A stretch of 64,000 bases of DNA, taken from the IMG/VR virus record IMGVR_UViG_3300045988_181101; one strand, written 5' to 3'. The notes beneath the pieces are model-generated. The model was given only the letters and a program-made list of their open reading frames with translations, did not search any database and had not been told where the DNA came from. The stretch is from a virus. Shown here one piece after another: positions 1-64,000 of this stretch. The translations under genes and the position numbers were made by a program. Each line of letters opens with the position of its first letter. Position 1 is the first letter of the stretch.

Positions 1-136
1 AGAAATCGTCAACTATACTTCTTGACCATCTTGGATGGAGATTGAATTCATTTTCTATTTTACCAATCAATACTGTACGTCTTATTGTACTACCTTTTTC
101 ACTAAGAAATGATGATAGAAATTCTTTTTTATTCAT
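1..136 (-). CDS. hypothetical protein, N-terminal fragment (gene continues beyond left edge)
   Basis: ATG at 134-136 on minus strand, open to position 1 (MNKKEFLSSFLSEKGSTIRRTVLIGKIENEF...); absent from ORF track because truncated. Confidence 0.35.
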   Translation of the reverse strand, partial: MNKKEFLSSFLSEKGSTIRRTVLIGKIENEFNLHPRWSRSIVDDF

Positions 137-143
137 ATTTATT

Positions 144-422
144 CTAATTATCAAAATCTTCTTCAAATGACTTCATCTCTTTCTCAATAATCTTTTTGAA
201 TTGTTGAGCATCTTCAAATCTTTCTTGTTTGACTGCTAATTCTAAAGATCCATTTAGAAGAGCAATATATTTAAGACGTGTACGTCTATCAATTTCTGTA
301 GTTGAAAACGCTATTTGACTGTTAAATAGTGCAATATCTTTGATAAAGAAATATATTTTAAACAATATAAAACAACTCACACCAATTAAAATAATAACGA
401 TTATTAATAATATGTTTACCAT
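144..422 (-). CDS. small membrane protein, hypothetical
   Basis: ATG start; N-terminal hydrophobic helix VNILLIIVIILIGVSCFILF; abuts neighbouring ORFs. Confidence 0.5.
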   Translation of the reverse strand: MVNILLIIVIILIGVSCFILFKIYFFIKDIALFNSQIAFSTTEIDRRTRLKYIALLNGSLELAVKQERFEDAQQFKKIIEKEMKSFEEDFDN

Positions 423-604
423 TATATCTCTACTCTTATATAATTACTAAAATCACAATACAAATACTTACACCAACCTCCTAACTTGTATTTATCGTTT
501 ACATATCTACAACAAGAAGTCCATTTATCTTTACGAATGATTTCATATACAATATTTTTATGAATAAAAATGTCTCCTTCTTTCAATTTAAATATCTCAA
601 TCAT
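422..604 (-). CDS. hypothetical protein
   Basis: ATG start, ATGA-type overlap with upstream ORF; no recognisable motif. Confidence 0.45.
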   Translation of the reverse strand: MIEIFKLKEGDIFIHKNIVYEIIRKDKWTSCCRYVNDKYKLGGWCKYLYCDFSNYIRVEI

Positions 605-786
605 CTAAATGTATAATTAATCAAATCGCTTATCCAAGTTAGAAATTGAATTGCCATAAAAAATATTACTACACTAAGAATAGCAATTATACTGTACCAA
701 AACTTAACCCAAATCTCTCTATATTTTGCTTTCAAGACTTTCTTACCAAAACGTCCATGAATAAAGTTTTCAATTTTCGTCATCAT
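601..786 (-). CDS. small membrane protein, hypothetical (start trimmed)
   Basis: Track ORF 601..873 overlaps the 3' end of 791..1357. Tandem ATGs at 781-786 lie just after that gene's stop. C-terminal TM segment YSIIAILSVVIFFMAIQFL. Confidence 0.4.
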   Translation of the reverse strand: MMTKIENFIHGRFGKKVLKAKYREIWVKFWYSIIAILSVVIFFMAIQFLTWISDLINYTFR

Positions 787-790
787 AGCA

Positions 791-1357
791 TTATTTTCTT
801 TTGCGTTGATCATTAATTTTATTTTCTCCCCAAAGTTTCCATACTCTATGTACATTAGTATAAGAACAACCAATGATCTTACTAATCTTATAATGTGACC
901 AAGTAGGATGATCTTTCATCATTTGAAGAATATTTCTTGATTGTTCACCTTTAGGTGCATCAATAGTAGTTTTATAGACTGTCTTATTCTTTTTCTTAGA
1001 TGAAAGTTTTACAAGTGAAATAATGTTTAAGAATCGATCTACACTTGCAACAATAAATCCAAATTCATTAGCATTTATTGATTTAAATGCTTTGTCTAAA
1101 GCTTCTTTATCTTTGTAATGCAATTCGAATTCACCATTATTCTTCTGTAGAATAGAAGTAGGATTTTCATTGAGAAACGATTCAAGAGCTTCTTTATTAG
1201 TAGAAAGATTCTTCAGGTCTTCAAGATCCTTTCTCTCACACTCTTTTTCTTCAACGAGCTTTATAAGCTCATCTTTCTTGTATTGCTTAACATTCTTAAT
1301 GCCAAGTTCACTTGCTCTCTTTCTTAAAACTTCTACTGTTACATTCATCTTTTCCAT
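791..1357 (-). CDS. DNA-binding protein with N-terminal HeH/Rho_N-like motif and C-terminal HTH
   Basis: N-terminus VEVLRKRASELGIKNVKQYKKDELIKLV matches the Rho_N/SAP-like helix-extension-helix pattern; C-terminus ISKIIGCSYTNVHRVW is HTH-like; paralogue at 35170..35706. Confidence 0.6.
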   Translation of the reverse strand: MEKMNVTVEVLRKRASELGIKNVKQYKKDELIKLVEEKECERKDLEDLKNLSTNKEALESFLNENPTSILQKNNGEFELHYKDKEALDKAFKSINANEFGFIVASVDRFLNIISLVKLSSKKKNKTVYKTTIDAPKGEQSRNILQMMKDHPTWSHYKISKIIGCSYTNVHRVWKLWGENKINDQRKRK

Positions 1358-1393
1358 AATTAGTTCGTTTTTAATTATTTTTCTTTCAATGCT

Positions 1394-1424
1394 TAAAGAT
1401 ACTATTTTGTTATGTCCTATGCAA
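1394..1424 (-). promoter_or_regulatory. candidate promoter (TTG-N20-TATCTTTA)
   Basis: Minus strand GTTG-N20-TATCTTTAAG; the -7-like box ends 36 nt upstream of ATG 1357. Confidence 0.45.
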
Positions 1425-1447
1425 CACTTTTCGAAGAATAATCTTAA

Positions 1448-1765
1448 TTATTTATTAGGTGTTGCAGTACAATTACCACAACCAACTATTTCACTATAGT
1501 CTCCTTTGATAACACGTATCATAGCTTCGAAAATATAACGTACTTCGTTATAATCAGAAAAACCAAATTGAATGTATTTACAACGAAATATTTTAGCTTT
1601 CGTATTCTTTATATAGCCCAAATAATAACCATTTAAATTACCCATATTTGAAGCTCTATCTATAATAACTTCGAAATTATTACCTTCGTGTTCTACAATA
1701 GCATACCAAGAATCATTTTCATACTTAGTTCTTGCTTTTTCAAATCTATGACTTATTATTTTCAT
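1448..1765 (-). CDS. hypothetical protein
   Basis: ATG-initiated ORF in the co-oriented gene array. Confidence 0.5.
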   Translation of the reverse strand: MKIISHRFEKARTKYENDSWYAIVEHEGNNFEVIIDRASNMGNLNGYYLGYIKNTKAKIFRCKYIQFGFSDYNEVRYIFEAMIRVIKGDYSEIVGCGNCTATPNK

Positions 1766-1770
1766 AACTG

Positions 1771-2091
1771 TTATTTTGTAAGATACTTCATATCTTTATC
1801 ATTATGGTACCAATCTGTTTCTATAGGATACTTAGGATCAAACCTATATACTAAAGTTAAATTAGTTCCTTTGTTACTAAGAGGACTTTCAGAAGTTGAT
1901 TTTGTAATATTGTCAACTTCTACAGAATGAAGATTGATATTGCGTCCATATAATTCAAGTTTAGAAACTAAATTAATGATATCTTCAATCTTGCGACATG
2001 TATATTCACAGACTCTTATCCCATCTTGAAATTTTGTAATTTGAGAGATTTTCTTTTCTGCATCAAATAACTTTTTTGACATAGTTTTCAT
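1771..2091 (-). CDS. hypothetical protein
   Basis: ATG-initiated ORF in the co-oriented gene array. Confidence 0.5.
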   Translation of the reverse strand: MKTMSKKLFDAEKKISQITKFQDGIRVCEYTCRKIEDIINLVSKLELYGRNINLHSVEVDNITKSTSESPLSNKGTNLTLVYRFDPKYPIETDWYHNDKDMKYLTK

Positions 2092-2117
2092 TCGTTTATT
2101 AATAGATGAATAATATT

Positions 2118-2390
2118 TTAAATAGCTAATTTAGTCTTTGCTTTCAAATCATATTTATCCCAGATTTCCTCAGCGTGAGATTTAACACAATCTACAACAG
2201 TTCTATGGTCTGTTAAATTCATATTAAGGACTTTATTACCTTCCTCACAATACAATATTAAAGTAGTACCATTAATAGTACCAATTTGTTCTCCTTGAAA
2301 ATAGATTGCTGAAATAACTCCACTTCCTGCAACTCGTTCAAGTCTACGAGGTTTATAGACTATTTTAGATGTGAATTTAATCTTTTTCAT
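2118..2390 (-). CDS. hypothetical protein
   Basis: ATG-initiated ORF, 4-nt overlap with upstream ORF. Confidence 0.5.
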   Translation of the reverse strand: MKKIKFTSKIVYKPRRLERVAGSGVISAIYFQGEQIGTINGTTLILYCEEGNKVLNMNLTDHRTVVDCVKSHAEEIWDKYDLKAKTKLAI

Positions 2391-2632
2391 AGCTTCTCAA
2401 GTATATTAAGAATTTCTTTTTGTTTGGTCTTACTAAGTTTACTCCAACTCAAATCTACTTTGAAATTATCTGAAACTAACGATACCGTAGCAGGACCATT
2501 TTTTATAGGATTGTAGAGTATCTTATCTGCCTCGAGTGTATTAGTAGGAAGGTTAATAAGACCAACAGCAATACCTTTTCTCATTCTCTTTTCTACTTCG
2601 ATTAGAATTGGTGTAATTTCTTTTGATGTCAT
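2387..2632 (-). CDS. hypothetical protein
   Basis: ATG-initiated ORF. Confidence 0.5.
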   Translation of the reverse strand: MTSKEITPILIEVEKRMRKGIAVGLINLPTNTLEADKILYNPIKNGPATVSLVSDNFKVDLSWSKLSKTKQKEILNILEKL

Positions 2633-2653
2633 AATTCTATCATCTTTTTATAA

Positions 2654-2893
2654 TTAAAATTCTACAAAGATCAGTCTTTTCTTCCTACCTGCCTCGCACA
2701 CCCACATGTGATTTGAGCCAAAACCGTAATCGAAATAAGTATTGAAATCAGGATATTTTTCCTGTATATTCTTCATATTTCTACGAAGTTCAATTTCATC
2801 AGTGCTTCTCATAATTACATTAAGAATTACAACATAAGTTATAGTAGCAAGATTGTCCATGTTTAAAAATTCTGATTCGACTATTGTTTTCAT
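2654..2893 (-). CDS. hypothetical protein
   Basis: ATG-initiated ORF preceded by promoter-like motif. Confidence 0.5.
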   Translation of the reverse strand: MKTIVESEFLNMDNLATITYVVILNVIMRSTDEIELRRNMKNIQEKYPDFNTYFDYGFGSNHMWVCEAGRKKRLIFVEF

Positions 2894-2932
2894 ATCTTTA
2901 TTGTTTTAGTTATCGTTCCTTTTTCTTATGCC

Positions 2933-2963
2933 TAAAGATACGCCTTCTTTATGGACCACGCAA
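2933..2963 (-). promoter_or_regulatory. candidate promoter (TTG-N20-TATCTTTA)
   Basis: Minus strand GTTG-N20-GTATCTTTAGG, 39 nt upstream of ATG 2893; the leader resembles the one upstream of ligA. Confidence 0.5.
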
Positions 2964-3009
2964 CAGATACCATGTTTTTATCTCCATTATTAAGACTTAT
3001 TAATAAAAT

Positions 3010-3058
3010 AGCCAGCAAACTCAGTCCTTATGCTAAAAAGACTGTAAGTTTGCTGGCT
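3010..3058 (-). terminator. rho-independent terminator candidate
   Basis: Perfect 12-bp arms agccagcaaact/agtttgctggct, extended by an inner cagtc/gactg pairing. On the minus strand it is followed by AUUUUAUUA. It lies downstream of the stop at 3134. Confidence 0.6.
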
Positions 3059-3133
3059 CAGCATGAAAGAAAACTAAAACAATAAATCGAACAATTAAAG
3101 AACGCCCTTTCTTAAAGATTAGAGAACGATTCG

Positions 3134-3376
3134 TTACTCAATACATTCTTCCACTGGAACATTATTGATAGACTTCATTGTCCATTTACCATCTTGAACA
3201 ATCCATTCTGTAGAGGTGATCTTTCGACCTGCAACGAGTTCTTCATCTAATCCTCTTTTTAACCATGTATGAGATTCAACTCTTGTTGTCCATTTTATAC
3301 CATCAGTAAAAAGTTCGACACGTGGAAGTTGCATTTCATTGACTCTTTTAAACTCTTCAAACGCTTTATTTGTCAT
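3134..3376 (-). CDS. hypothetical protein (start trimmed)
   Basis: The track ORF begins at a GTG (3445). The first ATG (MTNKAFEEF) is at 3374-3376 and overlaps the stop of the upstream small ORF. Confidence 0.5.
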   Translation of the reverse strand: MTNKAFEEFKRVNEMQLPRVELFTDGIKWTTRVESHTWLKRGLDEELVAGRKITSTEWIVQDGKWTMKSINNVPVEECIE

Positions 3377-3545
3377 TTTCCTTATAATTAAAAAATTTAT
3401 CACATGGACAATAATCTTCATCTTCTCTAAATGGACAACTATCACATGAAGGACAATCGTCTATTGAATTTGCCTTGAATACAGAGAAGATGATTGTCAT
3501 ATATAATACTATTATTATTAGACCTACAATTATAATTGCTACCAT
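3366..3545 (-). CDS. small membrane-anchored Cys-rich protein (59 aa, below ORF-track cutoff)
   Basis: Hand translation: MVAIIIVGLIIIVLYMTIIFSVFKANSIDDCPSCDSCPFREDEDYCPCDKFFNYKENDK; ATG at 3543-3545. Confidence 0.4.
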   Translation of the reverse strand: MVAIIIVGLIIIVLYMTIIFSVFKANSIDDCPSCDSCPFREDEDYCPCDKFFNYKENDK

Positions 3546-3643
3546 AATATACTTTTTATTAAATTAAAAATAGGAACAATATTATCTTCACAGACACTTG
3601 TTCCTTTCAACTACTTAATGTATGAATGTTAAACAAGTCTTTG

Positions 3644-3719
3644 TACTCGAAGCGGGACTTGAACCCGCACAGCCGCAATGGCCAAAGGATTTTAAGTCCT
3701 TCGTGTCTACCATTCGAGC
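3644..3719 (-). tRNA. tRNA-Leu(UAA)-like gene with abnormally short D-arm region (possible pseudo-tRNA)
   Basis: Minus strand has acceptor GCTCGAA/TTCGAGT (G1-U72 wobble) and anticodon arm AAGGA-CTTAAAA-TCCTT. It also has a long variable arm (GCC-ATTGC-GGC) and T-arm GCGGG-TTCAAGT-CCCGC. Only 11 nt (TGGTAGACACG) lie between the acceptor and anticodon stems. Confidence 0.55.
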
Positions 3720-3724
3720 ATTTG

Positions 3725-3795
3725 TTGGACTAAGAGGATTCGAACCTCTACAAACAGAACCAAAACCTGTTGTGCTACCATTACACCATAATCCA
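3725..3795 (-). tRNA. tRNA-Gln(UUG)
   Basis: Hand-folded 71-nt cloverleaf on the minus strand: acceptor TGGATTA/TAGTCCA (U1-A72), D-arm GTGT-AATGGTA-GCAC, anticodon arm ACAGG-TTTTGGT-TCTGT, T-arm AGAGG-TTCGAAT-CCTCT. No CCA is encoded. Confidence 0.8.
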
Positions 3796-4089
3796 ATAAT
3801 TCATAGACCTTCAAAAGCGACCTCCACTTATATTTCAATTCTTACTCTCGGTCAATTCCACGAATCAAGAATAGAAGGTCAATGAATATTTAAGAGAGAA
3901 CATGATCAAATGCATAAAGTATAACAAATAAAAGACGAACCTTTCACGTCACGACTACAAATGTAGAAGGGCTTTTGGTAAATAATCAAAATAATAATCA
4001 ATGTCCTCTTTTTTGTCAACTACCTTAGACTTGGCTACGTTTATAAAGGTATACGGCTCCTCTTTAAATAGAGAATAAAGAATAGGTTT

Positions 4090-4227
4090 TTATTTCTTTT
4101 TCAATATAGATAATCTTTCTAATAGAGAAGTCTTGAATCGACCTTCGTTTTCATGATTACACACATTTAAACATTGTGAATAAACTCTCTTCAAATACTT
4201 TCTTTTCTGTCTTTCTACGTTCGTCAT
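4090..4227 (-). CDS. small basic protein (45 aa, below ORF-track cutoff)
   Basis: Hand translation: MTNVERQKRKYLKRVYSQCLNVCNHENEGRFKTSLLERLSILKKK; AGGAG 9 nt upstream of the ATG; promoter-like motif 37 nt upstream. Confidence 0.35.
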   Translation of the reverse strand: MTNVERQKRKYLKRVYSQCLNVCNHENEGRFKTSLLERLSILKKK

Positions 4228-4252
4228 TTTTAAATTCTCCTTTCTGTTGTTA

Positions 4253-4825
4253 TTAATTATTGTCTAAAGATACTAACTTATCTATCGTTTCAGCAAGTTG
4301 TTCTATCACATCACTATTTAAATTTGAGTCGCTCAACGACTTTAATATTAATGCTTCTTTCATTCCCTTGTAGGCGATGTAGCATTTACTTTCGTTTATA
4401 ATAGGAGTAGGATTGTTGGTTAATCTTTCTATCTCTCGTTCAAGCTCGTTAAGTTTCTCAGCCTGTTTGTCGATTACATAATTAAGTTCATCAATCTTCT
4501 TGTCCTTTGCGCTTAATTCTATGATAAGTCTATTACATTCATTTTCATCTTCTTTCTCTTCAATAGGTTTACTCACTTGCATCTTATTAGCATTCATTTC
4601 TTTAAATTCTTGTAGTATCTTTTCTTTTTCTTCGTTTGATACTCGACCTTTACCTTTATTCCTTTCAATTAGTGAACAATTAGTTAACTTCACTTGAACC
4701 TTCTTATCCTCTAAAGTGTTAATTAGTGCATTACCGTCTTTAAATGATATTACTGTTCCACCATTTAAGTTTCCTTCATGATCCTTGTATTTAACAAGAC
4801 TTCCTACTTTAATACTTTGTGCCAT
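4253..4825 (-). CDS. hypothetical protein: N-terminal SH3/KOW-like segment plus coiled coil, overlapping the sigma-factor gene
   Basis: ATG start; 17-nt overlap with 4809..5312; central heptad-rich region (KKIDELNYVIDKQAEKLNELEREIERL). Confidence 0.5.
   Translation of the reverse strand: MAQSIKVGSLVKYKDHEGNLNGGTVISFKDGNALINTLEDKKVQVKLTNCSLIERNKGKGRVSNEEKEKILQEFKEMNANKMQVSKPIEEKEDENECNRLIIELSAKDKKIDELNYVIDKQAEKLNELEREIERLTNNPTPIINESKCYIAYKGMKEALILKSLSDSNLNSDVIEQLAETIDKLVSLDNN
4265..4296 (-). promoter_or_regulatory. candidate promoter (TTG-N21-TATCTTTA)
   Basis: Minus strand CTTG-N21-GTATCTTTAGAC inside the 3' end of 4253..4825. Confidence 0.35.
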
Positions 4826-5312
4826 ACTCTTTTATAATTTTCTTTCTTATGTGATGTATTTTACTCTTTACTGTTCCTAAAGATATTTCAAGTATCTGTG
4901 CTATCTCTTCGTAGAGGTATCCATTATAATAACCTAAGAAACACCTCTTGTCTACAATTGGTACATTAATACTATCTATTATCTTTATTAGGTCTTCATA
5001 TTCTCCTGTCCAAAACCTCTCTTTACTTTCACATCTATCCTTGATGAACTCTTTATCTTCTTCATCGTACTTTTGGTCCTGTCTATTTGATTCCTGTCTA
5101 TACTTATTGAGGAACAAATTTCGTATAATAGTCGCAATCCATTTTTCACAATCTTTCTCGTTACCACTAAACTGATTGTATTTGCTCAACGCATTTAGAA
5201 CAGCTTCTTGTGCGATATCTTGTGCTTCTTCTATATTACAAGTCAACTTTAGTGCATAACAATAGAAGAACTTGTACTTCTTTTGGACTACTTCTTGTAT
5301 TATTTCTTTCAT
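4809..5312 (-). CDS. ECF-type (sigma-70 family) RNA polymerase sigma factor
   Basis: Region 2-like AQDIAQEAVLNALSKYNQF...WIATIIRNLFLNKYR; region 4 HTH YLYEEIAQILEISLGTVKSKIHHIRKKI. Confidence 0.8.
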   Translation of the reverse strand: MKEIIQEVVQKKYKFFYCYALKLTCNIEEAQDIAQEAVLNALSKYNQFSGNEKDCEKWIATIIRNLFLNKYRQESNRQDQKYDEEDKEFIKDRCESKERFWTGEYEDLIKIIDSINVPIVDKRCFLGYYNGYLYEEIAQILEISLGTVKSKIHHIRKKIIKEYGTKY

Positions 5313-5500
5313 TCCATTGAATTAAGCATTTTCTGATATCTTTCTATTCTATTAGAACATATTCTAATATTATGTTCTATTAAAAATATAGGTCCTTCAA
5401 AACTCAACCATTGGTCTATTTGTTTTCTTGTTTTGTCTATAAGAGACATTAACTCTTCTTTTGTCATCGTTTCCATAATTTGTAGTCTTTTTTCTTTCAT
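5309..5500 (-). CDS. hypothetical protein
   Basis: ATG at 5498-5500, 4-nt overlap with the sigma gene; GACCTTTAGG motif 4 nt upstream of the ATG. Confidence 0.45.
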   Translation of the reverse strand: MKEKRLQIMETMTKEELMSLIDKTRKQIDQWLSFEGPIFLIEHNIRICSNRIERYQKMLNSME

Positions 5501-5760
5501 GTCCTAAAGGTCTACTTTATTATTCAATTAGACAACATCTTGACCACAATTATTGTCCTTTTTGGTACACTTTATTTTCCATTTTTCTTGATACATTTAT
5601 AAGATCAATTAAAGGTCGATACATGCGTTATATATAATTTTCGCTGCACTAAAACACAAGTTTTGTTGTCCATTTTAATATTGACATTTTTCTTTATTTT
5701 AAGATTGGAGATTGACAATCATCACGACTCCCAATCTCCCATGTTAGCGCATATATGACA

Positions 5761-6858
5761 TTAATTTCTCAGTGCTTTTAGTCTTTGTAAGACTTTATTT
5801 TTCATATCTTGTTCTTCTATTACTACAGCGTCTTCAATGTCTGAACTCATTTCATTTAGGAATTTCTTATTCTCTTCTTTTATTTCTTCCCAGTTATATT
5901 GTTTGATTAGGTCACCAGGTAGCATTATCTTTTCACTTCCTAATATATTCTTATTGAAGCCGTTAAAGTCTTTATACCAAGATTTTGCAAGTTGATTTAT
6001 CATTATATCAGGTTTAATTCCTGCTTTTGCAGACACGAGTCCAATTACTATACTATTGATAGGTAAATCACGCATTACTCTACTTATGTTTTCTCCTCCA
6101 TGAATAGTTGCATTGATATCTATTTTTCCATCTACAGTAAGTTTTAACTCATTGCCTTTCACTTCTTTACGTGCTTGTTCAAGAAGACTTCTTACTTCTC
6201 GAGACATTGTCAATGCTTTTGTTTCAAGTCCTCTACTTATGTAGTCTTCGTACTTTAGTAGAAGGTCTGTAAGCATATCGTTTATAATCTCAAGTCGTCC
6301 TGCTTCTGTCGATACTCTATATTTGTCTGATTTTAAGGCGAATTTAGCTTGTCTCTGTTCTATTAATGTCTTGTTTTCATTATAGAATTTTGCAAGATCT
6401 GCATCATCTAAATCGTATCCTTCACGTTGTTTTATTGTCTTTTTTACGTCCTTTACCGAATACATAGATCCAAAAAGGTCGAGTAACATTGGTGTAAGTT
6501 TAGCAAGTGCTTTTGATTTATTATTGTATAAATCAAACGTATTCAGGTATTTATTACGTGCTCTATTGTATTCACCAAGTAGAGGCATGAGTACTTTTGC
6601 TCTAATTTCTTGTGCATCTTTAATTGAATCTTCTGATGCTCCTCTATTCTTCATTACTCCTTTGGCATTCACGTATTTAAGATCGATTGAATGTAGTACA
6701 CCATTTCTTCCTTCATACGTTAGAAATCTATCAGGACATTCATCAATCTTTCTTCGTGCCCTTTCATATTCTATATATATGTCTTGCATATATTTTGATG
6801 CTATTTGAACAAAGTCAGGAGCGTCTTTTAATATATCTTCTCTTGTTACGTTACTCAT
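5761..6858 (-). CDS. hypothetical protein (365 aa)
   Basis: Long ATG-initiated ORF, no motif recognised by eye. Confidence 0.6.
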   Translation of the reverse strand: MSNVTREDILKDAPDFVQIASKYMQDIYIEYERARRKIDECPDRFLTYEGRNGVLHSIDLKYVNAKGVMKNRGASEDSIKDAQEIRAKVLMPLLGEYNRARNKYLNTFDLYNNKSKALAKLTPMLLDLFGSMYSVKDVKKTIKQREGYDLDDADLAKFYNENKTLIEQRQAKFALKSDKYRVSTEAGRLEIINDMLTDLLLKYEDYISRGLETKALTMSREVRSLLEQARKEVKGNELKLTVDGKIDINATIHGGENISRVMRDLPINSIVIGLVSAKAGIKPDIMINQLAKSWYKDFNGFNKNILGSEKIMLPGDLIKQYNWEEIKEENKKFLNEMSSDIEDAVVIEEQDMKNKVLQRLKALRN

Positions 6859-6928
6859 ATTGGGACTAATTTTTAATTTATGCGCAAAATTACAGTAAAA
6901 AGTTCAATCACGCAATGAGATACTTATT

Positions 6929-7069
6929 TTAGTACCAAATATCACTTAAAATAGGAGTTTCTTCATCTTCAAGTAGACCTAATTCTTGTTGAAGTTTAAC
7001 TGTATTTAGATTTATACTGACATCAATAATATCAATACCAAAATTTTCAATTAATTCTATATCGTTCAT
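6929..7069 (-). CDS. small acidic protein (46 aa, below ORF-track cutoff)
   Basis: Hand translation: MNDIELIENFGIDIIDVSINLNTVKLQQELGLLEDEETPILSDIWY; fills an otherwise empty gap. Confidence 0.3.
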   Translation of the reverse strand: MNDIELIENFGIDIIDVSINLNTVKLQQELGLLEDEETPILSDIWY

Positions 7070-7082
7070 ATCATTTCATTTG

Positions 7083-7367
7083 TTAAAGTATTTTTGCATA
7101 ATCTTCAATAGGATACAATACGTACCAAAAAGTATCTTCTTTATTAAACTCAACAAGTATCTCTTCTTTACCTCTATAAACTGAACATTGTTCTTTCCAA
7201 CCAAAACTTGAATCAAGTGGACGAACTATTATAGAATTAAGATATAAATTATATCCAACTATCTCAGCCTCGACATCAAACTTAAAGAGAAATACCTTTT
7301 TCTTTAAATTCTTTTTTACAAATTCAATTAGCGTTTTCATAATGTCTATAAATTGATTCTCGTGCAT
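7083..7367 (-). CDS. hypothetical protein
   Basis: ATG-initiated ORF. Confidence 0.45.
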   Translation of the reverse strand: MHENQFIDIMKTLIEFVKKNLKKKVFLFKFDVEAEIVGYNLYLNSIIVRPLDSSFGWKEQCSVYRGKEEILVEFNKEDTFWYVLYPIEDYAKIL

Positions 7368-7662
7368 GTCTCATATCTTCATCTCTTAATGGCACCAAAC
7401 TCAAACATCTTACTTGATTTAAATATAAGTTTGATGAATTATATTTTACATTTTGTGTTGAATAAACTTCAACTTCTGCTAAGTAGAATGTGATATCTTT
7501 ATCAATATAAGGTTCAAAATTATAAGCAAATACACTCATCAAATGTTGTTGATCTCTTTCATCTCTATATTCAAGTCTAAAATTGCATATATATTCACCA
7601 TTCTCTTTATAAGTTTTGGTTACTTGTCTCTTGTGAATATTCGCTATTACTTTCTGTACCAT
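7324..7662 (-). CDS. hypothetical protein
   Basis: ATG-initiated ORF; overlaps both neighbours. Confidence 0.45.
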   Translation of the reverse strand: MVQKVIANIHKRQVTKTYKENGEYICNFRLEYRDERDQQHLMSVFAYNFEPYIDKDITFYLAEVEVYSTQNVKYNSSNLYLNQVRCLSLVPLRDEDMRHARESIYRHYENAN

Positions 7663-7792
7663 AATTATTGTTATTAAATGATCTTACTTCAATACAAGCA
7701 CTTTTATCTTGATATGGACAATTTTGTTGATAAATACAACTTTCACATACTTTAGAGAAACTCTTGTTTATATCTTTTATTGTTCTTGGCAT
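7607..7792 (-). CDS. small Cys-rich protein, hypothetical
   Basis: ATG start; CESCIYQQNCPYQDKSAC. Confidence 0.4.
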   Translation of the reverse strand: MPRTIKDINKSFSKVCESCIYQQNCPYQDKSACIEVRSFNNNNYGTESNSEYSQETSNQNL

Positions 7793-7894
7793 ATTGATCG
7801 TTTTTATTCGTTTTATAAAGAGGAACTGTCTTAATTGCAGGAATTAATAAATAGGTATGGTTTAACTTTTGTTTAACAATTAAAAACAGTTCCT

Positions 7895-8044
7895 TTATTT
7901 ATATCTTTCAAAGTATTTACAACCGTTCTTTCTTGATGCTTTAATACGATGTTGTAATTTTGTACAATACATAAAGAAATTCACACATCGGTAATATTTA
8001 CATATACTACAATGTCTATCTTCTTTTGATTTCGTATTAGTCAT
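7895..8044 (-). CDS. small Cys-rich protein (start trimmed to first ATG)
   Basis: The track start 8098 is a TTG that coincides with the -33-like element of a promoter motif. The first ATG is at 8042-8044 (MTNTKSKEDRHCSICKYYRC...). Confidence 0.4.
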   Translation of the reverse strand: MTNTKSKEDRHCSICKYYRCVNFFMYCTKLQHRIKASRKNGCKYFERYK

Positions 8045-8068
8045 ATTAGTTGTTTTCTTTTTATATTG

Positions 8069-8098
8069 TAAAGATACCAATAATTTATCTATAGTCAA
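8069..8098 (-). promoter_or_regulatory. candidate promoter (TTG-N19-TATCTTTA)
   Basis: Minus strand GTTG-N19-GTATCTTTACA, 24 nt upstream of ATG 8044. Confidence 0.45.
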
Positions 8099-8328
8099 CT
8101 TTTTAGTTCCACATTCTGCTCAAGTTTATAACCCTTTTCTTTTAGGAAGATTTTCACAACAATCCTATTCAACATCTTCTTTCCATAATGCATATAAGAA
8201 CCTACAAGATTGTTTTCAACTTCCCATTTTTTAAACGTTTCACTTTCTATGAATTTCCATAGAAGTTTGTCAAAATCTTCATTTGATAGTATCTTTTGTT
8301 CACCTTTTGGATTTGTTATGCTTACCAT
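8095..8328 (-). CDS. hypothetical protein
   Basis: ATG-initiated ORF. Confidence 0.45.
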   Translation of the reverse strand: MVSITNPKGEQKILSNEDFDKLLWKFIESETFKKWEVENNLVGSYMHYGKKMLNRIVVKIFLKEKGYKLEQNVELKS

Positions 8329-8864
8329 TACTCCAATTGTTTATGATATGAACTTACTTCCATTGTAGACATCAAATTTTGAATTCTTGAAATTCTTTCC
8401 CAATCCTCCAAAGTAAGTGTTTTATGTTCATTATCTTCTTGATTGTGAGAAATTTCATTTTTAGAAATAAATGCATCAAATAAATCATTCAAAGATGATT
8501 TCATAATTTTACTCCATTCCTTACGATAGAATTCAAACATTCCTTTAAGATCTATATACTCGATACGTGTTAAATCAAACTCAATTATATTAGGTCTTGA
8601 TTTACTTGTAAAATAAGATATCTTTTTGTTGTTTGTAACTTTAGCATAACATTGAAACAACAATTGTTTATCAAACTTATTATTGTATTTGATTTTAAAT
8701 ACATATCGCTTTTTCTCTTCTTTAAAAAGATCTTCAATGTTTACATTATGAAGTTTACATAGATTTTCAAGTACATGTTTAGCATTAGATGCTTCACCAT
8801 CAAGTCCTCTATCAACAAGCTCTTTAAGTTTGATTATTTTGTCTATAATTTTATCGTATTCCAT
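8328..8864 (-). CDS. hypothetical protein
   Basis: ATG-initiated ORF. Confidence 0.5.
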   Translation of the reverse strand: MEYDKIIDKIIKLKELVDRGLDGEASNAKHVLENLCKLHNVNIEDLFKEEKKRYVFKIKYNNKFDKQLLFQCYAKVTNNKKISYFTSKSRPNIIEFDLTRIEYIDLKGMFEFYRKEWSKIMKSSLNDLFDAFISKNEISHNQEDNEHKTLTLEDWERISRIQNLMSTMEVSSYHKQLE

Positions 8865-8866
8865 AA

Positions 8867-9154
8867 TTACAATTTTATCTTTTGAGTGTAAATAAGTTCA
8901 CCTCTATATCCTCGTGAAATCAATTCATCCATTAATTGTCTTGGAGTGAAATCTTTTAATTTAGGATTACCATTTTCAAGATTACTTATTCTTTCTTTTC
9001 GTCTTGCAGTTCTCTTTTGAGCATAATTTTGGTTTTGCTTTTTTTGACAATCCCTACAATAAGCCTGAAGTCCATCAGGACGACTTGAATTTTTACTAAA
9101 AGAATCTAACGGTAAAATTCTTTCACAACGTGGGCAAAGTTTAGTTTCTTCCAT
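8867..9154 (-). CDS. stand-alone Zn-ribbon protein related to the N-terminal module of the HNH family in this window
   Basis: CPRCERILPLDSFSKNSSRPDGLQAYCRDCQKK parallels CSHCRRELSLDHFNKCKSCSDGLEAQCKDCKK of 32706..33446; no HNH domain follows. Confidence 0.55.
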   Translation of the reverse strand: MEETKLCPRCERILPLDSFSKNSSRPDGLQAYCRDCQKKQNQNYAQKRTARRKERISNLENGNPKLKDFTPRQLMDELISRGYRGELIYTQKIKL

Positions 9155-9230
9155 GACTATTCTTATTTAAAATTTATACATTATTTCTATAATTCTTCAA
9201 TTTTTTAGTTGTCCTTTTCTTTTGATATTG

Positions 9231-9261
9231 TAAAGATACGACTTATTTTGGAGATAACAAA
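9231..9261 (-). promoter_or_regulatory. candidate promoter (TTTG-N19-TATCTTTA)
   Basis: Minus strand TTTG-N19-GTATCTTTACA; 38 of 40 nt identical to the cassette upstream of ligA. Confidence 0.5.
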
Positions 9262-9350
9262 CGTTTATCTATATTTATGGTCGAAATTAAAGTTTATTAA
9301 GAAAGGACAACTTGTTTCACAACAAATCGCCCTTGAAACTAATTAAATAA

Positions 9351-9782
9351 TCATGGCTTGACAAAATAAAGGATTTTTGTTTCTTTTATATCTACAACTC
9401 TTGCAGTACAATAGTTTTCAGTTAATTCCTCTGAAGCAATTCTATTAGCTTCTTCAGTATCTTTTGCTTGGATCAAATAATTTATATTGTAAACCTTTTC
9501 TTTACCTTTTTCATTTATTTCAATCCAAACTCCTTTTACTACGTAATAAGAACCTTCTTTATCTTCATTAGGAATAAATCGAAATACATTCAACTCTTTG
9601 ATAGGTGAAATTTCAAAGTCTACATTTATATTTTCTTCACCCCATTTTGTAGCAAGTGCTTCAGCTTCAGTATAATTTACAGCTTCACAAGCTATGACGT
9701 TGGTGAACTTCTTAATTTTCATTGATGTTGAATTTTCATCTACATCATAGTACGTCAATGTTATTTCGAAAAACTTATCCAT
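9351..9782 (-). CDS. hypothetical protein
   Basis: ATG-initiated ORF overlapping the 3' end of the DpdA-like gene by 8 nt. Confidence 0.5.
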   Translation of the reverse strand: MDKFFEITLTYYDVDENSTSMKIKKFTNVIACEAVNYTEAEALATKWGEENINVDFEISPIKELNVFRFIPNEDKEGSYYVVKGVWIEINEKGKEKVYNINYLIQAKDTEEANRIASEELTENYCTARVVDIKETKILYFVKP

Positions 9783-10563
9783 TGTTATTGCAACATTTCT
9801 TCAAATATCGAACATTTGATTCGATAAGTTCCATTTGTTCTTCTTTGATTTCTTTTTCAAAATAATCTGAAGGTGTAGGAATACGTTCGAACTTCTCTAC
9901 TTTTTCAATATCTTGTCCATTTATTGCTGCAAGTATTGGATAACAACTATCTGTAGACCTAAAGATTTTCTCATTCTTATAAGGAATAAATTCTTTAGGA
10001 TCACCTTGTCCAAGAAAATGAAGAGGTTTCGACAATGAATTGTATGATTTCAATTTTGATACAACTTTACTTCTTGCAAATGCAATGTTATCTGTATTCA
10101 TTATATGTGGAATAGCTTTCTTACTCATTCCAATACAAGAAACATATCTATTCCACATAAAGAATTTATAACAATCATACCAATCTTCCCAATTTTTACC
10201 TTGAGGACAAGCAAGAATTGTCGTATTTAACAACTTTCCTTTTAATCTTGCTTCTTTCATCCATTCTAAGAATTGATTGAAATTGATTAATGTCTGTTTT
10301 CTATCGAACAATACGTCAAGAGGTATTACTTCATTAGGTTCTAATTCAAGTGTCAATTGAAATAATTCTTCATTAGTCAATATTTCACCTTCTTCTCCTG
10401 TACCATTATCAAGTATAGTAAAACGACCTTGTTTGATTGCTTCCTTTACATATTCACGATATCGTTCATTTTTTTTATAATATTGACCTATAATATAGAG
10501 ATTATTATCTCCTAACTCACTTAAATTTAGGTGTTTCATAGGAGGAGTTAAAAATATTTTCAT
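9775..10563 (-). CDS. dpdA: DpdA-like (tRNA-guanine transglycosylase superfamily) DNA transglycosylase, putative
   Basis: KPLHFLGQGDPKEFI...IFRSTDSCYPILAA resembles the TGT-family LMGVG-P...FDCV-PT segment; ILDNGTGEEG earlier in the protein; folE, queD and queE co-occur in the same genome segment. Confidence 0.55.
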   Translation of the reverse strand: MKIFLTPPMKHLNLSELGDNNLYIIGQYYKKNERYREYVKEAIKQGRFTILDNGTGEEGEILTNEELFQLTLELEPNEVIPLDVLFDRKQTLINFNQFLEWMKEARLKGKLLNTTILACPQGKNWEDWYDCYKFFMWNRYVSCIGMSKKAIPHIMNTDNIAFARSKVVSKLKSYNSLSKPLHFLGQGDPKEFIPYKNEKIFRSTDSCYPILAAINGQDIEKVEKFERIPTPSDYFEKEIKEEQMELIESNVRYLKKCCNNNG

Positions 10564-11204
10564 TTTAAAGATTCTTTTATATTGTTAATAATTTCTTCAA
10601 CATTATCTGGAATTTTTGCATTTTTAATTCCTGAATTCTCATATCTCCACAATGGTTGTAAGTTTTTATAATTGAAACAAATTCTTAATTGTGTTTCATC
10701 TAATAAATTAAAATAACTTCTTGGAACAATATGATCAACTGCCCAACCATCTTTTCCACCATAATTTTCCCAACTCATTCCTTCTTTAAATTGAGATTCA
10801 AGATGTCGTTTTAAATGTTCGATTGAACAACCAAGAAGGTCGAGTATGCTTTTATACCAATTACATTTATCAGGATTAGCTGGAGGAACATTCAATGCTT
10901 TGTAGAGTCTATTCATATATAACATCGAAGTTCTATAATTTTCATCTAAAAATCTCTTTTTACTTCTTCGAGATTCTGCACCAGTTTCCTGTCGTTTTTG
11001 TCGAATCTTCTTTTGAGAAATTCTTCCTTTTTCCGATTGTCTATATTTTTTATCAGCTAATTTTCCTTTCTCTGAATATTTATAACGAAATTTAGCAATC
11101 ATAGAACATTCTTTGCAAATATAATATAAACCATCTTTATACGATCTACATTTAAAGAATTCTGATTCGTCTTTATTTTTACAACATTTAGGACAATATT
11201 TCAT
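10560..11204 (-). CDS. HNH homing endonuclease with N-terminal Zn ribbon (paralogue 1)
   Basis: CPKCCKNK...DGLYYICKECS; WENYGGKDGWAVDHIVP...NYKNLQPLWRYENSGIKN; free-standing between the dpdA-like gene and the T-fold/kinase gene. Confidence 0.85.
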   Translation of the reverse strand: MKYCPKCCKNKDESEFFKCRSYKDGLYYICKECSMIAKFRYKYSEKGKLADKKYRQSEKGRISQKKIRQKRQETGAESRRSKKRFLDENYRTSMLYMNRLYKALNVPPANPDKCNWYKSILDLLGCSIEHLKRHLESQFKEGMSWENYGGKDGWAVDHIVPRSYFNLLDETQLRICFNYKNLQPLWRYENSGIKNAKIPDNVEEIINNIKESLK

Positions 11205-11251
11205 AAATTAAAATTCTAAATGATCTATAGGTGGCGTTACAAATGCTTTCA

Positions 11252-12142
11252 TTATACTTCCTCCGTTCTAATAATAAGACAATTAGGTTGATCAATACAC
11301 CAAGTGATTAATTCGTTTATGCCAAGTGATTCGTCACCATTTTCAATTTCTTCAAATGTAAGACCTTTATTCTTTTCTTTATCAACAAGTTTTTCAAATC
11401 TTTCTTTTCTTATTTCATTTGAAGCAGATAAATATATTATATTATAATCCAAATGAAGATGATTTAACTCACAAAGATACAACATTTGCTCTATAACAGA
11501 TTTTTGTCTACAACCAACTATATAGACGTGTGCATCTGAAGTTACTTTTGTTAAAATATGAAATATTCTTTTAGCTATTTCCTTAGAAAGGAATCCTTCG
11601 AAAATACGTTTTTCTTCTTGTTTGATTTTTCTTACAATCTCTCCAACCTCTACTGTTACACATCCAACCTCTTTTATCTTCTCATTAACATAATAAGATT
11701 TTCCTGAAAAAGCTTTTCCAACAACAAAAGTAACTAACGGTAATTTGTTATTATCTTCTTTTTCTTGTTTAATATTATCACATTCTTCTTTTTCAACTAC
11801 AGCATAGTTTTCACCATCTTCACTTACTTCAACACTATCAAAATCAAATTCCTTAAGTAATTGTTTTGCAATCATTTCACACGACATGGAACCGAAATCA
11901 TAACATTCACAATGTGATTCAAATACTGGAAAATTTTGATTTATATATTGTTTTACTTTTCTTCTTAACAATATAAACTCTTCATCACGATTATCATGAT
12001 TAACCCGTTTTTTACAGTTAAATTTAAAAATATGTCTGTGAGATTGTTCTAAAAACTTCACTAAATCACCATGATTTTTTGATGCATCCGGATAATTATG
12101 AAATCCTTCTACTTCAAAACGAATTCCTACAAATGTTTTCAT
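11252..12142 (-). CDS. two-domain protein: N-terminal PTPS/QueD-like (T-fold?) domain fused to a P-loop dNMP-kinase-like domain
   Basis: N-terminus FEVEGFHNYPDA...SHRHIFKF...SCE (His-x-His plus Cys-Glu, reminiscent of PTPS/QueD). C-terminus has Walker A GKAFSGKS and YIVGCRQKSVIEQM, reminiscent of T4 gp1-type kinases. Assignment by eye only. Confidence 0.4.
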   Translation of the reverse strand: MKTFVGIRFEVEGFHNYPDASKNHGDLVKFLEQSHRHIFKFNCKKRVNHDNRDEEFILLRRKVKQYINQNFPVFESHCECYDFGSMSCEMIAKQLLKEFDFDSVEVSEDGENYAVVEKEECDNIKQEKEDNNKLPLVTFVVGKAFSGKSYYVNEKIKEVGCVTVEVGEIVRKIKQEEKRIFEGFLSKEIAKRIFHILTKVTSDAHVYIVGCRQKSVIEQMLYLCELNHLHLDYNIIYLSASNEIRKERFEKLVDKEKNKGLTFEEIENGDESLGINELITWCIDQPNCLIIRTEEV

Positions 12143-12151
12143 ATCGAATTT

Positions 12152-12415
12152 TTAATACGTTAATTTAAACCTTCTTTTAATTTCATCTTTATTAGAAATA
12201 TTGTAGATCAAACAATAATCTTTTTTCTTCATCTGACAAAATTGAACAGGACCTTTATAAATACATTTTCCATCAAGAAATAATCTCATAATTTTTTCAC
12301 CATTAATATTTTTATTACGTGAAGCCTTTTTAATAATTTCTTTTGGAACTTTATCATCTATCCAACCGTTTTTGTGATAGATAAAATCTTTCAAATTAGG
12401 AGATAGTTCTTTCAT
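12152..12415 (-). CDS. hypothetical protein
   Basis: ATG-initiated ORF. Confidence 0.45.
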   Translation of the reverse strand: MKELSPNLKDFIYHKNGWIDDKVPKEIIKKASRNKNINGEKIMRLFLDGKCIYKGPVQFCQMKKKDYCLIYNISNKDEIKRRFKLTY

Positions 12416-12713
12416 AATAAATATAATGTCCTGTAGGAGAGTTTTTACGATATTCGTATTCTTTAACTTCTTGTTCGTCTAAAGCATTCATTATAATATC
12501 AATAATTTCATCTTCTTTACCTTGTGGTACTTCAATTGAAATCTTCTCTTTTCTCTTCTTACTTTCAATAGTTAAATTAACAGTAGAGGTTTGATTTTTA
12601 AGTTCTGCCTTCTCTTTGATTTTTAAACATTCTTTCTCAAATTGATCTAATTTTGATCTTTGTTCTTCAATCCACTTTAATTGCTCTTCAACTAATTTAA
12701 TTTCTTTTGCCAT
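12396..12713 (-). CDS. hypothetical coiled-coil protein
   Basis: ATG-initiated ORF preceded by a promoter-like motif. Confidence 0.45.
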   Translation of the reverse strand: MAKEIKLVEEQLKWIEEQRSKLDQFEKECLKIKEKAELKNQTSTVNLTIESKKRKEKISIEVPQGKEDEIIDIIMNALDEQEVKEYEYRKNSPTGHYIYYERTIS

Positions 12714-12739
12714 AATTGTAATGTTTTTAATTGTTTATC

Positions 12740-12747
12740 TAAAGATA
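12740..12747 (-). promoter_or_regulatory. candidate -7-like box TATCTTTA
   Basis: Minus strand CCTATCTTTAGATAAAC, 26 nt upstream of ATG 12713; no clean TTG at N19-21. Confidence 0.35.
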
Positions 12748-12798
12748 GGACTAATTCATAATAAACACTACTATTAGGTCCATACGAATTAGTCCTAT
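12745..12798 (-). terminator. 13-bp perfect inverted repeat downstream of the RNR gene (terminator or regulatory hairpin)
   Basis: ataggactaattc (12745-12757) pairs with gaattagtcctat (12786-12798), 28-nt loop; the promoter-proximal arm overlaps the TATCTTTA box. Confidence 0.4.
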
Positions 12799-12808
12799 TG
12801 AGACACAG

Positions 12809-15136
12809 TTATCTTAATTCACATGCTCCTCCACTGCAAGCTGTAGCTACATTCTCACCTACATTCTTATATTCTTGTTCCCATTGAACATTCTCCCAAT
12901 CAACAGGTTTTTGATTTTTAATTTTCTGCCATTGATGGAATATATTGACATGCTTCAAACAACAAGAACACTTTTTATCATCACCATTAAAATGATTTTT
13001 AGAGAATTTCTTGAATCTACGTACCCAATCATTTCTAAGTTCTACTTTATGTTGTAAATGAGATGAAATTGCATTTACATCACTAACATAAAGTCCATCT
13101 ATATTGACAAGAAGTTTACCATCTTTCATATGTTTCTTAATAAAAGAAAGTAAATACTCATCAGTATAAGTAAGTAAATCATCTGCCTTACCTGTAGCTG
13201 CATTGCATGCTGTCCATATGTCACCAAATACTTGTAATCCATCTACAATAAGACCTGATGAGAGTATTGCGCCTTGTCCATAAGTTTCAGCTAATTCTTT
13301 TTCATTAAGATAAGAAGTATAAGGAGCTTGAGGATAATCAAGATCACCTGTTTCAGGCAAAAAACTTAATCCACAAAATCCTTCTCTGTGTTCCCAAATC
13401 CAATCAGCAATTTCCTTCCATTCATTATCTCTAACAGAAACTGTGCAACTTATATTATGATGATATTTAGGTTTAAGAATAGATGAAGGATGTTCTTTAT
13501 TAGTGCCTTCCATTATCCAACCTTTTTCAGTAGTATAAATCCTATAAAGAAAATCAAGAGTACTAAAATCTGTACGAACCATTGTTTTATCATCAAGTTC
13601 AATGGGAAATGATAAAACAGTTTCGTTCTTTTTATTCCAAAAAGAAGGATTAGAAATTTCAGAATTTACTTTTAAAATCTCTTTTAATGCTTGTTCATTG
13701 TTATTTGCTTGAATATTACGAATATACTTTCTAAAATGATAAGCATGAATACCAGATCCACAACCAAGTAATTGTGAAGCATTTCCTGAAGGTTTAATTA
13801 CAGTTGTACGTGCAGCTTCATTTATTCCAAGTATGTTAGCAACTTCTTTATTAGTTTCTTTGACAATTCGTGCACCATTTATTTGAATTCTTTCGTTAAA
13901 CAAAATTCGAGGATTATCTGCCATGCCTGTAATACCTACACCAAGCAAAGCATCACGTTCCATAATCTTTTTTGTTGCTTCTGAAAGTAGAGGAAGATTT
14001 TCAGTATATGCTGCTTGAAATGTTCCTAATATAGCTGCTGTACGACATGCTTTATAAAAATCCTGCTCGGTTTCAATTTTCTTTCCATTGATTTCACATA
14101 AATTACAAAAGGACCATCCGTATTCTTTACTACCGTCAGAATTTATGTACATTGGATATAATAATGCTTCTGCACAAGGATTTATAACTGCTTCAGTATC
14201 AGGCATAAATAACAATCCAGGTTCTCCATATTGTTGAATATATTCAAAAATTTTGTCATATTTTTCCTTTGGAGTATCTTCATAAATAGCTACAGAATTA
14301 TTGCATCTACATAATTCAGGATAAGTTAAGAACCAATCTCCTGTTTTACATTGCAACATTTCTTCATCATCTATATCAAATATAGAGATCATTGCACTTC
14401 TTCTAATACCACCACTTATAACAGCGTCTGCAATTATACACGATATTAAATGAAGTTCAAATGGTCTTAATTTTCTACCTTTTGCTTTACTTAGAATCTT
14501 CCGTAATTTATTATGACAAATTTTTAATGGCTCAGGACCTGGAGCTTTAAATCCGCCTGACACAAAAGCACCTTCAGGTCTTATCTGTGAATAATCAAAT
14601 TCAATATCCGGACATCCTTTATAATATGCTTCAATTAAATCTCCCACAGAATTTGCCCATCCTTCAATTGAATCTTCTATTATAGAATAAATTTTAGGGA
14701 TATCATTTGCAACTCCTTTAATAATAGGAAGTTGTTCTATATGAACTTTTTGAACTGAAAATCCAGTACCACACCCACTTAATAAGAGTTCCATTAACTC
14801 TTTAAAGAATTCAATTCTATTACAATAACTTCCTGAACAATTAAAAGACCTAAAATTATTTTTCAATAATTGTGGTCCTCCATATTGAAGAGATCTTTGA
14901 GAACCAAGAATTTCTTGATTATTATATGATACCCAAGCTTCTTGGAAAACTTTGTTAAATGCATCTTTATTTTCTTCTTTGATCTTACCATCAAAAAATT
15001 GATAATGCATTTCCATTACTCTACTTACTGCTTCTTCCCAAGTCTCTTTTTTACCATCAGGCTTAACACGAGAATATTTACTGTAAAAAATATAGTCAGA
15101 AATTATATCCCGACTATCTACACGTTCATTACTCAT
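12809..15136 (-). CDS. nrdJ: class II (adenosylcobalamin-dependent) ribonucleotide reductase, RTPR-like
   Basis: 775 aa; NPCAE catalytic-Cys motif; GCGTGFSVQ; KPSGNASQL; C-terminal Cys pair CSGGACELR; the N-terminus YSKYSR...ETWEEAVSRV resembles monomeric RTPR. Confidence 0.8.
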   Translation of the reverse strand: MSNERVDSRDIISDYIFYSKYSRVKPDGKKETWEEAVSRVMEMHYQFFDGKIKEENKDAFNKVFQEAWVSYNNQEILGSQRSLQYGGPQLLKNNFRSFNCSGSYCNRIEFFKELMELLLSGCGTGFSVQKVHIEQLPIIKGVANDIPKIYSIIEDSIEGWANSVGDLIEAYYKGCPDIEFDYSQIRPEGAFVSGGFKAPGPEPLKICHNKLRKILSKAKGRKLRPFELHLISCIIADAVISGGIRRSAMISIFDIDDEEMLQCKTGDWFLTYPELCRCNNSVAIYEDTPKEKYDKIFEYIQQYGEPGLLFMPDTEAVINPCAEALLYPMYINSDGSKEYGWSFCNLCEINGKKIETEQDFYKACRTAAILGTFQAAYTENLPLLSEATKKIMERDALLGVGITGMADNPRILFNERIQINGARIVKETNKEVANILGINEAARTTVIKPSGNASQLLGCGSGIHAYHFRKYIRNIQANNNEQALKEILKVNSEISNPSFWNKKNETVLSFPIELDDKTMVRTDFSTLDFLYRIYTTEKGWIMEGTNKEHPSSILKPKYHHNISCTVSVRDNEWKEIADWIWEHREGFCGLSFLPETGDLDYPQAPYTSYLNEKELAETYGQGAILSSGLIVDGLQVFGDIWTACNAATGKADDLLTYTDEYLLSFIKKHMKDGKLLVNIDGLYVSDVNAISSHLQHKVELRNDWVRRFKKFSKNHFNGDDKKCSCCLKHVNIFHQWQKIKNQKPVDWENVQWEQEYKNVGENVATACSGGACELR

Positions 15137-15160
15137 TATAACTTACTTAAAAATTTAACA

Positions 15161-15511
15161 TTAATCTTCAATTGTAGGTTGTATTATACAGATTGGTAAT
15201 GCAGGGTATTGAAATACAAGAGGAATTCTTTCTCTATCAACACCTTGTCCACCTTTAAATGCAACCTTAGCAATTATCGTGTTAAATATACTCTTTTTTA
15301 TTGTAAGATATAGAGGTTCAGGTTTATAATTTTCGTCTTTTTGCACTTTTATTTTTTGAATTTGTAAGTGTGTTTGTAATGCTTCTTCACTTGGTATAAA
15401 TTCTTCCAATTCTTTTATCTTATTAGCGTTTACAAGCGTTACATTACTTAACACTTTTTCACCATAATTTTTATAAGTGTATATAGGTATATACATTTTT
15501 GGTTTTTTCAT
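15161..15511 (-). CDS. hypothetical protein (start trimmed to first ATG)
   Basis: The track start 15535 is a TTG inside the helicase gene; the first ATG is at 15509-15511. Confidence 0.45.
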   Translation of the reverse strand: MKKPKMYIPIYTYKNYGEKVLSNVTLVNANKIKELEEFIPSEEALQTHLQIQKIKVQKDENYKPEPLYLTIKKSIFNTIIAKVAFKGGQGVDRERIPLVFQYPALPICIIQPTIED

Positions 15512-15522
15512 TTTTCTTAATT

Positions 15523-16992
15523 TTATATTAAACAATAAATTAACTCATTTCTCGCTCTTGTAATAGCTACAAATTTCAAACAATATTCACTATAAAGAGC
15601 TTCTTGTGATATTGCATATTGACTTGGAATCAAATTAGGATTTAAAAAGAATACTCTATCAGCTTCTAATCCTTTTGATTTGTGAATTGTACTTAAAATA
15701 ATACCGTCAGTATCTTCATCTGTATAAATCTTTAAAACATGTTCTTTCAATTTATTTACATCCTTCCAAATAGAATATAATCTCATTATAATAGCACATT
15801 TTTCAAGCAAATTAACATAAGATGGATTATTAATTGCAATATTATGAGGAATGCCTTTATCAAGTAACGATTGAAGTTTTTCTTCTTTAAGAATTTCAAG
15901 ATCGTCTATATACTTGATCTTTTCTAAAAGTCTACATAAAGATTCTCCAAAATCTCTTCCCTTAATACTTGATCTTTTACCAAGCTCCAATAACTTAATA
16001 AATACTTCTATTAAAGGTAAATTATTTCTACATAAAATAAAGTCACCATTTTGTGCTTCTTCAAAATCACCGTTTCTTACTATACCTTCTTTAGCATTAG
16101 GTGCAGCTACGATTCCACTTGAAAAAACTTTCTGTGCTTCTTCTACAATCTTCTTAGAACATCTATAAGTAATATCGAGAGGTAAGGTTGTTGTGTTAGG
16201 AAGTTGTTGAAGTAATCTAAAATTTGTTACACTGGACCCTGAAAATTGGTAAATGCACTGTTTTTCGTCGCCCACGGAAATTAATCTGCCAAATTTTGGT
16301 TTTATAAATCTTAAAGTCAATTCTCTTTGAAGAACATTTTGATCCTGTGTTTCATCTATAAACACAACATCATATTTAGGAAAATCATCTTCGTCTAATA
16401 AAATATAAGGTAAATAAAGCATATCGGTGAAATCCATTTGAAATTCTTTATTACTGTCAATCAACTTAGAATTCTTATGCCAATAATATTCTATATCCTT
16501 AATATCTTGTATCATTCTATCATAGAAATCAAAGTCTTTATCTAAACAGATGTTTTGTATATCGTTTTCATAATCTACAAGTAAATTAATTCTTATTTGA
16601 TTCCATATTTCTTGTAAAGAAAAGATATACCTCGTTTGTTGATTGAAAGGAACTTCGTCTTCTTTATCAAACTTCAAAATCTTTTTACAAAGTTGAAAAC
16701 ATTTATTTTCATTTATCTTCAATTGAAATTTAAAGTTAGAATATAATGTTCTCAATCCTTTTGAATGAAAAGTGCTAACATCAATTCTATCAGGAACTTT
16801 TGTTTTTAATTCTTCAGCAATACTTTTGTTAAAAGCCATAAATAAAACTTTTTTTGTAGGTGAAGTTCTTCTACAACATTCAATAATAGTAGCCGATTTC
16901 CCTGCTCCGGCTGTAGCACTAATCATTATATTATTCCGAGTCCTTTCGTATTCATCAAAAATAGCTTCTTGTCTATCACTCCATTTTACCAT
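15523..16992 (-). CDS. UvrD/Rep/PcrA-like superfamily 1 DNA helicase
   Basis: Walker A SATAGAGKSAT, motif II VFIDETQDQN, motif VI STIHKSKGLEADRVF, C-terminal VAITRAR. Confidence 0.9.
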   Translation of the reverse strand: MVKWSDRQEAIFDEYERTRNNIMISATAGAGKSATIIECCRRTSPTKKVLFMAFNKSIAEELKTKVPDRIDVSTFHSKGLRTLYSNFKFQLKINENKCFQLCKKILKFDKEDEVPFNQQTRYIFSLQEIWNQIRINLLVDYENDIQNICLDKDFDFYDRMIQDIKDIEYYWHKNSKLIDSNKEFQMDFTDMLYLPYILLDEDDFPKYDVVFIDETQDQNVLQRELTLRFIKPKFGRLISVGDEKQCIYQFSGSSVTNFRLLQQLPNTTTLPLDITYRCSKKIVEEAQKVFSSGIVAAPNAKEGIVRNGDFEEAQNGDFILCRNNLPLIEVFIKLLELGKRSSIKGRDFGESLCRLLEKIKYIDDLEILKEEKLQSLLDKGIPHNIAINNPSYVNLLEKCAIIMRLYSIWKDVNKLKEHVLKIYTDEDTDGIILSTIHKSKGLEADRVFFLNPNLIPSQYAISQEALYSEYCLKFVAITRARNELIYCLI

Positions 16993-16998
16993 AATTAT

Positions 16999-17475
16999 TT
17001 AATTTTTAATATCTTCTTTGTAATTATCAAATTGTTTATAGTCAGCAAGTAAATCTGCAACAGCATTACCAAACACAATAGGATCATCTAAATTCTTTCC
17101 ATGTCCTGGAGTCCAATTTATTCTTATTCGCACTTTTTTATCAAGTCTCTGTAGCTCATTATAAACTTCTCTCCATAAATCTTGATTTTCAATATCTTCA
17201 AAATCTTTAGAAGCAATATCAATAATTGTTCTCATACCATTGACAACATATTGACTATCACTCCATATTGTAACAAGAAGAGGTTTTTCATTATTCAAAG
17301 ATTTTAATGCTAAAAGAATTGCTCTAAGTTCACATCTACTTATGGTCGTATTCTCATAACCTTCCTGAATAAAATATTCGTTACCATTCCATTGTATATA
17401 AACTCCTGAACCTCCTTTACGAAGTTTCCAATAACAACTACCGTCACAAAAGATTGTCACTTGCTCTCTTTTCAT
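16999..17475 (-). CDS. rnhA: ribonuclease H (type 1)
   Basis: IFCDGSC...NTTISRCELRAILLAL...IWSDSQYV...WTPGHG...NAVADLLA. The first five track residues (start 17490 through VSLS) are read from the promoter motif, so the start is set at ATG 17473-17475. Confidence 0.85.
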   Translation of the reverse strand: MKREQVTIFCDGSCYWKLRKGGSGVYIQWNGNEYFIQEGYENTTISRCELRAILLALKSLNNEKPLLVTIWSDSQYVVNGMRTIIDIASKDFEDIENQDLWREVYNELQRLDKKVRIRINWTPGHGKNLDDPIVFGNAVADLLADYKQFDNYKEDIKN

Positions 17476-17478
17476 ACT

Positions 17479-17486
17479 TAAAGATA
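17479..17486 (-). promoter_or_regulatory. candidate -7-like box TATCTTTA only 3 nt upstream of the RNase H ATG
   Basis: Minus strand GGTATCTTTAAGTATG. Confidence 0.35.
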
Positions 17487-17512
17487 CCAATTATTTATCT
17501 TCTAATATCAAT

Positions 17513-19189
17513 TTAGTTACTCTTATAAGATTTAAGAAGTTCCATATCTATCGATTGTATTTTATCAATATTATCAATAGATGTTCCTTTATTTACAGCA
17601 TTTATAACTTTAGATTTTTCTTTAAAAATTTCACCTATACGAGTATCAATAGTTTCATCAGATAAAAGAAAATACACATTAATACTATTTTTTTGTCCCA
17701 TTCTTTCTAAACGTGAAATTGCTTGTTCTAAATCAGTAGGACCTACAGGATATTCTATAAAAATCATATTACTACAAACCTTTTGTAAACCATCTACACC
17801 TGTAGATAATGTTGCAGTGTTTGCAAATAATATTTGTTTCTTTTCTTTCCATCTTTCTACTTTATTCATCTTATCTTCAGTAGTGCTTTCACCAATAACA
17901 AGTTCACTTTCATCTTTAAACTTTTGATGTAATTGTTTTAGAGGTTCTTTTAATGTACCAAACACTATGATCTTATCATCTTCGTTACTTTCGATCCAAT
18001 CTTTCAAAAATTGTTCTATAAAATTCAACTTACCTTCTAAAGACAATCTTTTCAAATTAGAAATTTTAACAAGATGTTCAGCTTTTAAAGCTCTTTCTGC
18101 AGCATCTATATCTATACCTTCAAGATATTTAATCAAATCGTTTTCAGCTTGTTTATATTCTTTTTTATTTGTAATTGAACAATTTACAGTTTGATTAATT
18201 ACATCAGGCAATTCTATCAACACATCTCTTTTACTCTTCCTAAAATAACAATAATGAGAAATTATTGAATTCAATTCTAAAGTATAAGAAGCTCCTGAAC
18301 AATCCAATCCAAATCTCGTTTTCTTAGCATTACAATATCTATATAAAAAATAGTGTAGACTTGGAAATATCTCCTTAAATCTTCCTAATATATCAAGTAC
18401 ATTTATTAGCTCTTGAGGTCTATTCATTATCAAAGTGCCACTTAAAGCCAAAACCTTCGTAGATTTTTTCACAATCTTTTTGACACTTCTTGATCTCAAA
18501 GACTTTGGATTTTTACATAAATGTATTTCATCTAAAATGACAGTACCCCATTTTTTAGATAGACTTCTTGAATATCTTAGTTTAATTTCCTCTTTTGAAC
18601 TTCCCCTTTTATAAAGATAATCGTAATTTATAATTGTCACATCTGCTTTCCAATCTGTATTCTCACCATCTTTAGAATCTATAACATGAATCGTTCTATT
18701 AGGGTTCCATTGTTTCCATTCTTTCAACCAACTTGATTTAACTGATGAAGGACATATTACTAAACAAGGAAATAAATCTAATACTTCTACATACAAAATA
18801 CTTTGCATAGTTTTGCCAGTTCCACATTCGCAACCGTTGATACAGTTACCATGATTGATCATATAAGTAATACCTTCTATTTGATAATCTCTTGGTTTCA
18901 TAGGAAAATCAAGATATTCTATCATTTCTCGAAGAAGATCTTCATCTATCGCTTTAGGTTTTTTCTTCAATTCGATTTCGCATGGCAACACAACTTTTTT
19001 ATTTTCAAATCTGTTTGATTCTAAAAACATTTTTAATTTATAAGAATCATCTAACCCTATTTGAAAATACCATTCTTTTGTTGCTATATTGTATTTTGCC
19101 TTGAATTCTTTTTTCATCATATCGATAAAATATCTATTATATTCAAAGCCTACATATATCCAATCTTTCTCTCTGTACCAATATCTCAT
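17513..19189 (-). CDS. SNF2-family DEAD/H helicase-like ATPase
   Basis: YQIEGI...CGTGKTMQS (motif I), ILDEIHLCKN (motif II), LSGTLIMNRPQEL, C-terminal helicase domain with QAISRLERMGQ. Track start 19207 is TTG; the first ATG is at 19187-19189. Confidence 0.85.
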   Translation of the reverse strand: MRYWYREKDWIYVGFEYNRYFIDMMKKEFKAKYNIATKEWYFQIGLDDSYKLKMFLESNRFENKKVVLPCEIELKKKPKAIDEDLLREMIEYLDFPMKPRDYQIEGITYMINHGNCINGCECGTGKTMQSILYVEVLDLFPCLVICPSSVKSSWLKEWKQWNPNRTIHVIDSKDGENTDWKADVTIINYDYLYKRGSSKEEIKLRYSRSLSKKWGTVILDEIHLCKNPKSLRSRSVKKIVKKSTKVLALSGTLIMNRPQELINVLDILGRFKEIFPSLHYFLYRYCNAKKTRFGLDCSGASYTLELNSIISHYCYFRKSKRDVLIELPDVINQTVNCSITNKKEYKQAENDLIKYLEGIDIDAAERALKAEHLVKISNLKRLSLEGKLNFIEQFLKDWIESNEDDKIIVFGTLKEPLKQLHQKFKDESELVIGESTTEDKMNKVERWKEKKQILFANTATLSTGVDGLQKVCSNMIFIEYPVGPTDLEQAISRLERMGQKNSINVYFLLSDETIDTRIGEIFKEKSKVINAVNKGTSIDNIDKIQSIDMELLKSYKSN

Positions 19190-19209
19190 ATTATTATTAA
19201 ATATCAAAT

Positions 19210-19241
19210 GGAGGAATCTTATTTCGCAATAAAGTTCCTCC
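19210..19241 (-). terminator. terminator-like hairpin after ligA
   Basis: ggaggaatctt / aagttcctcc stem with a one-base bulge, 11-nt loop; followed on the minus strand by AUUUGAUAUUU. Confidence 0.4.
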
Positions 19242-19267
19242 TAACTTTTAAACAAAACTAAATTTGG

Positions 19268-21190
19268 CTACATTAAAAACTTTTCTTTAAATTCTTGAAG
19301 TGTAAAAATAGGTATACCTAATTGTTCAGCTTTACTTTCTTTTGTAGATCCACTATTCTTGATTTTAGTCACTACACAAGAAGTTTTTTTACTTACAGAC
19401 GATCCTATTTTATGACCTTTATCAGTTAATTGTTTTTCAAGATTCTTATCTCTAAATCCTGTAAAGACAACTGTCATTTGACCTTCAAAAGTCCTTTCTT
19501 CTTGACCATAATAAGTAATAGGAATATCAATATCATTATTCATCCACCAATCTACAACACCTTGAATAAACGAAATAGCTGTAGAAACACCTACACCTTC
19601 AATATTTTTTTCAATATCTAAAGCCCAACTTTCATCGCATTCTTTTGCAAAAGAAGATATTTCTTTGTAGGAATATAATTTTAATCCATCAAGAATTTTC
19701 TGACACGTCTTTTCAGCGATTACTCCATTAAATACATTGCAAGCTGTTAAAAACTTTGCAAAATTTGTACCTTTCTTCTTCAAATCTTCAAATTGCTTTG
19801 AAAGTACTTTAGCTGCAACATTTCCTAATCCTTCAATCTTCTTCAAATCTTCTTCACTTAAATTGAGGATTTTAAAAGGAGTATCGTAACCAGCATTAAA
19901 TAATTTTTTAATCGTAGGCTCTCTAAATTCCTTAAAGTCTAATACTGAGAAGAAATAAACACATTTAGCAAGTTTAATACCGTCACAATTTGCATTTTTA
20001 CAAATCAAATCAACCTTATTTTCATCCCAACATAATTCTTTTCCACATAAAGGACATATAGAAGGCACTTTAGGATAAAGATTATTACTGTGAATAGTCT
20101 TTAAATGTTTAGGTATAACATCACCTGATCTACATATTATTACACGAGCATCTTTGATTATATTATTATTAACTATATATCGAGCATTATATGCAGTACA
20201 ACGAGACACTGTAGCACCACATAGATCTATAGGTTCAATGTTTACAACAGGAGCAAGTCGTCCATCTTTAGAAATTTGCCAATCTACACTTTTAACAACT
20301 GTTTCTTCTCTTTCTGACCAATCAGGATTTTTATAAGCAATAGCGTATCTTGGATTATTATTAGGTAATCGACCAAGTTCTGCTCTTAAATTCGAATCAT
20401 TAACGTCTATAACAAGACCATCACATTTATATCCACGTGTTAAATCTTCGAATAATTTATTCATCAAATTTATAAAAGATTCTTCAGATGTAACCAACGA
20501 ACCTACTGTTGTTGAAGCATATTGAACTTGCGAACTTGGTATAGTTGCTTCGTTTAAAAAATCAAGTTGTTTTTGTTTTGACCAATCTTCTCTATCACAT
20601 CCATAACGTACATATGTAACGTGTGATAATATAGGATTGACTTCTGATGAATTAATTAAACCTGCAACTGCATTACGAGCTGATTTATATCCAGCGTCTT
20701 CTTTAATTTTTAAGAAATCAGTCGTTTTAAATATAGCTTCACCGAATGTGATTTCTATTTGATCAAAATCTTTCGGTTCCCATTGACTTCCTTTTATAAG
20801 TTTATAATGTTCGGAACAATCTTGACCATATTCACCATCACCTCTCGTTAAAGCATGACCTACAACATCATTAACACATAATGAAATACCATCATATTTA
20901 GGGGTTATAATCAGTTTATCAGAAAGTTTAAGATTACATGATTCAATCCATCTTTTAATTTCTTCATACGTTTTAACCTTTTCTAAACTGTACATAGGAA
21001 GATGTAATTTTTGTTTCCTTCCTTTAACTTTGTCTTGAACACCTTTTTTAAACCAATCATTATTAGGATCTATTTTATGTAAAACATCGATTAATTCATC
21101 GTATTCAGAATCTGTCATAATTGGATTACCCCTACGATAAGCATCATTTGCTTTTCTTATTTCACTTACTCTTTCTTCTATAGATTTCAT
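19268..21190 (-). CDS. ligA: NAD+-dependent DNA ligase
   Basis: N-terminal Ia-like segment NDAYRRGNPIMTDSEYDELI; adenylation motif TPKYDGIS; Zn finger CPLCGKELCWDENKVDLICKNANC; HhH region; C-terminal BRCT-like VVFTGFRDKNLEKQL. Confidence 0.95.
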   Translation of the reverse strand: MKSIEERVSEIRKANDAYRRGNPIMTDSEYDELIDVLHKIDPNNDWFKKGVQDKVKGRKQKLHLPMYSLEKVKTYEEIKRWIESCNLKLSDKLIITPKYDGISLCVNDVVGHALTRGDGEYGQDCSEHYKLIKGSQWEPKDFDQIEITFGEAIFKTTDFLKIKEDAGYKSARNAVAGLINSSEVNPILSHVTYVRYGCDREDWSKQKQLDFLNEATIPSSQVQYASTTVGSLVTSEESFINLMNKLFEDLTRGYKCDGLVIDVNDSNLRAELGRLPNNNPRYAIAYKNPDWSEREETVVKSVDWQISKDGRLAPVVNIEPIDLCGATVSRCTAYNARYIVNNNIIKDARVIICRSGDVIPKHLKTIHSNNLYPKVPSICPLCGKELCWDENKVDLICKNANCDGIKLAKCVYFFSVLDFKEFREPTIKKLFNAGYDTPFKILNLSEEDLKKIEGLGNVAAKVLSKQFEDLKKKGTNFAKFLTACNVFNGVIAEKTCQKILDGLKLYSYKEISSFAKECDESWALDIEKNIEGVGVSTAISFIQGVVDWWMNNDIDIPITYYGQEERTFEGQMTVVFTGFRDKNLEKQLTDKGHKIGSSVSKKTSCVVTKIKNSGSTKESKAEQLGIPIFTLQEFKEKFLM

Positions 21191-21225
21191 ATTTTTATTG
21201 TTTTTAATTGTCCTTTTTCAATACC

Positions 21226-21256
21226 TAAAGATACTCCTTATTTTGGAGATAACAAA
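21226..21256 (-). promoter_or_regulatory. candidate promoter (TTTG-N19-TATCTTTA) for ligA
   Basis: Minus strand TTTG-N19-GTATCTTTAGG, 35 nt upstream of ATG 21190. Confidence 0.5.
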
Positions 21257-21275
21257 CGTTTATCTCCAAAATAAG
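21237..21275. repeat. perfect 16-bp inverted repeat with 7-nt loop
   Basis: cttattttggagataa (21237-21252), caaacgt, ttatctccaaaataag (21260-21275). It lies 23 nt after the stop at 21298. The -33-like TTTG sits in the loop. Confidence 0.85.
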
Positions 21276-21297
21276 AACGAATTAAAGACTTTTAAGA

Positions 21298-21630
21298 TTA
21301 TTCACCGAAGAATTGTTTAGTCATTTGTTCTCTTTTGTATCTTATTTTATCTTCTACACCTTCCTTTTTAGCATTTTCCTTGTAACGTTTCTTTAATACT
21401 GATGCTTTATCTTCGTTACTTTTTGAATTAAAAGACATAAATGATATATTTATATCACCTTCATTTTTAGGAAGTTCCTCTCTATATCCCATTTGTTGTC
21501 CACAACATTTACAATAAGGAATGTTTATAGGAACTGTACCATTTTCTGTATATTTAAATGTAGGATTTATTTCGAGAATCTCTTTTCCAAAATTTTTACA
21601 TTTTTCGTTTTCACACTTCCAATATAACAT
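21298..21630 (-). CDS. Zn-ribbon protein, hypothetical (start trimmed)
   Basis: CENEKCKNFG...CKCCGQQM; track start 21639 is TTG, first ATG at 21628-21630. Confidence 0.45.
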   Translation of the reverse strand: MLYWKCENEKCKNFGKEILEINPTFKYTENGTVPINIPYCKCCGQQMGYREELPKNEGDINISFMSFNSKSNEDKASVLKKRYKENAKKEGVEDKIRYKREQMTKQFFGE

Positions 21631-21642
21631 AATCTTCAATTT

Positions 21643-21951
21643 TTAATACTCATTCTTTTTATCAGAAATTAACCACATATAATTATCATGTCCAAATTTA
21701 AAATCCTTTTTTGAACGACCTTGAATTCTTTCTTCAAAAGAGATAGGATTCATCTGAGATATTTGAAAAACCATGTGTTCTGCAAGATCAGTCACATCTT
21801 GTGCCCCTCTAACTTCATTAAAGTACACATCACGAGTTTTTGGAGAAAAACTCTCAACAAGATAAACTTTTATTTTACCTAAAAAATCAATAACAAGAAA
21901 TTGTTTCTTAGTCATTGCTACTATAGTCCATAAATCATTTATATCTATCAT
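21643..21951 (-). CDS. hypothetical protein
   Basis: ATG-initiated ORF. Confidence 0.45.
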   Translation of the reverse strand: MIDINDLWTIVAMTKKQFLVIDFLGKIKVYLVESFSPKTRDVYFNEVRGAQDVTDLAEHMVFQISQMNPISFEERIQGRSKKDFKFGHDNYMWLISDKKNEY

Positions 21952-21962
21952 AACCTTATTAT

Positions 21963-22484
21963 TTAAAAATTCATTCTACGTCCATATTCAGCCATAAGTA
22001 AACTGTCAGAAAAGTTATCATCTTCATTCTTACATTTATTTGTTCTTCTAAGATCTACAGTAGGAAAAATTCTATGAGAAGCTAAGAAGCTCATTTTCTT
22101 TGTATCAATAACTTGAGTTTTACCTGTTGTAGAAGGTTTTGTTATCACATTAATTCCTCTAAACATTTCTTTTTGCCAAATCTTGGGATTTACTTTTGTA
22201 TAAGGTAACCCGATTGTAGCAATAACACCTTCGATTAATCCTGCTATAAATCCAAAGTTAAATGTTCCTTTTGCTGAACTACCGAAAATTGCGTGTATAT
22301 TCTCAATTATAACATGACAATTATCTTCATACTTAGAAAGGTTTAATAATGTATTACTTATTTCGACTGCATCTACATTTTTCGCATTTTTCAATAAAAA
22401 AAATGATTCTATGAATTTTCCAGTTTCATCTACAATCGAGATACAACCTTTAACACCGGGGTCTATACCTATATAATATTTCAT
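21963..22484 (-). CDS. RuvC-like Holliday junction resolvase
   Basis: YIGIDPGVKGCISIV (first acidic residue), VIIENIH (Glu), SDSLLMAEYG (C-terminal Asp); sits in the recombination module. Confidence 0.7.
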   Translation of the reverse strand: MKYYIGIDPGVKGCISIVDETGKFIESFFLLKNAKNVDAVEISNTLLNLSKYEDNCHVIIENIHAIFGSSAKGTFNFGFIAGLIEGVIATIGLPYTKVNPKIWQKEMFRGINVITKPSTTGKTQVIDTKKMSFLASHRIFPTVDLRRTNKCKNEDDNFSDSLLMAEYGRRMNF

Positions 22485-25400
22485 ACTTCTAATCTACTTA
22501 CTCCATTTTCTTTAATAACGCGAATTTGACTAATTTCTTCATTCAGTTTTGGTACATGAGTAACTATAAGAATAGGTTGCTTGAAGAAACTTATAGAAGT
22601 TGTAATATTCTCAATACCAAGTGAATCTACACTTTCCAATATTTCATCTATAAGTAAGAATTGCATTCCACCATATTTCTTAGTAGTGTTGATCATTGAT
22701 TGAAGAGCAAGTATAAGTGCTATTTCACAACGTGCTTTTTCACCTTCAGAGTAAAATGTAAATAATTCCATTTCATCTCTAAAAATGTAAGGTGTAATTT
22801 CTTCTTTAAGTTTACCGTTTGCACCTTTCTTAAAACCTTCAATCATTAATCTTAAATCACTACCCATTTTCTTTAAAATATCATTAGCAGAAAATTGAAT
22901 ATTCTTCAACTGTTCCATTGCAAGATACATTTTAAAATCCTTGAAACGTTGAGTCCATTGATTTATATTGAAAATATCATTTGTTTTATCTTCTATTTTT
23001 GAAGCAATTTTAGAAATAGATTTGTTTATACTTTCTATTCGTTTTTCAATATTAGATGTATCTTTTTCTTTTAATGGTTCTTTTAAAATTTCTTGAATAA
23101 GTTTTTCTTTATGTTCTATTGTCTCATAAGCTAACTCAACTTCAACTTTACCTGATTTTAAATTCTTATTCAATTTTAAAATCTGTGTATCAATAGTATC
23201 AATTGATTGAATTACGGTATTTAATTTATTTTTAATTGATCGTTGTGATTGTAATATAGAGTTTTCTTCATTTTCAGTCTCCTTTCTTAGAGAGTTATAT
23301 TCTTTTATAACTTCATCTAAATCTATTACAATTTGATTACATTCATCCTTTTCTTCTTTTTCTTTTTCAATAGAATTATTACACTTATCCTTTTCTTCTT
23401 TTAATTCGTCAATATTTTTATCACATTTAAGAAGGAATTCGTGATGACATTTAGGACAAACAATCACACCTGACAAGATATTATCTATAGAATTAAGAGT
23501 TGATTTCAATTCCCTTATTCTATCATTATGTTTATCAATTTCCTTTTCTGTAGACCTTTTATCTTCTTTATATTGATTTAAATCTTTATCAATTTCACTA
23601 TATACTTCTTGAAATCTATTTAAATCAATAGACGATAATTCTTTTTCAACCTTTTCTTTTATTTTTTCAAGATCCTCTTTCTCTTTAAATTTATCCTCGA
23701 GATCCTTTTGATAAGAACCTAATAAAATTTGCAAATCTTGAGTCTTATGATCAATTTTCTGAATTTCTTGTCGAATCTCTTCAATTCGCTCATTTCTTTC
23801 AGCTTCTTGATCTTTAGAATTTTCTTGTTCTAATTGTTCTTCATATACAGAAAGTTTGCCTGTCAATAAAGATTTTTCATCTTCTAATGAACGTTTTTCT
23901 TCAGTTATTTCATCAATTTTTTCTATAATAACATCCTTCGTTTTATCAATCTTTGAAAAATTGATAAAACGACTTATAAGAGCCAATTTTTCAGTATTAG
24001 ATGCTTTAAAGAAAGAATTATAATTATCTTTTGTTACAATATAATAAGATTTAGCATCTTCTGCAGAAATTTCAATCCAATTAGATACATATCTATTTCC
24101 ATCAAGAACTGTAGCACAATTTACTGGTGTAACCTTTTCATTTTCATCAATCAAAGATAATCTTAATGTAGACGAACCTTTTATACGTATTTCTCTTTCT
24201 ATAGATAGAGTTTGTTTACGTATAGGGCAATATATTTGAACACAAGTATAAGCTACATCAAATCCATATCGAATCAACTTTTTATCTACATTTCCACGTA
24301 AATTAACACCGTAAATACCATAAAATAAACCTTGACCAAAAAATGAATTATGTGTAACAATAAAATTGTTGGTTAAATATAATCCATCTTTATTAGAAAC
24401 GGTAATACATTGCATTTCTTCTTTTCCAACATATTGAATATCAACAATTCTCCGATCAACACAGTTCATTTTCTTCTCTTGCATCAATCTTTCAGATTTT
24501 CTTTTCAGATGAAAAAGATCAAGTCCTTTAGGAGGAACAATTCTTAACCGATAACTATCCTTACATTGAATTTTCTCTCCTTTTTTATTCTTATAAGAAG
24601 ATTTTAAATGAGAAACTTTATGACATAGACAACCGAGACTTCTTGCTATAAAAGCAACGTCTTCAATTAATTGTTTAGAAGTTAAAGTTAATTCTACCTT
24701 TCCTCTTTTATCAACATATCCGTCTGTATCTAAAAGGCCTCTAAGAAGTTCAAGTCTGACTTCTTTATTATTGTACATGTATTCCTTCGGAATAAATTTT
24801 TCAGAAGAATAAAGTCCAAATAAATTATATTTTTCTAAGATCTTCCAAAAAGCATCTTCTTGATTTTGAACTTTATTAATACGATAATCAAGTTTATTTG
24901 ATGATTGAACTAATTCAAATTTTTTATAAAAATTCAATCTATTTACAATCTCTTCGTCAGGTGAAGTAAAACCAATAATTTTTTGTGTAAATCCTCCATC
25001 ACCTAACAAAGCTCCTAAGGTGTAGGGGTCAATATCGACTTTTTGATAAGGATAATCTATACAATCGACTGTTGGCACTCTATATCTATAAGGATTACTA
25101 TTTCCACAATTACATTGTATAGATTGTTTCATTATATCTTTAAGCGATTTTATAACCCATTTCTTAGGAGTATAACATGAAGCAACTTTCCATAGATGCT
25201 CGTTATTACATTTGACTTTTGTTCCATCATTGAATGTAATTTCGTAACAATCAATGATTCCTTGAGGATGAATCGCTACTACTACTTGTTCTTTTCCATC
25301 AGAACCTAAAATTTTAGTTCCAATTCTAACATCTCTCATTTTTATAGATCCGGATAATGTCATAATATCAGAATCTAAACTCTGCGCTTTACCTCCACCA

Positions 25401-25522
25401 TTTGAAAGTTGATCATCCTGAGTTCTATTCTCTCCTATTACAGCAATAGGTTTGTGTACAAAATCATAATCAAGAGATTCAAATGGACCAAAATTCTTTA
25501 ATACTAATCTTCTTGGATACAT
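22481..25522 (-). CDS. Rad50/SbcC/T4 gp46-like recombination ATPase, interrupted by an intein
   Basis: N-extein ...GENRTQDDQLSNGGGK joins C-extein SFFGQGLFYGIYG to rebuild Walker A NGGGKS. Long coiled coil with central CPKC zinc-hook-like motif. C-terminus has the signature/Walker B region LLIDEILESVD. Confidence 0.85.
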   Translation of the reverse strand: MYPRRLVLKNFGPFESLDYDFVHKPIAVIGENRTQDDQLSNGGGKAQSLDSDIMTLSGSIKMRDVRIGTKILGSDGKEQVVVAIHPQGIIDCYEITFNDGTKVKCNNEHLWKVASCYTPKKWVIKSLKDIMKQSIQCNCGNSNPYRYRVPTVDCIDYPYQKVDIDPYTLGALLGDGGFTQKIIGFTSPDEEIVNRLNFYKKFELVQSSNKLDYRINKVQNQEDAFWKILEKYNLFGLYSSEKFIPKEYMYNNKEVRLELLRGLLDTDGYVDKRGKVELTLTSKQLIEDVAFIARSLGCLCHKVSHLKSSYKNKKGEKIQCKDSYRLRIVPPKGLDLFHLKRKSERLMQEKKMNCVDRRIVDIQYVGKEEMQCITVSNKDGLYLTNNFIVTHNSFFGQGLFYGIYGVNLRGNVDKKLIRYGFDVAYTCVQIYCPIRKQTLSIEREIRIKGSSTLRLSLIDENEKVTPVNCATVLDGNRYVSNWIEISAEDAKSYYIVTKDNYNSFFKASNTEKLALISRFINFSKIDKTKDVIIEKIDEITEEKRSLEDEKSLLTGKLSVYEEQLEQENSKDQEAERNERIEEIRQEIQKIDHKTQDLQILLGSYQKDLEDKFKEKEDLEKIKEKVEKELSSIDLNRFQEVYSEIDKDLNQYKEDKRSTEKEIDKHNDRIRELKSTLNSIDNILSGVIVCPKCHHEFLLKCDKNIDELKEEKDKCNNSIEKEKEEKDECNQIVIDLDEVIKEYNSLRKETENEENSILQSQRSIKNKLNTVIQSIDTIDTQILKLNKNLKSGKVEVELAYETIEHKEKLIQEILKEPLKEKDTSNIEKRIESINKSISKIASKIEDKTNDIFNINQWTQRFKDFKMYLAMEQLKNIQFSANDILKKMGSDLRLMIEGFKKGANGKLKEEITPYIFRDEMELFTFYSEGEKARCEIALILALQSMINTTKKYGGMQFLLIDEILESVDSLGIENITTSISFFKQPILIVTHVPKLNEEISQIRVIKENGVSRLEV
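24347..25387 (-). mobile_element. intein (347 aa) with LAGLIDADG homing-endonuclease domain; class 3-like (Ala1, Trp-Cys-Thr triplet)
   Basis: Starts AQSLDSDIMTLSGSIKM and ends FIVTHN followed by S. Block B is NNEHLW, block F MQCITV, block G VTHN. LAGLIDADG motifs are LGALLGDGGF and LLRGLLDTDGYV. Confidence 0.8.
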
Positions 25523-26484
25523 AACATCTTTTCTTTAACAGATTCGTTAATTTCATCAAACAATTCTTTATCTTGTAATAAAGCTTCTCTAACATTATCC
25601 ATTCCTTGTCCTAATCGATAATCATCGCCATAATAGAACCAAGCTCCTTTTTTCTGACACAAACCAAGTTTTACAGCAAGTTCTACTGTTTCTTGAACTA
25701 TATCGAATCCGACTCCAAATCTCAACATTACTTCACACGTTCTTAATGGAGGAGCTATCTTATTTTTAACTATCTTAATTTTAGTCTTATTAGCTACTGC
25801 TATATCTCCACTTTTATCTGTGCTGATTCGAGCAAACTCGACTCTTTGTGTAGAATAAAATTTAAGAGCTTCACCACCAGGAGTTGTTGTTGTAGGTCCA
25901 AAACCAAAACCTCCATTAATTTTTTGTCTCACTTGATTAATACATAATAGAATGTTTCTATTCTTATTACATATGTTCTTGAAAATTCCTAATTGTGCAG
26001 ACATTAATCGAGCAATCAATCCAATCTTAGCATCACCAACATCACCTTCAATTACACATTGAGGAACAAGACCTGCTACTGAATCAAGAACAACAATACC
26101 TATCTCAGGTTCTTCTAATCCTAAACGAACAGCTTCAAGTGCACTTTCTGCAGTATCAGGTTGAGAAAGTAGAAATTTATTTTGATCTAAATCAAGTCCT
26201 ATTTTCTTAGCATATTCAAGATCTAAAGATTGTTCTGTATCAACATAAAATACAGCTTTACCTCTTTTTTGCACTTCCTTACATAAATGTAATGCAGCAG
26301 TTGACTTTCCTGATGATGGTGGTCCATATATCTCATGTATACGAGCATTTGCAAAACCTCCTCCAAGAACTTCGTCAAAAGCTAAAGATCCTGACGAAAT
26401 TGTTTCCACTTCTATTTTCTTCGTCACAACAATACCTTGTCCTAATCTTTTTTCAATAGTTGATAAAAATTTATCTAATGCCAT
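25504..26484 (-). CDS. recA: RecA recombinase
   Basis: FDEVLGGGFANARIHEIYGPPSSGKSTAALHL (Walker A), IVVLDSVAGLVP (Walker B), bacterial RecA-like length; overlaps the downstream gene by 19 nt. Confidence 0.95.
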   Translation of the reverse strand: MALDKFLSTIEKRLGQGIVVTKKIEVETISSGSLAFDEVLGGGFANARIHEIYGPPSSGKSTAALHLCKEVQKRGKAVFYVDTEQSLDLEYAKKIGLDLDQNKFLLSQPDTAESALEAVRLGLEEPEIGIVVLDSVAGLVPQCVIEGDVGDAKIGLIARLMSAQLGIFKNICNKNRNILLCINQVRQKINGGFGFGPTTTTPGGEALKFYSTQRVEFARISTDKSGDIAVANKTKIKIVKNKIAPPLRTCEVMLRFGVGFDIVQETVELAVKLGLCQKKGAWFYYGDDYRLGQGMDNVREALLQDKELFDEINESVKEKMLCIQED

Positions 26485-26486
26485 AA

Positions 26487-27533
26487 TTATAATACTTGTT
26501 CTAAAATAGTTAATCCTTTTTCATAAGAATAATCATTCTGTTCACAAAAAATCTTAAACTTATTGATAATATCAGAATTAGTAAGAGTTTTAATTTCAGA
26601 TACTTCTGCTTCTTCTGAAATCTCTTCAATTTCTTTAGCTTTCATCTTTACATCAATACCAAGTTCTGTATAAACTTTCTTATCAATAGATTTGAGCTCA
26701 TCCTGATTACCTTTAAATTCTACTCTCAAAAGATTATCAGGATTTTCATCTTTAAACATTTTAACAATCTTATTAACTTGTTTGAGAGTCGTTACACTTA
26801 AATCAATAACAATCTTTCTAAATTTCTTTCCTTTCGAAGGAATCAGATCATAAGTCAAATCATCGTAAATGATCCAAAATCCTTTATTTTCGTCTTCACC
26901 AAAATTATTTTGAGTCAATGATCCAAGATGAACGAATTTTTCTCCAACTTCTTGATAATCGTGAAAATGACCTTGAAAAGTCATATCAAAATCATCAAAT
27001 GTCTTTAGACTTAATCTATTTTCTGTTACATGACCAAGATTCTTACTTCCTGTTATAGCAATATGTCCTAAACAAACAAGTTTATCTTTACTATCCTTTT
27101 CATCTTGAATACACTCAATAAGTTCATCAAATCTTTCTACCCAAATATCTTCATCATAATAAGCAATACATCCAAATAAAATATCTCCTATTCTAACAAT
27201 ATCTATATCATCAATGAGTTTAAAATTAGGATGATGTTTAAATGGTTTAAGAAAAGAATCTGAACTTTTATAATCTGATGAATCGTGATTTCCTCTAATA
27301 CAAATCAATTCTATACCAGCTTTATCGTAATGATCTAAAATCTTATCCCAAGAAGATAGAACAACTTGTTTTTGACTTATTCTTGAATCAAAAACATCAC
27401 CAAGACAAAAACATTGTTTTAAATTGTTAGTTTTACAGATATCAATACCTTGTTTTATCAATAATTCTTCAATTTCTTGATAATTAGATTCTTTTAAATG
27501 AATATCTGTAAAAATCATTGTGAGTGGTTTCAT
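26487..27533 (-). CDS. Mre11/SbcD/T4 gp47-like nuclease
   Basis: Calcineurin-like phosphoesterase motifs: FTDIHL, GDVFD, GNHD, GHIA, GHFH. Confidence 0.9.
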   Translation of the reverse strand: MKPLTMIFTDIHLKESNYQEIEELLIKQGIDICKTNNLKQCFCLGDVFDSRISQKQVVLSSWDKILDHYDKAGIELICIRGNHDSSDYKSSDSFLKPFKHHPNFKLIDDIDIVRIGDILFGCIAYYDEDIWVERFDELIECIQDEKDSKDKLVCLGHIAITGSKNLGHVTENRLSLKTFDDFDMTFQGHFHDYQEVGEKFVHLGSLTQNNFGEDENKGFWIIYDDLTYDLIPSKGKKFRKIVIDLSVTTLKQVNKIVKMFKDENPDNLLRVEFKGNQDELKSIDKKVYTELGIDVKMKAKEIEEISEEAEVSEIKTLTNSDIINKFKIFCEQNDYSYEKGLTILEQVL

Positions 27534-27733
27534 AACGAACTAACTTTTAAAACATTATCTAATCCTGATAATATATCATTCTTTTCTTTCTCTGTATTAA
27601 AATAAAAATTTTCCCAAACGTTTGAAATCTTTATTTCAACTCTATACTGTTTCTTGGATTGACTAAAACCCATATCACGATAGCGTCCAATTGACGAAAT
27701 TTTAATTCTCTGATTTCCTATTTGTACAAACAT
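27530..27733 (-). CDS. hypothetical protein
   Basis: ATG-initiated ORF, 4-nt overlap. Confidence 0.4.
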   Translation of the reverse strand: MFVQIGNQRIKISSIGRYRDMGFSQSKKQYRVEIKISNVWENFYFNTEKEKNDILSGLDNVLKVSSL

Positions 27734-27737
27734 AATT

Positions 27738-28397
27738 TTACCAAATTAAATAAGTTCCTGTTACTCCAATAAATATATCTGGTTTCTTTGTAATTAAACC
27801 GTATCCAGCTCCAATTGATATACCTACTCCAAATCTTTTCTTCTTTATAGGTTTAGTCCAAACTGTTACATCTTGAATTTTACCAGGTAATTGAGAATTT
27901 ATCTCAATCTTATTTTGATTGTCTACTTGTTGTCTTGTTATAAGAAACTCGTTTGTAAGATTAAAATTAATCTTATATTTTTGAATATGAGTCGCCCATA
28001 TCTCAAGATCATAACTTATTGTATCTGTCTTTTCCTGGAAAATATAACACGAATCCGTCTGAATAGATTTATCAACTAATTGCTCTTTCCCTTCGTATTT
28101 ATATTTATATTCAAATTTAATTGCTTCTACAAGATCCTCTTTATCTCGTAATTGAGAATAAAGTTCTTTATTTTCTTTTTTCAATTGAGAAAAACTTTTT
28201 GAAGAATATATCTTAGTATAACGATTTAAAGAATCAATGTAGAATTCAACTTCATTTGAAATCGTTTTTAATTGTTTTTTATAATGTAAATTATCCCAAA
28301 TTAAACATACGACTAATAAAGCTAACGATACAACTAAACAAGTTTTAACATCTATTTTCATACGAAACTTTTTAAGGGAGGAATTTCTTCCTCCCAT
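27738..28397 (-). CDS. membrane-anchored hypothetical protein
   Basis: N-terminal TM CLVVSLALLVVCLIW; Gly-rich C-terminus GVGISIGAGYGLI. Confidence 0.45.
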   Translation of the reverse strand: MGGRNSSLKKFRMKIDVKTCLVVSLALLVVCLIWDNLHYKKQLKTISNEVEFYIDSLNRYTKIYSSKSFSQLKKENKELYSQLRDKEDLVEAIKFEYKYKYEGKEQLVDKSIQTDSCYIFQEKTDTISYDLEIWATHIQKYKINFNLTNEFLITRQQVDNQNKIEINSQLPGKIQDVTVWTKPIKKKRFGVGISIGAGYGLITKKPDIFIGVTGTYLIW

Positions 28398-28402
28398 TAA
28401 TA

Positions 28403-29707
28403 CTATTTCTTCATTCTATTTCTTAAACCTGCTAATCTATCTTGAACAGATTGAGAAGTTTTAGATGAAGCACGATCTTCGTTTATTGGACTTTTTTCTT
28501 CAGATTCATTCGAATCATCATTTTCTTCACTTTCACGATAATCGTCAAATGGTAACATCATTCCTTCTTTCATCATATCGTACCATTTTCGTAATTCTGT
28601 AACAGAAAGATTAGGAAGTTTTTCAGTACCTTCGTATTCTGCTTCAATATAATCATTAAGCTCAGCCTTCATCTTAATCAACGGCGGATAAGATGTTATG
28701 GGGGTAGAGGTTTGTTTAGGTTCTTCTTTCTTCTTAGAAGGAATTTTTGCAACTTGTTTGACTTCATCATCTTCAGGGACAAGTTTTTCAAGTTCTTCAA
28801 GAGCGTTCAAAAATTCATCATTTTGAAAGATTTCAAAACCATTTTGTTTATCAAATCTTTCAAGGCCTTCAATTTGCATATCCCAATCTTTTCTTGAAAA
28901 GACATCTTTATACTGATCTTCCAAAGAAGGTAATTCTTCGAGTTCTTGCAAAATATTATCAGGAACTCTTGTTCTCAAGAAGAAATCATCCCAACTTTCA
29001 CGTTTAGAAGCATCAGGTAATCCGCATGAAATATCAAATTGTGACTTACCTTTTTCATTTAAAGTTGTATTAATAATCAAAGGATAACCTTCATCACAAT
29101 CTGAAAAAATATCTATATTAATTACATTATCATTAGATCTTTCAAGAGAAATGTTTTTCATCTTCTTCCACCATTGTGGACGTACATCAAAACGGTGAAT
29201 TTCATCTTCAACATAAACATAACAAACATAATTCAAATTTGGACTAACACCCCAAACCCATTGTTTTTGTCTATTGAAATAACCTGTTATAGGTGCTAAA
29301 AATTTCTTTTTCTCATCTGAATCTTGAATATCATTCGCAAGTGCATAGACAAAATCGATATAAATCATTACAGCATCTTTGCCACCCATTTTATCACTAT
29401 GAACATCAGATGTAAAGACATCCTTTTGTCTTACCTCTTTTTTACCTGTATCTTTTCCATCTTTATCATAGATAGGACATTCAATAGGAAGTTTTACAAC
29501 TTTACGTGAAATATAAGGTTTTTCACCTTTTACTGAAGGTAAAACTCTTAATTCATAACGACCTTCTTTATTTACTGTATAAAAACTTGCTCTACCACCT
29601 TGATTCCCAAATGCAGGATTTTTCATTGTGGCTTGCGCTTTTTTCAAATCATCATCTACTTCATCAATACTAACTTGTTTCTTGTACTTTGAACGATCAA
29701 AACTCAT
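28403..29707 (-). CDS. putative ssDNA-binding protein (gp32-like position, acidic C-terminal tail)
   Basis: Segment GGRASFYTVNKEGRYELRVLPS resembles the T4 gp32 N-terminal region by eye; acidic tail DDYRESEENDDSNESEE; lies between the replication and recombination genes. Confidence 0.4.
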   Translation of the reverse strand: MSFDRSKYKKQVSIDEVDDDLKKAQATMKNPAFGNQGGRASFYTVNKEGRYELRVLPSVKGEKPYISRKVVKLPIECPIYDKDGKDTGKKEVRQKDVFTSDVHSDKMGGKDAVMIYIDFVYALANDIQDSDEKKKFLAPITGYFNRQKQWVWGVSPNLNYVCYVYVEDEIHRFDVRPQWWKKMKNISLERSNDNVINIDIFSDCDEGYPLIINTTLNEKGKSQFDISCGLPDASKRESWDDFFLRTRVPDNILQELEELPSLEDQYKDVFSRKDWDMQIEGLERFDKQNGFEIFQNDEFLNALEELEKLVPEDDEVKQVAKIPSKKKEEPKQTSTPITSYPPLIKMKAELNDYIEAEYEGTEKLPNLSVTELRKWYDMMKEGMMLPFDDYRESEENDDSNESEEKSPINEDRASSKTSQSVQDRLAGLRNRMKK

Positions 29708-29731
29708 AATAATAAAATTTAAAATTAATAC

Positions 29732-30019
29732 TTACTTTAATTTAATACTTTTCAATTGTTTTAAAACTTCTTCATTAATCTTCTTATACTCTTCTATATA
29801 TTTTTCAAATGTTTCAAATTCCTTCTTAGTTTCAAAAATCTCATAATCTCCAATTTTATTCATAAGATGTTGTAAGGACATACCAAATGCAACAGGTTTT
29901 TCAACTTCAACATTCTCTTCGCCATTTCTATTACCATAAGATATTTTAATCAAATCCCAATTAAACGGTGCATGAATACATTGACTAATAAAAAAATTCT
30001 CAGTTAATTTTATCTTCAT
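29732..30019 (-). CDS. hypothetical protein
   Basis: ATG-initiated ORF. Confidence 0.45.
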   Translation of the reverse strand: MKIKLTENFFISQCIHAPFNWDLIKISYGNRNGEENVEVEKPVAFGMSLQHLMNKIGDYEIFETKKEFETFEKYIEEYKKINEEVLKQLKSIKLK

Positions 30020-30546
30020 AATTCAGGTTTTATAATAGTAAATGAATTTATTTTACCTTCGATTAATTCGTTCACAAATTCTTTAGGTGTTACTTTAGGT
30101 AACAAATTATTCAATTTCTGATCTTTACTTTTTATTGCCCACCATAATGCATCTAATTTATCTCTTTTTGATTCAATTTCTATTTGCTCCATTAAATATT
30201 CTTGATATTTATCATTAAGCAAAACTAATTCATCAAGTCCTTTTTCAGTCAATTTAAATTCTTCTTCATCAATAGTAACTTTACCATTATTGTTAGCAGC
30301 TTCTCTTCTATATTGTCTTTTCAATTCAGATACATAAACATCACAATAAAGTTTTGCTTCTCTTGCTTTTCTTTCGTAATCTGCTTTCCATTGTCCTATC
30401 TTATTCAATAATGCAGGTATTGTAACTACTTCACCATACAAATTAGAATAATTGATTGATGTGATATTTTCAAGATAAATCTCTTCGTCTGCATCAGGTG
30501 ATATAAGTACGATTGTTTTATCTTCTTGTTCAATAATAAGTTTCAT
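30016..30546 (-). CDS. hypothetical protein
   Basis: ATG-initiated ORF. Confidence 0.45.
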   Translation of the reverse strand: MKLIIEQEDKTIVLISPDADEEIYLENITSINYSNLYGEVVTIPALLNKIGQWKADYERKAREAKLYCDVYVSELKRQYRREAANNNGKVTIDEEEFKLTEKGLDELVLLNDKYQEYLMEQIEIESKRDKLDALWWAIKSKDQKLNNLLPKVTPKEFVNELIEGKINSFTIIKPEL

Positions 30547-30564
30547 ATCTTCTTTATTTTTATG

Positions 30565-30610
30565 TAAAGGTATGGTTTTTATTCGTTTTATACAACATAA
30601 ACCATACCTT
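30565..30610 (-). promoter_or_regulatory. variant -7-like box (TACCTTTA) embedded in a 12-bp inverted repeat downstream of dnaE
   Basis: aaggtatggttt (30567-30578) pairs with aaaccatacctt (30599-30610); the box is 18 nt upstream of ATG 30546. Confidence 0.35.
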
Positions 30611-30641
30611 ATAAGTATCCTTATTATCTAAATAATGTACC

Positions 30642-32654
30642 TTATGTTAAAACAGTAAATAACGAATTTATTGTCGTCTGTAAAATGTATTCTTGTCTAA
30701 ACTTATCCCATTGAATATAACCATTAAGAAGTAAAATGTTCCCCTTACTATTTCTTAATGATTCTGCAACTTCTTCAAATAATTCAGGAAATACATAGAC
30801 GTTTATAAAATCATAATTACTTTCTAATGTTATAGTAGCAAAAAGACCTTTCTTAGATTTTTTCTCTACTAAATCTACAACATATCCACCTATAGAAGCT
30901 AAGCGATATTTTGTAGTGCCTGTCCAGTATTTAACTTGACTAATATCGTAGAAATCATGTTCGTCATCATAAAGTTGAGGAATATGATAATTTCTTACAA
31001 GATATTCATAATCAAAAAATGCAAGTCCTGATACCTTCTTTTGTTGTAAAGTCCACCACCAATCATTTTTCTCTTTACGAGCTTTAATAATATTAGTCAA
31101 AAGATCTTTATCTTCAAGAATCTTCACTTTCTTATTTTCTCGATAGGATTCAATCAATTTCAATCTTTCATGAGGACGTTCTATATTCTCCAATTTATCA
31201 AACGCACCACTATAGATGAGATTTTCAATAACAGATTTGTTTACAGGAGATCCTTTTATTACACATCTATCTATAAATTCATCAAGTGAAAAGAATTCTC
31301 CATTCTCATGTCTTTCCTTTGAAATAAATTCTTGAGCTTTTTCACCACATTGTTTAACTGAATTCAAAGCCCAATACATACTTCCTGTTTTGACATCTGA
31401 AACAATATTTATATCAGACTTATTTATATCTACAGTGCGAAGTTCAATGTTACCTGATTTCTGAATTTCATTAACATAAAAAGGATAATCTTTACTTTCA
31501 GCATAGGAGAATGTTACAGACCAAAACTCAATAGGATAATGCACTTTCAACCAAAGGCAATTATATCCATTTCGCGAATAAGCGATTGCATGGGATTTGT
31601 TAAACGCATAGGCACCAAATTTCACCATTTGATCCCAAAGTTCTTTTGCATAAGATTCTTCTACACCAAATTTATTGATATAACCTTTTACAAACTTTTC
31701 TTCATACGATTGAAGTTTTTGTAAATTTTTTTTACCAATAGCTTTTCGGACACCATCAGTGGTCTCTAAGTCAAAATCAGCAAGATACTGACAGAGACGC
31801 ATTATATCTTCTTGGTACACTATAAAGTTTTTTGACTTTGATAAAACTTTTTCTGCACCTATTGGAGCTTCTTTATCAATTTCTCCTTTCTTAGCAAGAA
31901 TGTATTCATTGTGAAAATTATTCTCAATAGGTCCAGGACGATATAAAGCTGCACATATCCCCATCTCATCAAGACTTTCAGGCTGCATCTGAACGCAATA
32001 AGACGAAAGTCCTTTTGCACCGAAGTGGAAAATATTCGATAAAAATCCTTTCTTTATATATTCAAAGACTATTCTATCATCTAAAGGAATATCTTTATAT
32101 AAATCAAGTTTTATACCGTGATTTTTATAAATCAAATCAAGTATATCAGATAATTGTGATAATTGTCTGATACCTAATATATCTTCTTTCAAAAATCCAG
32201 CATCTTCAATTTCTGAACCTTCCCATTGTGTAACCATTAAACCTTGTTGTTTCTTGATAGGAGTCCATTGAGCAGAGGTTTTCTCATCAGGTAATACTAC
32301 TGTACCACAAGCATGAATAGAAGATGTCTTCGGTGTATTAAGAATAATCATCATATCATCAAAGAGTTCTGTGTTATCTTTGACAAATTCTCTCATTTCT
32401 TTATCCTTACAAATAATTCTAAAGAAATCCTCTGCACTTTCCATCCCTTCTTCATCTCTTAATCTTGATGTAAATCGTCTTACTGCTCCAATAGGTAAGT
32501 TGTGACAGCGAGCAAGGTCTGTAATGGCAGCTTTAAGTTTTAATGTACCATAAGTTCCAAGAGAAACGACTTGTGTTTCGCCAAATCGACTCTCCATGTA
32601 TTTCTTTACTTTTTCTCGTCCTTCAGACGAAAAATCCGAATCGATTTCACTTAG
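30642..32654 (-). CDS. dnaE: DNA polymerase III alpha subunit, C-terminal part (palm catalytic Asp pair onward); 5' boundary approximate
   Basis: The frame is open upstream of the track ATG back to a TAG at 32664-32666 and encodes (SPG)LSEIDSDFSSEGREKVKKYMESRFGETQVVSLGTYGTLK. This is the PDxDxDF...GT segment of DnaE. Later motifs include ALYRPGP, FNKSHA and an OB-fold-like C-terminus. Confidence 0.85.
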   Translation of the reverse strand, partial: LSEIDSDFSSEGREKVKKYMESRFGETQVVSLGTYGTLKLKAAITDLARCHNLPIGAVRRFTSRLRDEEGMESAEDFFRIICKDKEMREFVKDNTELFDDMMIILNTPKTSSIHACGTVVLPDEKTSAQWTPIKKQQGLMVTQWEGSEIEDAGFLKEDILGIRQLSQLSDILDLIYKNHGIKLDLYKDIPLDDRIVFEYIKKGFLSNIFHFGAKGLSSYCVQMQPESLDEMGICAALYRPGPIENNFHNEYILAKKGEIDKEAPIGAEKVLSKSKNFIVYQEDIMRLCQYLADFDLETTDGVRKAIGKKNLQKLQSYEEKFVKGYINKFGVEESYAKELWDQMVKFGAYAFNKSHAIAYSRNGYNCLWLKVHYPIEFWSVTFSYAESKDYPFYVNEIQKSGNIELRTVDINKSDINIVSDVKTGSMYWALNSVKQCGEKAQEFISKERHENGEFFSLDEFIDRCVIKGSPVNKSVIENLIYSGAFDKLENIERPHERLKLIESYRENKKVKILEDKDLLTNIIKARKEKNDWWWTLQQKKVSGLAFFDYEYLVRNYHIPQLYDDEHDFYDISQVKYWTGTTKYRLASIGGYVVDLVEKKSKKGLFATITLESNYDFINVYVFPELFEEVAESLRNSKGNILLLNGYIQWDKFRQEYILQTTINSLFTVLT

Positions 32655-33649
32655 TCCGGGAGACTACCTAATGACGTAGTCTCCCGGATCTCCTTTCTTA
32701 AATCTTTAATTGTTATCATTATTTATTTCTTGTTTTAAAAATTCAACCAATTCTTCAACGTTGTCAGGAACCTTATTTGATTTTTTAATATTATCAACTT
32801 TCCATAACGGCTGTAGATTCCTGTAATTAAGACAGATACGTTGATTTTCTTCTTTAGTCAGATCAAAGTAAGATATAGGAATAATATGATCAATCTGCCA
32901 ACCGTCTTTTCCACCATAATTCTCCCACGTCATTCCAGGTTCGAATTGTTGTTCGAGATGAACTTTCAGTTCACCAAGAGAACAACCAATTAAATCAAAT
33001 GTACTGTTTTTCTTCGATCCATTTAATCTCGTTCTCAATCCGTTTCTCAAAAGGTGAGCTAATTTAAAATTCAAATCTTCCTTTCTCCTTCTTCGACTAT
33101 TAATCGATCTTTTTAATCGACCTTGATCTGATTTTAAATATAAATTCGATTGTAAAATTCTCTTCTCTTTATTCTTTTCGTAATAATCTTTATCATATAA
33201 AGACCGTCTTTCTTTATTTTCTCTTCCCCTCTCTAATATCACTTCTTTGTGATTTTGATAATAAAGTTTATCGCTTTTCTTTCGATTTTCAGATTTTAAA
33301 TACAATTTAGTATATTCTTTCTTGCAATCTTTACACTGAGCTTCTAATCCATCTGAACAGCTCTTACATTTGTTAAAATGATCAAGTGAAAGTTCTCGTC
33401 TACAATGACTGCAAATCTTCAATCCTGTCTCAAAATTAGCTTTCATACTTTATATAAAATTTTTCATTTTTCTTTATATGTTTATTCGTTATAATCCATC
33501 AATTCATCATCTTCTTGTAATTCACCAGCCTTAACAATCATCTTTTCTTTATTACGTAAAATTCGCACAAAATCAGTAGATTTGATACAAATAGGTGAGG
33601 AACTATTTTCGTTTATAACTACCTCTTCAACTTTATCGTGACGTATCAA
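32655..33649 (-). mobile_element. HNH-carrying insertion of about 1 kb splitting dnaE: candidate group I intron (boundaries approximate)
   Basis: DnaE homology stops at ...LFERFLTTGR (R codon at 33650-33652) and resumes at LSEIDSDF (32654 downward). The interval holds HNH ORF 32706..33446 and a 13-bp GC-rich hairpin at 32655-32688. Confidence 0.5.
32706..33446 (-). CDS. HNH homing endonuclease with N-terminal Zn ribbon (paralogue 2), inside dnaE
   Basis: CSHCRRELSLDHFNKCKSCSDGLEAQCKDCKK; WENYGGKDGWQIDHIIP...NYRNLQPLWKVDNIKKSN. Confidence 0.85.
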   Translation of the reverse strand: MKANFETGLKICSHCRRELSLDHFNKCKSCSDGLEAQCKDCKKEYTKLYLKSENRKKSDKLYYQNHKEVILERGRENKERRSLYDKDYYEKNKEKRILQSNLYLKSDQGRLKRSINSRRRRKEDLNFKLAHLLRNGLRTRLNGSKKNSTFDLIGCSLGELKVHLEQQFEPGMTWENYGGKDGWQIDHIIPISYFDLTKEENQRICLNYRNLQPLWKVDNIKKSNKVPDNVEELVEFLKQEINNDNN

Positions 33650-35092
33650 GCGACCTGTTGTTAGGAAGCGTTCAAATAGAAGATCGTATTCAAGAGGATT
33701 AATATAATTAAGTTCCAATAGATAAGAAATGAGACTCCCACAAGCTGACCCTCTACCAGCCCCTAAAAGTATATTTTCTTTCTTACACCAATTGACGATA
33801 TCTCTCAACATTAAAAAGTAATCGACTACATCTCCTTCTTCAATTACCTTCATTTCTCTTTCAAGTCGTTCTTGAATAACTTCATCTGAATATTTCTCAA
33901 GAAGCTCAGGATGATTTTCAATACCTTTAAATATCAAATCTTCAAACATATCAATATTAGTTTCGTATTGAAGAGCTTCTTCATCAGTCATGTGATAAAC
34001 AGGCATGTGTCGTATTTGCGTTTCAATTACGAAATTACATTCAAATGATACTTCTTTTAGATTTGAAACGGCTCTTTCCCACGTAGAAAAGAATTTTTCA
34101 TCATTACCGAATAAATAACTTAACTCTTCAAAATACTCTTGATAATTTTTGAAATATTGATTTTTACTTTCGTGTGTAATTATCTTACCAATAGAATTTA
34201 ATTTCTTTTTAACGGGATACCATTCTTTCTCTATATAATAAGCATCACACATTGCGATAGGTTCAAGTTCACTTAAAAAGAATCTTTTTAAATTATTTAA
34301 ATAATCTATATCCTTTTCTTCTTTTTCAAATACAGTTGTATCAAGTTGATAATAAGGTACTATTTCTTTTAGATTTGTAGGTATATTTCTATATTCTATT
34401 GATTTAGGATCCCAAATTAAAACTAATCCATCATAACAATCTTCAATATCTTCTTGCGTAACAAAAGCTTTATCATTTGTATTTATTATTTCATTCAATT
34501 TTAGAAGGTTCTGCCAACCTATTTGATTTTTTACAAATGCTTTAATAGTGTACTTCAAATCTTTTTTCTCGTCTACAATTATGATCTCCATTCCTTGAAT
34601 AGAACGTAATCCTGCTTTTTGACAAGCATTTTGAAATTTCATACAGCCTGCTAATGTTCCTTTTTCACAGATACCAAGACTTGTGATTCCTAAGAATTTA
34701 GCTTTCTCACACCATTTCTTATAGAGACCTACACTATTTAATAATTCAAGAGGACCATGAATCCCAAGATAAGTATCTATATAAAATTCTTCATCTTCAA
34801 GTTTAGCTTTACCTAACCATTTTATAGGATTTAATTTTACTTGCAATTCATCTCCCTTTTTAAGAGAATACCAAATACTACCAAAACTAAAAATGTAATT
34901 ATCACAATCAGTTCTATCGCATGCCCAATGAAAATCTTCATCAAAAAGAACTTTCTTACCTTCTTCCCATTCTATAGGTTCAAATAGTTCATACGTTTGA
35001 TTATTTATCTCAATGACATAATCTCCTAATTCTTTGTAATCTATAAAATTGTCATTAAGATATTGAATTAATTCTTTATATAATTCTTTCAT
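33650..35092 (-). CDS. dnaE: DNA polymerase III alpha subunit, N-terminal part (degenerate PHP domain and start of palm); 3' boundary approximate
   Basis: GAGRGSACGSLISYLLELNYINPLEYDLLFERFL matches the DnaE GRGSAAGSLV...LFERFLNPER block. The track ORF continues 55 non-homologous codons to the stop at 33482. Confidence 0.85.
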
Positions 35093-35110
35093 ATACGAAT
35101 TTAATTAAAA

Positions 35111-35141
35111 AGGGCCAGAAACATATTTATTCTCTGACCCT
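35111..35141 (-). terminator. rho-independent terminator candidate
   Basis: Stem agggccaga/tctgaccct (one mismatch), followed on the minus strand by UUUUUAAUUAAAUU; just after the stop at 35170. Confidence 0.5.
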
Positions 35142-35169
35142 CCTCTATCAACTAAAAAAGAACTGAATA

Positions 35170-35706
35170 TTATTCTGACACTACATCAAAATGTTTATCA
35201 CACACATGCTTTACAACTGTATAATAGGTAGATAATGCTTTAGCAATTTGATAGAAAGAACGTCCGTCATTCTTCAATAGTTCATCATAAATCTGAGAAG
35301 AAAGATCTTTCATACCTTCAGGTTTAGTTTCAGATTTAGGTTTAACATTGAGAATTGTTTTCGGAGCTCTTGGTTGCTTTTCTTTTTTTTCTTTTGGCTG
35401 TTTCTTTTCTTTCTTCACAGTTTTTGCAACAATCTTTTCAGCTTTCTTGGTTTCTTTACGCTTTTTCTCATCTTCAGGACGAGGTTCTTCAGCGTTTTTA
35501 CTAACAGATTCTGCGTGTTCTTCTACTGTTTTTTCTTCTTTTGCTACATCTTCATCAGAAGCAATGTACTCAGGATCTGTATAGGTTTCTATACCTGCTT
35601 CTTTTTGTTCAATCAACTTTGCAAGTTCTTCTTTAGAATACTTTGCATAATTCTGAATACCAAGTTCATTAGCTTTTTTACGAAGTGTTAACAATGATTC
35701 TGCCAT
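35170..35706 (-). CDS. HeH/Rho_N-like, Lys/Glu-rich DNA-binding protein (paralogue of 791..1357)
   Basis: LTLRKKANELGIQNYAKYSKEELAKLIEQKE; highly charged KEK-rich middle; C-terminal HTH-like SFYQIAKALSTYYTVVKHV. Confidence 0.6.
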   Translation of the reverse strand: MAESLLTLRKKANELGIQNYAKYSKEELAKLIEQKEAGIETYTDPEYIASDEDVAKEEKTVEEHAESVSKNAEEPRPEDEKKRKETKKAEKIVAKTVKKEKKQPKEKKEKQPRAPKTILNVKPKSETKPEGMKDLSSQIYDELLKNDGRSFYQIAKALSTYYTVVKHVCDKHFDVVSE

Positions 35707-35752
35707 AACTTTAAATTTTACGAATTAATAAATTTGTTTCTTTTTGATGACC

Positions 35753-35760
35753 TAAAGGTC
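35753..35760 (-). promoter_or_regulatory. variant box GACCTTTAGG
   Basis: Minus strand GTAGACCTTTAGGTC, 46 nt upstream of ATG 35706; the same 13-mer core occurs at 5501-5515. Confidence 0.3.
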
Positions 35761-36359
35761 TACATTTTCTCATTACGTTGCAACATTTGGACATGAGAAA
35801 ATATTATCTCTTTTAATTGTTTAAGTCTCTGTTCTACGGAACCTGATATAGTCTGATAAGGAATGCTATTTAATTGAAGAGTTGATCGAATAATCAGATC
35901 GATCTCTTTCTGAAATTCTTTTTTCATCGACCTTATACCGTCACCAACTACATTGAATTCAATAGGGAAATATATCACCGTTCCTAAATCATTCTTTCTT
36001 TCTTTTAAGATAGAAAGTTGTCTTTCTGTTTCAATTCGAGTAAACTGTTTTTCTTCTTCAGACATTTCTTTGAAACTTAGTATCCATAAAGTATATGAAA
36101 CTACATCAATGATACATCTATCACTTATCAGACTTTTCTTTTGATCGAGGACTTTCATATACTCATCAAAAATAAGTTTCTGAGACTTCCAATCACCTTC
36201 TTCGTTGATTGTAACTTTCTTTTTCTTTAAAAGATCTCTTACTTTCTCATTGCTGAATAAAAACTCTTTAAAATCAGGATCTTTTTTAGCTTCCTCAAAA
36301 AGAGTGGTTTTGCCGGTCCCTTGAGAACCGGCAAATTGAATTTTCAAATTATCTTTCAT
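35760..36359 (-). CDS. P-loop NTPase, NadR/AAA_28-like kinase fold
   Basis: Walker A FAGSQGTGKTTL; later DRCIIDVVSYT; assignment by eye. Confidence 0.45.
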   Translation of the reverse strand: MKDNLKIQFAGSQGTGKTTLFEEAKKDPDFKEFLFSNEKVRDLLKKKKVTINEEGDWKSQKLIFDEYMKVLDQKKSLISDRCIIDVVSYTLWILSFKEMSEEEKQFTRIETERQLSILKERKNDLGTVIYFPIEFNVVGDGIRSMKKEFQKEIDLIIRSTLQLNSIPYQTISGSVEQRLKQLKEIIFSHVQMLQRNEKM

Positions 36360-36370
36360 TATTTTGATAA

Positions 36371-36910
36371 TTATCTATTATCTCCTGAACCATGTATCAC
36401 CCCTCTACGAGCTCTCGAAGCAAGTTTATTAATATTACCTTGAGCAATCTCATTCATTGGTTTATCAAACACAATTGATGCAAGATCAACAAAACTCTGT
36501 AAAAGCTCATCCCATCTTTGTTGAATCTTTTCTCTTCTACTTTCAGGGAAAATACCAAAATCATTCTTTTCTGTATCCCAATCATCTCTCAAATATTTCT
36601 TCATTTGTTCGCAAATCGCTCCTGAATGAATAGATACTTTAAGGAGAGCTGCTGTAGGATTTTCACTTGGTTCCGGCCAATCAATTCTTTCTTTTAAATT
36701 GAATTCGGTTCGAATTGCTGCCATACACCATAAACAATCTTGAAATTCTGCTTCAATTGCATCAATTGGAGCTTCTTCATTAAGTTTTTCATAAAATTCT
36801 CCGACCTCTCCGGCAAGCCCGAGTGTAACATAAATCAATGCTATCTTTGGAGAATACATTTTTGTTGTGCTTGCTAAATTCTCGTAAGATTGATAATTCG
36901 TAACTTCCAT
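36371..36910 (-). CDS. mazG: MazG-like nucleoside triphosphate pyrophosphohydrolase
   Basis: GLAGEVGEFYEKLNEE and EFQDCLWCMA (EXXE...D-LW metal-binding pattern of all-alpha NTP-PPases). Confidence 0.75.
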   Translation of the reverse strand: MEVTNYQSYENLASTTKMYSPKIALIYVTLGLAGEVGEFYEKLNEEAPIDAIEAEFQDCLWCMAAIRTEFNLKERIDWPEPSENPTAALLKVSIHSGAICEQMKKYLRDDWDTEKNDFGIFPESRREKIQQRWDELLQSFVDLASIVFDKPMNEIAQGNINKLASRARRGVIHGSGDNR

Positions 36911-37625
36911 TTACTTCTTTATTAATTTGTTCTACAATAAATAAATAATTCTTAGGTAATCGATCGTTTTTAGATCCATTTTCTTTCGACCACATTGGTT
37001 GACAGTTTCTATAATTAAAACAAATAAGAATCTCTTTTTCATTTGTTAAATCAAACCATCTAATAGGAACAATATGATCAACTGCCCAACCATCTTTTCC
37101 ACCATAATTGTCCCAGGTCATTCCAGGCTCAAATTGACTTTCTAAATGTTGTTTAAATTCATCAATGGAACAACCGAGAAGATCGATGGTGTGACAATCA
37201 TTATATCCTTTTGTAAGATGTCTGTGAACTCGATTTCTAAGTCTTTTTATCAATCGATTGTTTACATTAGAATTGATTCTTTCTAATTCTTTTACTGCTA
37301 TCTGTTCTTTATGAGTTTGACGATACTTAATATTCGCTCTTTTATAAGATTCAGATTTTGCATTTAATCTTGCTCTTTGTCGACAAAGAGCATCGTATTC
37401 AGGATCAATTTGACGTTTAATAGCTTTAGAAATTGCTGCTCTTTTACTTAAAACATCTTTTCCGGTTTTCTCTATTCTACGTTGATTTTGTTTCTTTTTG
37501 CATTCCTTACAACAAAAATGAAATCCGTCAGGACTATTCTTCCAATGATGAAATTCAGACAAAGGTTTTTCTTGCTTACAATATCTACAAACTTTAACTC
37601 CTTCCGTTTTAATTTCTGAATCCAC
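36789..37625 (-). CDS. HNH homing endonuclease with N-terminal Zn ribbon (paralogue 3), GTG start, 3' end reads into mazG
   Basis: CRYCKQEKPLSEFHHWKNSPDGFHFCCKECKK; WDNYGGKDGWAVDHIVP...NYRNCQPMWSKENGSKN; the last ~40 codons overlap mazG in another frame. Confidence 0.8.
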   Translation of the reverse strand: MDSEIKTEGVKVCRYCKQEKPLSEFHHWKNSPDGFHFCCKECKKKQNQRRIEKTGKDVLSKRAAISKAIKRQIDPEYDALCRQRARLNAKSESYKRANIKYRQTHKEQIAVKELERINSNVNNRLIKRLRNRVHRHLTKGYNDCHTIDLLGCSIDEFKQHLESQFEPGMTWDNYGGKDGWAVDHIVPIRWFDLTNEKEILICFNYRNCQPMWSKENGSKNDRLPKNYLFIVEQINKEVNGSYELSILREFSKHNKNVFSKDSIDLCYTRACRRGRRIL

Positions 37626-37626
37626 T

Positions 37627-38271
37627 TTATTTATGATTAATTTTCCAAATTTGGATTTGTCTTAAAAACTCATCTCGACTATTCATAGAATTATCTAAAA
37701 ATAATCCTGAACAATAATTTGTTACCATAGAAGAGTTATCTTCTGCGCCTCTCATACTTACACACATATGTTCAGCTTCAATATAAACAGCAATTCCTCT
37801 AACAGAATCACCGAACACTTCTTTAAGATAATCATGAATCTGTTTTGTCAACTGTTCCTGAAGTTGAGGTCTTTTTGCAAACCAATGAACAATTCTATTT
37901 AATTTAGAAAGTCCTACGACATCTCCGCCTTCTTGTGGAATGTAAGAAATGTGGCAAACTCCGCAAAAAGGTAAAAAATGATGGCTACACAATGAATTAA
38001 CTTCAATACCCATTTCTGTTACCATCCCTGTATAACCAGTTCCTGGGAACGTTGCAATTCTTGGTCTTTCTTCATAAACTCCTGAAGTAATTTCATTTAC
38101 CATCATCTTTGCAACACGATAAGGAGTTTTTACCATATTAGGATCATTCTTCCAATCATATCCTAATGCTTCAAGAAACTTACCGTAGGCTTCTTCTGCA
38201 TTTTTCATCATTTCCTCTTTTCTTTCTTTAGAAAGAACAATGTTTTGACCTGCTTTTAATTTAAAATCCAT
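37627..38271 (-). CDS. folE: GTP cyclohydrolase I
   Basis: SLCSHHFLPFCGVCHISYIP and VVGLSKLNRIVHWFAKRPQLQEQLT, the FolE type I signatures. Confidence 0.95.
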   Translation of the reverse strand: MDFKLKAGQNIVLSKERKEEMMKNAEEAYGKFLEALGYDWKNDPNMVKTPYRVAKMMVNEITSGVYEERPRIATFPGTGYTGMVTEMGIEVNSLCSHHFLPFCGVCHISYIPQEGGDVVGLSKLNRIVHWFAKRPQLQEQLTKQIHDYLKEVFGDSVRGIAVYIEAEHMCVSMRGAEDNSSMVTNYCSGLFLDNSMNSRDEFLRQIQIWKINHK

Positions 38272-38295
38272 ATTATTTATTCCTTTCTTTTTATA

Positions 38296-39594
38296 TCAAA
38301 CTCCTCTTTTTGTTCCCCAAATTATAATTTGCAATCTATCTGAATAGTGATATCCATGTTCAGCACAATATTCTGCTACCATTTGTCTTTTTTTCAATAA
38401 TTGTTCTTCATTGATACCTTCAGGCATTAAACAAACAGAACCTTTTTTAGGCTTCAGCTCTTTCAAAAGATTTTCAATTTCTTCAAAATCTTCTCTTTTT
38501 GATACAACAAACTTTAACTGATAATTTTGAGCATATTTCATCCATTTTTTAAAATTATCAATTCTAATTCTATTCTTTTCATGAATATTTTCATACTTAG
38601 TTCCTATTGGAGTAGAATCTCTTAATTTAGGTGAAATTGATACTAAATCTATCATTTTCATTAAAGATTCGTCTAAACAAACAGTTCCATTTGTTTCTAA
38701 AGTTATAAGTTTCTTATTATTTTTAGCAATAATTATAAGTTCTTCAATTCTATTGGAAATGCAAGGTTCGCCTCCAGATAAAACGATGTGTCTTATTAAT
38801 GGGTTTTCTTTGATAAGATTTTTAACGTCTAAATTGGAATAAGAACCTTTTTCCGGTTTCCAAGATGTAAATGATGTATCACACCATCTACATTTTAAAT
38901 TACATCCTATCGTTCTAATAAATAAAGAAGGTATTCCTGCATATCTACCTTCACCTTGAATTGATTTAAATATTTCTGAAAGATATTTTTCCTCAAATAT
39001 TTCTTTCTTTAAAAATTCGACTAATTCTTCAACATTATTCGGAACTTTTGCTCCTTTAGAATCATTTTCTTTTGCCCATAACGGTTGTAAATTCCTGTAA
39101 TTGAAACAGATACGTTGATTCTCCTCTTTTGTTAAATCAAAATAAGAACAAGGAATAATATGATCGACATGCCATTTTCCATAATTATCCCAACTCATTC
39201 CTTCTTTAAATTGAGATTCAAGATGTCGTTTTAAATGTTCGATTGAACAACCAAGAAGATCGAGTGTATGTGTCGATTTTCGATTGTTTTTACATTTTAA
39301 AGCATTATAACAACGAGACCTTAGAATTTGAGTTAAATTCAAATTTAAATTATTTTTAACCTTTTCTCGTCTTTTTCTATCGTCTTCTTTGGCATATCCT
39401 AAAACTCGTCTTCTTATTGTCTGCTTTCTTTGAATTCTTTTACCACTTTCAGAACGATTAAATTCACTTTTACATTTTTTACAATAATTTTCTAATCCAT
39501 CGTTTGAAGATTTATTTTTTCGGAAACAATCTAATGATAATTTCTTTTTACAACGACTACAAATCTTCATTCCTTTTTCAAAATCAGCTTTCAT
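38296..39594 (-). CDS. queE: in-frame fusion: HNH endonuclease (paralogue 4, aa 1 to ~200) plus 7-carboxy-7-deazaguanine synthase QueE (aa ~203-432)
   Basis: HNH part: CSRCKKKLSLDCFRKNKSSNDGLENYCKKCK...HVDHIIP...NYRNLQPLWAKEN...VPNNVEELVEFLKKEI. It continues without stop or ATG into YLSEIFKSIQGEGRYAGIPSLFIRTIGCNLKCRWCDT (QueE radical-SAM cluster motif) and LSGGEP. Confidence 0.85.
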   Translation of the reverse strand: MKADFEKGMKICSRCKKKLSLDCFRKNKSSNDGLENYCKKCKSEFNRSESGKRIQRKQTIRRRVLGYAKEDDRKRREKVKNNLNLNLTQILRSRCYNALKCKNNRKSTHTLDLLGCSIEHLKRHLESQFKEGMSWDNYGKWHVDHIIPCSYFDLTKEENQRICFNYRNLQPLWAKENDSKGAKVPNNVEELVEFLKKEIFEEKYLSEIFKSIQGEGRYAGIPSLFIRTIGCNLKCRWCDTSFTSWKPEKGSYSNLDVKNLIKENPLIRHIVLSGGEPCISNRIEELIIIAKNNKKLITLETNGTVCLDESLMKMIDLVSISPKLRDSTPIGTKYENIHEKNRIRIDNFKKWMKYAQNYQLKFVVSKREDFEEIENLLKELKPKKGSVCLMPEGINEEQLLKKRQMVAEYCAEHGYHYSDRLQIIIWGTKRGV

Positions 39595-39599
39595 TATTA

Positions 39600-40193
39600 T
39601 TATTTAATTTGTTTTTCTACTTTAGGATTAATAAAATATTTTCCATCAGATTCTTTAGTATGACGAAAGAAACTATGTAATTCTTCTGACCAATCATTTA
39701 ATACACCAACAGAATAAGCTGTAGATAAATCTACAGGAAGTAAATCAAAATCATTTATTGTTGCTTCAGCATAACCTGTTGCAGTTTCATGATAAATTAC
39801 CTTATTACATTTTACATTCCCTTCGCCATTATTAAATTCTGTTGCTTTAATCATTGCATTAATCATATAACAAATATACAATGCAAGATTTTCAGCAGAA
39901 GGACTTATAGGAAGTTCAATCCAACGATCGCACCATTTTTTCATATCGTTCTTATATTCTTCCTTGTCTTTATTCCAAATCAGCATACAATGATCAAAAG
40001 AATCGATCCATTGTCCTATATTTTTCTTAATCAAAGAGAAATCTACAATCATTCCTCCATTATCAAGTTTATCTGAAGTTAAAAATACTTCAATGACTGC
40101 TGAATGACCATGAATACTTTTTCGACAACGATTTGTTGAACAATTGCGTACAATATGCGCTCCTTCAACTTTAAATAATTTTCTAATCTGCAT
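39600..40193 (-). CDS. queD: 6-carboxy-5,6,7,8-tetrahydropterin synthase
   Basis: FKVEGAHIV...CRKSIHGHSAVIEV (Cys...His-Gly-His QueD motif). Confidence 0.8.
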   Translation of the reverse strand: MQIRKLFKVEGAHIVRNCSTNRCRKSIHGHSAVIEVFLTSDKLDNGGMIVDFSLIKKNIGQWIDSFDHCMLIWNKDKEEYKNDMKKWCDRWIELPISPSAENLALYICYMINAMIKATEFNNGEGNVKCNKVIYHETATGYAEATINDFDLLPVDLSTAYSVGVLNDWSEELHSFFRHTKESDGKYFINPKVEKQIK

Positions 40194-40220
40194 AATTTTA
40201 ATTCGTTTAATTATTTTGTC

Positions 40221-40228
40221 TAAAGATA
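40221..40228 (-). promoter_or_regulatory. candidate -7-like box TATCTTTA upstream of queD
   Basis: Minus strand GTATCTTTAGAC, 27 nt upstream of ATG 40193. Confidence 0.4.
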
Positions 40229-40233
40229 CTACT

Positions 40234-40713
40234 TTACTTTAAAGCATCTATCGAAATGGTGTGCAACAGTTTAATTTTTACATAAATATATGGAACAAAT
40301 GTCTTCTTTCCATTTTTATAAATCTTGATAGAATCATAAATGGGATAATTGTTCTTGATCTTATATTCAATATTGTCAAATATCACTGTTTCACCAGGTT
40401 TTAAAAGATAAAATTTGTCCCAATATTTAGTCTTCTGATTCTTAGGTGAATATTGAAATGAAGGTAATCCTTCTTTATTTAGAAACTCATTTTCATAAAA
40501 TGATTTAAATTGTTCATCAGAATCAAAAATACAACTTAACGAGAACTTTTCTGATAATTCTATAATTTTAAACTTCTTCTTATTTGCTACATCATTATTT
40601 ATTTTCTTGAATTCAGCTTGTTCATATATCAATGCTCTTAATTTATAACTAAAATATTCCAATTGAAGAATTCTAAGAAAATCTTCTTTTGATAATTCTC
40701 TTGTCTTTTCCAT
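40234..40713 (-). CDS. hypothetical protein (start trimmed)
   Basis: Track start 40719 is TTG; first ATG at 40711-40713. Confidence 0.45.
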   Translation of the reverse strand: MEKTRELSKEDFLRILQLEYFSYKLRALIYEQAEFKKINNDVANKKKFKIIELSEKFSLSCIFDSDEQFKSFYENEFLNKEGLPSFQYSPKNQKTKYWDKFYLLKPGETVIFDNIEYKIKNNYPIYDSIKIYKNGKKTFVPYIYVKIKLLHTISIDALK

Positions 40714-40766
40714 ATTCAAAAATTTTCTTGTAAAATTACAAAAAGAATTCTTGAATACGATTATCT

Positions 40767-41777
40767 TTATAAAATTCTTGTATAAAAATTTATAGGTTCT
40801 ATAACATTATCTAATGCTTCAAGTAATTCTTCTTGAGTCGCATCTCCTGGATCTTTTTTCTTATCTTTTAATTCTGCTATTGTAACATTAAAATATTTTT
40901 GCAAAGTCAATGCTGCAGTCTTTATCATTTCAGGTTTATCAGGATCGTACATTAAGATTATATTTCGAACACTTTTCTTTTGTCTCAATAGTGAGATTTG
41001 ATTATTTCCTATATTATTACCAAATGTAAATACACACTTTATCTCTTCGCTTTCATATAGATGTAATTTATCATCTACGGAAATATAATCAAACATCCCT
41101 TCTACTATAATAATAGTATCTGTATTGTCTGTTATTAAATCATAACCACCTACAACCTTAGCGAATCCATCTTTAGAGTTTTCATATCTAAGAACAAGTT
41201 TTGATTTACCTTCTTTAAATTCTTTCAAGTTTTGTTCATGCCATTCTTTACTTTTCTTAGAACGTGCTAACCAGGCTACAGTTTTACCTTTCATAGTAAA
41301 TTGAAAAATGAATTTGTCTTGCAATTTTCTCTCAAGAAAGAAATTTGTTATAGCTGGTTTAAATTGTTCATAATATCTTTTATTAAATCCGCGATTATTC
41401 AAATACTCATCGTTTTTTATATACTCAAGTTTTTTTGGTAATTCACATTCTTCTAAATCAAAATTTACTTCTTCATTATCTTCTTCATCTTTAACGAGAG
41501 GTGTGAGTTTTGATACTTTAACACTATTTTCATAATTGATTTTCGCAAGATCGATCCTACGAATCTTTTCAAGAAATTTCTTTAAAGTTGTTTTAGTACC
41601 GCATTTAAAACAAAAAAATACTGCATTTGTACCGAGTTCATTAAAGTGAATTCCCCATTTTTTACCACCTTTTCCACAAAATGGACAAACTTCATCTTTA
41701 TTAGTCAACCAACCTGCACTTCCATTAGGACTTAACGAAAGTTCTTGTATAATTTCATCTTTATCAACTCTAAACAT
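40767..41777 (-). CDS. DNA primase (Zn ribbon plus TOPRIM)
   Basis: CPFCGKGGKKWGIHFN...FCFKCGTKTT; TOPRIM IIIVEGMFDYISV and ILMYDPDKPE. Confidence 0.8.
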   Translation of the reverse strand: MFRVDKDEIIQELSLSPNGSAGWLTNKDEVCPFCGKGGKKWGIHFNELGTNAVFFCFKCGTKTTLKKFLEKIRRIDLAKINYENSVKVSKLTPLVKDEEDNEEVNFDLEECELPKKLEYIKNDEYLNNRGFNKRYYEQFKPAITNFFLERKLQDKFIFQFTMKGKTVAWLARSKKSKEWHEQNLKEFKEGKSKLVLRYENSKDGFAKVVGGYDLITDNTDTIIIVEGMFDYISVDDKLHLYESEEIKCVFTFGNNIGNNQISLLRQKKSVRNIILMYDPDKPEMIKTAALTLQKYFNVTIAELKDKKKDPGDATQEELLEALDNVIEPINFYTRIL

Positions 41778-41779
41778 AA

Positions 41780-43225
41780 TTATATCGTATTGACTTTTCG
41801 CTCACCTCTTTTTAATTTTTCAACTTTGTCTTTAGATTTTTTATGATTGAAATTTCGTTCATCTTCATTACTGAATAATTGTATGGTTCTTGATTTGTCA
41901 TAAAATCTACCTTTATCATAATTTGTTGCTATTGGAAAAGTTAATTGAGATTCTTTAAAATCACGTAATTTATCTATATAAATACGCATAGTACAGTTAT
42001 TCTTTTCTTCTCTTGTTGTATTGCCTGTAAAAACGAATGAAAACGGCTTTACTAATGTTCTATCTCCTTCTGTATAACTTCTATCAATTACTTTTTCAGG
42101 ATTATCCCAAATTTCAATAGGTACATTACCTGTTTGTGTTGCTGTTATCCCAACCATTTTAAATTCTACACAAAGATTTTTGAATAACTGAGCACAAGAT
42201 TGAAGTTTATCCTTCTTAAAATTAGGATTATTATCTATTGTACTATTAATACCAGTCTTTACAAGATCAAGTGAATCTAAAATTAAAACTCGAGGATAAA
42301 AACCATAAATTTTATGATAATCAAGAACAATATTCCTAACTTCTACCATTGAAGCTTCACCGAATTTTTCAAAACCATAAACCGTTATATCTTCACCATA
42401 ATTTTTCATGGCTTTATATGCATTCATAATTTGTTTTTGGTCTTCAGGTTTCAAAAAACCACTTCTAATATCATTAAATTCTTGTCCTGTCCAATATTGA
42501 TCATACTTATCAAGACAAGCTTTTACACCACCTTCTAATTGTATATGTAGTACAGGATGTCCATCATAAGCTGCTGCCATTCCATGATGTCTTAATACCG
42601 TAGACTTACCTTGACCACTTTTCATGATCCATAACACAGTATCTTCTATCAAAGCTCCACCATAAGAAATTGCGTCTAACCTATCGATACCTAATGTTAT
42701 ATGATCAGGAACTTTGTTTTCTTCTGAATCACACCTTCTATTTTTCATTCGAGTTTCGAATCCATTGAAAACTCTTGAAAAATTTCCTCCATCATGTCTT
42801 AGAGAAATAGAAAGTATTCGTTGACTTTCTTCAAGATTTACTTTAATTGCTTCATCTTTTTTATTTTCTTCATATAAATCATGAACTTTCTTAGACAATA
42901 ATTGAAATTCAACATCTTTAATGTATGATTCTAATTGATCTATTATAATCTCTCTATCAACTTTATTTGCGTTTTGAATTTCAGCAATTGTTTCTTGAAC
43001 TGAATCATTTTCTATATATTTTTGAGAAACTACTCCAAGCGAAGGTACAACTTCATTCTTTGTAAAGATTTCGATAGCCTCTCTTAATAAATACTTATAA
43101 CCTGGCCATTCTTTAGGTATTAATTGATAAGTCAAATTACATACAGCTATTCTTGTTAACGAAATATCTGAATAAATCAACTTAAATAATTCTGCCATAA
43201 AATTGGCACTTAATTTCTGAGCCAT
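41780..43225 (-). CDS. DnaB/gp41-like replicative DNA helicase
   Basis: RecA-fold Walker A IMKSGQGKSTVL, Walker B VLILDSLDLV, ATQTGN; adjacent to the primase. Confidence 0.75.
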   Translation of the reverse strand: MAQKLSANFMAELFKLIYSDISLTRIAVCNLTYQLIPKEWPGYKYLLREAIEIFTKNEVVPSLGVVSQKYIENDSVQETIAEIQNANKVDREIIIDQLESYIKDVEFQLLSKKVHDLYEENKKDEAIKVNLEESQRILSISLRHDGGNFSRVFNGFETRMKNRRCDSEENKVPDHITLGIDRLDAISYGGALIEDTVLWIMKSGQGKSTVLRHHGMAAAYDGHPVLHIQLEGGVKACLDKYDQYWTGQEFNDIRSGFLKPEDQKQIMNAYKAMKNYGEDITVYGFEKFGEASMVEVRNIVLDYHKIYGFYPRVLILDSLDLVKTGINSTIDNNPNFKKDKLQSCAQLFKNLCVEFKMVGITATQTGNVPIEIWDNPEKVIDRSYTEGDRTLVKPFSFVFTGNTTREEKNNCTMRIYIDKLRDFKESQLTFPIATNYDKGRFYDKSRTIQLFSNEDERNFNHKKSKDKVEKLKRGERKVNTI

Positions 43226-43226
43226 A

Positions 43227-45965
43227 TTAAATCAAATTTATTCCTACTTGAACTTCTTTCTCACACTCTCTCAACGAGTTAATCGAAATAAAGGTACTCA
43301 TACAAACATCATCGTGTCCCGAAGCAGCTTCAAGTTTACCATTATCACTTTTAAACGTTATAGATGAGAATTCACCAAACATTAAGTCAACTGCTTGTCT
43401 CGTTTCTCCTACAGCATAAGGACATTTTAATTGACCTCTTTCAAACATTGCTGAAAGACTTGGTAATCCTGTATAAAGATCCTTCTTATTTCCTTCAGTC
43501 GTAGTAAAAGTTTCAATATTTTTCAATCCTCTTTCTCTTGCTAACGCAGATAATATGGACTGAAATCCGTTTGATTCACATACAATTTTATTAGGTCTAA
43601 ATAATCTATCAAGTTGAACAATCTTATCTATCTGCTCATTATGAGACATTCCTTTTTGTCTGTAATAAGTAAGTAGATAATAATTCTTCATTGAATCAAT
43701 ACCCCAAACTGAATATACAGTATAGTCTGCACCAATATTACCTGAAACAGCAAAGTCTACACCTATATGAACTCTTTGTAATTTTATAGGATAATCATCT
43801 ATAGATGTAGCGAATCTTATATTTTCCATTCCTACAGTTGATCTCATCAAATATTCATAAGGAAATATTGTAGATGAATCACTAATAGGTACTACAAGAT
43901 ACTCACGATTAAACACGATTGTTCCAAGTTCTTCTCTCTTTGCAAGAATCTGATCAAACGTATATCTATCAGGAGCAAGTGGTCTACCATCAGGAAATAT
44001 AACTGGATATTCAAAACAGTAAAATCGCTTATCAGCTTTCAATACTTGATATAATTCATTTGGTGCAGAAGAATATGGTGTTCCACAAACAATAAAATAT
44101 CCATAAGGCTCTACGATAGGCTCAATTGTTCCTTTTAGAAGTTCTTTAAGTTTTTCTCTTTGTTCGTCTGAATATAAAGAAGATTCATCAGGCATATCAT
44201 CACATAATACAGCTCCTACGTGTAGACCGCGAATGAAACCATCGCGACCACGAATATGTAATGTGCTTCCTGTTTCAGTTGTTATACCTGTTTCTCCAAT
44301 AGATGCTTTACCATTTGGATTAAGTTTCTCAGCTATCAAATCATTTGTTTCAATTTCCTCTCTTACTTTTTTAATCTGAACTTTCGCAAGTGTCATCGTA
44401 GATGTGATATAACACGTTTCTTTTCTGTTTTGATTATCTACAGTATTTTGTCTCCAGGGAACAGGTCGACAATAACTCCATAATCTCCAAAGAATAAATG
44501 CATAAGACCACATATAACTATTATGAACAACAGTTCCATCACTGAGTAGAAATTTATGATCACCATCTAAAGCAAATCCATAATAGTCTCCTTCTCCTGC
44601 TTGAGTAATAGTTAAAGCTGATTTATTACCTTGTTGAACTTTATCATATTGTTGAGCTTGCTTTCTCTTTACTTTAGTAGGTATTGTCCAAATTTTACCG
44701 GATATATAAATTCTGTAGAATTTATAATTTTTATAACTATATTCACCAATTTGTATATTTTTTCTCACATGTGTTTCTATAGAAGTACATTGAAATCCAA
44801 GTGACAAAGCAAGATAACGAATTTGTTCTATAAGCTCATATTTCTTTAAAGATAATTCAAACGAACATGAATTTCTCGAAGTTCCTTTTCGTTTTAAATA
44901 TTTTTGTTCATTTAAATGACCGTCCGAATCCAAGATACCTGCTAATAATTGAAGTCTCTGTTGACGAGAACCTTTCATATAAACATCAGGAATATGCTTG
45001 TTTTGAATTAAATTCAAATCTCTCAATTTAGATGATAAATCTACTCCGGAAATTCCGTTTAACATTTCTTTTTCTTTATAAGAATATTTTCCTCCTATCC
45101 TTTTACTATATTCTTTAATTGCATTTCTTACTTCTATATCCGGATTTGTTATGTAATAATTGCAATTCGTACCATCACCAAGCCAAAGTCCAAGCCAATA
45201 TGGATCAATAGAAAGTTCTTTTTCAGGAAGTTCCCATCCATCAATCTTTCTGTATCCAAAAATTTTCTTCCGACCATAACCTGCATGTTTAGGGATGTCT
45301 TCAACAGGAATGTCTTTATAAATTCTTTTTGTTACTCTTTTATTATCTATTGTTGTTGGTCGATCCCAAATACAACAAACCAAATGACCTTCATTCACAT
45401 AATAATCTTTAGCATAAGTTTGATGAACTTTATACATCTGCGACCGACCTCTATGAAGTTGAAGAACTGTTCTTGGAGTATTATCTATTCCCATCACTTG
45501 ATCTCCAACTTTAATATCTTGAACAGGCTTTAAAGAACCATCATACATAACTACTAACTCGTTGATACTGAGACATTTACCTGAACCGCGACCACAAAGA
45601 TAACAGCTCCACGGAAACAGTTGTGTCATATTACCCCATTCAACATTTCTCCAACCCATCCTAAAATTAGGGAGCATTGTCAAAATGAAGTAATTCAATG
45701 AATAAATCTTCAAAGTTGTATCCATTGAAGCTTTTACATTCTCTATATAATCAAGACTTTCAGAATCAAGTGTTCTACCAAGATACAGTGTTTTTTCAGT
45801 TTGAGTAAGTATTTCCTTTAACATTTTATCAACATCATTATTATAACCTTCAAGAAGTTGATTTAATGCTTTAGGAGATAGATCCTCAATTATTTTATCT
45901 ACAGTATCATATAGATAATTCATTTGATTTACTGAAAGTAAATCTTTACCATCTAATGTTAACAT
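43227..45965 (-). CDS. terL: terminase large subunit, interrupted by an intein
   Basis: The exteins join as CYLCGRGSGK + SYMWSYAFILW (Walker A GRGSGKS). Walker B is AVLCDDMPDE. The C-terminal RNase H-like nuclease has IGVDFAVSG, VCESNGFQ and GHDDVCMS. Confidence 0.85.
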   Translation of the reverse strand: MLTLDGKDLLSVNQMNYLYDTVDKIIEDLSPKALNQLLEGYNNDVDKMLKEILTQTEKTLYLGRTLDSESLDYIENVKASMDTTLKIYSLNYFILTMLPNFRMGWRNVEWGNMTQLFPWSCYLCGRGSGKCLSINELVVMYDGSLKPVQDIKVGDQVMGIDNTPRTVLQLHRGRSQMYKVHQTYAKDYYVNEGHLVCCIWDRPTTIDNKRVTKRIYKDIPVEDIPKHAGYGRKKIFGYRKIDGWELPEKELSIDPYWLGLWLGDGTNCNYYITNPDIEVRNAIKEYSKRIGGKYSYKEKEMLNGISGVDLSSKLRDLNLIQNKHIPDVYMKGSRQQRLQLLAGILDSDGHLNEQKYLKRKGTSRNSCSFELSLKKYELIEQIRYLALSLGFQCTSIETHVRKNIQIGEYSYKNYKFYRIYISGKIWTIPTKVKRKQAQQYDKVQQGNKSALTITQAGEGDYYGFALDGDHKFLLSDGTVVHNSYMWSYAFILWRLWSYCRPVPWRQNTVDNQNRKETCYITSTMTLAKVQIKKVREEIETNDLIAEKLNPNGKASIGETGITTETGSTLHIRGRDGFIRGLHVGAVLCDDMPDESSLYSDEQREKLKELLKGTIEPIVEPYGYFIVCGTPYSSAPNELYQVLKADKRFYCFEYPVIFPDGRPLAPDRYTFDQILAKREELGTIVFNREYLVVPISDSSTIFPYEYLMRSTVGMENIRFATSIDDYPIKLQRVHIGVDFAVSGNIGADYTVYSVWGIDSMKNYYLLTYYRQKGMSHNEQIDKIVQLDRLFRPNKIVCESNGFQSILSALARERGLKNIETFTTTEGNKKDLYTGLPSLSAMFERGQLKCPYAVGETRQAVDLMFGEFSSITFKSDNGKLEAASGHDDVCMSTFISINSLRECEKEVQVGINLI
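44520..45575 (-). mobile_element. intein (352 aa, class 1: Cys1...His-Asn / +1 Ser) with LAGLIDADG domain
   Basis: CLSINELVVMYDGSLKPVQDIKVGD...LLSDGTVVHN followed by S; LAGLIDADG motifs WLGLWLGDGT and LAGILDSDGH; Cys1 codon at 45573-45575, Asn codon at 44520-44522. Confidence 0.9.
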
Positions 45966-46624
45966 AATTGAAACGAATCTCTATATCTTTTTTGTTCGAC
46001 TTTTTGAATAATCTGTCCTTCTCCTCTTAACTTTTTAATACACGAAATTAGATATTGAGCGTTTGCTTTTGTATCATTCAAAGCTCTATGTGCATCAACA
46101 AGATCAATTCCTGCTAATTGACAACAAGTACCAAGTTGATAATTTTCTTGCTCTAAAGAACTTATATGAGCCCAATGCATTGTATCTATATAATATTTTA
46201 CATACTTATCTATATCATCATTCATGTATGTAAAGAAATTTCTCAAAAAAGGATTGTCAAATCCATTTGTACTTTGTCCTCCTATATTATGTCCTGCTAA
46301 TGTACATAATTGTCTTGGATTCTTATACTTAGTGAACCAAGTTTTAAGTTCTTTATATATATCTTTTAATGGAGTTGCAAGTTCTTCTTGCATCTGCTCT
46401 GTAATTCCATGTACTGCAGTGGCTTGTTCTGAATAGATGAGATCCTCCTTATAATTATAAGGGAAAATTCTATCAAGTTCATCTACTATTTCCAATGTCT
46501 TCATATCAATACAAACCATTGCTATTTCAACACAAGGAGCATTTTCAAAGGCAATACATTTACTATTACATAAATTGCCAGTCTCGAAATCGTAAACTAA
46601 AATGTAATTACAAGATGTTTTCAT
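45959..46624 (-). CDS. DnaQ-like DEDDh 3'-5' exonuclease
   Basis: Exo I ILVYDFETGN, Exo II LAGHNIGGQSTNGFDNPFL, Exo III HRALNDTKA. Confidence 0.85.
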   Translation of the reverse strand: MKTSCNYILVYDFETGNLCNSKCIAFENAPCVEIAMVCIDMKTLEIVDELDRIFPYNYKEDLIYSEQATAVHGITEQMQEELATPLKDIYKELKTWFTKYKNPRQLCTLAGHNIGGQSTNGFDNPFLRNFFTYMNDDIDKYVKYYIDTMHWAHISSLEQENYQLGTCCQLAGIDLVDAHRALNDTKANAQYLISCIKKLRGEGQIIQKVEQKRYRDSFQLC

Positions 46625-46866
46625 TCTTCACACACTTTATTAATATCATTAGCTAATACATTGTACAATTTTATAGTACAATGTTTTTTAGGTATAATCA
46701 CAATTTCATTTCCTCCTAAATATTCAGGAATATGACCTCTTTTAATATAAAATGTCACATCATTTCTATTAAAAGGTTTACCATTATCTTTCGTAAAATT
46801 CTCATTTAGCCAAATTAAAAGACCTTGAGCATTAACATCTCTTATTAAATATTTTTTTTCGTCCAT
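46621..46866 (-). CDS. hypothetical protein
   Basis: ATG-initiated ORF. Confidence 0.45.
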   Translation of the reverse strand: MDEKKYLIRDVNAQGLLIWLNENFTKDNGKPFNRNDVTFYIKRGHIPEYLGGNEIVIIPKKHCTIKLYNVLANDINKVCEE

Positions 46867-46867
46867 A

Positions 46868-47263
46868 TTATCTCATCATTAATAATTTTTCAAAATCAAT
46901 ATCACGCATTTCTTCACTCTCGTATTTTATAAAAAGATTCTTTATAGGATTATCTTTGAATGAAGCTGTTTCATCTTCAAGTTTGTTTATAGCAATTATA
47001 GGATTACCATTTGAATCATAATCTTTTTGAAACGAAATTATGAAATATTTCAAAAGACTATATTGATTTTCACCAAAAATAAAATTTCTTTTCTTGTTCT
47101 TTTCTGAAAAATCATCCCATAAAAATGCTTCTGAATAAAGTCCTAAAACAGTATCGTTATTAGGTTTCTCCAAATAATTATCGATTCTATGAGAGAATCT
47201 TTTTAATCCTATATTCTTAAAGACTTCGTTACATATTTCAATAACTTCTCTATCTCTATTCAT
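46868..47263 (-). CDS. hypothetical protein
   Basis: ATG-initiated ORF. Confidence 0.45.
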   Translation of the reverse strand: MNRDREVIEICNEVFKNIGLKRFSHRIDNYLEKPNNDTVLGLYSEAFLWDDFSEKNKKRNFIFGENQYSLLKYFIISFQKDYDSNGNPIIAINKLEDETASFKDNPIKNLFIKYESEEMRDIDFEKLLMMR

Positions 47264-47687
47264 TATGCTCTTTTTTTAATAATTCGTCAATCATTTCTTC
47301 AGATATCTGACGTTTCAATTTCTTTCTATCTCCAAATTCATAAATTCTATGACATTGAGGACACGTCAAAACTATATTATCTTTATCACATCTTAATTTT
47401 GGATGTGCTCCTCTTGAAAGAATATGACTAAAAAAGATTGGTTTAAGTTCTTTTCCAAGATAAGTGCCACAATGATAACAATAATGAAATCTCTCATTCC
47501 AAATCTCTTCAAATATAGATTGTAAATTATTAGATTTTTCTTCTAAATTACTTCGATCTATTCTTACAGATTTTCTTTTACTATCACAATCTTTACATAG
47601 CCATTTGATGCGATTCCAAATCTTGTAATTTGTTTTACAACACACACAAGGTCTATTTTCTATCCTTTCTTTCTTTATATATCCCAT
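47256..47687 (-). CDS. Cys-rich HNH/NinG-like nuclease, putative
   Basis: CVCCKTNYKIWNRIKWLCKDC; CYHCG...FSHILSRGAHPKLRCDKDNIVLTCPQCH. Confidence 0.5.
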   Translation of the reverse strand: MGYIKKERIENRPCVCCKTNYKIWNRIKWLCKDCDSKRKSVRIDRSNLEEKSNNLQSIFEEIWNERFHYCYHCGTYLGKELKPIFFSHILSRGAHPKLRCDKDNIVLTCPQCHRIYEFGDRKKLKRQISEEMIDELLKKEHNE

Positions 47688-47836
47688 TCTCTCAATCCTC
47701 TAATCAAAGCTTCTTCTATACTTATAGAAGGGTCTTGTTTTAATTCTAAAAATGCAGAAGCTAAAACTTCGAATTCTAATCCTTCCTTTTTAGCAATTTT
47801 GAAATTTCTTTCTATAAAATCAATTAGATCTTCCAT
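47675..47836 (-). CDS. small protein (53 aa, below ORF-track cutoff)
   Basis: Hand translation: MEDLIDFIERNFKIAKKEGLEFEVLASAFLELKQDPSISIEEALIRGLREWDI; overlaps both neighbours and fills the apparent gap. Confidence 0.35.
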   Translation of the reverse strand: MEDLIDFIERNFKIAKKEGLEFEVLASAFLELKQDPSISIEEALIRGLREWDI

Positions 47837-48320
47837 TTTTACATGCATTATAATAATAACAATCTTTACATTTTAATTCATCAAAAAGAATACCATTATA
47901 TTCTCCACAAAATATAAATCCTTTTGGAGTACTCCAAAATTTATGTCTCAAAAAATCTTTATATCTATCAGAAAAATAAGATTCTTCATCTTTTTTTAGA
48001 GGGTTGATCAAACATCTATCTCTTTGAAATTTTGAAACATAAAACATTTTTTCTCTTGTTCTCTCATTCCAACGTTTTAAAGCGTTTGAACTTACTATCT
48101 TTGTTAATGTTAAAGGATATCTGCTTATATTATTATTTCCTGATAAAACAAATTGAAACAACAAATATTCCCATAATTCATTTGTCGATTTTATATTTGA
48201 ATTTAAAAAGAATTTTTCTATAAGTTGAATTTCTCTTTTCTTCCTTTTCAAACTATAATTAGGAGAACAAGTTAATCTCTGTTTTAAATATTCAAATATT
48301 TCACAAAACTCCTCTATCAT
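47820..48320 (-). CDS. hypothetical protein
   Basis: ATG-initiated ORF; first gene after the late-operon terminator. Confidence 0.5.
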   Translation of the reverse strand: MIEEFCEIFEYLKQRLTCSPNYSLKRKKREIQLIEKFFLNSNIKSTNELWEYLLFQFVLSGNNNISRYPLTLTKIVSSNALKRWNERTREKMFYVSKFQRDRCLINPLKKDEESYFSDRYKDFLRHKFWSTPKGFIFCGEYNGILFDELKCKDCYYYNACKNGRSN

Positions 48321-48348
48321 AACAAAATTGTATCTCTAAAAGTTAAAG

Positions 48349-48372
48349 AAAAGGACGAATTCTCGTCCTTTT
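48349..48372 (-). terminator. rho-independent terminator at the end of the structural operon
   Basis: Perfect 10-bp stem aaaaggacga / tcgtcctttt with 4-nt loop, followed on the minus strand by CUUUAACUUUU. Confidence 0.65.
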
Positions 48373-48401
48373 GATTTTGTAAAATTACAGAAATAAAATT
48401 A

Positions 48402-48959
48402 TTAATCCCACGTTATCTTTAAATCAACAGTCTCTTGTTTCCCTTTTTCTATAGGTTTATATCTTGATCTATGAAATGGATCAGGTTCTGCTACATTATT
48501 ATATTCTTCAAGAGCTTTTTCTTTGTCTGCTGTTCTTGATAACCATAATCCTATCATCTGACCTGGATTAAGATTACCAATACTAACTTTACTATCAACT
48601 GTAGCATCGTAAAGTTGAGTATATAATGGTTTACTATAGACAGAAGGAATATGTTCCATAAAAGGTTGTTCGTCATTAGAAAGAAGAGTTGCTCCTATTT
48701 GATAGGAACAAATATTCGAATCCTTCTTTTCGAACCATAATTCTATATTTTCAATAATTTCTTCGCTTTCATTTTTAATGATAATAGCTCTATATTGCGT
48801 TTTTACATCTTTAATTTCTGAAAGACTTATTTCATCAAAAAGATTATCAAAAACATCATTTGGAACTTCAGTAGACGAAGGAAATCCACCTAATGAGTTT
48901 ATATAGTTTCCTTGAATATCAAGATAACCTGAACTTACAGTATAATATAATTTCAACAT
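48402..48959 (-). CDS. hypothetical protein (structural module)
   Basis: ATG-initiated ORF, last gene before the terminator. Confidence 0.5.
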   Translation of the reverse strand: MLKLYYTVSSGYLDIQGNYINSLGGFPSSTEVPNDVFDNLFDEISLSEIKDVKTQYRAIIIKNESEEIIENIELWFEKKDSNICSYQIGATLLSNDEQPFMEHIPSVYSKPLYTQLYDATVDSKVSIGNLNPGQMIGLWLSRTADKEKALEEYNNVAEPDPFHRSRYKPIEKGKQETVDLKITWD

Positions 48960-48966
48960 AATTGCA

Positions 48967-49797
48967 TTATTTATTTACAAATCCTGCTAAAGACCAAAAT
49001 TCTTTCTTTACAGAATTATCAATTGTTATTGAACCACCACTATTACGTATTCTTGATATATAAAACTCAGTATCTTCTTTAGCAGGAGGAGTTGAGTTTT
49101 CAGTTTCTTTTTCTAAGGAAATATTGTAAAAATCGTAAGTATATAATCCTGCTTTTTGTTCTTTTGAAAAGACTGCTGTAATAGGTATTGTTCCAAGAAT
49201 AATAACTCTCAAATTAGACTCCGGTGTAAATTCAGCATTTGAAGTTAAAATCAAATTTTGATCATCTACAACTGAAACAATTTGATATACACCATCATTT
49301 AAAGGTTTACTACCATCTTCTCTTTCAAATCTAATTGAAACAGGAGTTGAACCTGCTTGACCTCTCACTTTTCCTGAAAAAGAAACGTTACCATTTACAT
49401 TTCCCTTTTGATTTATAGAAACTGTTCCAAATTCATAATTTCGTGTAGCATAACTTATTTTTACCCAATAAAACTGATCATCTTGAGGACAAACAAGATT
49501 ATCTTGAATATCATCTATAAAAATTATTTGTCCTAAATTATTAAACGCTAATCCTGGAAGAACTTTATAAGTTCCATTGGTCGTACCTTGTTCAACTTTA
49601 AATGGATCATTCGGTTCAAATTCTACAGGTTTTTGAAATCCTGTATTAAATTTACTCGGATCGTTTGTTACAATTCCATAAGTATAAGTTGCTTGCAACA
49701 ACAATTGTTTAAATAATGAATTTTGCAAAAATCCTTGTAAATTCATTAATTCTTCTTTTTCAAGAAAAATGTTTCTATATATATTTAATTGATTCAT
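48967..49797 (-). CDS. hypothetical protein (structural module)
   Basis: ATG-initiated ORF. Confidence 0.5.
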   Translation of the reverse strand: MNQLNIYRNIFLEKEELMNLQGFLQNSLFKQLLLQATYTYGIVTNDPSKFNTGFQKPVEFEPNDPFKVEQGTTNGTYKVLPGLAFNNLGQIIFIDDIQDNLVCPQDDQFYWVKISYATRNYEFGTVSINQKGNVNGNVSFSGKVRGQAGSTPVSIRFEREDGSKPLNDGVYQIVSVVDDQNLILTSNAEFTPESNLRVIILGTIPITAVFSKEQKAGLYTYDFYNISLEKETENSTPPAKEDTEFYISRIRNSGGSITIDNSVKKEFWSLAGFVNK

Positions 49798-49800
49798 ACC

Positions 49801-50229
49801 TTATACAATTTCAATAGTTATTTCTTCGCCTCTTTTCTGAGCAGCATCAATTATTTCATTTAATTTATCAGAAGTGTATCTTGATTCTGATAGCATTCCT
49901 TTAGAAGTGTTTTTACCAACAAGTATACATCCAGCACTATCTCTTGCTGTATTTCCGCTGTGTATAAGAATTCCTTCGAAATGAGGAACATCTAATAATC
50001 TTGGAAGATTACGACCAAACTTAGGAGACCAATTGTAGATTACTTTATATTTGCCATACGGAATGGCAGATTCTCCATAAACTTTCTTCTCGCCATTATC
50101 AAATGCTCCACTCTTATCTTTATCTATAATTTTATCTTCTAAAGTATTAGAAAAAAATTCGTTATTCACATATAATCGACCAACAGTATAATTTTCTTTT
50201 GGCCATAATCTTTCAACTCTTAATTCCAT
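49801..50229 (-). CDS. DUF5675-like / YkuD-like (L,D-transpeptidase fold) protein, possible cell-wall hydrolase
   Basis: TVGRLYVNNEFFSNTLED...AIPYGKYKV...FEGILIHSGNTARDSAGCILVG (His...Ser-x-Gly-Cys motif). Confidence 0.45.
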   Translation of the reverse strand: MELRVERLWPKENYTVGRLYVNNEFFSNTLEDKIIDKDKSGAFDNGEKKVYGESAIPYGKYKVIYNWSPKFGRNLPRLLDVPHFEGILIHSGNTARDSAGCILVGKNTSKGMLSESRYTSDKLNEIIDAAQKRGEEITIEIV

Positions 50230-50711
50230 ATAGCATTACTGATTATTGATATATATATACTTACAAACATCCATATCTCTAACCAAAAAACAGGCTTATC
50301 ATATTTATGGATTAAAAATCCTGTAGGAATTATTAAAATTAAAGGTATAAATATATAACCTGCAAAAATCATATAAAGTAATGAAGCTAATCCGCAAACT
50401 ATTGTTGCTCCTATATGAACTTTACCGTCAAGTTCTAATTTAAAGCAAGGTGCTGCTCCAACGAAAATTAATCCAGCACAAGCTAAAAATGCACAACATT
50501 GATAATTTTCGCCATCAGTTAATTCTAACCATTCAGGTAGAAGTATTCCTGCTGTTAAAATCATTACAACTTGAAACCACCAAGCCGATCGGTTACGTTT
50601 CTGTAATTGATAATAAGTATCGGAAATGCTCCAAGGAATACCTATTAATTTTATCACTTTCCAAAGATAAACAACTAAAACAATTAATGAAATAGGAATT
50701 AAATACCACAT
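50220..50711 (-). CDS. polytopic membrane protein (holin-like candidate)
   Basis: At least four hydrophobic segments; overlaps the putative hydrolase gene by 10 nt. Confidence 0.45.
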   Translation of the reverse strand: MWYLIPISLIVLVVYLWKVIKLIGIPWSISDTYYQLQKRNRSAWWFQVVMILTAGILLPEWLELTDGENYQCCAFLACAGLIFVGAAPCFKLELDGKVHIGATIVCGLASLLYMIFAGYIFIPLILIIPTGFLIHKYDKPVFWLEIWMFVSIYISIISNAIWN

Positions 50712-50736
50712 AATTTTTTATTTTTAAATTAAACAA

Positions 50737-53700
50737 TTATTTCCAATCTGAAGGTATATCATTATAATCAGATAAATTAACACAACCTCTGTAACAACCT
50801 GTTCGTTTAGACGTATACAATGTACTATTGTAACTTGAAGCTTGCATATTTTCAGCAGGTATATATCCATTCGTAAATCCCCATAAAGCTGTCAACCACC
50901 CCATAAAAGTTTCTCTTTCATCATCCAATTCAGAACAACAAGATTCTCCTGTCAAAGAAGAACAACCTTCAAAACAAAATGAATAATCCTTACAATAAGC
51001 AGAAACACCTTGAACTTTCCAATAATTTCCACCTTGTGTTCTTCTTCTTGTTACTGCGTATGAATAAAATAAATAATAAAGATCCCCTCTTAGATTAGAA
51101 CATCCTGAAAAAGCTGAATTTAATGATTCTACAGGACATCCAAAAAAAGGACTTGATTCTTTTTCTCCATATATATATTGTAAATTTTTACAATTTTGAA
51201 ATACACCAGCAAAATTAACGCAATTTGTAAGTCTTGAAAAATAATTAGAAGGAATTGAATTTACGCCAGTACCTGAAAACAAAAATTGAACTGAAGTTAC
51301 ATTAGAACATCTTAAATCAATGTTAGTTATAGTTCCTAAATTTCCACAACCCATAAACGTTCTATCTAAAGTAGTTAAATTAGAACTTTCTATAACTGCA
51401 AACATAGAAGATAATTGACTATTCTCAAACATTTCATCAGCATTTATACAATTTCGTGGGAATCCTCCTCTAAAATTAGAAAATCCTGAAGAACGAAACA
51501 TTGCATTACAATTTACATTTGCAGTTAGATCTTCTATACGTGGCATTTGTTGTAATTTACTCGTATAATCAAACATCTCTGATGCATTTGTTAAACCAGA
51601 AGCATTTTGAAAAATCGAATCAGATACTACTTGTAAATTTGAACAACTTTTAAACATGGCACTTGCATTTGTACAAGTAGATGGAATTTGAATAGTTACA
51701 CTTTCTAAACTTTTACAATCTTGAAACATTTTAGAAAGATATAATACTGTTTCAATATTTTCAATTAAACCTGATCTTACCTCAATTAAACCTGAATTTG
51801 CAAAGCATTCTGTAAAATCACCTAATTTAGCCCAATCAAGCATACCTGGTTCAATTGAATTTAAACTCAAACAATTTGCAAATAATCTCACGCACGAACC
51901 TTGAACAAATCCAACACGTAATTTATCTAATCTACTTAAAAGTATACATTTATAAAATCCTCCGTTTCCAAAATTAACTTGATTTGTATTTTGAAAAAAC
52001 CTTTCTACATACCTTAATTTATTTTGAATTCCATCAAGTAAAGGAGCTTCTTCACACGACCATCTTAAAGTTCCTATTTCTGAACCAAAACTAATCTTAA
52101 TTTCTGTATTTTGTGATATATCAAGACTTTCTTTAAAAATCTTACCGTAAGTTATAGTGCCATCTCCCCAATCAACTTTTAAATTAGATAATCCTTCTTG
52201 ACTTGTATTAAGAATAGGAAGACTAATTTTTTCAACTCCTGAACCACGAACAACAATGGCCATTGTATCTTCTATAGTTACAGTTACAGTTTTAGATGTT
52301 AAATCATTTGTAAAACTGCCTAAAGAATCCATACAATGTGGATAAGTAACTTTATAATTATAAGTTTTTTGTTCTGTTACTAAAAACAAAACTTCTCCAT
52401 GACTATCAGTTGCTTCATTTAACTCTCCAATCTGAATTGAAGCACCTTGTAATGCTAAACCATCACTTGTTTGAACTTTAAATGTGATTTCAGTATAAGA
52501 TCTTTTCAATGTTCTTGTTATAAAAACAGATTCGTTTTGAACAATAGCATTACCTGAAATAGTTTGATATCCTTCTTTTGAAATCGTATAATAATAACCG
52601 CTTAAATTATTACCATAACCTCTTAAAGTTAAACGACCTGGTTCTGATGAATTTAATGGATTCGTATTACCAACTTGACCACCACAACTAATATAAGCAT
52701 TAGGAATTGGATTACTTAATTCATCAACTACAGTAAAAATTATAGAATATGTTGATTCACCCATTACAACATCTATTTCAGGATTTTCTGTAGTGATTGT
52801 TGTATTTTGTACTATATCTTCATATGGCGGTTTTTTAGAACATCTATATTCTTTATTTTCAAGTGAAAGTGGTACATTTGAAAAGACTGCTTTTCCTTGT
52901 TGATTTGTTTTAATTGTCGAACCATTAAAAGTTATAGATACATCTTGTACAGGTAACTTTTCATCAGGATTACTTGGATTAGGAATGTAAGTTGTGTTAA
53001 AAGTCACATTAGTTGTTTTTCTCGTTAAATTAACACTTACATCAGAATTTGAACCTGATATTACTCGATTACCTTCCGTTTGATTTATAAAATCTCCATT
53101 ACTAACTGTATATCTATAATCTCCATTAGGAAGATTAAACGAAACTACACCTTCACTATTAGCATATCCTATTATATTACCATTAATCGTTACTAATGCT
53201 CCAACAGCAGGATTTGATTCTTGAGTAATTGTAAACTTTAACACATAAACTATAGTCGTTTGACGATACATTGTTACATTTACATTCAAAGCTTCATTCG
53301 TTACTCGAATATCTCCCCAATTATAATTATATCCATCAGCTTCAACAGTATAATGATAATCACCATAAGATAGAAGAAACGAAGCAAGTCCTTCTTCTGT
53401 CGTATAATGAACCTCTTTATTAATTATAATTGCTGCATTGGAAAGGATCTCTCCTGATTCATTTCTAACATAGAACGTTACAACGTTTGATGATAACGTC
53501 AAATCTACAGGAACAACTGTATTCCTATTACCAACTTCTACAGTTGAATCATATCTTTCAAACCCTTCTTTTGTAATTGAAAAAGGATAATTTCCTGAAG
53601 CAAAATTAAATATAGCTTCTCCATTTCTATTGGTTAAAATAGAATCTCTATCACCACATTTTACAGAAGCACCTTCTACAGGATTCCCATCACTTCGAAC

Positions 53701-56700
53701 AACAAATCTAACTTCATATTGAATGTTACTCATTTTAATATTAAGTTGTTCATCTTTATTTGAAATAACAACAATTCCTGTATAGGTGTTATAATTTGCT
53801 AAAGAAATAGAATAATTGTATTCACCGACTATTCTTTTAAATGTAGCTGCACCTAATGCTGTTGTAGTTTGTCTCTCAGTACCAATTGTAATTACAGCTC
53901 CAATTAACGGATTTGATTTTTCATCTGTGACTATAAAATTAATATTATATTCAATTGCAGTTACATCTATTGTTAAATTTTGATCTGCATCATTTACAAT
54001 AACAGTACCACTTTTTTCAATATAACCAGTTTTAGAAACTTTATAACTATAAGTTCCATTAGGAAATGAAATAGAAGCTTTACCTTTATTATCTGTTACT
54101 AAGGTATTATTATCTATAGAAATAGAAGCGTTATCTACTGGAACTCCATCTCTTAATACTGTAAAATTAACATTATAATAAGGTATTGCAGTTAAATCTA
54201 CATTTATAGTAGCATTATTAATTATATTAAAATCAGATTCCTTCGTAAAATAATCTTTCTTAGAAACAAGATAATGATAAGTTCCAGCTCTCATTAAGAA
54301 AGGATTACCATCTGAAGTTTGATTTACAGTTCCTTGTGCATTTGTTGTTCCTGTATATTGCTGTGTTTGACCACTTCCATCAAAATCACCTGTTAAAACG
54401 ACTGCTGCATTTGCAATAGGTTCAAATCCTTCTCTAACTCTTATTGTAACAGTATAATAAGGTACTTTATTTAATTCAACTGTTATATTAGTACTATCAA
54501 CAACACTTACAGTATTTGAAACACTTATATAATCATACTTTTCTACTGTATAAGTATATAAACCAGGATAAGCTTCAAATAAAACTAATCCATTTTCTCC
54601 TGTAATTTGAGTTTGTTGATTGAAAGTTACCCGAGCATCCTTTAAATAACGACCAGCTTCATCTAAAACTAAAAACGAGATTGTTCTTTGATAAATTCTA
54701 CCTTTTAATTGAACATACTTAATATAATCTACATCTTCAATTGTAAGAATATCTTCTTCTATTTCAAAATCTTGACCTTTTTTAATTGAATAAACATATT
54801 CACCAGGATATAAATTTATAAAAGCTTCACCGTTTATATCAGTTTTTAAAGTTTGTCCTGCTATAGTTATAATTGCATCTTGAATATAATTATTTCTTTC
54901 AGAAAACACTTTAAAAGTAATTTTTCTTTCAGATTTATCTTTAATAAATATACCTTTTAAAATATTCTTATAAGAGATTAAGTATTGTTTAATAAAGGTT
55001 TCAATAGAATTTTCTGATTGAAATGCGTTATTCTTATAATAAGCAGCAATTACATTCTTACCTCCTAAACAACCTTGTTTAAACGGTAATTCAAGAGGTC
55101 TTACTTTTACATCATATATATAAACATTAGGATCTTCATTTGCTTCTCTATTTTGAACAAAAACTGGACATATAAATTTTGTATTTGGTAAAAAGCTTAA
55201 TGCTCTACCTGAAGGAAAATTCAATTTAATTGCATCATAATTCCTTTCATTGTAAGCTAAAATGATACCAGTTAAATTATAATAGAGGTTTTCGTTTACT
55301 AACTCTAAATATTCAGTCGAATGAAATAAGCTATCGTCAGAAAGTTGATATTCTCCATTCTCAATATATTGAGTCTCTATAACATTATAATCTTTATCAT
55401 AACATATAACTCCAAATTGAATTTTAGAATTTATCAAAGAAGATAGTTTAACTCTAATAGAGACTTCGTAATTTAAAGCTGAATCTACAACCAATAATTT
55501 TGATTTATCTTCAGTAGGATAAATACCTGTTTTTTGACTTCCTCCAAAGACCATTGAAGAAATTATTTCATCTTCATTATTGATATCATTAGCAATTCGA
55601 ACATTTGAAGATCTTAATAAAGGATAATTTTTAAGATCAATAATACTCTCAGTAAACTCGTATCCTTTAGTTACATTTGATACTGTATTAGTTCTTTTCC
55701 AACAAGGTGATGAAAATCCTATTGCCCAACTTACATCTTGAGGTCTTAGTACAGCAAAAATAAATTCATCAAGATCATTGTATCTAATCAATCTTAATAA
55801 TTCGCCTAAAATAACTCCTTCTTTATTTACAATATCCAATCTACCTCTCTTCTCATATTCTTTAATATAATTGTAGAAAAGATATTGCATTTGATCTTGT
55901 GATGTTACAAGATTTGATACTAATCCTCTATTTTCAATAAACAATTCAAATAGAATTTGATTAGTATCAATCTCTTTATATTTTCTTGAATAAAGTACAA
56001 TTAAAGCGAATAAATGTGTAATCGTTCCCCAAAACGATTGAAAATCCTTACCACCTTTTTCTATAAATTTAGGTAAAATGTTTGATCCTGAAACTTTAGC
56101 TAAAACATTTTCAGCCCACTTCATTACAGCGGGATCATTTTCTTCGAAAAATCTACTAAAAACTGAACTTTTATAAACAGGATTATCTTGTAATATGAAA
56201 AATTCACTATCAGGACCCCAATACTCTATTTTGATAAATTCAATTTCTTCCTCTGTTAAAGTCCGATCAAATAACATCAAACTATACAAAACAAATCCTT
56301 CAAAATTTCTAAATCTATCAGAAGGATTAGTTTGAGATAAATCTTGAATTTGAGCTCCAATTAATAAAATATCAGAATCTGTTCCAGTTCCAGCTTTTAA
56401 CTCAATCTTATTATTGATTCTATCCTTTGTTAAAAAGATACCTTCTTTCATAGAATTCAATAATTCTGATGAAACATTAATAGGATCACCATTAGAATCA
56501 GGAAAAGAATAAATATATTTATTACCTATAACAAAAGCTCCATTTTGTTGATTACCTTTTCTTTTAGTTACTATTGGATGATTTTCAATTTGTTGTTTAT
56601 CTATATAATCAATTTTTAAAAATACTGTATAATCCTCTAAGATAGGTAAAGATTTGATATCTCCTGAATAACAACAACTATTATTAGCAGCATACGAAAC

Positions 56701-56919
56701 CAATCCGTCATTTAATATTTGAGAAGAATTTTCTTTCTTTTCACCCCAATCAAAGTTAATACAATCTAAATCATAACCATTACCTGAAAGATCTTTTAAA
56801 ATAGGATTTTTCTTCATTTCTTCATTAGTAACATTCTGTCTTGCGACATCATACCAAGCTACTAACGATTCTTGCATCCAAATTGGTTTTTCTTTTTCAA
56901 AAGGATTATATGTTTTCAT
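50737..56919 (-). CDS. giant tail-fibre / receptor-binding protein: LamG-like N-terminus, 11 tandem beta-sandwich repeats, BspA-type LRR C-terminus
   Basis: N-terminus LKDLSGNGYDLDCINF...FEGFVLYSLMLFDRTLTEEEIEFI is Laminin_G_3-like. The C-terminus has repeated F-x-x-C-x-x-L units (FANCLSLNSI, FQDCKSLESV, FKSCSNLQVV, FQNCKNLQYI, FSGCSNLRGD, FEGCSSLTGE). Track start 56925 is TTG; the first ATG is at 56917-56919. Confidence 0.75.
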   Translation of the reverse strand: MKTYNPFEKEKPIWMQESLVAWYDVARQNVTNEEMKKNPILKDLSGNGYDLDCINFDWGEKKENSSQILNDGLVSYAANNSCCYSGDIKSLPILEDYTVFLKIDYIDKQQIENHPIVTKRKGNQQNGAFVIGNKYIYSFPDSNGDPINVSSELLNSMKEGIFLTKDRINNKIELKAGTGTDSDILLIGAQIQDLSQTNPSDRFRNFEGFVLYSLMLFDRTLTEEEIEFIKIEYWGPDSEFFILQDNPVYKSSVFSRFFEENDPAVMKWAENVLAKVSGSNILPKFIEKGGKDFQSFWGTITHLFALIVLYSRKYKEIDTNQILFELFIENRGLVSNLVTSQDQMQYLFYNYIKEYEKRGRLDIVNKEGVILGELLRLIRYNDLDEFIFAVLRPQDVSWAIGFSSPCWKRTNTVSNVTKGYEFTESIIDLKNYPLLRSSNVRIANDINNEDEIISSMVFGGSQKTGIYPTEDKSKLLVVDSALNYEVSIRVKLSSLINSKIQFGVICYDKDYNVIETQYIENGEYQLSDDSLFHSTEYLELVNENLYYNLTGIILAYNERNYDAIKLNFPSGRALSFLPNTKFICPVFVQNREANEDPNVYIYDVKVRPLELPFKQGCLGGKNVIAAYYKNNAFQSENSIETFIKQYLISYKNILKGIFIKDKSERKITFKVFSERNNYIQDAIITIAGQTLKTDINGEAFINLYPGEYVYSIKKGQDFEIEEDILTIEDVDYIKYVQLKGRIYQRTISFLVLDEAGRYLKDARVTFNQQTQITGENGLVLFEAYPGLYTYTVEKYDYISVSNTVSVVDSTNITVELNKVPYYTVTIRVREGFEPIANAAVVLTGDFDGSGQTQQYTGTTNAQGTVNQTSDGNPFLMRAGTYHYLVSKKDYFTKESDFNIINNATINVDLTAIPYYNVNFTVLRDGVPVDNASISIDNNTLVTDNKGKASISFPNGTYSYKVSKTGYIEKSGTVIVNDADQNLTIDVTAIEYNINFIVTDEKSNPLIGAVITIGTERQTTTALGAATFKRIVGEYNYSISLANYNTYTGIVVISNKDEQLNIKMSNIQYEVRFVVRSDGNPVEGASVKCGDRDSILTNRNGEAIFNFASGNYPFSITKEGFERYDSTVEVGNRNTVVPVDLTLSSNVVTFYVRNESGEILSNAAIIINKEVHYTTEEGLASFLLSYGDYHYTVEADGYNYNWGDIRVTNEALNVNVTMYRQTTIVYVLKFTITQESNPAVGALVTINGNIIGYANSEGVVSFNLPNGDYRYTVSNGDFINQTEGNRVISGSNSDVSVNLTRKTTNVTFNTTYIPNPSNPDEKLPVQDVSITFNGSTIKTNQQGKAVFSNVPLSLENKEYRCSKKPPYEDIVQNTTITTENPEIDVVMGESTYSIIFTVVDELSNPIPNAYISCGGQVGNTNPLNSSEPGRLTLRGYGNNLSGYYYTISKEGYQTISGNAIVQNESVFITRTLKRSYTEITFKVQTSDGLALQGASIQIGELNEATDSHGEVLFLVTEQKTYNYKVTYPHCMDSLGSFTNDLTSKTVTVTIEDTMAIVVRGSGVEKISLPILNTSQEGLSNLKVDWGDGTITYGKIFKESLDISQNTEIKISFGSEIGTLRWSCEEAPLLDGIQNKLRYVERFFQNTNQVNFGNGGFYKCILLSRLDKLRVGFVQGSCVRLFANCLSLNSIEPGMLDWAKLGDFTECFANSGLIEVRSGLIENIETVLYLSKMFQDCKSLESVTIQIPSTCTNASAMFKSCSNLQVVSDSIFQNASGLTNASEMFDYTSKLQQMPRIEDLTANVNCNAMFRSSGFSNFRGGFPRNCINADEMFENSQLSSMFAVIESSNLTTLDRTFMGCGNLGTITNIDLRCSNVTSVQFLFSGTGVNSIPSNYFSRLTNCVNFAGVFQNCKNLQYIYGEKESSPFFGCPVESLNSAFSGCSNLRGDLYYLFYSYAVTRRRTQGGNYWKVQGVSAYCKDYSFCFEGCSSLTGESCCSELDDERETFMGWLTALWGFTNGYIPAENMQASSYNSTLYTSKRTGCYRGCVNLSDYNDIPSDWK
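52267..54924 (-). repeat. 11 tandem ~78-90-aa carboxypeptidase-regulatory-like (CarboxypepD_reg/PEGA-type) domain repeats (protein level)
   Basis: The pattern h-x-F-x-V...A-x-V/I...T-D/N-x-x-G-x-A-x-F...G-x-Y-x-Y-x-V/I-x-K-x-G-Y recurs 11 times (e.g. ITFKVFS..., ISFLVLD..., YTVTIRV..., NVNFTVL..., NINFIVT..., EVRFVVR..., VVTFYVR...). Confidence 0.75.
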
Positions 56920-56942
56920 CTTCAATTTTCTATTTTATTTTG

Positions 56943-56972
56943 TAAAGATACAAAATTGAATTCAAAATACAA
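56943..56972 (-). promoter_or_regulatory. candidate promoter (TTG-N19-TATCTTTA) for the giant fibre gene
   Basis: Minus strand GTTG-N19-GTATCTTTACA, 23 nt upstream of ATG 56919. Confidence 0.45.
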
Positions 56973-57036
56973 CTTAAATTATTTCTCATTTATCAAGAAT
57001 AAAAAATTGTATATTCGTATAACAAATTTCTTAATG

Positions 57037-57527
57037 TTATTGTGGAATATCAAAGACAAAAGTTATACAAGCAAATTGATCAAAATTACCCGCTCCTATA
57101 CTATATACTAATTCTCCAGGATTATAATTTCTATTATACACTTGACCATCATTAATAGTTTCAGAAGTACTTCTCCAATTTGTATAATATAGAATTCTTT
57201 GTCTATAATCAGCATTAGCAAATAATTGAATATTAGCTACATTAGGAAATCCAGTTGAATACCAATCTATTTTTCCAGCTTCAACAATAATTATTTCTCC
57301 ATTACGTTGCAATTCAACATTATGAGAACTAAGATTAGCAACAACGAAAAAGAAACTATTAGTAAAGGTGGTATCTGTCCAAACGTAACTTAAATTAAAA
57401 TATAATTGACTCCAATCAAATTCTTTACCAGCAATAAGAGTATTACCAATATAAGCACCAGTTTCAACTTCACCTACTCTAAGCCCCCACTATTTAAAAG
57501 TTGAATACTATTATTTTCATTATTCAT
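57037..57527 (-). CDS. tail-fibre-module protein, reading frame broken at a C5 tract (57484-57488)
   Basis: ATG 57525-57527 gives MNNENNSIQLLNSGG then a stop. The adjoining frame is open from the tract (LRVGEVETGAYIGNTLIAGKEF...) into track ORF 57037..57312. One extra C/G would join them. Confidence 0.55.
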
Positions 57528-57557
57528 AATATTTAAATTTTAAACATTAATAAATAG

Positions 57558-57590
57558 ATTAATCTCGACAAGATTATTGCCGAGATTAAT
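57558..57590 (-). terminator. terminator-like hairpin
   Basis: Perfect 10-bp arms attaatctcg / cgagattaat, 13-nt loop, followed on the minus strand by a U-rich stretch (CUAUUUAUUAAUGUUU). Confidence 0.45.
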
Positions 57591-57625
57591 GCGATTATTT
57601 TAATTAAGATTATCATTATTATTTT

Positions 57626-58351
57626 TTATAAATGTTTAATCATTTCTTCTTTTGTAGCATTAACTGGAGTAAATGTAGCATCTCTCCATGTTAAATTATA
57701 ATCTTCAAAATTCATTCTATAAATAGAACCTCCAGAGGTATCACTTTGAACATATTTAAGTTTACCTCCTTCGCCATTAAAATTTTCATAATCAGTGCCT
57801 ATAATAATTTGTAGATTAGCACAAGAAAAAGTATCATAAAACGTATCAAGATATTGTTTGTTAATACAATCAACACCATTAACTTTTGCAGTTTTAAGTC
57901 TATTGACTCCTTTTTGAGAATGATCTAATTCTATTTGTAAATCAACCCATTGATTAATAAATTCATTAGGAAATTCACAAGATAAAGCATAAAGAGTTCC
58001 AGTATTAATAGTTTTACTTACAAAAACAAAACCACCAGCAAGACCAACTCCCGTAGAACCTATAAACCATTGAATACCACTATTACCAGCAACAGTTTCA
58101 AATCTAACATATTTACCATCTTCATTCTTAAAACCAAAACTAAATTTATCTTGCATAAAAAGAGTATAAATTTTAAGAGCTGCATAATTTTCGACATTTA
58201 GATATGGAGCTTTAGTATTTATTACATCAAAATCTGCATACCACAATCCTTTATCTCTATGATAAAATTGTTTAGTACCTACATAACCGTCATTGATTTC
58301 ATTTGTACCTTGTAATGGATTATCAATATTTATACTACCAATATATAACAT
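57626..58351 (-). CDS. hypothetical structural protein (fibre module)
   Basis: ATG-initiated ORF between fibre-like genes. Confidence 0.5.
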   Translation of the reverse strand: MLYIGSINIDNPLQGTNEINDGYVGTKQFYHRDKGLWYADFDVINTKAPYLNVENYAALKIYTLFMQDKFSFGFKNEDGKYVRFETVAGNSGIQWFIGSTGVGLAGGFVFVSKTINTGTLYALSCEFPNEFINQWVDLQIELDHSQKGVNRLKTAKVNGVDCINKQYLDTFYDTFSCANLQIIIGTDYENFNGEGGKLKYVQSDTSGGSIYRMNFEDYNLTWRDATFTPVNATKEEMIKHL

Positions 58352-58361
58352 AACATTAATA

Positions 58362-59355
58362 TTAATCGGTTACAAAATAAGCTGTATTAGCATCTTTACT
58401 TGAAGAAGCATATTCAGCAGATGTTTTCTTAGTAATAGTAGTAATATTATCAGAATTAACAAGGTCTACAATAATAAATTTAGAATAGTTTGTATCATTA
58501 TGTACTTTTATAAGAATTCTTTTTGTATATAATATGTTATTAGAAGAGTAATAACATACTATGAAATTTAATTCAAAAGATAAGTTATCAGATCTTTTCC
58601 ATGCATTAACAGCTGATAATTCTATACAATTATTATTACTGCTCGAATCAGAATGAAAATAATATCTTGAATGATTAATTAAAATATCATTAACTATATT
58701 TCTAAAATTAGCTAAACTGCCAAATATTTCATTTACAGCTTGTTCTGCTTCTACTCCTGAACTGTTTCTATTAGTAATTAAACTAGTTGGGTTTGCTATA
58801 ATAACTTTACTAAAGAAATCAGTTGAGACCCAAGAACTCCAATTATTATTTAAACGACTTCTTCGTTTAACGCTTAAATCTGAATAACTTATAGCTTCTT
58901 GTACAACATCAGCAATACCTACAACTCTTAACCAACAATAATACGGAGAATAAGGATTACCTGAAACACTTGGACTTATTACATATCCTCCAACTTGAGT
59001 AACATCATCCATTGAACCACTGTCAATAAATTTTACCTTCGTTAAATCATCAACATATTTTTTAGTAGAAGGATTATAATCTCCAGTAGGAGTAAAAACA
59101 GTTGTATTATCTCTTGTTATATATCCAACATTGTTCTCAAAATCTCCAACGTTTGTTGGAACATTAACCTGCGTTATATATTTAGAATCATTTTCTAATT
59201 GACTTACCTTAGTTGGAATATTGAAATATTCTTTAATATTATCAAGTGTTGTTATAAAATTATCTTCTACCCCCCCGAATGAAAGGAAATATTTCAGCTC
59301 CTGTCAAATTTGAATCAGGAGTCATTTCACTTATTTTTAAAGTTGTCTCACTCAT
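58362..59355 (-). CDS. tail-fibre-like protein, reading frame broken at a C7 tract (59270-59276)
   Basis: ATG 59353-59355 overlaps the stop of the J-like gene (ATGA). It gives MSETTLKISEMTPDSNLTGAEIFPFIRGG and stops soon after. The next frame is open from the tract (VEDNFITTLDNIKEYFNIPTK...) straight into track ORF 58362..59012. Removing one C/G joins them. Confidence 0.6.
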
Positions 59356-62300
59356 ATCTTTTCACTTATTAAATTTATATTATCTTCCGAAGTAATATTT
59401 TTCAAACCATTTTCTGAAACAATAGGTATAGGTGGTTGTTCGCTCAATCGAATATTAAGAATCTTACTTACCTTACTATCTATTTCAAATTCTTCAGAAA
59501 ATTCCAAATATTTTTTCGAATTAACTGTTACTGTAACTCTTGAATAACTTGGTAAATTTAAAACAACTGGAGAACCATCATCACTTTGACCTTCGTATGA
59601 AAAAGCTGGATGATATTCGTTTGCATCTGAAGTTACTTTATAGGTATAAGATCTTGGTGTTGCAGCAGTTTTAAAATTTAAACCATCTGAAGTTATTAAA
59701 TATTCATTGTTAGAAGTAATGAAAAATCCTGATGAAATTGTCACATTTAAAGTAACGTCAGGCAAATAAGGTTCAACTTCTATATTAACAATTTCTCCTG
59801 CTGTATTAACTGTTTTTAAAAATGTCTGAGCAGGAAAATAATTCGTTTCTTCTGTAGTTAAATTATATTCTTTACTAAGAAATACTTTAACATTAATGCT
59901 GCTAACTTGACCAAAATCAATATCTCCAAAAAAAAGGTTTCCTACTGATATAGGAAGATTAAAAAGATTGTTTTTATAGAATCTTTTAAATGTTGCTGTA
60001 TCAGTAGCTTCTAATACTAAATCAACATTTACAGTTGAAATTCCTATCGTTATTGTCTCAACTTTTGAAACACCATACTTAGAATAAGTTATTTCATAAT
60101 CGGAACCGATAACTCCTTTAGCTTGGAAATTTCCTTGAGAATCTGTTGTTCCGCTTACTACTTGAGATGTAAATAAATCTTTAACAGAAATTGAAGCACC
60201 TGAAGAATTTACAGCACTTTCTAAAGAATCATCTTTTTCCTTTATATTATAATTAATGTCCCTTGGTTTGAGGGACATTAATACAATTTGTTCTACATCT
60301 TTTTTCTCTACTAAAATTTCACCCGAAGAATCCTCGTAATCAGGAAAAGAAACTTCATAAGTATATTCACCTTCTTCTATATCATCAAATAATGCTACAC
60401 CTAAAGAATTGCTTGTAGTGTTTCCTATAACAACTCCAGTTCCCTTATCTTTCAAAACTGCTGTAGCTCCTACTAATAAAACTTGCGTTCTCTCATCTTT
60501 GATGATAAGACTAACTTTTCTTGCTTTAGGGGTTGCAAAAACTACTCTTTCAATATCCTCATCTAAAACATCAATAGATCCACTTGTAGTTCTATAATCA
60601 TTTTGAGTAATTGTGTATTGATATGTTCCATTTGAAAGAACAAAGTCAACTTCTCCGTTTATATCTGTATAATATGATTGATTGTTTATAAAAACTTTTG
60701 CATTATTAACAAAACTACCTGTTAATGAATCTTTAACTATTAATTTTATATTCCAATAAGCTAACGATAAATAAACAACTCTACTTACATTACCGTTATC
60801 AACTACAATAGATCCCGTTACAGGGGTATATCCTGAATAATTTATCGAATATTCGTGAGTACCATTCGGAATTGATGCAACAGCATTACCATTTGAATCA
60901 GTTGAATAATTTTGTCCATCTATAGTTACTACAGCTCCTTTTATAGGTTTATTTGTTCCACCTTCTAAAACAGTAAACGTTACTATATATGGCATTGGGT
61001 TTAAATCAATTAAAATATTATTTCTATCTTGAACTTTTATCTTAATTTGATCATCATAATCTATATACCCTTCTTTCTTTACAATTGTATTATAAGTACC
61101 TTCAGTTAAATTTAATCGAAGTTGACCATTTTCATCTGTATCTTCAATTAAATCTTGGATTAATACTTTTGCAGTAGGTACAAAAATATTGTTTTTAGAA
61201 TCTATAACACTAATATTGACAACTTGAGGTTCAGGAAAAATATATTCAGTAATATCAACATCTTCAATTCCTATAGTTACAGCATTCGAAATTTGTATAT
61301 AACCCTCTTTTTTAATTGTATAGGAATAAGAACCAGGCTCAAGTTTTATACTTACATGTCCATTTTCATCTGTATTTAAAACTTGATTATTTATATTGAT
61401 TTCAACATCTTCTGCAGGTAGAGTTCCTTGTAAAACTGTAAAATTCAAAGAATGTTGTACAGCACTAAAATCATTTATAGTTATATAAACAGCAGCATTT
61501 AATACTATAAACGATCCTTCTTTTGAATTCCAATTTAATTTTGTAAGAACGTAATTATATTCACCATTCTCTAATTTTATAAATGCTTGACCATTTTCAT
61601 CTGTGATAAGAATTTTATCACCAACATTTATTACAGCTCCTTCAACAATAGAATTTCTCGTTGTAGTAACTGTAAAATATACGTATTGTGTTCTTGTTAA
61701 AACTTGACTCTGATTACCTTTATATATATCTTCTTTTATAGCAGGATAAAATAAATTAGATAATGTTTGTCCGGAATCATAGAGAATGTTCCCATTTAAA
61801 TCTCTCATTCTAAATCCTCTAATTCGAGGTAATTGATTTAATGGAACTTCTTCGTCAAATGATGGATAAAAATATTCATCAGGAACATACTTTACACCTG
61901 TTGCTGTTTTTACAATAGATAACAAATCATCCCATTGAATAGATTTACCAGGTGTCCAAAAACGAAAATCAAGATATTTTGTAAGTGCTACTTGAATGTT
62001 TTTTCTTACAGTTGCAACGTTATATTCTGCAGATAATTCAATTCTAAAATCTATACCTACATCACCTCCAACATATTTCCATTCAGCATTTTTCAATTCA
62101 ACTCCAAGAGCATTACCTTGAACATTTATATCAGATAAAGATAAATAAGGAGTTGCTTTTTGCAACAAGACATCTAATTCTTCATCTGTAAAAAACGAAC
62201 CGTTCTGAGTAATTAAGTAAATGTAAATTTTAGCATTTTCACCTAATCCAACATTCATTACCTTTAATACTCGAGGATCAAGATCTTGAAAAATTTGAGT

Positions 62301-62903
62301 CCAATATTCAAGAGTTGTTTGACTTAATTTATTATTGTTATTAATGATTCTTGCTCTGAATGTGTCATCGTCTTCTTCATCACGACCTCCTACAGCTTGA
62401 TATTCATTTGTACAATCGATATGAGATAAAGGTCTTGGTATAACCTGAGTTATACTGTTTGCGTCTACATTTGTAACTGAACCTACGATTGTACTTCTAA
62501 CGCTTACATAACCATAACCTGAATCATCAACTACTAATGGAGTGTCTACTTCAAAACGAATACCATTCTTATTAATGAAAACAGTATCAAGTCCGTATTC
62601 AGTTCCAGGTTCTGCATAAACTCTAACATATGTTGAACTACCAAGAGCGCCTTTTCTTGGACTTACGCCGAATAAGACTGCTGCACGATCAAGATATTCT
62701 CCTGTTGCATTTTCAGGGAAAATCTGAGCTTCTACAATAGCAATATCTTTTATTGCTTTTTGAGCAACCTTTGCTGTTGCAAATGCTGTTGCATTTACAA
62801 CTGAACCATCTGCAATATTCGTTGCTTTATTTGTCTTATTTTGAAAAATCTCGATCCAAAGATTTTTCAAATTTGATATTGTTGAATTAACTTTTGTAAT
62901 CAT
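59352..62903 (-). CDS. Baseplate-J-like wedge protein with 7 C-terminal tandem beta-sandwich repeats
   Basis: N-terminal 400 aa: ...IFPENATGEYLDRAAVLFGVSPRKGALGSSTYVRVYA... follows the gpJ/gp6-like pattern. Then come 7 CarboxypepD_reg-like repeats of the same family as in the giant fibre. Confidence 0.65.
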   Translation of the reverse strand: MITKVNSTISNLKNLWIEIFQNKTNKATNIADGSVVNATAFATAKVAQKAIKDIAIVEAQIFPENATGEYLDRAAVLFGVSPRKGALGSSTYVRVYAEPGTEYGLDTVFINKNGIRFEVDTPLVVDDSGYGYVSVRSTIVGSVTNVDANSITQVIPRPLSHIDCTNEYQAVGGRDEEDDDTFRARIINNNNKLSQTTLEYWTQIFQDLDPRVLKVMNVGLGENAKIYIYLITQNGSFFTDEELDVLLQKATPYLSLSDINVQGNALGVELKNAEWKYVGGDVGIDFRIELSAEYNVATVRKNIQVALTKYLDFRFWTPGKSIQWDDLLSIVKTATGVKYVPDEYFYPSFDEEVPLNQLPRIRGFRMRDLNGNILYDSGQTLSNLFYPAIKEDIYKGNQSQVLTRTQYVYFTVTTTRNSIVEGAVINVGDKILITDENGQAFIKLENGEYNYVLTKLNWNSKEGSFIVLNAAVYITINDFSAVQHSLNFTVLQGTLPAEDVEININNQVLNTDENGHVSIKLEPGSYSYTIKKEGYIQISNAVTIGIEDVDITEYIFPEPQVVNISVIDSKNNIFVPTAKVLIQDLIEDTDENGQLRLNLTEGTYNTIVKKEGYIDYDDQIKIKVQDRNNILIDLNPMPYIVTFTVLEGGTNKPIKGAVVTIDGQNYSTDSNGNAVASIPNGTHEYSINYSGYTPVTGSIVVDNGNVSRVVYLSLAYWNIKLIVKDSLTGSFVNNAKVFINNQSYYTDINGEVDFVLSNGTYQYTITQNDYRTTSGSIDVLDEDIERVVFATPKARKVSLIIKDERTQVLLVGATAVLKDKGTGVVIGNTTSNSLGVALFDDIEEGEYTYEVSFPDYEDSSGEILVEKKDVEQIVLMSLKPRDINYNIKEKDDSLESAVNSSGASISVKDLFTSQVVSGTTDSQGNFQAKGVIGSDYEITYSKYGVSKVETITIGISTVNVDLVLEATDTATFKRFYKNNLFNLPISVGNLFFGDIDFGQVSSINVKVFLSKEYNLTTEETNYFPAQTFLKTVNTAGEIVNIEVEPYLPDVTLNVTISSGFFITSNNEYLITSDGLNFKTAATPRSYTYKVTSDANEYHPAFSYEGQSDDGSPVVLNLPSYSRVTVTVNSKKYLEFSEEFEIDSKVSKILNIRLSEQPPIPIVSENGLKNITSEDNINLISEKI
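60009..61685 (-). repeat. 7 tandem ~78-86-aa CarboxypepD_reg-like domain repeats (protein level)
   Basis: YVYFTVTT..., SLNFTVLQ..., VVNISVID..., YIVTFTVL..., WNIKLIVK..., KVSLIIKD..., DINYNIKE... Confidence 0.7.
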
Positions 62904-63808
62904 ACAGTAATATTCGTTAAATATTCTTGATTTGTAATAGCTTTAGCTTTTACAGTCAAAAATACATTATCTCCTTTAATTTGCAAATCTAACAATTCAA
63001 CAGATTCCCATCTACTATCTCTCTGAAACATATTCATAACACTTTTAAATATAGAAGGATATTGAATTGCATTCACTGTTGTTCCTATAAATTCATTTGA
63101 AATACCATAATCAGGAAATTCGGGAATTGAACCTGTCAGTGAAGATGCAATGATATTTAATGCTTGTACCATTGCATCGTGACCATTCACTGTAATTAAA
63201 TCACCAGTTTTATCAAATGAAAATTTTACTGAAATATCTTTCCCTAATATCTTATCACCTACTAAAGTGTCAACTACAGTATTAACTTCATTAGAACCAG
63301 TATTACGCATATTAATATAGAATGTATTTCTCATTCCATCTTCATCATCATAATCTTCTTCTCTAATATATTGAGGTATTACAATATTTCTCCAATCATT
63401 TTCAAAATCTTCATCTCCTTTTTCTAAAGAAACATTTTCAAAATCTTCACCTAATCTTAATTTCCTACTTATTTGAATTGTATTATCTCTTCCTATAGAA
63501 GAACTTCTCAACCATCTGTTTGAATTCTTTATAGTCTCTAACTTTGTTTGAATCTCTGTAAAATCATCTAAAATATCCCACATCGAAATATCATCCAAAG
63601 CATTACCATGTAAAGAAAATAAAGGTTCTATTACATTAGTACTTTCAATTAATTTATCAAGTTTTTGAAATGCTTCAGCATTAACTATTCCCCCTTGATA
63701 AAAAGATATTATAGATGGATAATAGGTATTACTAAAATCCACAAAAGATTGAAAGAACGATTTAATATCGTATCCTGTTATCTGATTGAATTTTTCGAAT
63801 TTATCCAT
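62900..63808 (-). CDS. baseplate component, possibly GPW/gp25-like C-terminal domain
   Basis: Sits immediately upstream of the J-like gene with a 4-nt overlap. The C-terminal third (PEFPDYGISNEFIG...VELLDLQIKGDNVFLTVKAKAI) resembles gp25/W by eye only. Confidence 0.4.
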   Translation of the reverse strand: MDKFEKFNQITGYDIKSFFQSFVDFSNTYYPSIISFYQGGIVNAEAFQKLDKLIESTNVIEPLFSLHGNALDDISMWDILDDFTEIQTKLETIKNSNRWLRSSSIGRDNTIQISRKLRLGEDFENVSLEKGDEDFENDWRNIVIPQYIREEDYDDEDGMRNTFYINMRNTGSNEVNTVVDTLVGDKILGKDISVKFSFDKTGDLITVNGHDAMVQALNIIASSLTGSIPEFPDYGISNEFIGTTVNAIQYPSIFKSVMNMFQRDSRWESVELLDLQIKGDNVFLTVKAKAITNQEYLTNITV

Positions 63809-63809
63809 C

Positions 63810-64000
63810 TTATAAATTACTTGAAATATCTTTTGCTAAACTATTCACACTCTTTTGTATCGCATCTGCTGCACAAGTCTTCAATAAGGTTGTTTTAATT
63901 TTTGTACTACCAACAACAGCTTCAAGTGGAGCTATTATAGTTAAATTTAAATTGTACTCCCAAATCATATTCTTTTGTAATGATTGATTAAAACTTACTC
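63810..64000 (-). CDS. structural-module protein, C-terminal fragment (gene starts beyond right edge)
   Basis: Open frame from the window edge to TAA at 63810-63812 (...EYNLNLTIIAPLEAVVGSTKIKTTLLKTCAADAIQKSVNSLAKDISSNL). Confidence 0.4.
   Translation of the reverse strand, partial: VSFNQSLQKNMIWEYNLNLTIIAPLEAVVGSTKIKTTLLKTCAADAIQKSVNSLAKDISSNL

Follow-up and report, generated by a model that had tools for sequence, protein, structure and literature searches.

Does a run of seven Gs that interrupts a phage tail-fibre-like gene just after its start reflect a sequencing error, a recoding site or a genetic switch? The original prediction left these three options open for a break located 28 codons past the ATG of a gene in the 64,000-nt stretch of viral DNA analysed here (the window), and re-reading of the anatomy led us to the same gene structure. 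The fibre ATG (59355-59353, minus strand) shares an ATGA with the TGA of the open reading frame directly upstream (59352..62903, minus strand), a geometry compatible with the translational coupling that had been proposed. This upstream gene encodes a 1183-aa Baseplate_J-like baseplate wedge protein, for which Pfam and PHROG scans returned PF04865 (2.4e-15), phrog_6 (baseplate wedge subunit) and CarboxypepD_reg repeats. From the fibre ATG, frame 0 reads MSETTLKISEMTPDSNLTGAEIFPFIRGGRR* and terminates at 59262-59260, which gives a truncated 31-aa product (59260..59355, minus strand) corresponding to the N-terminal part of the fibre. The run itself, hereafter tract A, is a coding-strand G7 (59270..59276, minus strand), a simple-sequence repeat lying within the coding sequence at codons 27-29. 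The remainder of the fibre frame, VEDNF...YFVTD* (58362..59269, minus strand), lies in the +1 frame relative to the ATG. As predicted, this frame (VEDNFITT...) is open from the tract for 86 codons and continues into a 216-aa ORF (58362-59012), whose ATG at 59012 is the first in-frame start after tract A; the start-to-start distance was re-measured as 343 nt. The G7 is also the sole G/C run of at least 6 nt in the 64 kb, the remaining runs being G5 or C5. The proposal that a tract of G6 would yield a 330-aa protein is arithmetically correct in that the frame is restored, but the natural ON form is G9, which would encode 331 aa in this genome. The window allele is best described as G9 minus 2, because the intact relatives are all G9, interrupted or G12-equivalent. 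The in-frame G9 junction reads ...FIRGGVEDNF..., and the predicted junction peptide of the full-length fibre is ...FPFIRGGVEDNF.... For locked-ON and locked-OFF variants, the tract sequence would change from GGGGGGGGG to GGAGGTGGA, with or without 1 nt.

The fibre gene adjoins the Baseplate_J gene through overlapping stop and start codons, which places it in a baseplate/fibre module. The window's fibre frame is 87-92% identical to the intact 327-331-aa proteins P0001-P0007. When fused across the tract, it gave no Pfam match at E<=0.01 and no PHROG match. With the Phage_tail_C family (PF24243, cutoff 23.7 bits), the close homologue P0001 scored below the cutoff (19.4), and the more distant homologues P0018 (31.6) and P0021 (26.6) passed it. 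Fold searches in BFVD retrieved crAss-like tail fibre proteins, the best match being annotated 'Tail fiber protein [uncultured phage cr11_1]' (E = 1.3e-19), and tblastn of P0001 against 50,697 phage records produced 9 matches, exclusively from crAss-like and Bacteroides phages, including a protein of cr110_1 annotated 'tail protein'. An HMM built from the fibre alignment found nothing below E = 0.29 among PDB sequences. The AF2 model of an intact homologue was poor (pLDDT 54, with the N-terminal 150 residues below 50), and Foldseek comparison of this poor model with the PDB gave no match at E <= 0.001. A scan of genome contigs with the fibre returned only weak matches to the fibre motif DYNPxTKKYVD, spread over many phyla, with neither a host signal nor close relatives. 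Gene position, the short C-terminal motif and the homologues annotated as tail fibre suggest that the protein is a receptor-binding fibre.

The length of tract A was then compared across 29 related loci assembled independently from human-gut samples. Results showed G7, G8, G9, G10, CGA+G10 or CGGAG6 at this position; the only in-frame forms were G9 and interrupted or +3 variants, and G7, G8 and G10 were OFF. When loci were grouped by 141-nt flank haplotype, all five haplotypes with at least three members displayed two or three tract lengths. Genomes differing from the window at only 3-8 of 850 flanking positions carried G8, G9 or G10. A second G7 genome differed from the window at 69 of the 850 positions compared, and therefore G7 arose more than once. 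Predicted OFF peptides were also found among public contigs: the G8 peptide on 26, the G10 peptide on about 18, the window's exact 31-aa G7 peptide on 7 to at least 16, depending on the look-up, and the peptides of the longer alleles G11 and G13 on 1-2 and 1 contigs, respectively. The spread of these counts fits what stepwise slippage around G9 would produce. ON proteins (327-332 aa) and OFF remnants (213, 215, 277 or 280 aa) were mixed in every distal fibre type, and scans independent of tract length found the OFF state in 2 of 6 contigs. No OFF allele had lost its downstream frame, of which 298-302 codons were open at every locus of sufficient length. In a sister lineage, the tract position is occupied by R-E-G-V, without a tract. 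Conservation of the tract alone is no evidence of selection, because the surrounding DNA has barely diverged (mean divergence between genomes, 0.8%). Megablast of positions 57000-63000 against deposited phages gave only a 131-nt match, so that there is no close reference genome among them. DAC16 and MA9V-3, two cultured relatives, lack any run of six or more Gs or Cs in 41 kb of structural genes; the tracts are therefore not a feature of the phage group at large.

A single G7 is unremarkable by chance, since 0.22-0.30 runs of G>=7 are expected on the coding strand per 64 kb; for G>=9 the expectation falls to 0.006. It is the choice of codons that stands out, together with the comparative data. 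The genome has a GC content of 29%, and rare GGG codons are used throughout the G tracts. In the window, CGG accounts for 2.0% of Arg codons and GGG for 3.2% of Gly codons, GGGGGG encodes none of the 48 Gly-Gly pairs in the long ORFs, and the probability of CGG GGG GGG given Arg-Gly-Gly is about 2e-5. The repeats are over-represented with respect to base composition and codon usage, and in relatives a stretch of about 2.5 kb holds two or three tracts of G8-G10.

The single-tract picture initially drawn holds for the break at tract A, but several tracts in the same module had been missed. Directly downstream of the fibre gene lies a 241-aa gene (MLYIGSINI..., 57626..58351, minus strand) without a tract, whose N-terminus resembles the ...LYVGS.EI leaders of poly-G cassettes and which has no Pfam or PHROG match. 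It is followed by a second broken cassette, cassette C (57037..57527, minus strand). Its leader starts at the ATG at 57527, reads MNNENNSIQLLNSGGLE* and stops at 57474, with the body out of frame; the break is due to a remnant of tract C, G5 (57484..57488, minus strand), where G6 or G9 would be in frame. The cassette C body comprises 148 codons, LRVGEVETGAYIGN...FDIPQ*, the final 91 of which correspond to the listed ORF 57037-57312. Its intact homologues include P0202 (161 aa) and P0203 (165 aa), within a family of 323 members. In relatives, the tract C homologues range from G5 to G10 and are ON at G10 (L004, L007) and at G9+A (L015). The module closes with a giant fibre/adhesin-like protein of 2062 aa (50737..56925, minus strand) that has CarboxypepD_reg repeats and a DUF285/BspA-like C-terminus; it is likely a second host-recognition protein, which could keep OFF virions infective. 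Related genomes carry further variable tracts, B, B', C and D, within 2 kb, and their ON/OFF states assort independently. Length polymorphism was limited to the G tracts and to the fibre module.

Taken together, the comparative data strongly favour slipped-strand phase variation over the other two options of the original prediction, and tract A is probably a contingency locus that phase-varies a receptor-binding fibre. The locus combines four hallmarks of such elements: a repeat inside the gene, polymorphism on near-identical genomes, toggling of the reading frame and over-representation of the repeat. We propose that the G run, which encodes Arg-Gly-Gly with very rare codons 27 codons into the baseplate-attached fibre gene, would gain and lose Gs through slipped-strand mispairing during phage DNA replication. 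A tract of G9 (plus or minus 3) would give the full fibre of ~331 aa, and other lengths would stop translation after 29-33 residues. Because there is no in-frame start before Met115, the N-terminal part, the presumed baseplate anchor, would be lost and the fibre would be effectively OFF; the window would represent the G7 OFF allele. Neighbouring cassettes also carry tracts at their 5' ends, and the virion population would therefore contain differing combinations of fibre and tip protein. Such mixed virions may serve as bet-hedging against hosts, probably Bacteroides, with phase-variable surfaces. Replication slippage, a high and reversible switching rate within one lineage, the receptor-binding role of the protein and any host-range consequence are inferred parts of this model; the proxies for switching are the homoplasy of tract lengths and the contigs that end at or near tracts.

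The alternative that survives best, although we consider it unlikely, is that tract A is a non-adaptive hotspot, an unstable G run at which OFF losses are tolerated in a dispensable fibre drifting towards a pseudogene, without any selected switch. Consistent with this idea, OFF alleles are very common at the consensus level, so that the fibre may be dispensable, and the phage encodes another very large fibre-like protein, that of 2062 aa. Tract C has the short G5 form in the window and in four relatives and looks decayed and locked OFF, and the flanks of tract A are too little diverged to reveal purifying selection on the tract. However, genuine decay would add secondary lesions, whereas every OFF allele keeps its downstream frame open, and the presence of ON and OFF forms on the same haplotypes implies two-way or repeated changes. 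Moreover, the runs are built throughout from GGG codons, which are rare in so AT-rich a genome, and several cassettes that differ in their leaders have such a run at the 5' end, as do cassettes of unrelated lineages, crAss-like phages and BS162P1 among them.

Recoding, in which the G7 allele would still make full-length fibre through a +1/-2 ribosome shift or RNA polymerase stutter, appears very unlikely. In bacteria, transcriptional slippage can take place on homopolymers as long as this one, and the fully preserved downstream frame is what recoding would leave. Nevertheless, no single programmed shift fits the data, since +1 is needed at G7 and G10 and -1 at G8, and most relatives are in frame at G9 and need no shift. 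Tract A also departs from a programmed frameshift site in its variable length and in having neither a stimulatory downstream structure nor a known element: for the 151 nt that span the tract and extend downstream of it, predicted folding was no more stable than for shuffled sequence (MFE z = -0.19), and an Rfam search of 56800-59800 found nothing at E<=1. The suggestion of programmed ribosomal or transcriptional slippage was thus not borne out by these data. RNA polymerase slippage may still cause a low-level leak, which would modulate a switch at the DNA level without taking its place. Shuffled sequence contained promoter-like sites as often as this region did. Reassignment of a stop codon was rejected as a rescue, since both OFF frames run into TAA and the standard code already leaves the 1183-aa and 2062-aa neighbours open.

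A homopolymer sequencing or assembly error, with G7 an artefact of a real G9 genome, is hardly credible when the same break recurs at several lengths in dozens of independent assemblies. Illumina chemistry is known to handle poly-G poorly, a G-specific sequencing bias is conceivable, and four Logan contigs (L012, L019, L083 and L085) end at or a few bases from a tract, which could equally reflect low local read quality or true heterogeneity. Against an error, the window allele stands 2 nt from the ON form, an identical G7 occurs in at least 16 contigs from at least 10 different samples or studies, and G8, G10, G11 and G13 are on record as well. Over 8,096 nt that include the G7, the ENA scaffold L079 is 100% identical to the window, whose source sample is SAMEA2338839 (ENA ERZ28597095), and ENA/Logan pairs with identical flanks (L011/L012 and L018/L019), apparently from the same sample, agree in tract length. 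In addition, a T8 run at 59928-59935, 650 nt away, stays T8 in 23 of 23 loci, and the other coding-sequence indels in pairwise alignments of the first 19 loci are all multiples of 3.

Slipped-strand switching may extend beyond this phage. Cassettes made of a leader, a poly-G tract and a domain were also detected in the crAss-like phage cr11_1, in the cultured Bacteroides phage BS162P1 and in other contigs. We tentatively suggest, at somewhat less than even confidence, that a leader, a poly-G tract encoding Gly-Gly-Gly and a variable domain form a portable switchboard spread horizontally among unrelated Bacteroidota gut phages. Its carriers could include, with the same reservation, this ~105-kb contractile-tail phage, Crassvirales such as cr11_1, and BS162P1. 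If so, each burst would be a combinatorial mix of virions, by which phages would match the phase variation that Bacteroides shows in its capsules and surface proteins, and phase variation by simple-sequence repeats would be common in abundant human-gut phages, not a curiosity of Campylobacter phages. BS162P1 (OP172706.1), which is cultured on B. salyersiae BSC162 and has G9, G9 and G8 tracts at about 79967, 80343 and 80834 of its record, is equipped with the same cassettes and makes the idea directly testable.

Phage-encoded phase variation of host recognition has been shown only in the Campylobacter Fletchervirus and was called "exceptional" in a 2025 review (PMC11959909). The same device is now seen in an uncultured phage lineage with genomes of about 105 kb that is widespread in the human gut; its cultured relatives infect Bacteroides and Chryseobacterium, and crAss-like phages share its fibre cassettes. 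If functional, the switch would help to explain how gut phages persist beside Bacteroides with phase-variable receptors. There is also a practical consequence, as gene callers split such genes into a stub of 29-33 aa and a truncated remnant; fibre genes are therefore mis-annotated in a sizeable share of these assemblies (2 of 6 when the scan did not depend on tract length), and a host range predicted from a consensus genome can be wrong. Our literature search for poly-G or homopolymer variation in fibres of crAss-like or Bacteroides phages found nothing.

Among known systems, the invertible G/C segment of Mu/P1 and the diversity-generating retroelement of Bordetella phage BPP-1 likewise allow one genome to give progeny with alternative host-recognition proteins, but by wholly different mechanisms, site-specific inversion and reverse-transcriptase mutagenesis, respectively; Pfam and PHROG scans of the fibre-module proteins revealed neither an invertase nor a reverse transcriptase. 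Contingency loci of T-even and other phages (Gomez, Barrick & Waters 2025, 10.1101/2025.10.21.683753) share reversible slippage in homopolymer repeats and the resulting heterogeneous populations. Those repeats are mostly runs of at least 6 nt spread over all gene classes, and in the BASEL coliphages they are significantly under-represented in tail-fibre and other infection genes (10.1101/2025.10.21.683753), whereas the only long G runs described here are concentrated in the fibre module. With bacterial contingency loci such as the poly-G tracts of Campylobacter jejuni surface-structure genes (PMC11868660), our locus shares a homopolymer near the 5' end, stepwise +/-1 changes and frame-dependent ON/OFF states, as well as several independent loci generating combinatorial 'phasotypes' in genes at the interface with an antagonist. 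In contrast to these loci, the switch is encoded by a virus, which probably replicates with its own DnaE-type polymerase, and it acts across a progeny burst and not along a cell lineage.

The closest parallel is Fletchervirus, in which, according to the accounts cited, receptor-binding protein genes contain tracts of 7-11 Gs whose length switches them ON or OFF (Sørensen et al. 2021, Cell Rep 35:109214, as related in 10.1101/2025.10.21.683753, PMC10579305 and PMC11959909). As far as these accounts describe it, both systems have G runs of 7-11 in host-recognition genes, several per AT-rich genome, and face hosts with phase-variable receptors. The likeness is one of mechanism and not of ancestry, experimentally established for Fletchervirus in the same accounts and proposed here from sequence; homology to the Fletchervirus receptor-binding proteins was not detected, none of the 9 tblastn matches of P0001 among the 50,697 phage records coming from a Campylobacter phage. 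Unlike in Fletchervirus, the host phylum here appears to be Bacteroidota, the tracts follow a short leader at the very 5' end of a family of small swappable cassettes in addition to lying in the main fibre, and the cassettes are common to unrelated phage groups.

The fibre gene of the window opens at an ATG (59355-59353, - strand) whose A is common to the TGA ending the 1183-aa Baseplate_J-like ORF (59352-62903), and frame 0 from this ATG yields a 31-aa peptide, MSETTLKISEMTPDSNLTGAEIFPFIRGGRR, before a stop. The frame is broken at a G7 run on the coding strand (tract A, 59276-59270, - strand), in the context …GAA ATA TTT CCT TTC ATT CGG GGG GGT AGA AGA TAA. From the tract, the +1 frame (VEDNFITTLDNIKEYF…) is open for 86 codons into a 216-aa ORF (58362-59012) that ends …AYFVTD and a stop. 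Re-reading of the sequence thus bore out the break at G7, the ATGA overlap and the 86 open codons of the original prediction. Because no ATG, GTG or TTG occurs in the +1 frame between tract A and 59012, the largest restart product of this out-of-frame (OFF) allele would be the 216-aa remnant, which is devoid of the first 114 fibre residues. Stop-codon reassignment was considered as a rescue of the OFF frame and rejected, as it cannot help.

Tract A is the sole G or C run of at least 6 within the 64-kb window, whose GC content is 29%. All 44 ORFs of at least 150 aa lie on the - strand, which makes the coding strand G-richer (17.8% G); 0.22-0.30 runs of seven or more Gs are expected per 64 kb, and a single such run, taken alone, is not very surprising. 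The codon choice at tract A is surprising: CGG makes up 2.0% of Arg codons and GGG 3.2% of Gly codons in the window, and GGGGGG is used in none of the 48 Gly-Gly pairs of its long ORFs. Strand asymmetry is strong throughout the window, the + strand having 17.8% C versus 11.2% G and 38.8% T versus 32.2% A.

When the repaired, frame-restored fibre protein was used as a query, both intact and truncated close relatives were returned. Intact relatives are 327-331 aa long and in most cases share 87-92% identity (72-73% in two); at the tract they read …FPFIRGGVEDNF…, one of them with an extra Gly (…FIRGGGVEDNF…). Truncated relatives have 280 or 215 aa. A sister lineage (at most 38% identity) carries …FPFVREGVKDNF… at this position, without a tract. 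We then compared the tract DNA in 29 loci from IMG/VR, JGI, ENA and Logan assemblies. The gene was OFF with G7 (window, L011/L012, L076-L085), G8 (L001, L003, L015-L017) and G10 (L008), and in frame (ON) with G9 (L004, L007, L009, L013, L014, L018, L019), with CGA followed by G10 and hence one extra Gly (L010), and with an interrupted tract, CGGAGGGGGG (L002). The natural ON length is therefore G9, not G6 as originally predicted, and the window allele is G9 minus 2.

A 105,449-bp human-gut scaffold (L079; ENA ERZ28597095, SAMEA2338839) showed 100% identity with the window across 8,096 nt, G7 included. Loci with G8 (L003, L001, L015), G10 (L008) and G9 (L013) showed just 3-8 differences from the window per 850 flanking nt; L011, also G7, showed 69 over 850 nt. 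Two or three tract lengths were present within each of the five 141-nt flank haplotypes having at least three members. As a control, a T8 run in Baseplate_J, 650 nt from tract A, was T8 in 23 of 23 loci, and all other coding-sequence indels in pairwise alignments of the first 19 loci were multiples of three. Two pairs of loci with identical flanks, each comprising an ENA and a Logan assembly and so probably derived from the same sample (L011/L012 and L018/L019), had equal tract lengths. All in all, the polymorphism of tract A is real and probably fast.

Exact look-ups of the predicted truncated peptides retrieved the 29-aa form (G8) in 26 contigs, the 32-aa form (G10) in about 18, the 31-aa form (G7) in 7 contigs in one table and 16 in another look-up (at least 10 different samples), the 30-aa form (G11) in 1-2 and the 33-aa form (G13) in 1. 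Steps of ±1 were far commoner than steps of ±2, which matches the expectation for stepwise slippage. Two pattern scans blind to tract length found 2 of 6 contigs OFF. ON proteins and OFF remnants were mixed within every distal fibre type; at least five distinct C-terminal modules occur behind the N-terminal module. The fibre family (P0016, P0027, P0036, P0038, P0015) is extremely mosaic: a 45-residue N-terminal module, with the tract inside, and a C-terminal motif of ~20 residues are constant, and the central or distal modules between them (197-379 aa) are of five or more unrelated kinds; in P0015 the distal domain lies behind a different N-terminus.

Further variable poly-G tracts emerged from the locus alignments up to about 2 kb downstream of tract A, in cassettes composed of a short leader (about 10-27 codons), poly-G and a variable domain of 107-152 codons. 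Relatives have 2-3 such tracts (G5-G10), at cassette 5' ends, between the fibre gene and the 2062-aa giant fibre/adhesin-like gene closing the module (50737-56925, - strand). Tracts B, B' and C occur among L004/L007/L010/L014/L015/L016/L018/L078/L082/L083. Tract B (…LYVGS(S/T)EI-M-Gn-LKFQLNDD…) was found as G6 OFF, G7 ON, G9 OFF and one interrupted ON, tract B' (…-G9-LDITQFGN…) as OFF, and tract C (MDNKVKMLN-M-Gn-LRVGE…) as G10 and G9+A ON and G8, G7 and G5 OFF. Tract D (G8-G10; L003, L013, L090) lies just upstream of another cassette's ATG and, given this position, may act on expression rather than reading frame. From genome to genome, tracts A, B and C were ON or OFF independently of one another. 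Four Logan contigs end at a poly-G tract (L019 at B, L083 at C, L085 at A) or a few bases from one (L012, tract B), and the ENA scaffold L011 has an N-gap beside tract B with duplicated tract sequence on its flanks; these ends and the gap suggest within-sample length heterogeneity or poor reads at the tracts.

The window holds a second broken cassette (57037-57527, - strand), in which G5 (57484-57488) parts the leader that starts at ATG 57527 (MNNENNSIQLLNSGGLE, then a stop) from an out-of-frame 148-codon body (LRVGEVETGAYIGN…FDIPQ, then a stop). The tail of this body is the listed 91-aa ORF, and intact homologues have 161-165 aa. Since L003, L008, L013 and L079 have the same G5, the tract seems to have decayed into a locked-OFF state. 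This cassette family counts 323 members in the database, with a leader-GGG N-terminus in several large subfamilies and no G run in others. A terminator-like hairpin with a 14-bp stem (57558-57590, - strand) lies just upstream of cassette C, inside a small ORF (57533-57616) for a 27-aa hydrophobic peptide (MIILIKIIALISAIILSRLIYLLMFKI).

At the DNA level, the G7-G9 design recurs in other 29% GC gut-phage contigs (L086, L087). Leader-polyG-domain cassettes also adjoin fibre genes in the crAss-like phage cr11_1 (Crassvirales, Delmidovirus; L075, MT774383.1 32418-39473), with an in-frame G9, and in the cultured Bacteroides salyersiae phage BS162P1 (L090, OP172706.1 73468-85884), with G9, G9 and G8 tracts. 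One BS162P1 cassette ends …NGGGLR with its G9; G10 would give …NGGGVKVG…, as in P0232. DNA upstream of the cr11_1 cassette resembles window 57530-57620, and a sequence similar to the hairpin-bearing ORF precedes that cassette. This cassette architecture is unusual and may be portable.

The upstream neighbours of the fibre gene are Baseplate_J and a 302-aa protein that matches PHROG baseplate families and whose homologue in relatives has a weak Sheath_initiator Pfam match; the phage is therefore of the contractile-tail type. The fibre C-terminal motif (…TKKTSAEYASSSKDANTAYFVTD) resembles Pfam PF24243, "Phage tail tip domain", which more distant homologues match above threshold and the close intact homologue P0001 below it. 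The only relatives among deposited phages are fibre/tail proteins of crAss-like phages and of BS162P1, and a viral fold search returned the same proteins. Over the N-terminal 150 residues the AF2 monomer model is poor, a result compatible with an extended trimeric shaft, and the model gave no significant structural match in the PDB. The nearest cultured phages by Baseplate_J are Bacteroides thetaiotaomicron SJC03 and DAC16-23 (about 40% identity) and Chryseobacterium MA9V-3, so the host very probably belongs to the Bacteroidota; cassette sharing indicates that it is probably Bacteroides or a close relative. MA9V-3 (103 kb) encodes DnaE, a B12-dependent RNR and QueE, and the DnaE and RNR genes of the window match this content. 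No G or C run of at least 6 was found in 41 kb of structural genes of DAC16 and MA9V-3, which argues that the tracts are a lineage- and cassette-specific acquisition.

Selfish insertions seem abundant in this genome. The large terminase has a Hint/homing-endonuclease (intein-like) insert (43227-45965, - strand), and a 1013-aa protein (22481-25522, - strand) has LAGLIDADG and Hom_end domains besides a weak SMC-like (RecF/RecN/SMC N-terminal) match. Pol III alpha, of the DnaE type, is split between ORFs 33482-35092 and 30642-32597 (- strand), with a 246-aa ORF (32706-33446) between them. One tRNA-Gln (TTG) is present (3724-3795).

Of the three causes originally offered for the break, phase variation is the one we retain: tract A is probably a slipped-strand contingency locus. 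Replication slippage would alter its G count; G9 would give the full fibre, and lengths other than G9 ± a multiple of three a stop after 29-33 residues. With no restart before Met115, the N-terminal part, expected to dock on the baseplate, would be lost in the OFF state, and tracts A to D together would produce mixed virion populations. The tract, its frames and length changes on identical backgrounds, specific to G runs and to the fibre module, were observed directly; slippage, the rate and reversibility of switching, a receptor-binding role and an ecological benefit are what we infer. Frequent OFF alleles and the decayed G5 would suit a hotspot without adaptive value in a dispensable gene, but we consider this reading unlikely, because the poly-G design recurs with unrelated leaders and in unrelated phages, downstream frames are intact and ON and OFF alleles share haplotypes. 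Recoding by ribosomal or transcriptional slippage is more doubtful still: a minor transcriptional leak may occur, but no single direction of shift would restore G7, G8 and G10 alike, and the RNA at and 3' of tract A shows no more stable folding than shuffled sequence (z = -0.19). An Rfam search of the tract A region gave no match. Sequencing or assembly error is hardly credible, since, even allowing for some G-specific read bias, a 2-nt consensus-level error repeated across many studies is very unlikely and the T8 run, the triplet indels and the concordant assembly pairs all speak against it.

Poly-G tracts have been noted, without study, in the BPP-1 methylase gene and a PB1-like baseplate gene (10.1101/2025.10.21.683753). 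In our literature searches, no poly-G variation was described for commensal gut phages, whether crAss-like, Bacteroides or other; the cassette architecture merits experimental follow-up, for which BS162P1 offers a cultured system. Gomez et al. 2025, who treated phage contingency loci in general, reported a depletion of SSRs in the infection genes of coliphages, tail fibres among them (10.1101/2025.10.21.683753), whereas in the gut phage the poly-G tracts cluster in the fibre module. Most similar among known systems is that of Campylobacter Fletchervirus phages, whose receptor-binding-protein genes contain hypermutable 7-11-G tracts that provide a subpopulation able to infect hosts with the phase-variable receptor off (Sørensen 2021, summarised in 10.1101/2025.10.21.683753, PMC10579305, PMC11959909). 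Its logic is the same as that of tract A, although the fibre protein is not homologous and the host phylum differs.
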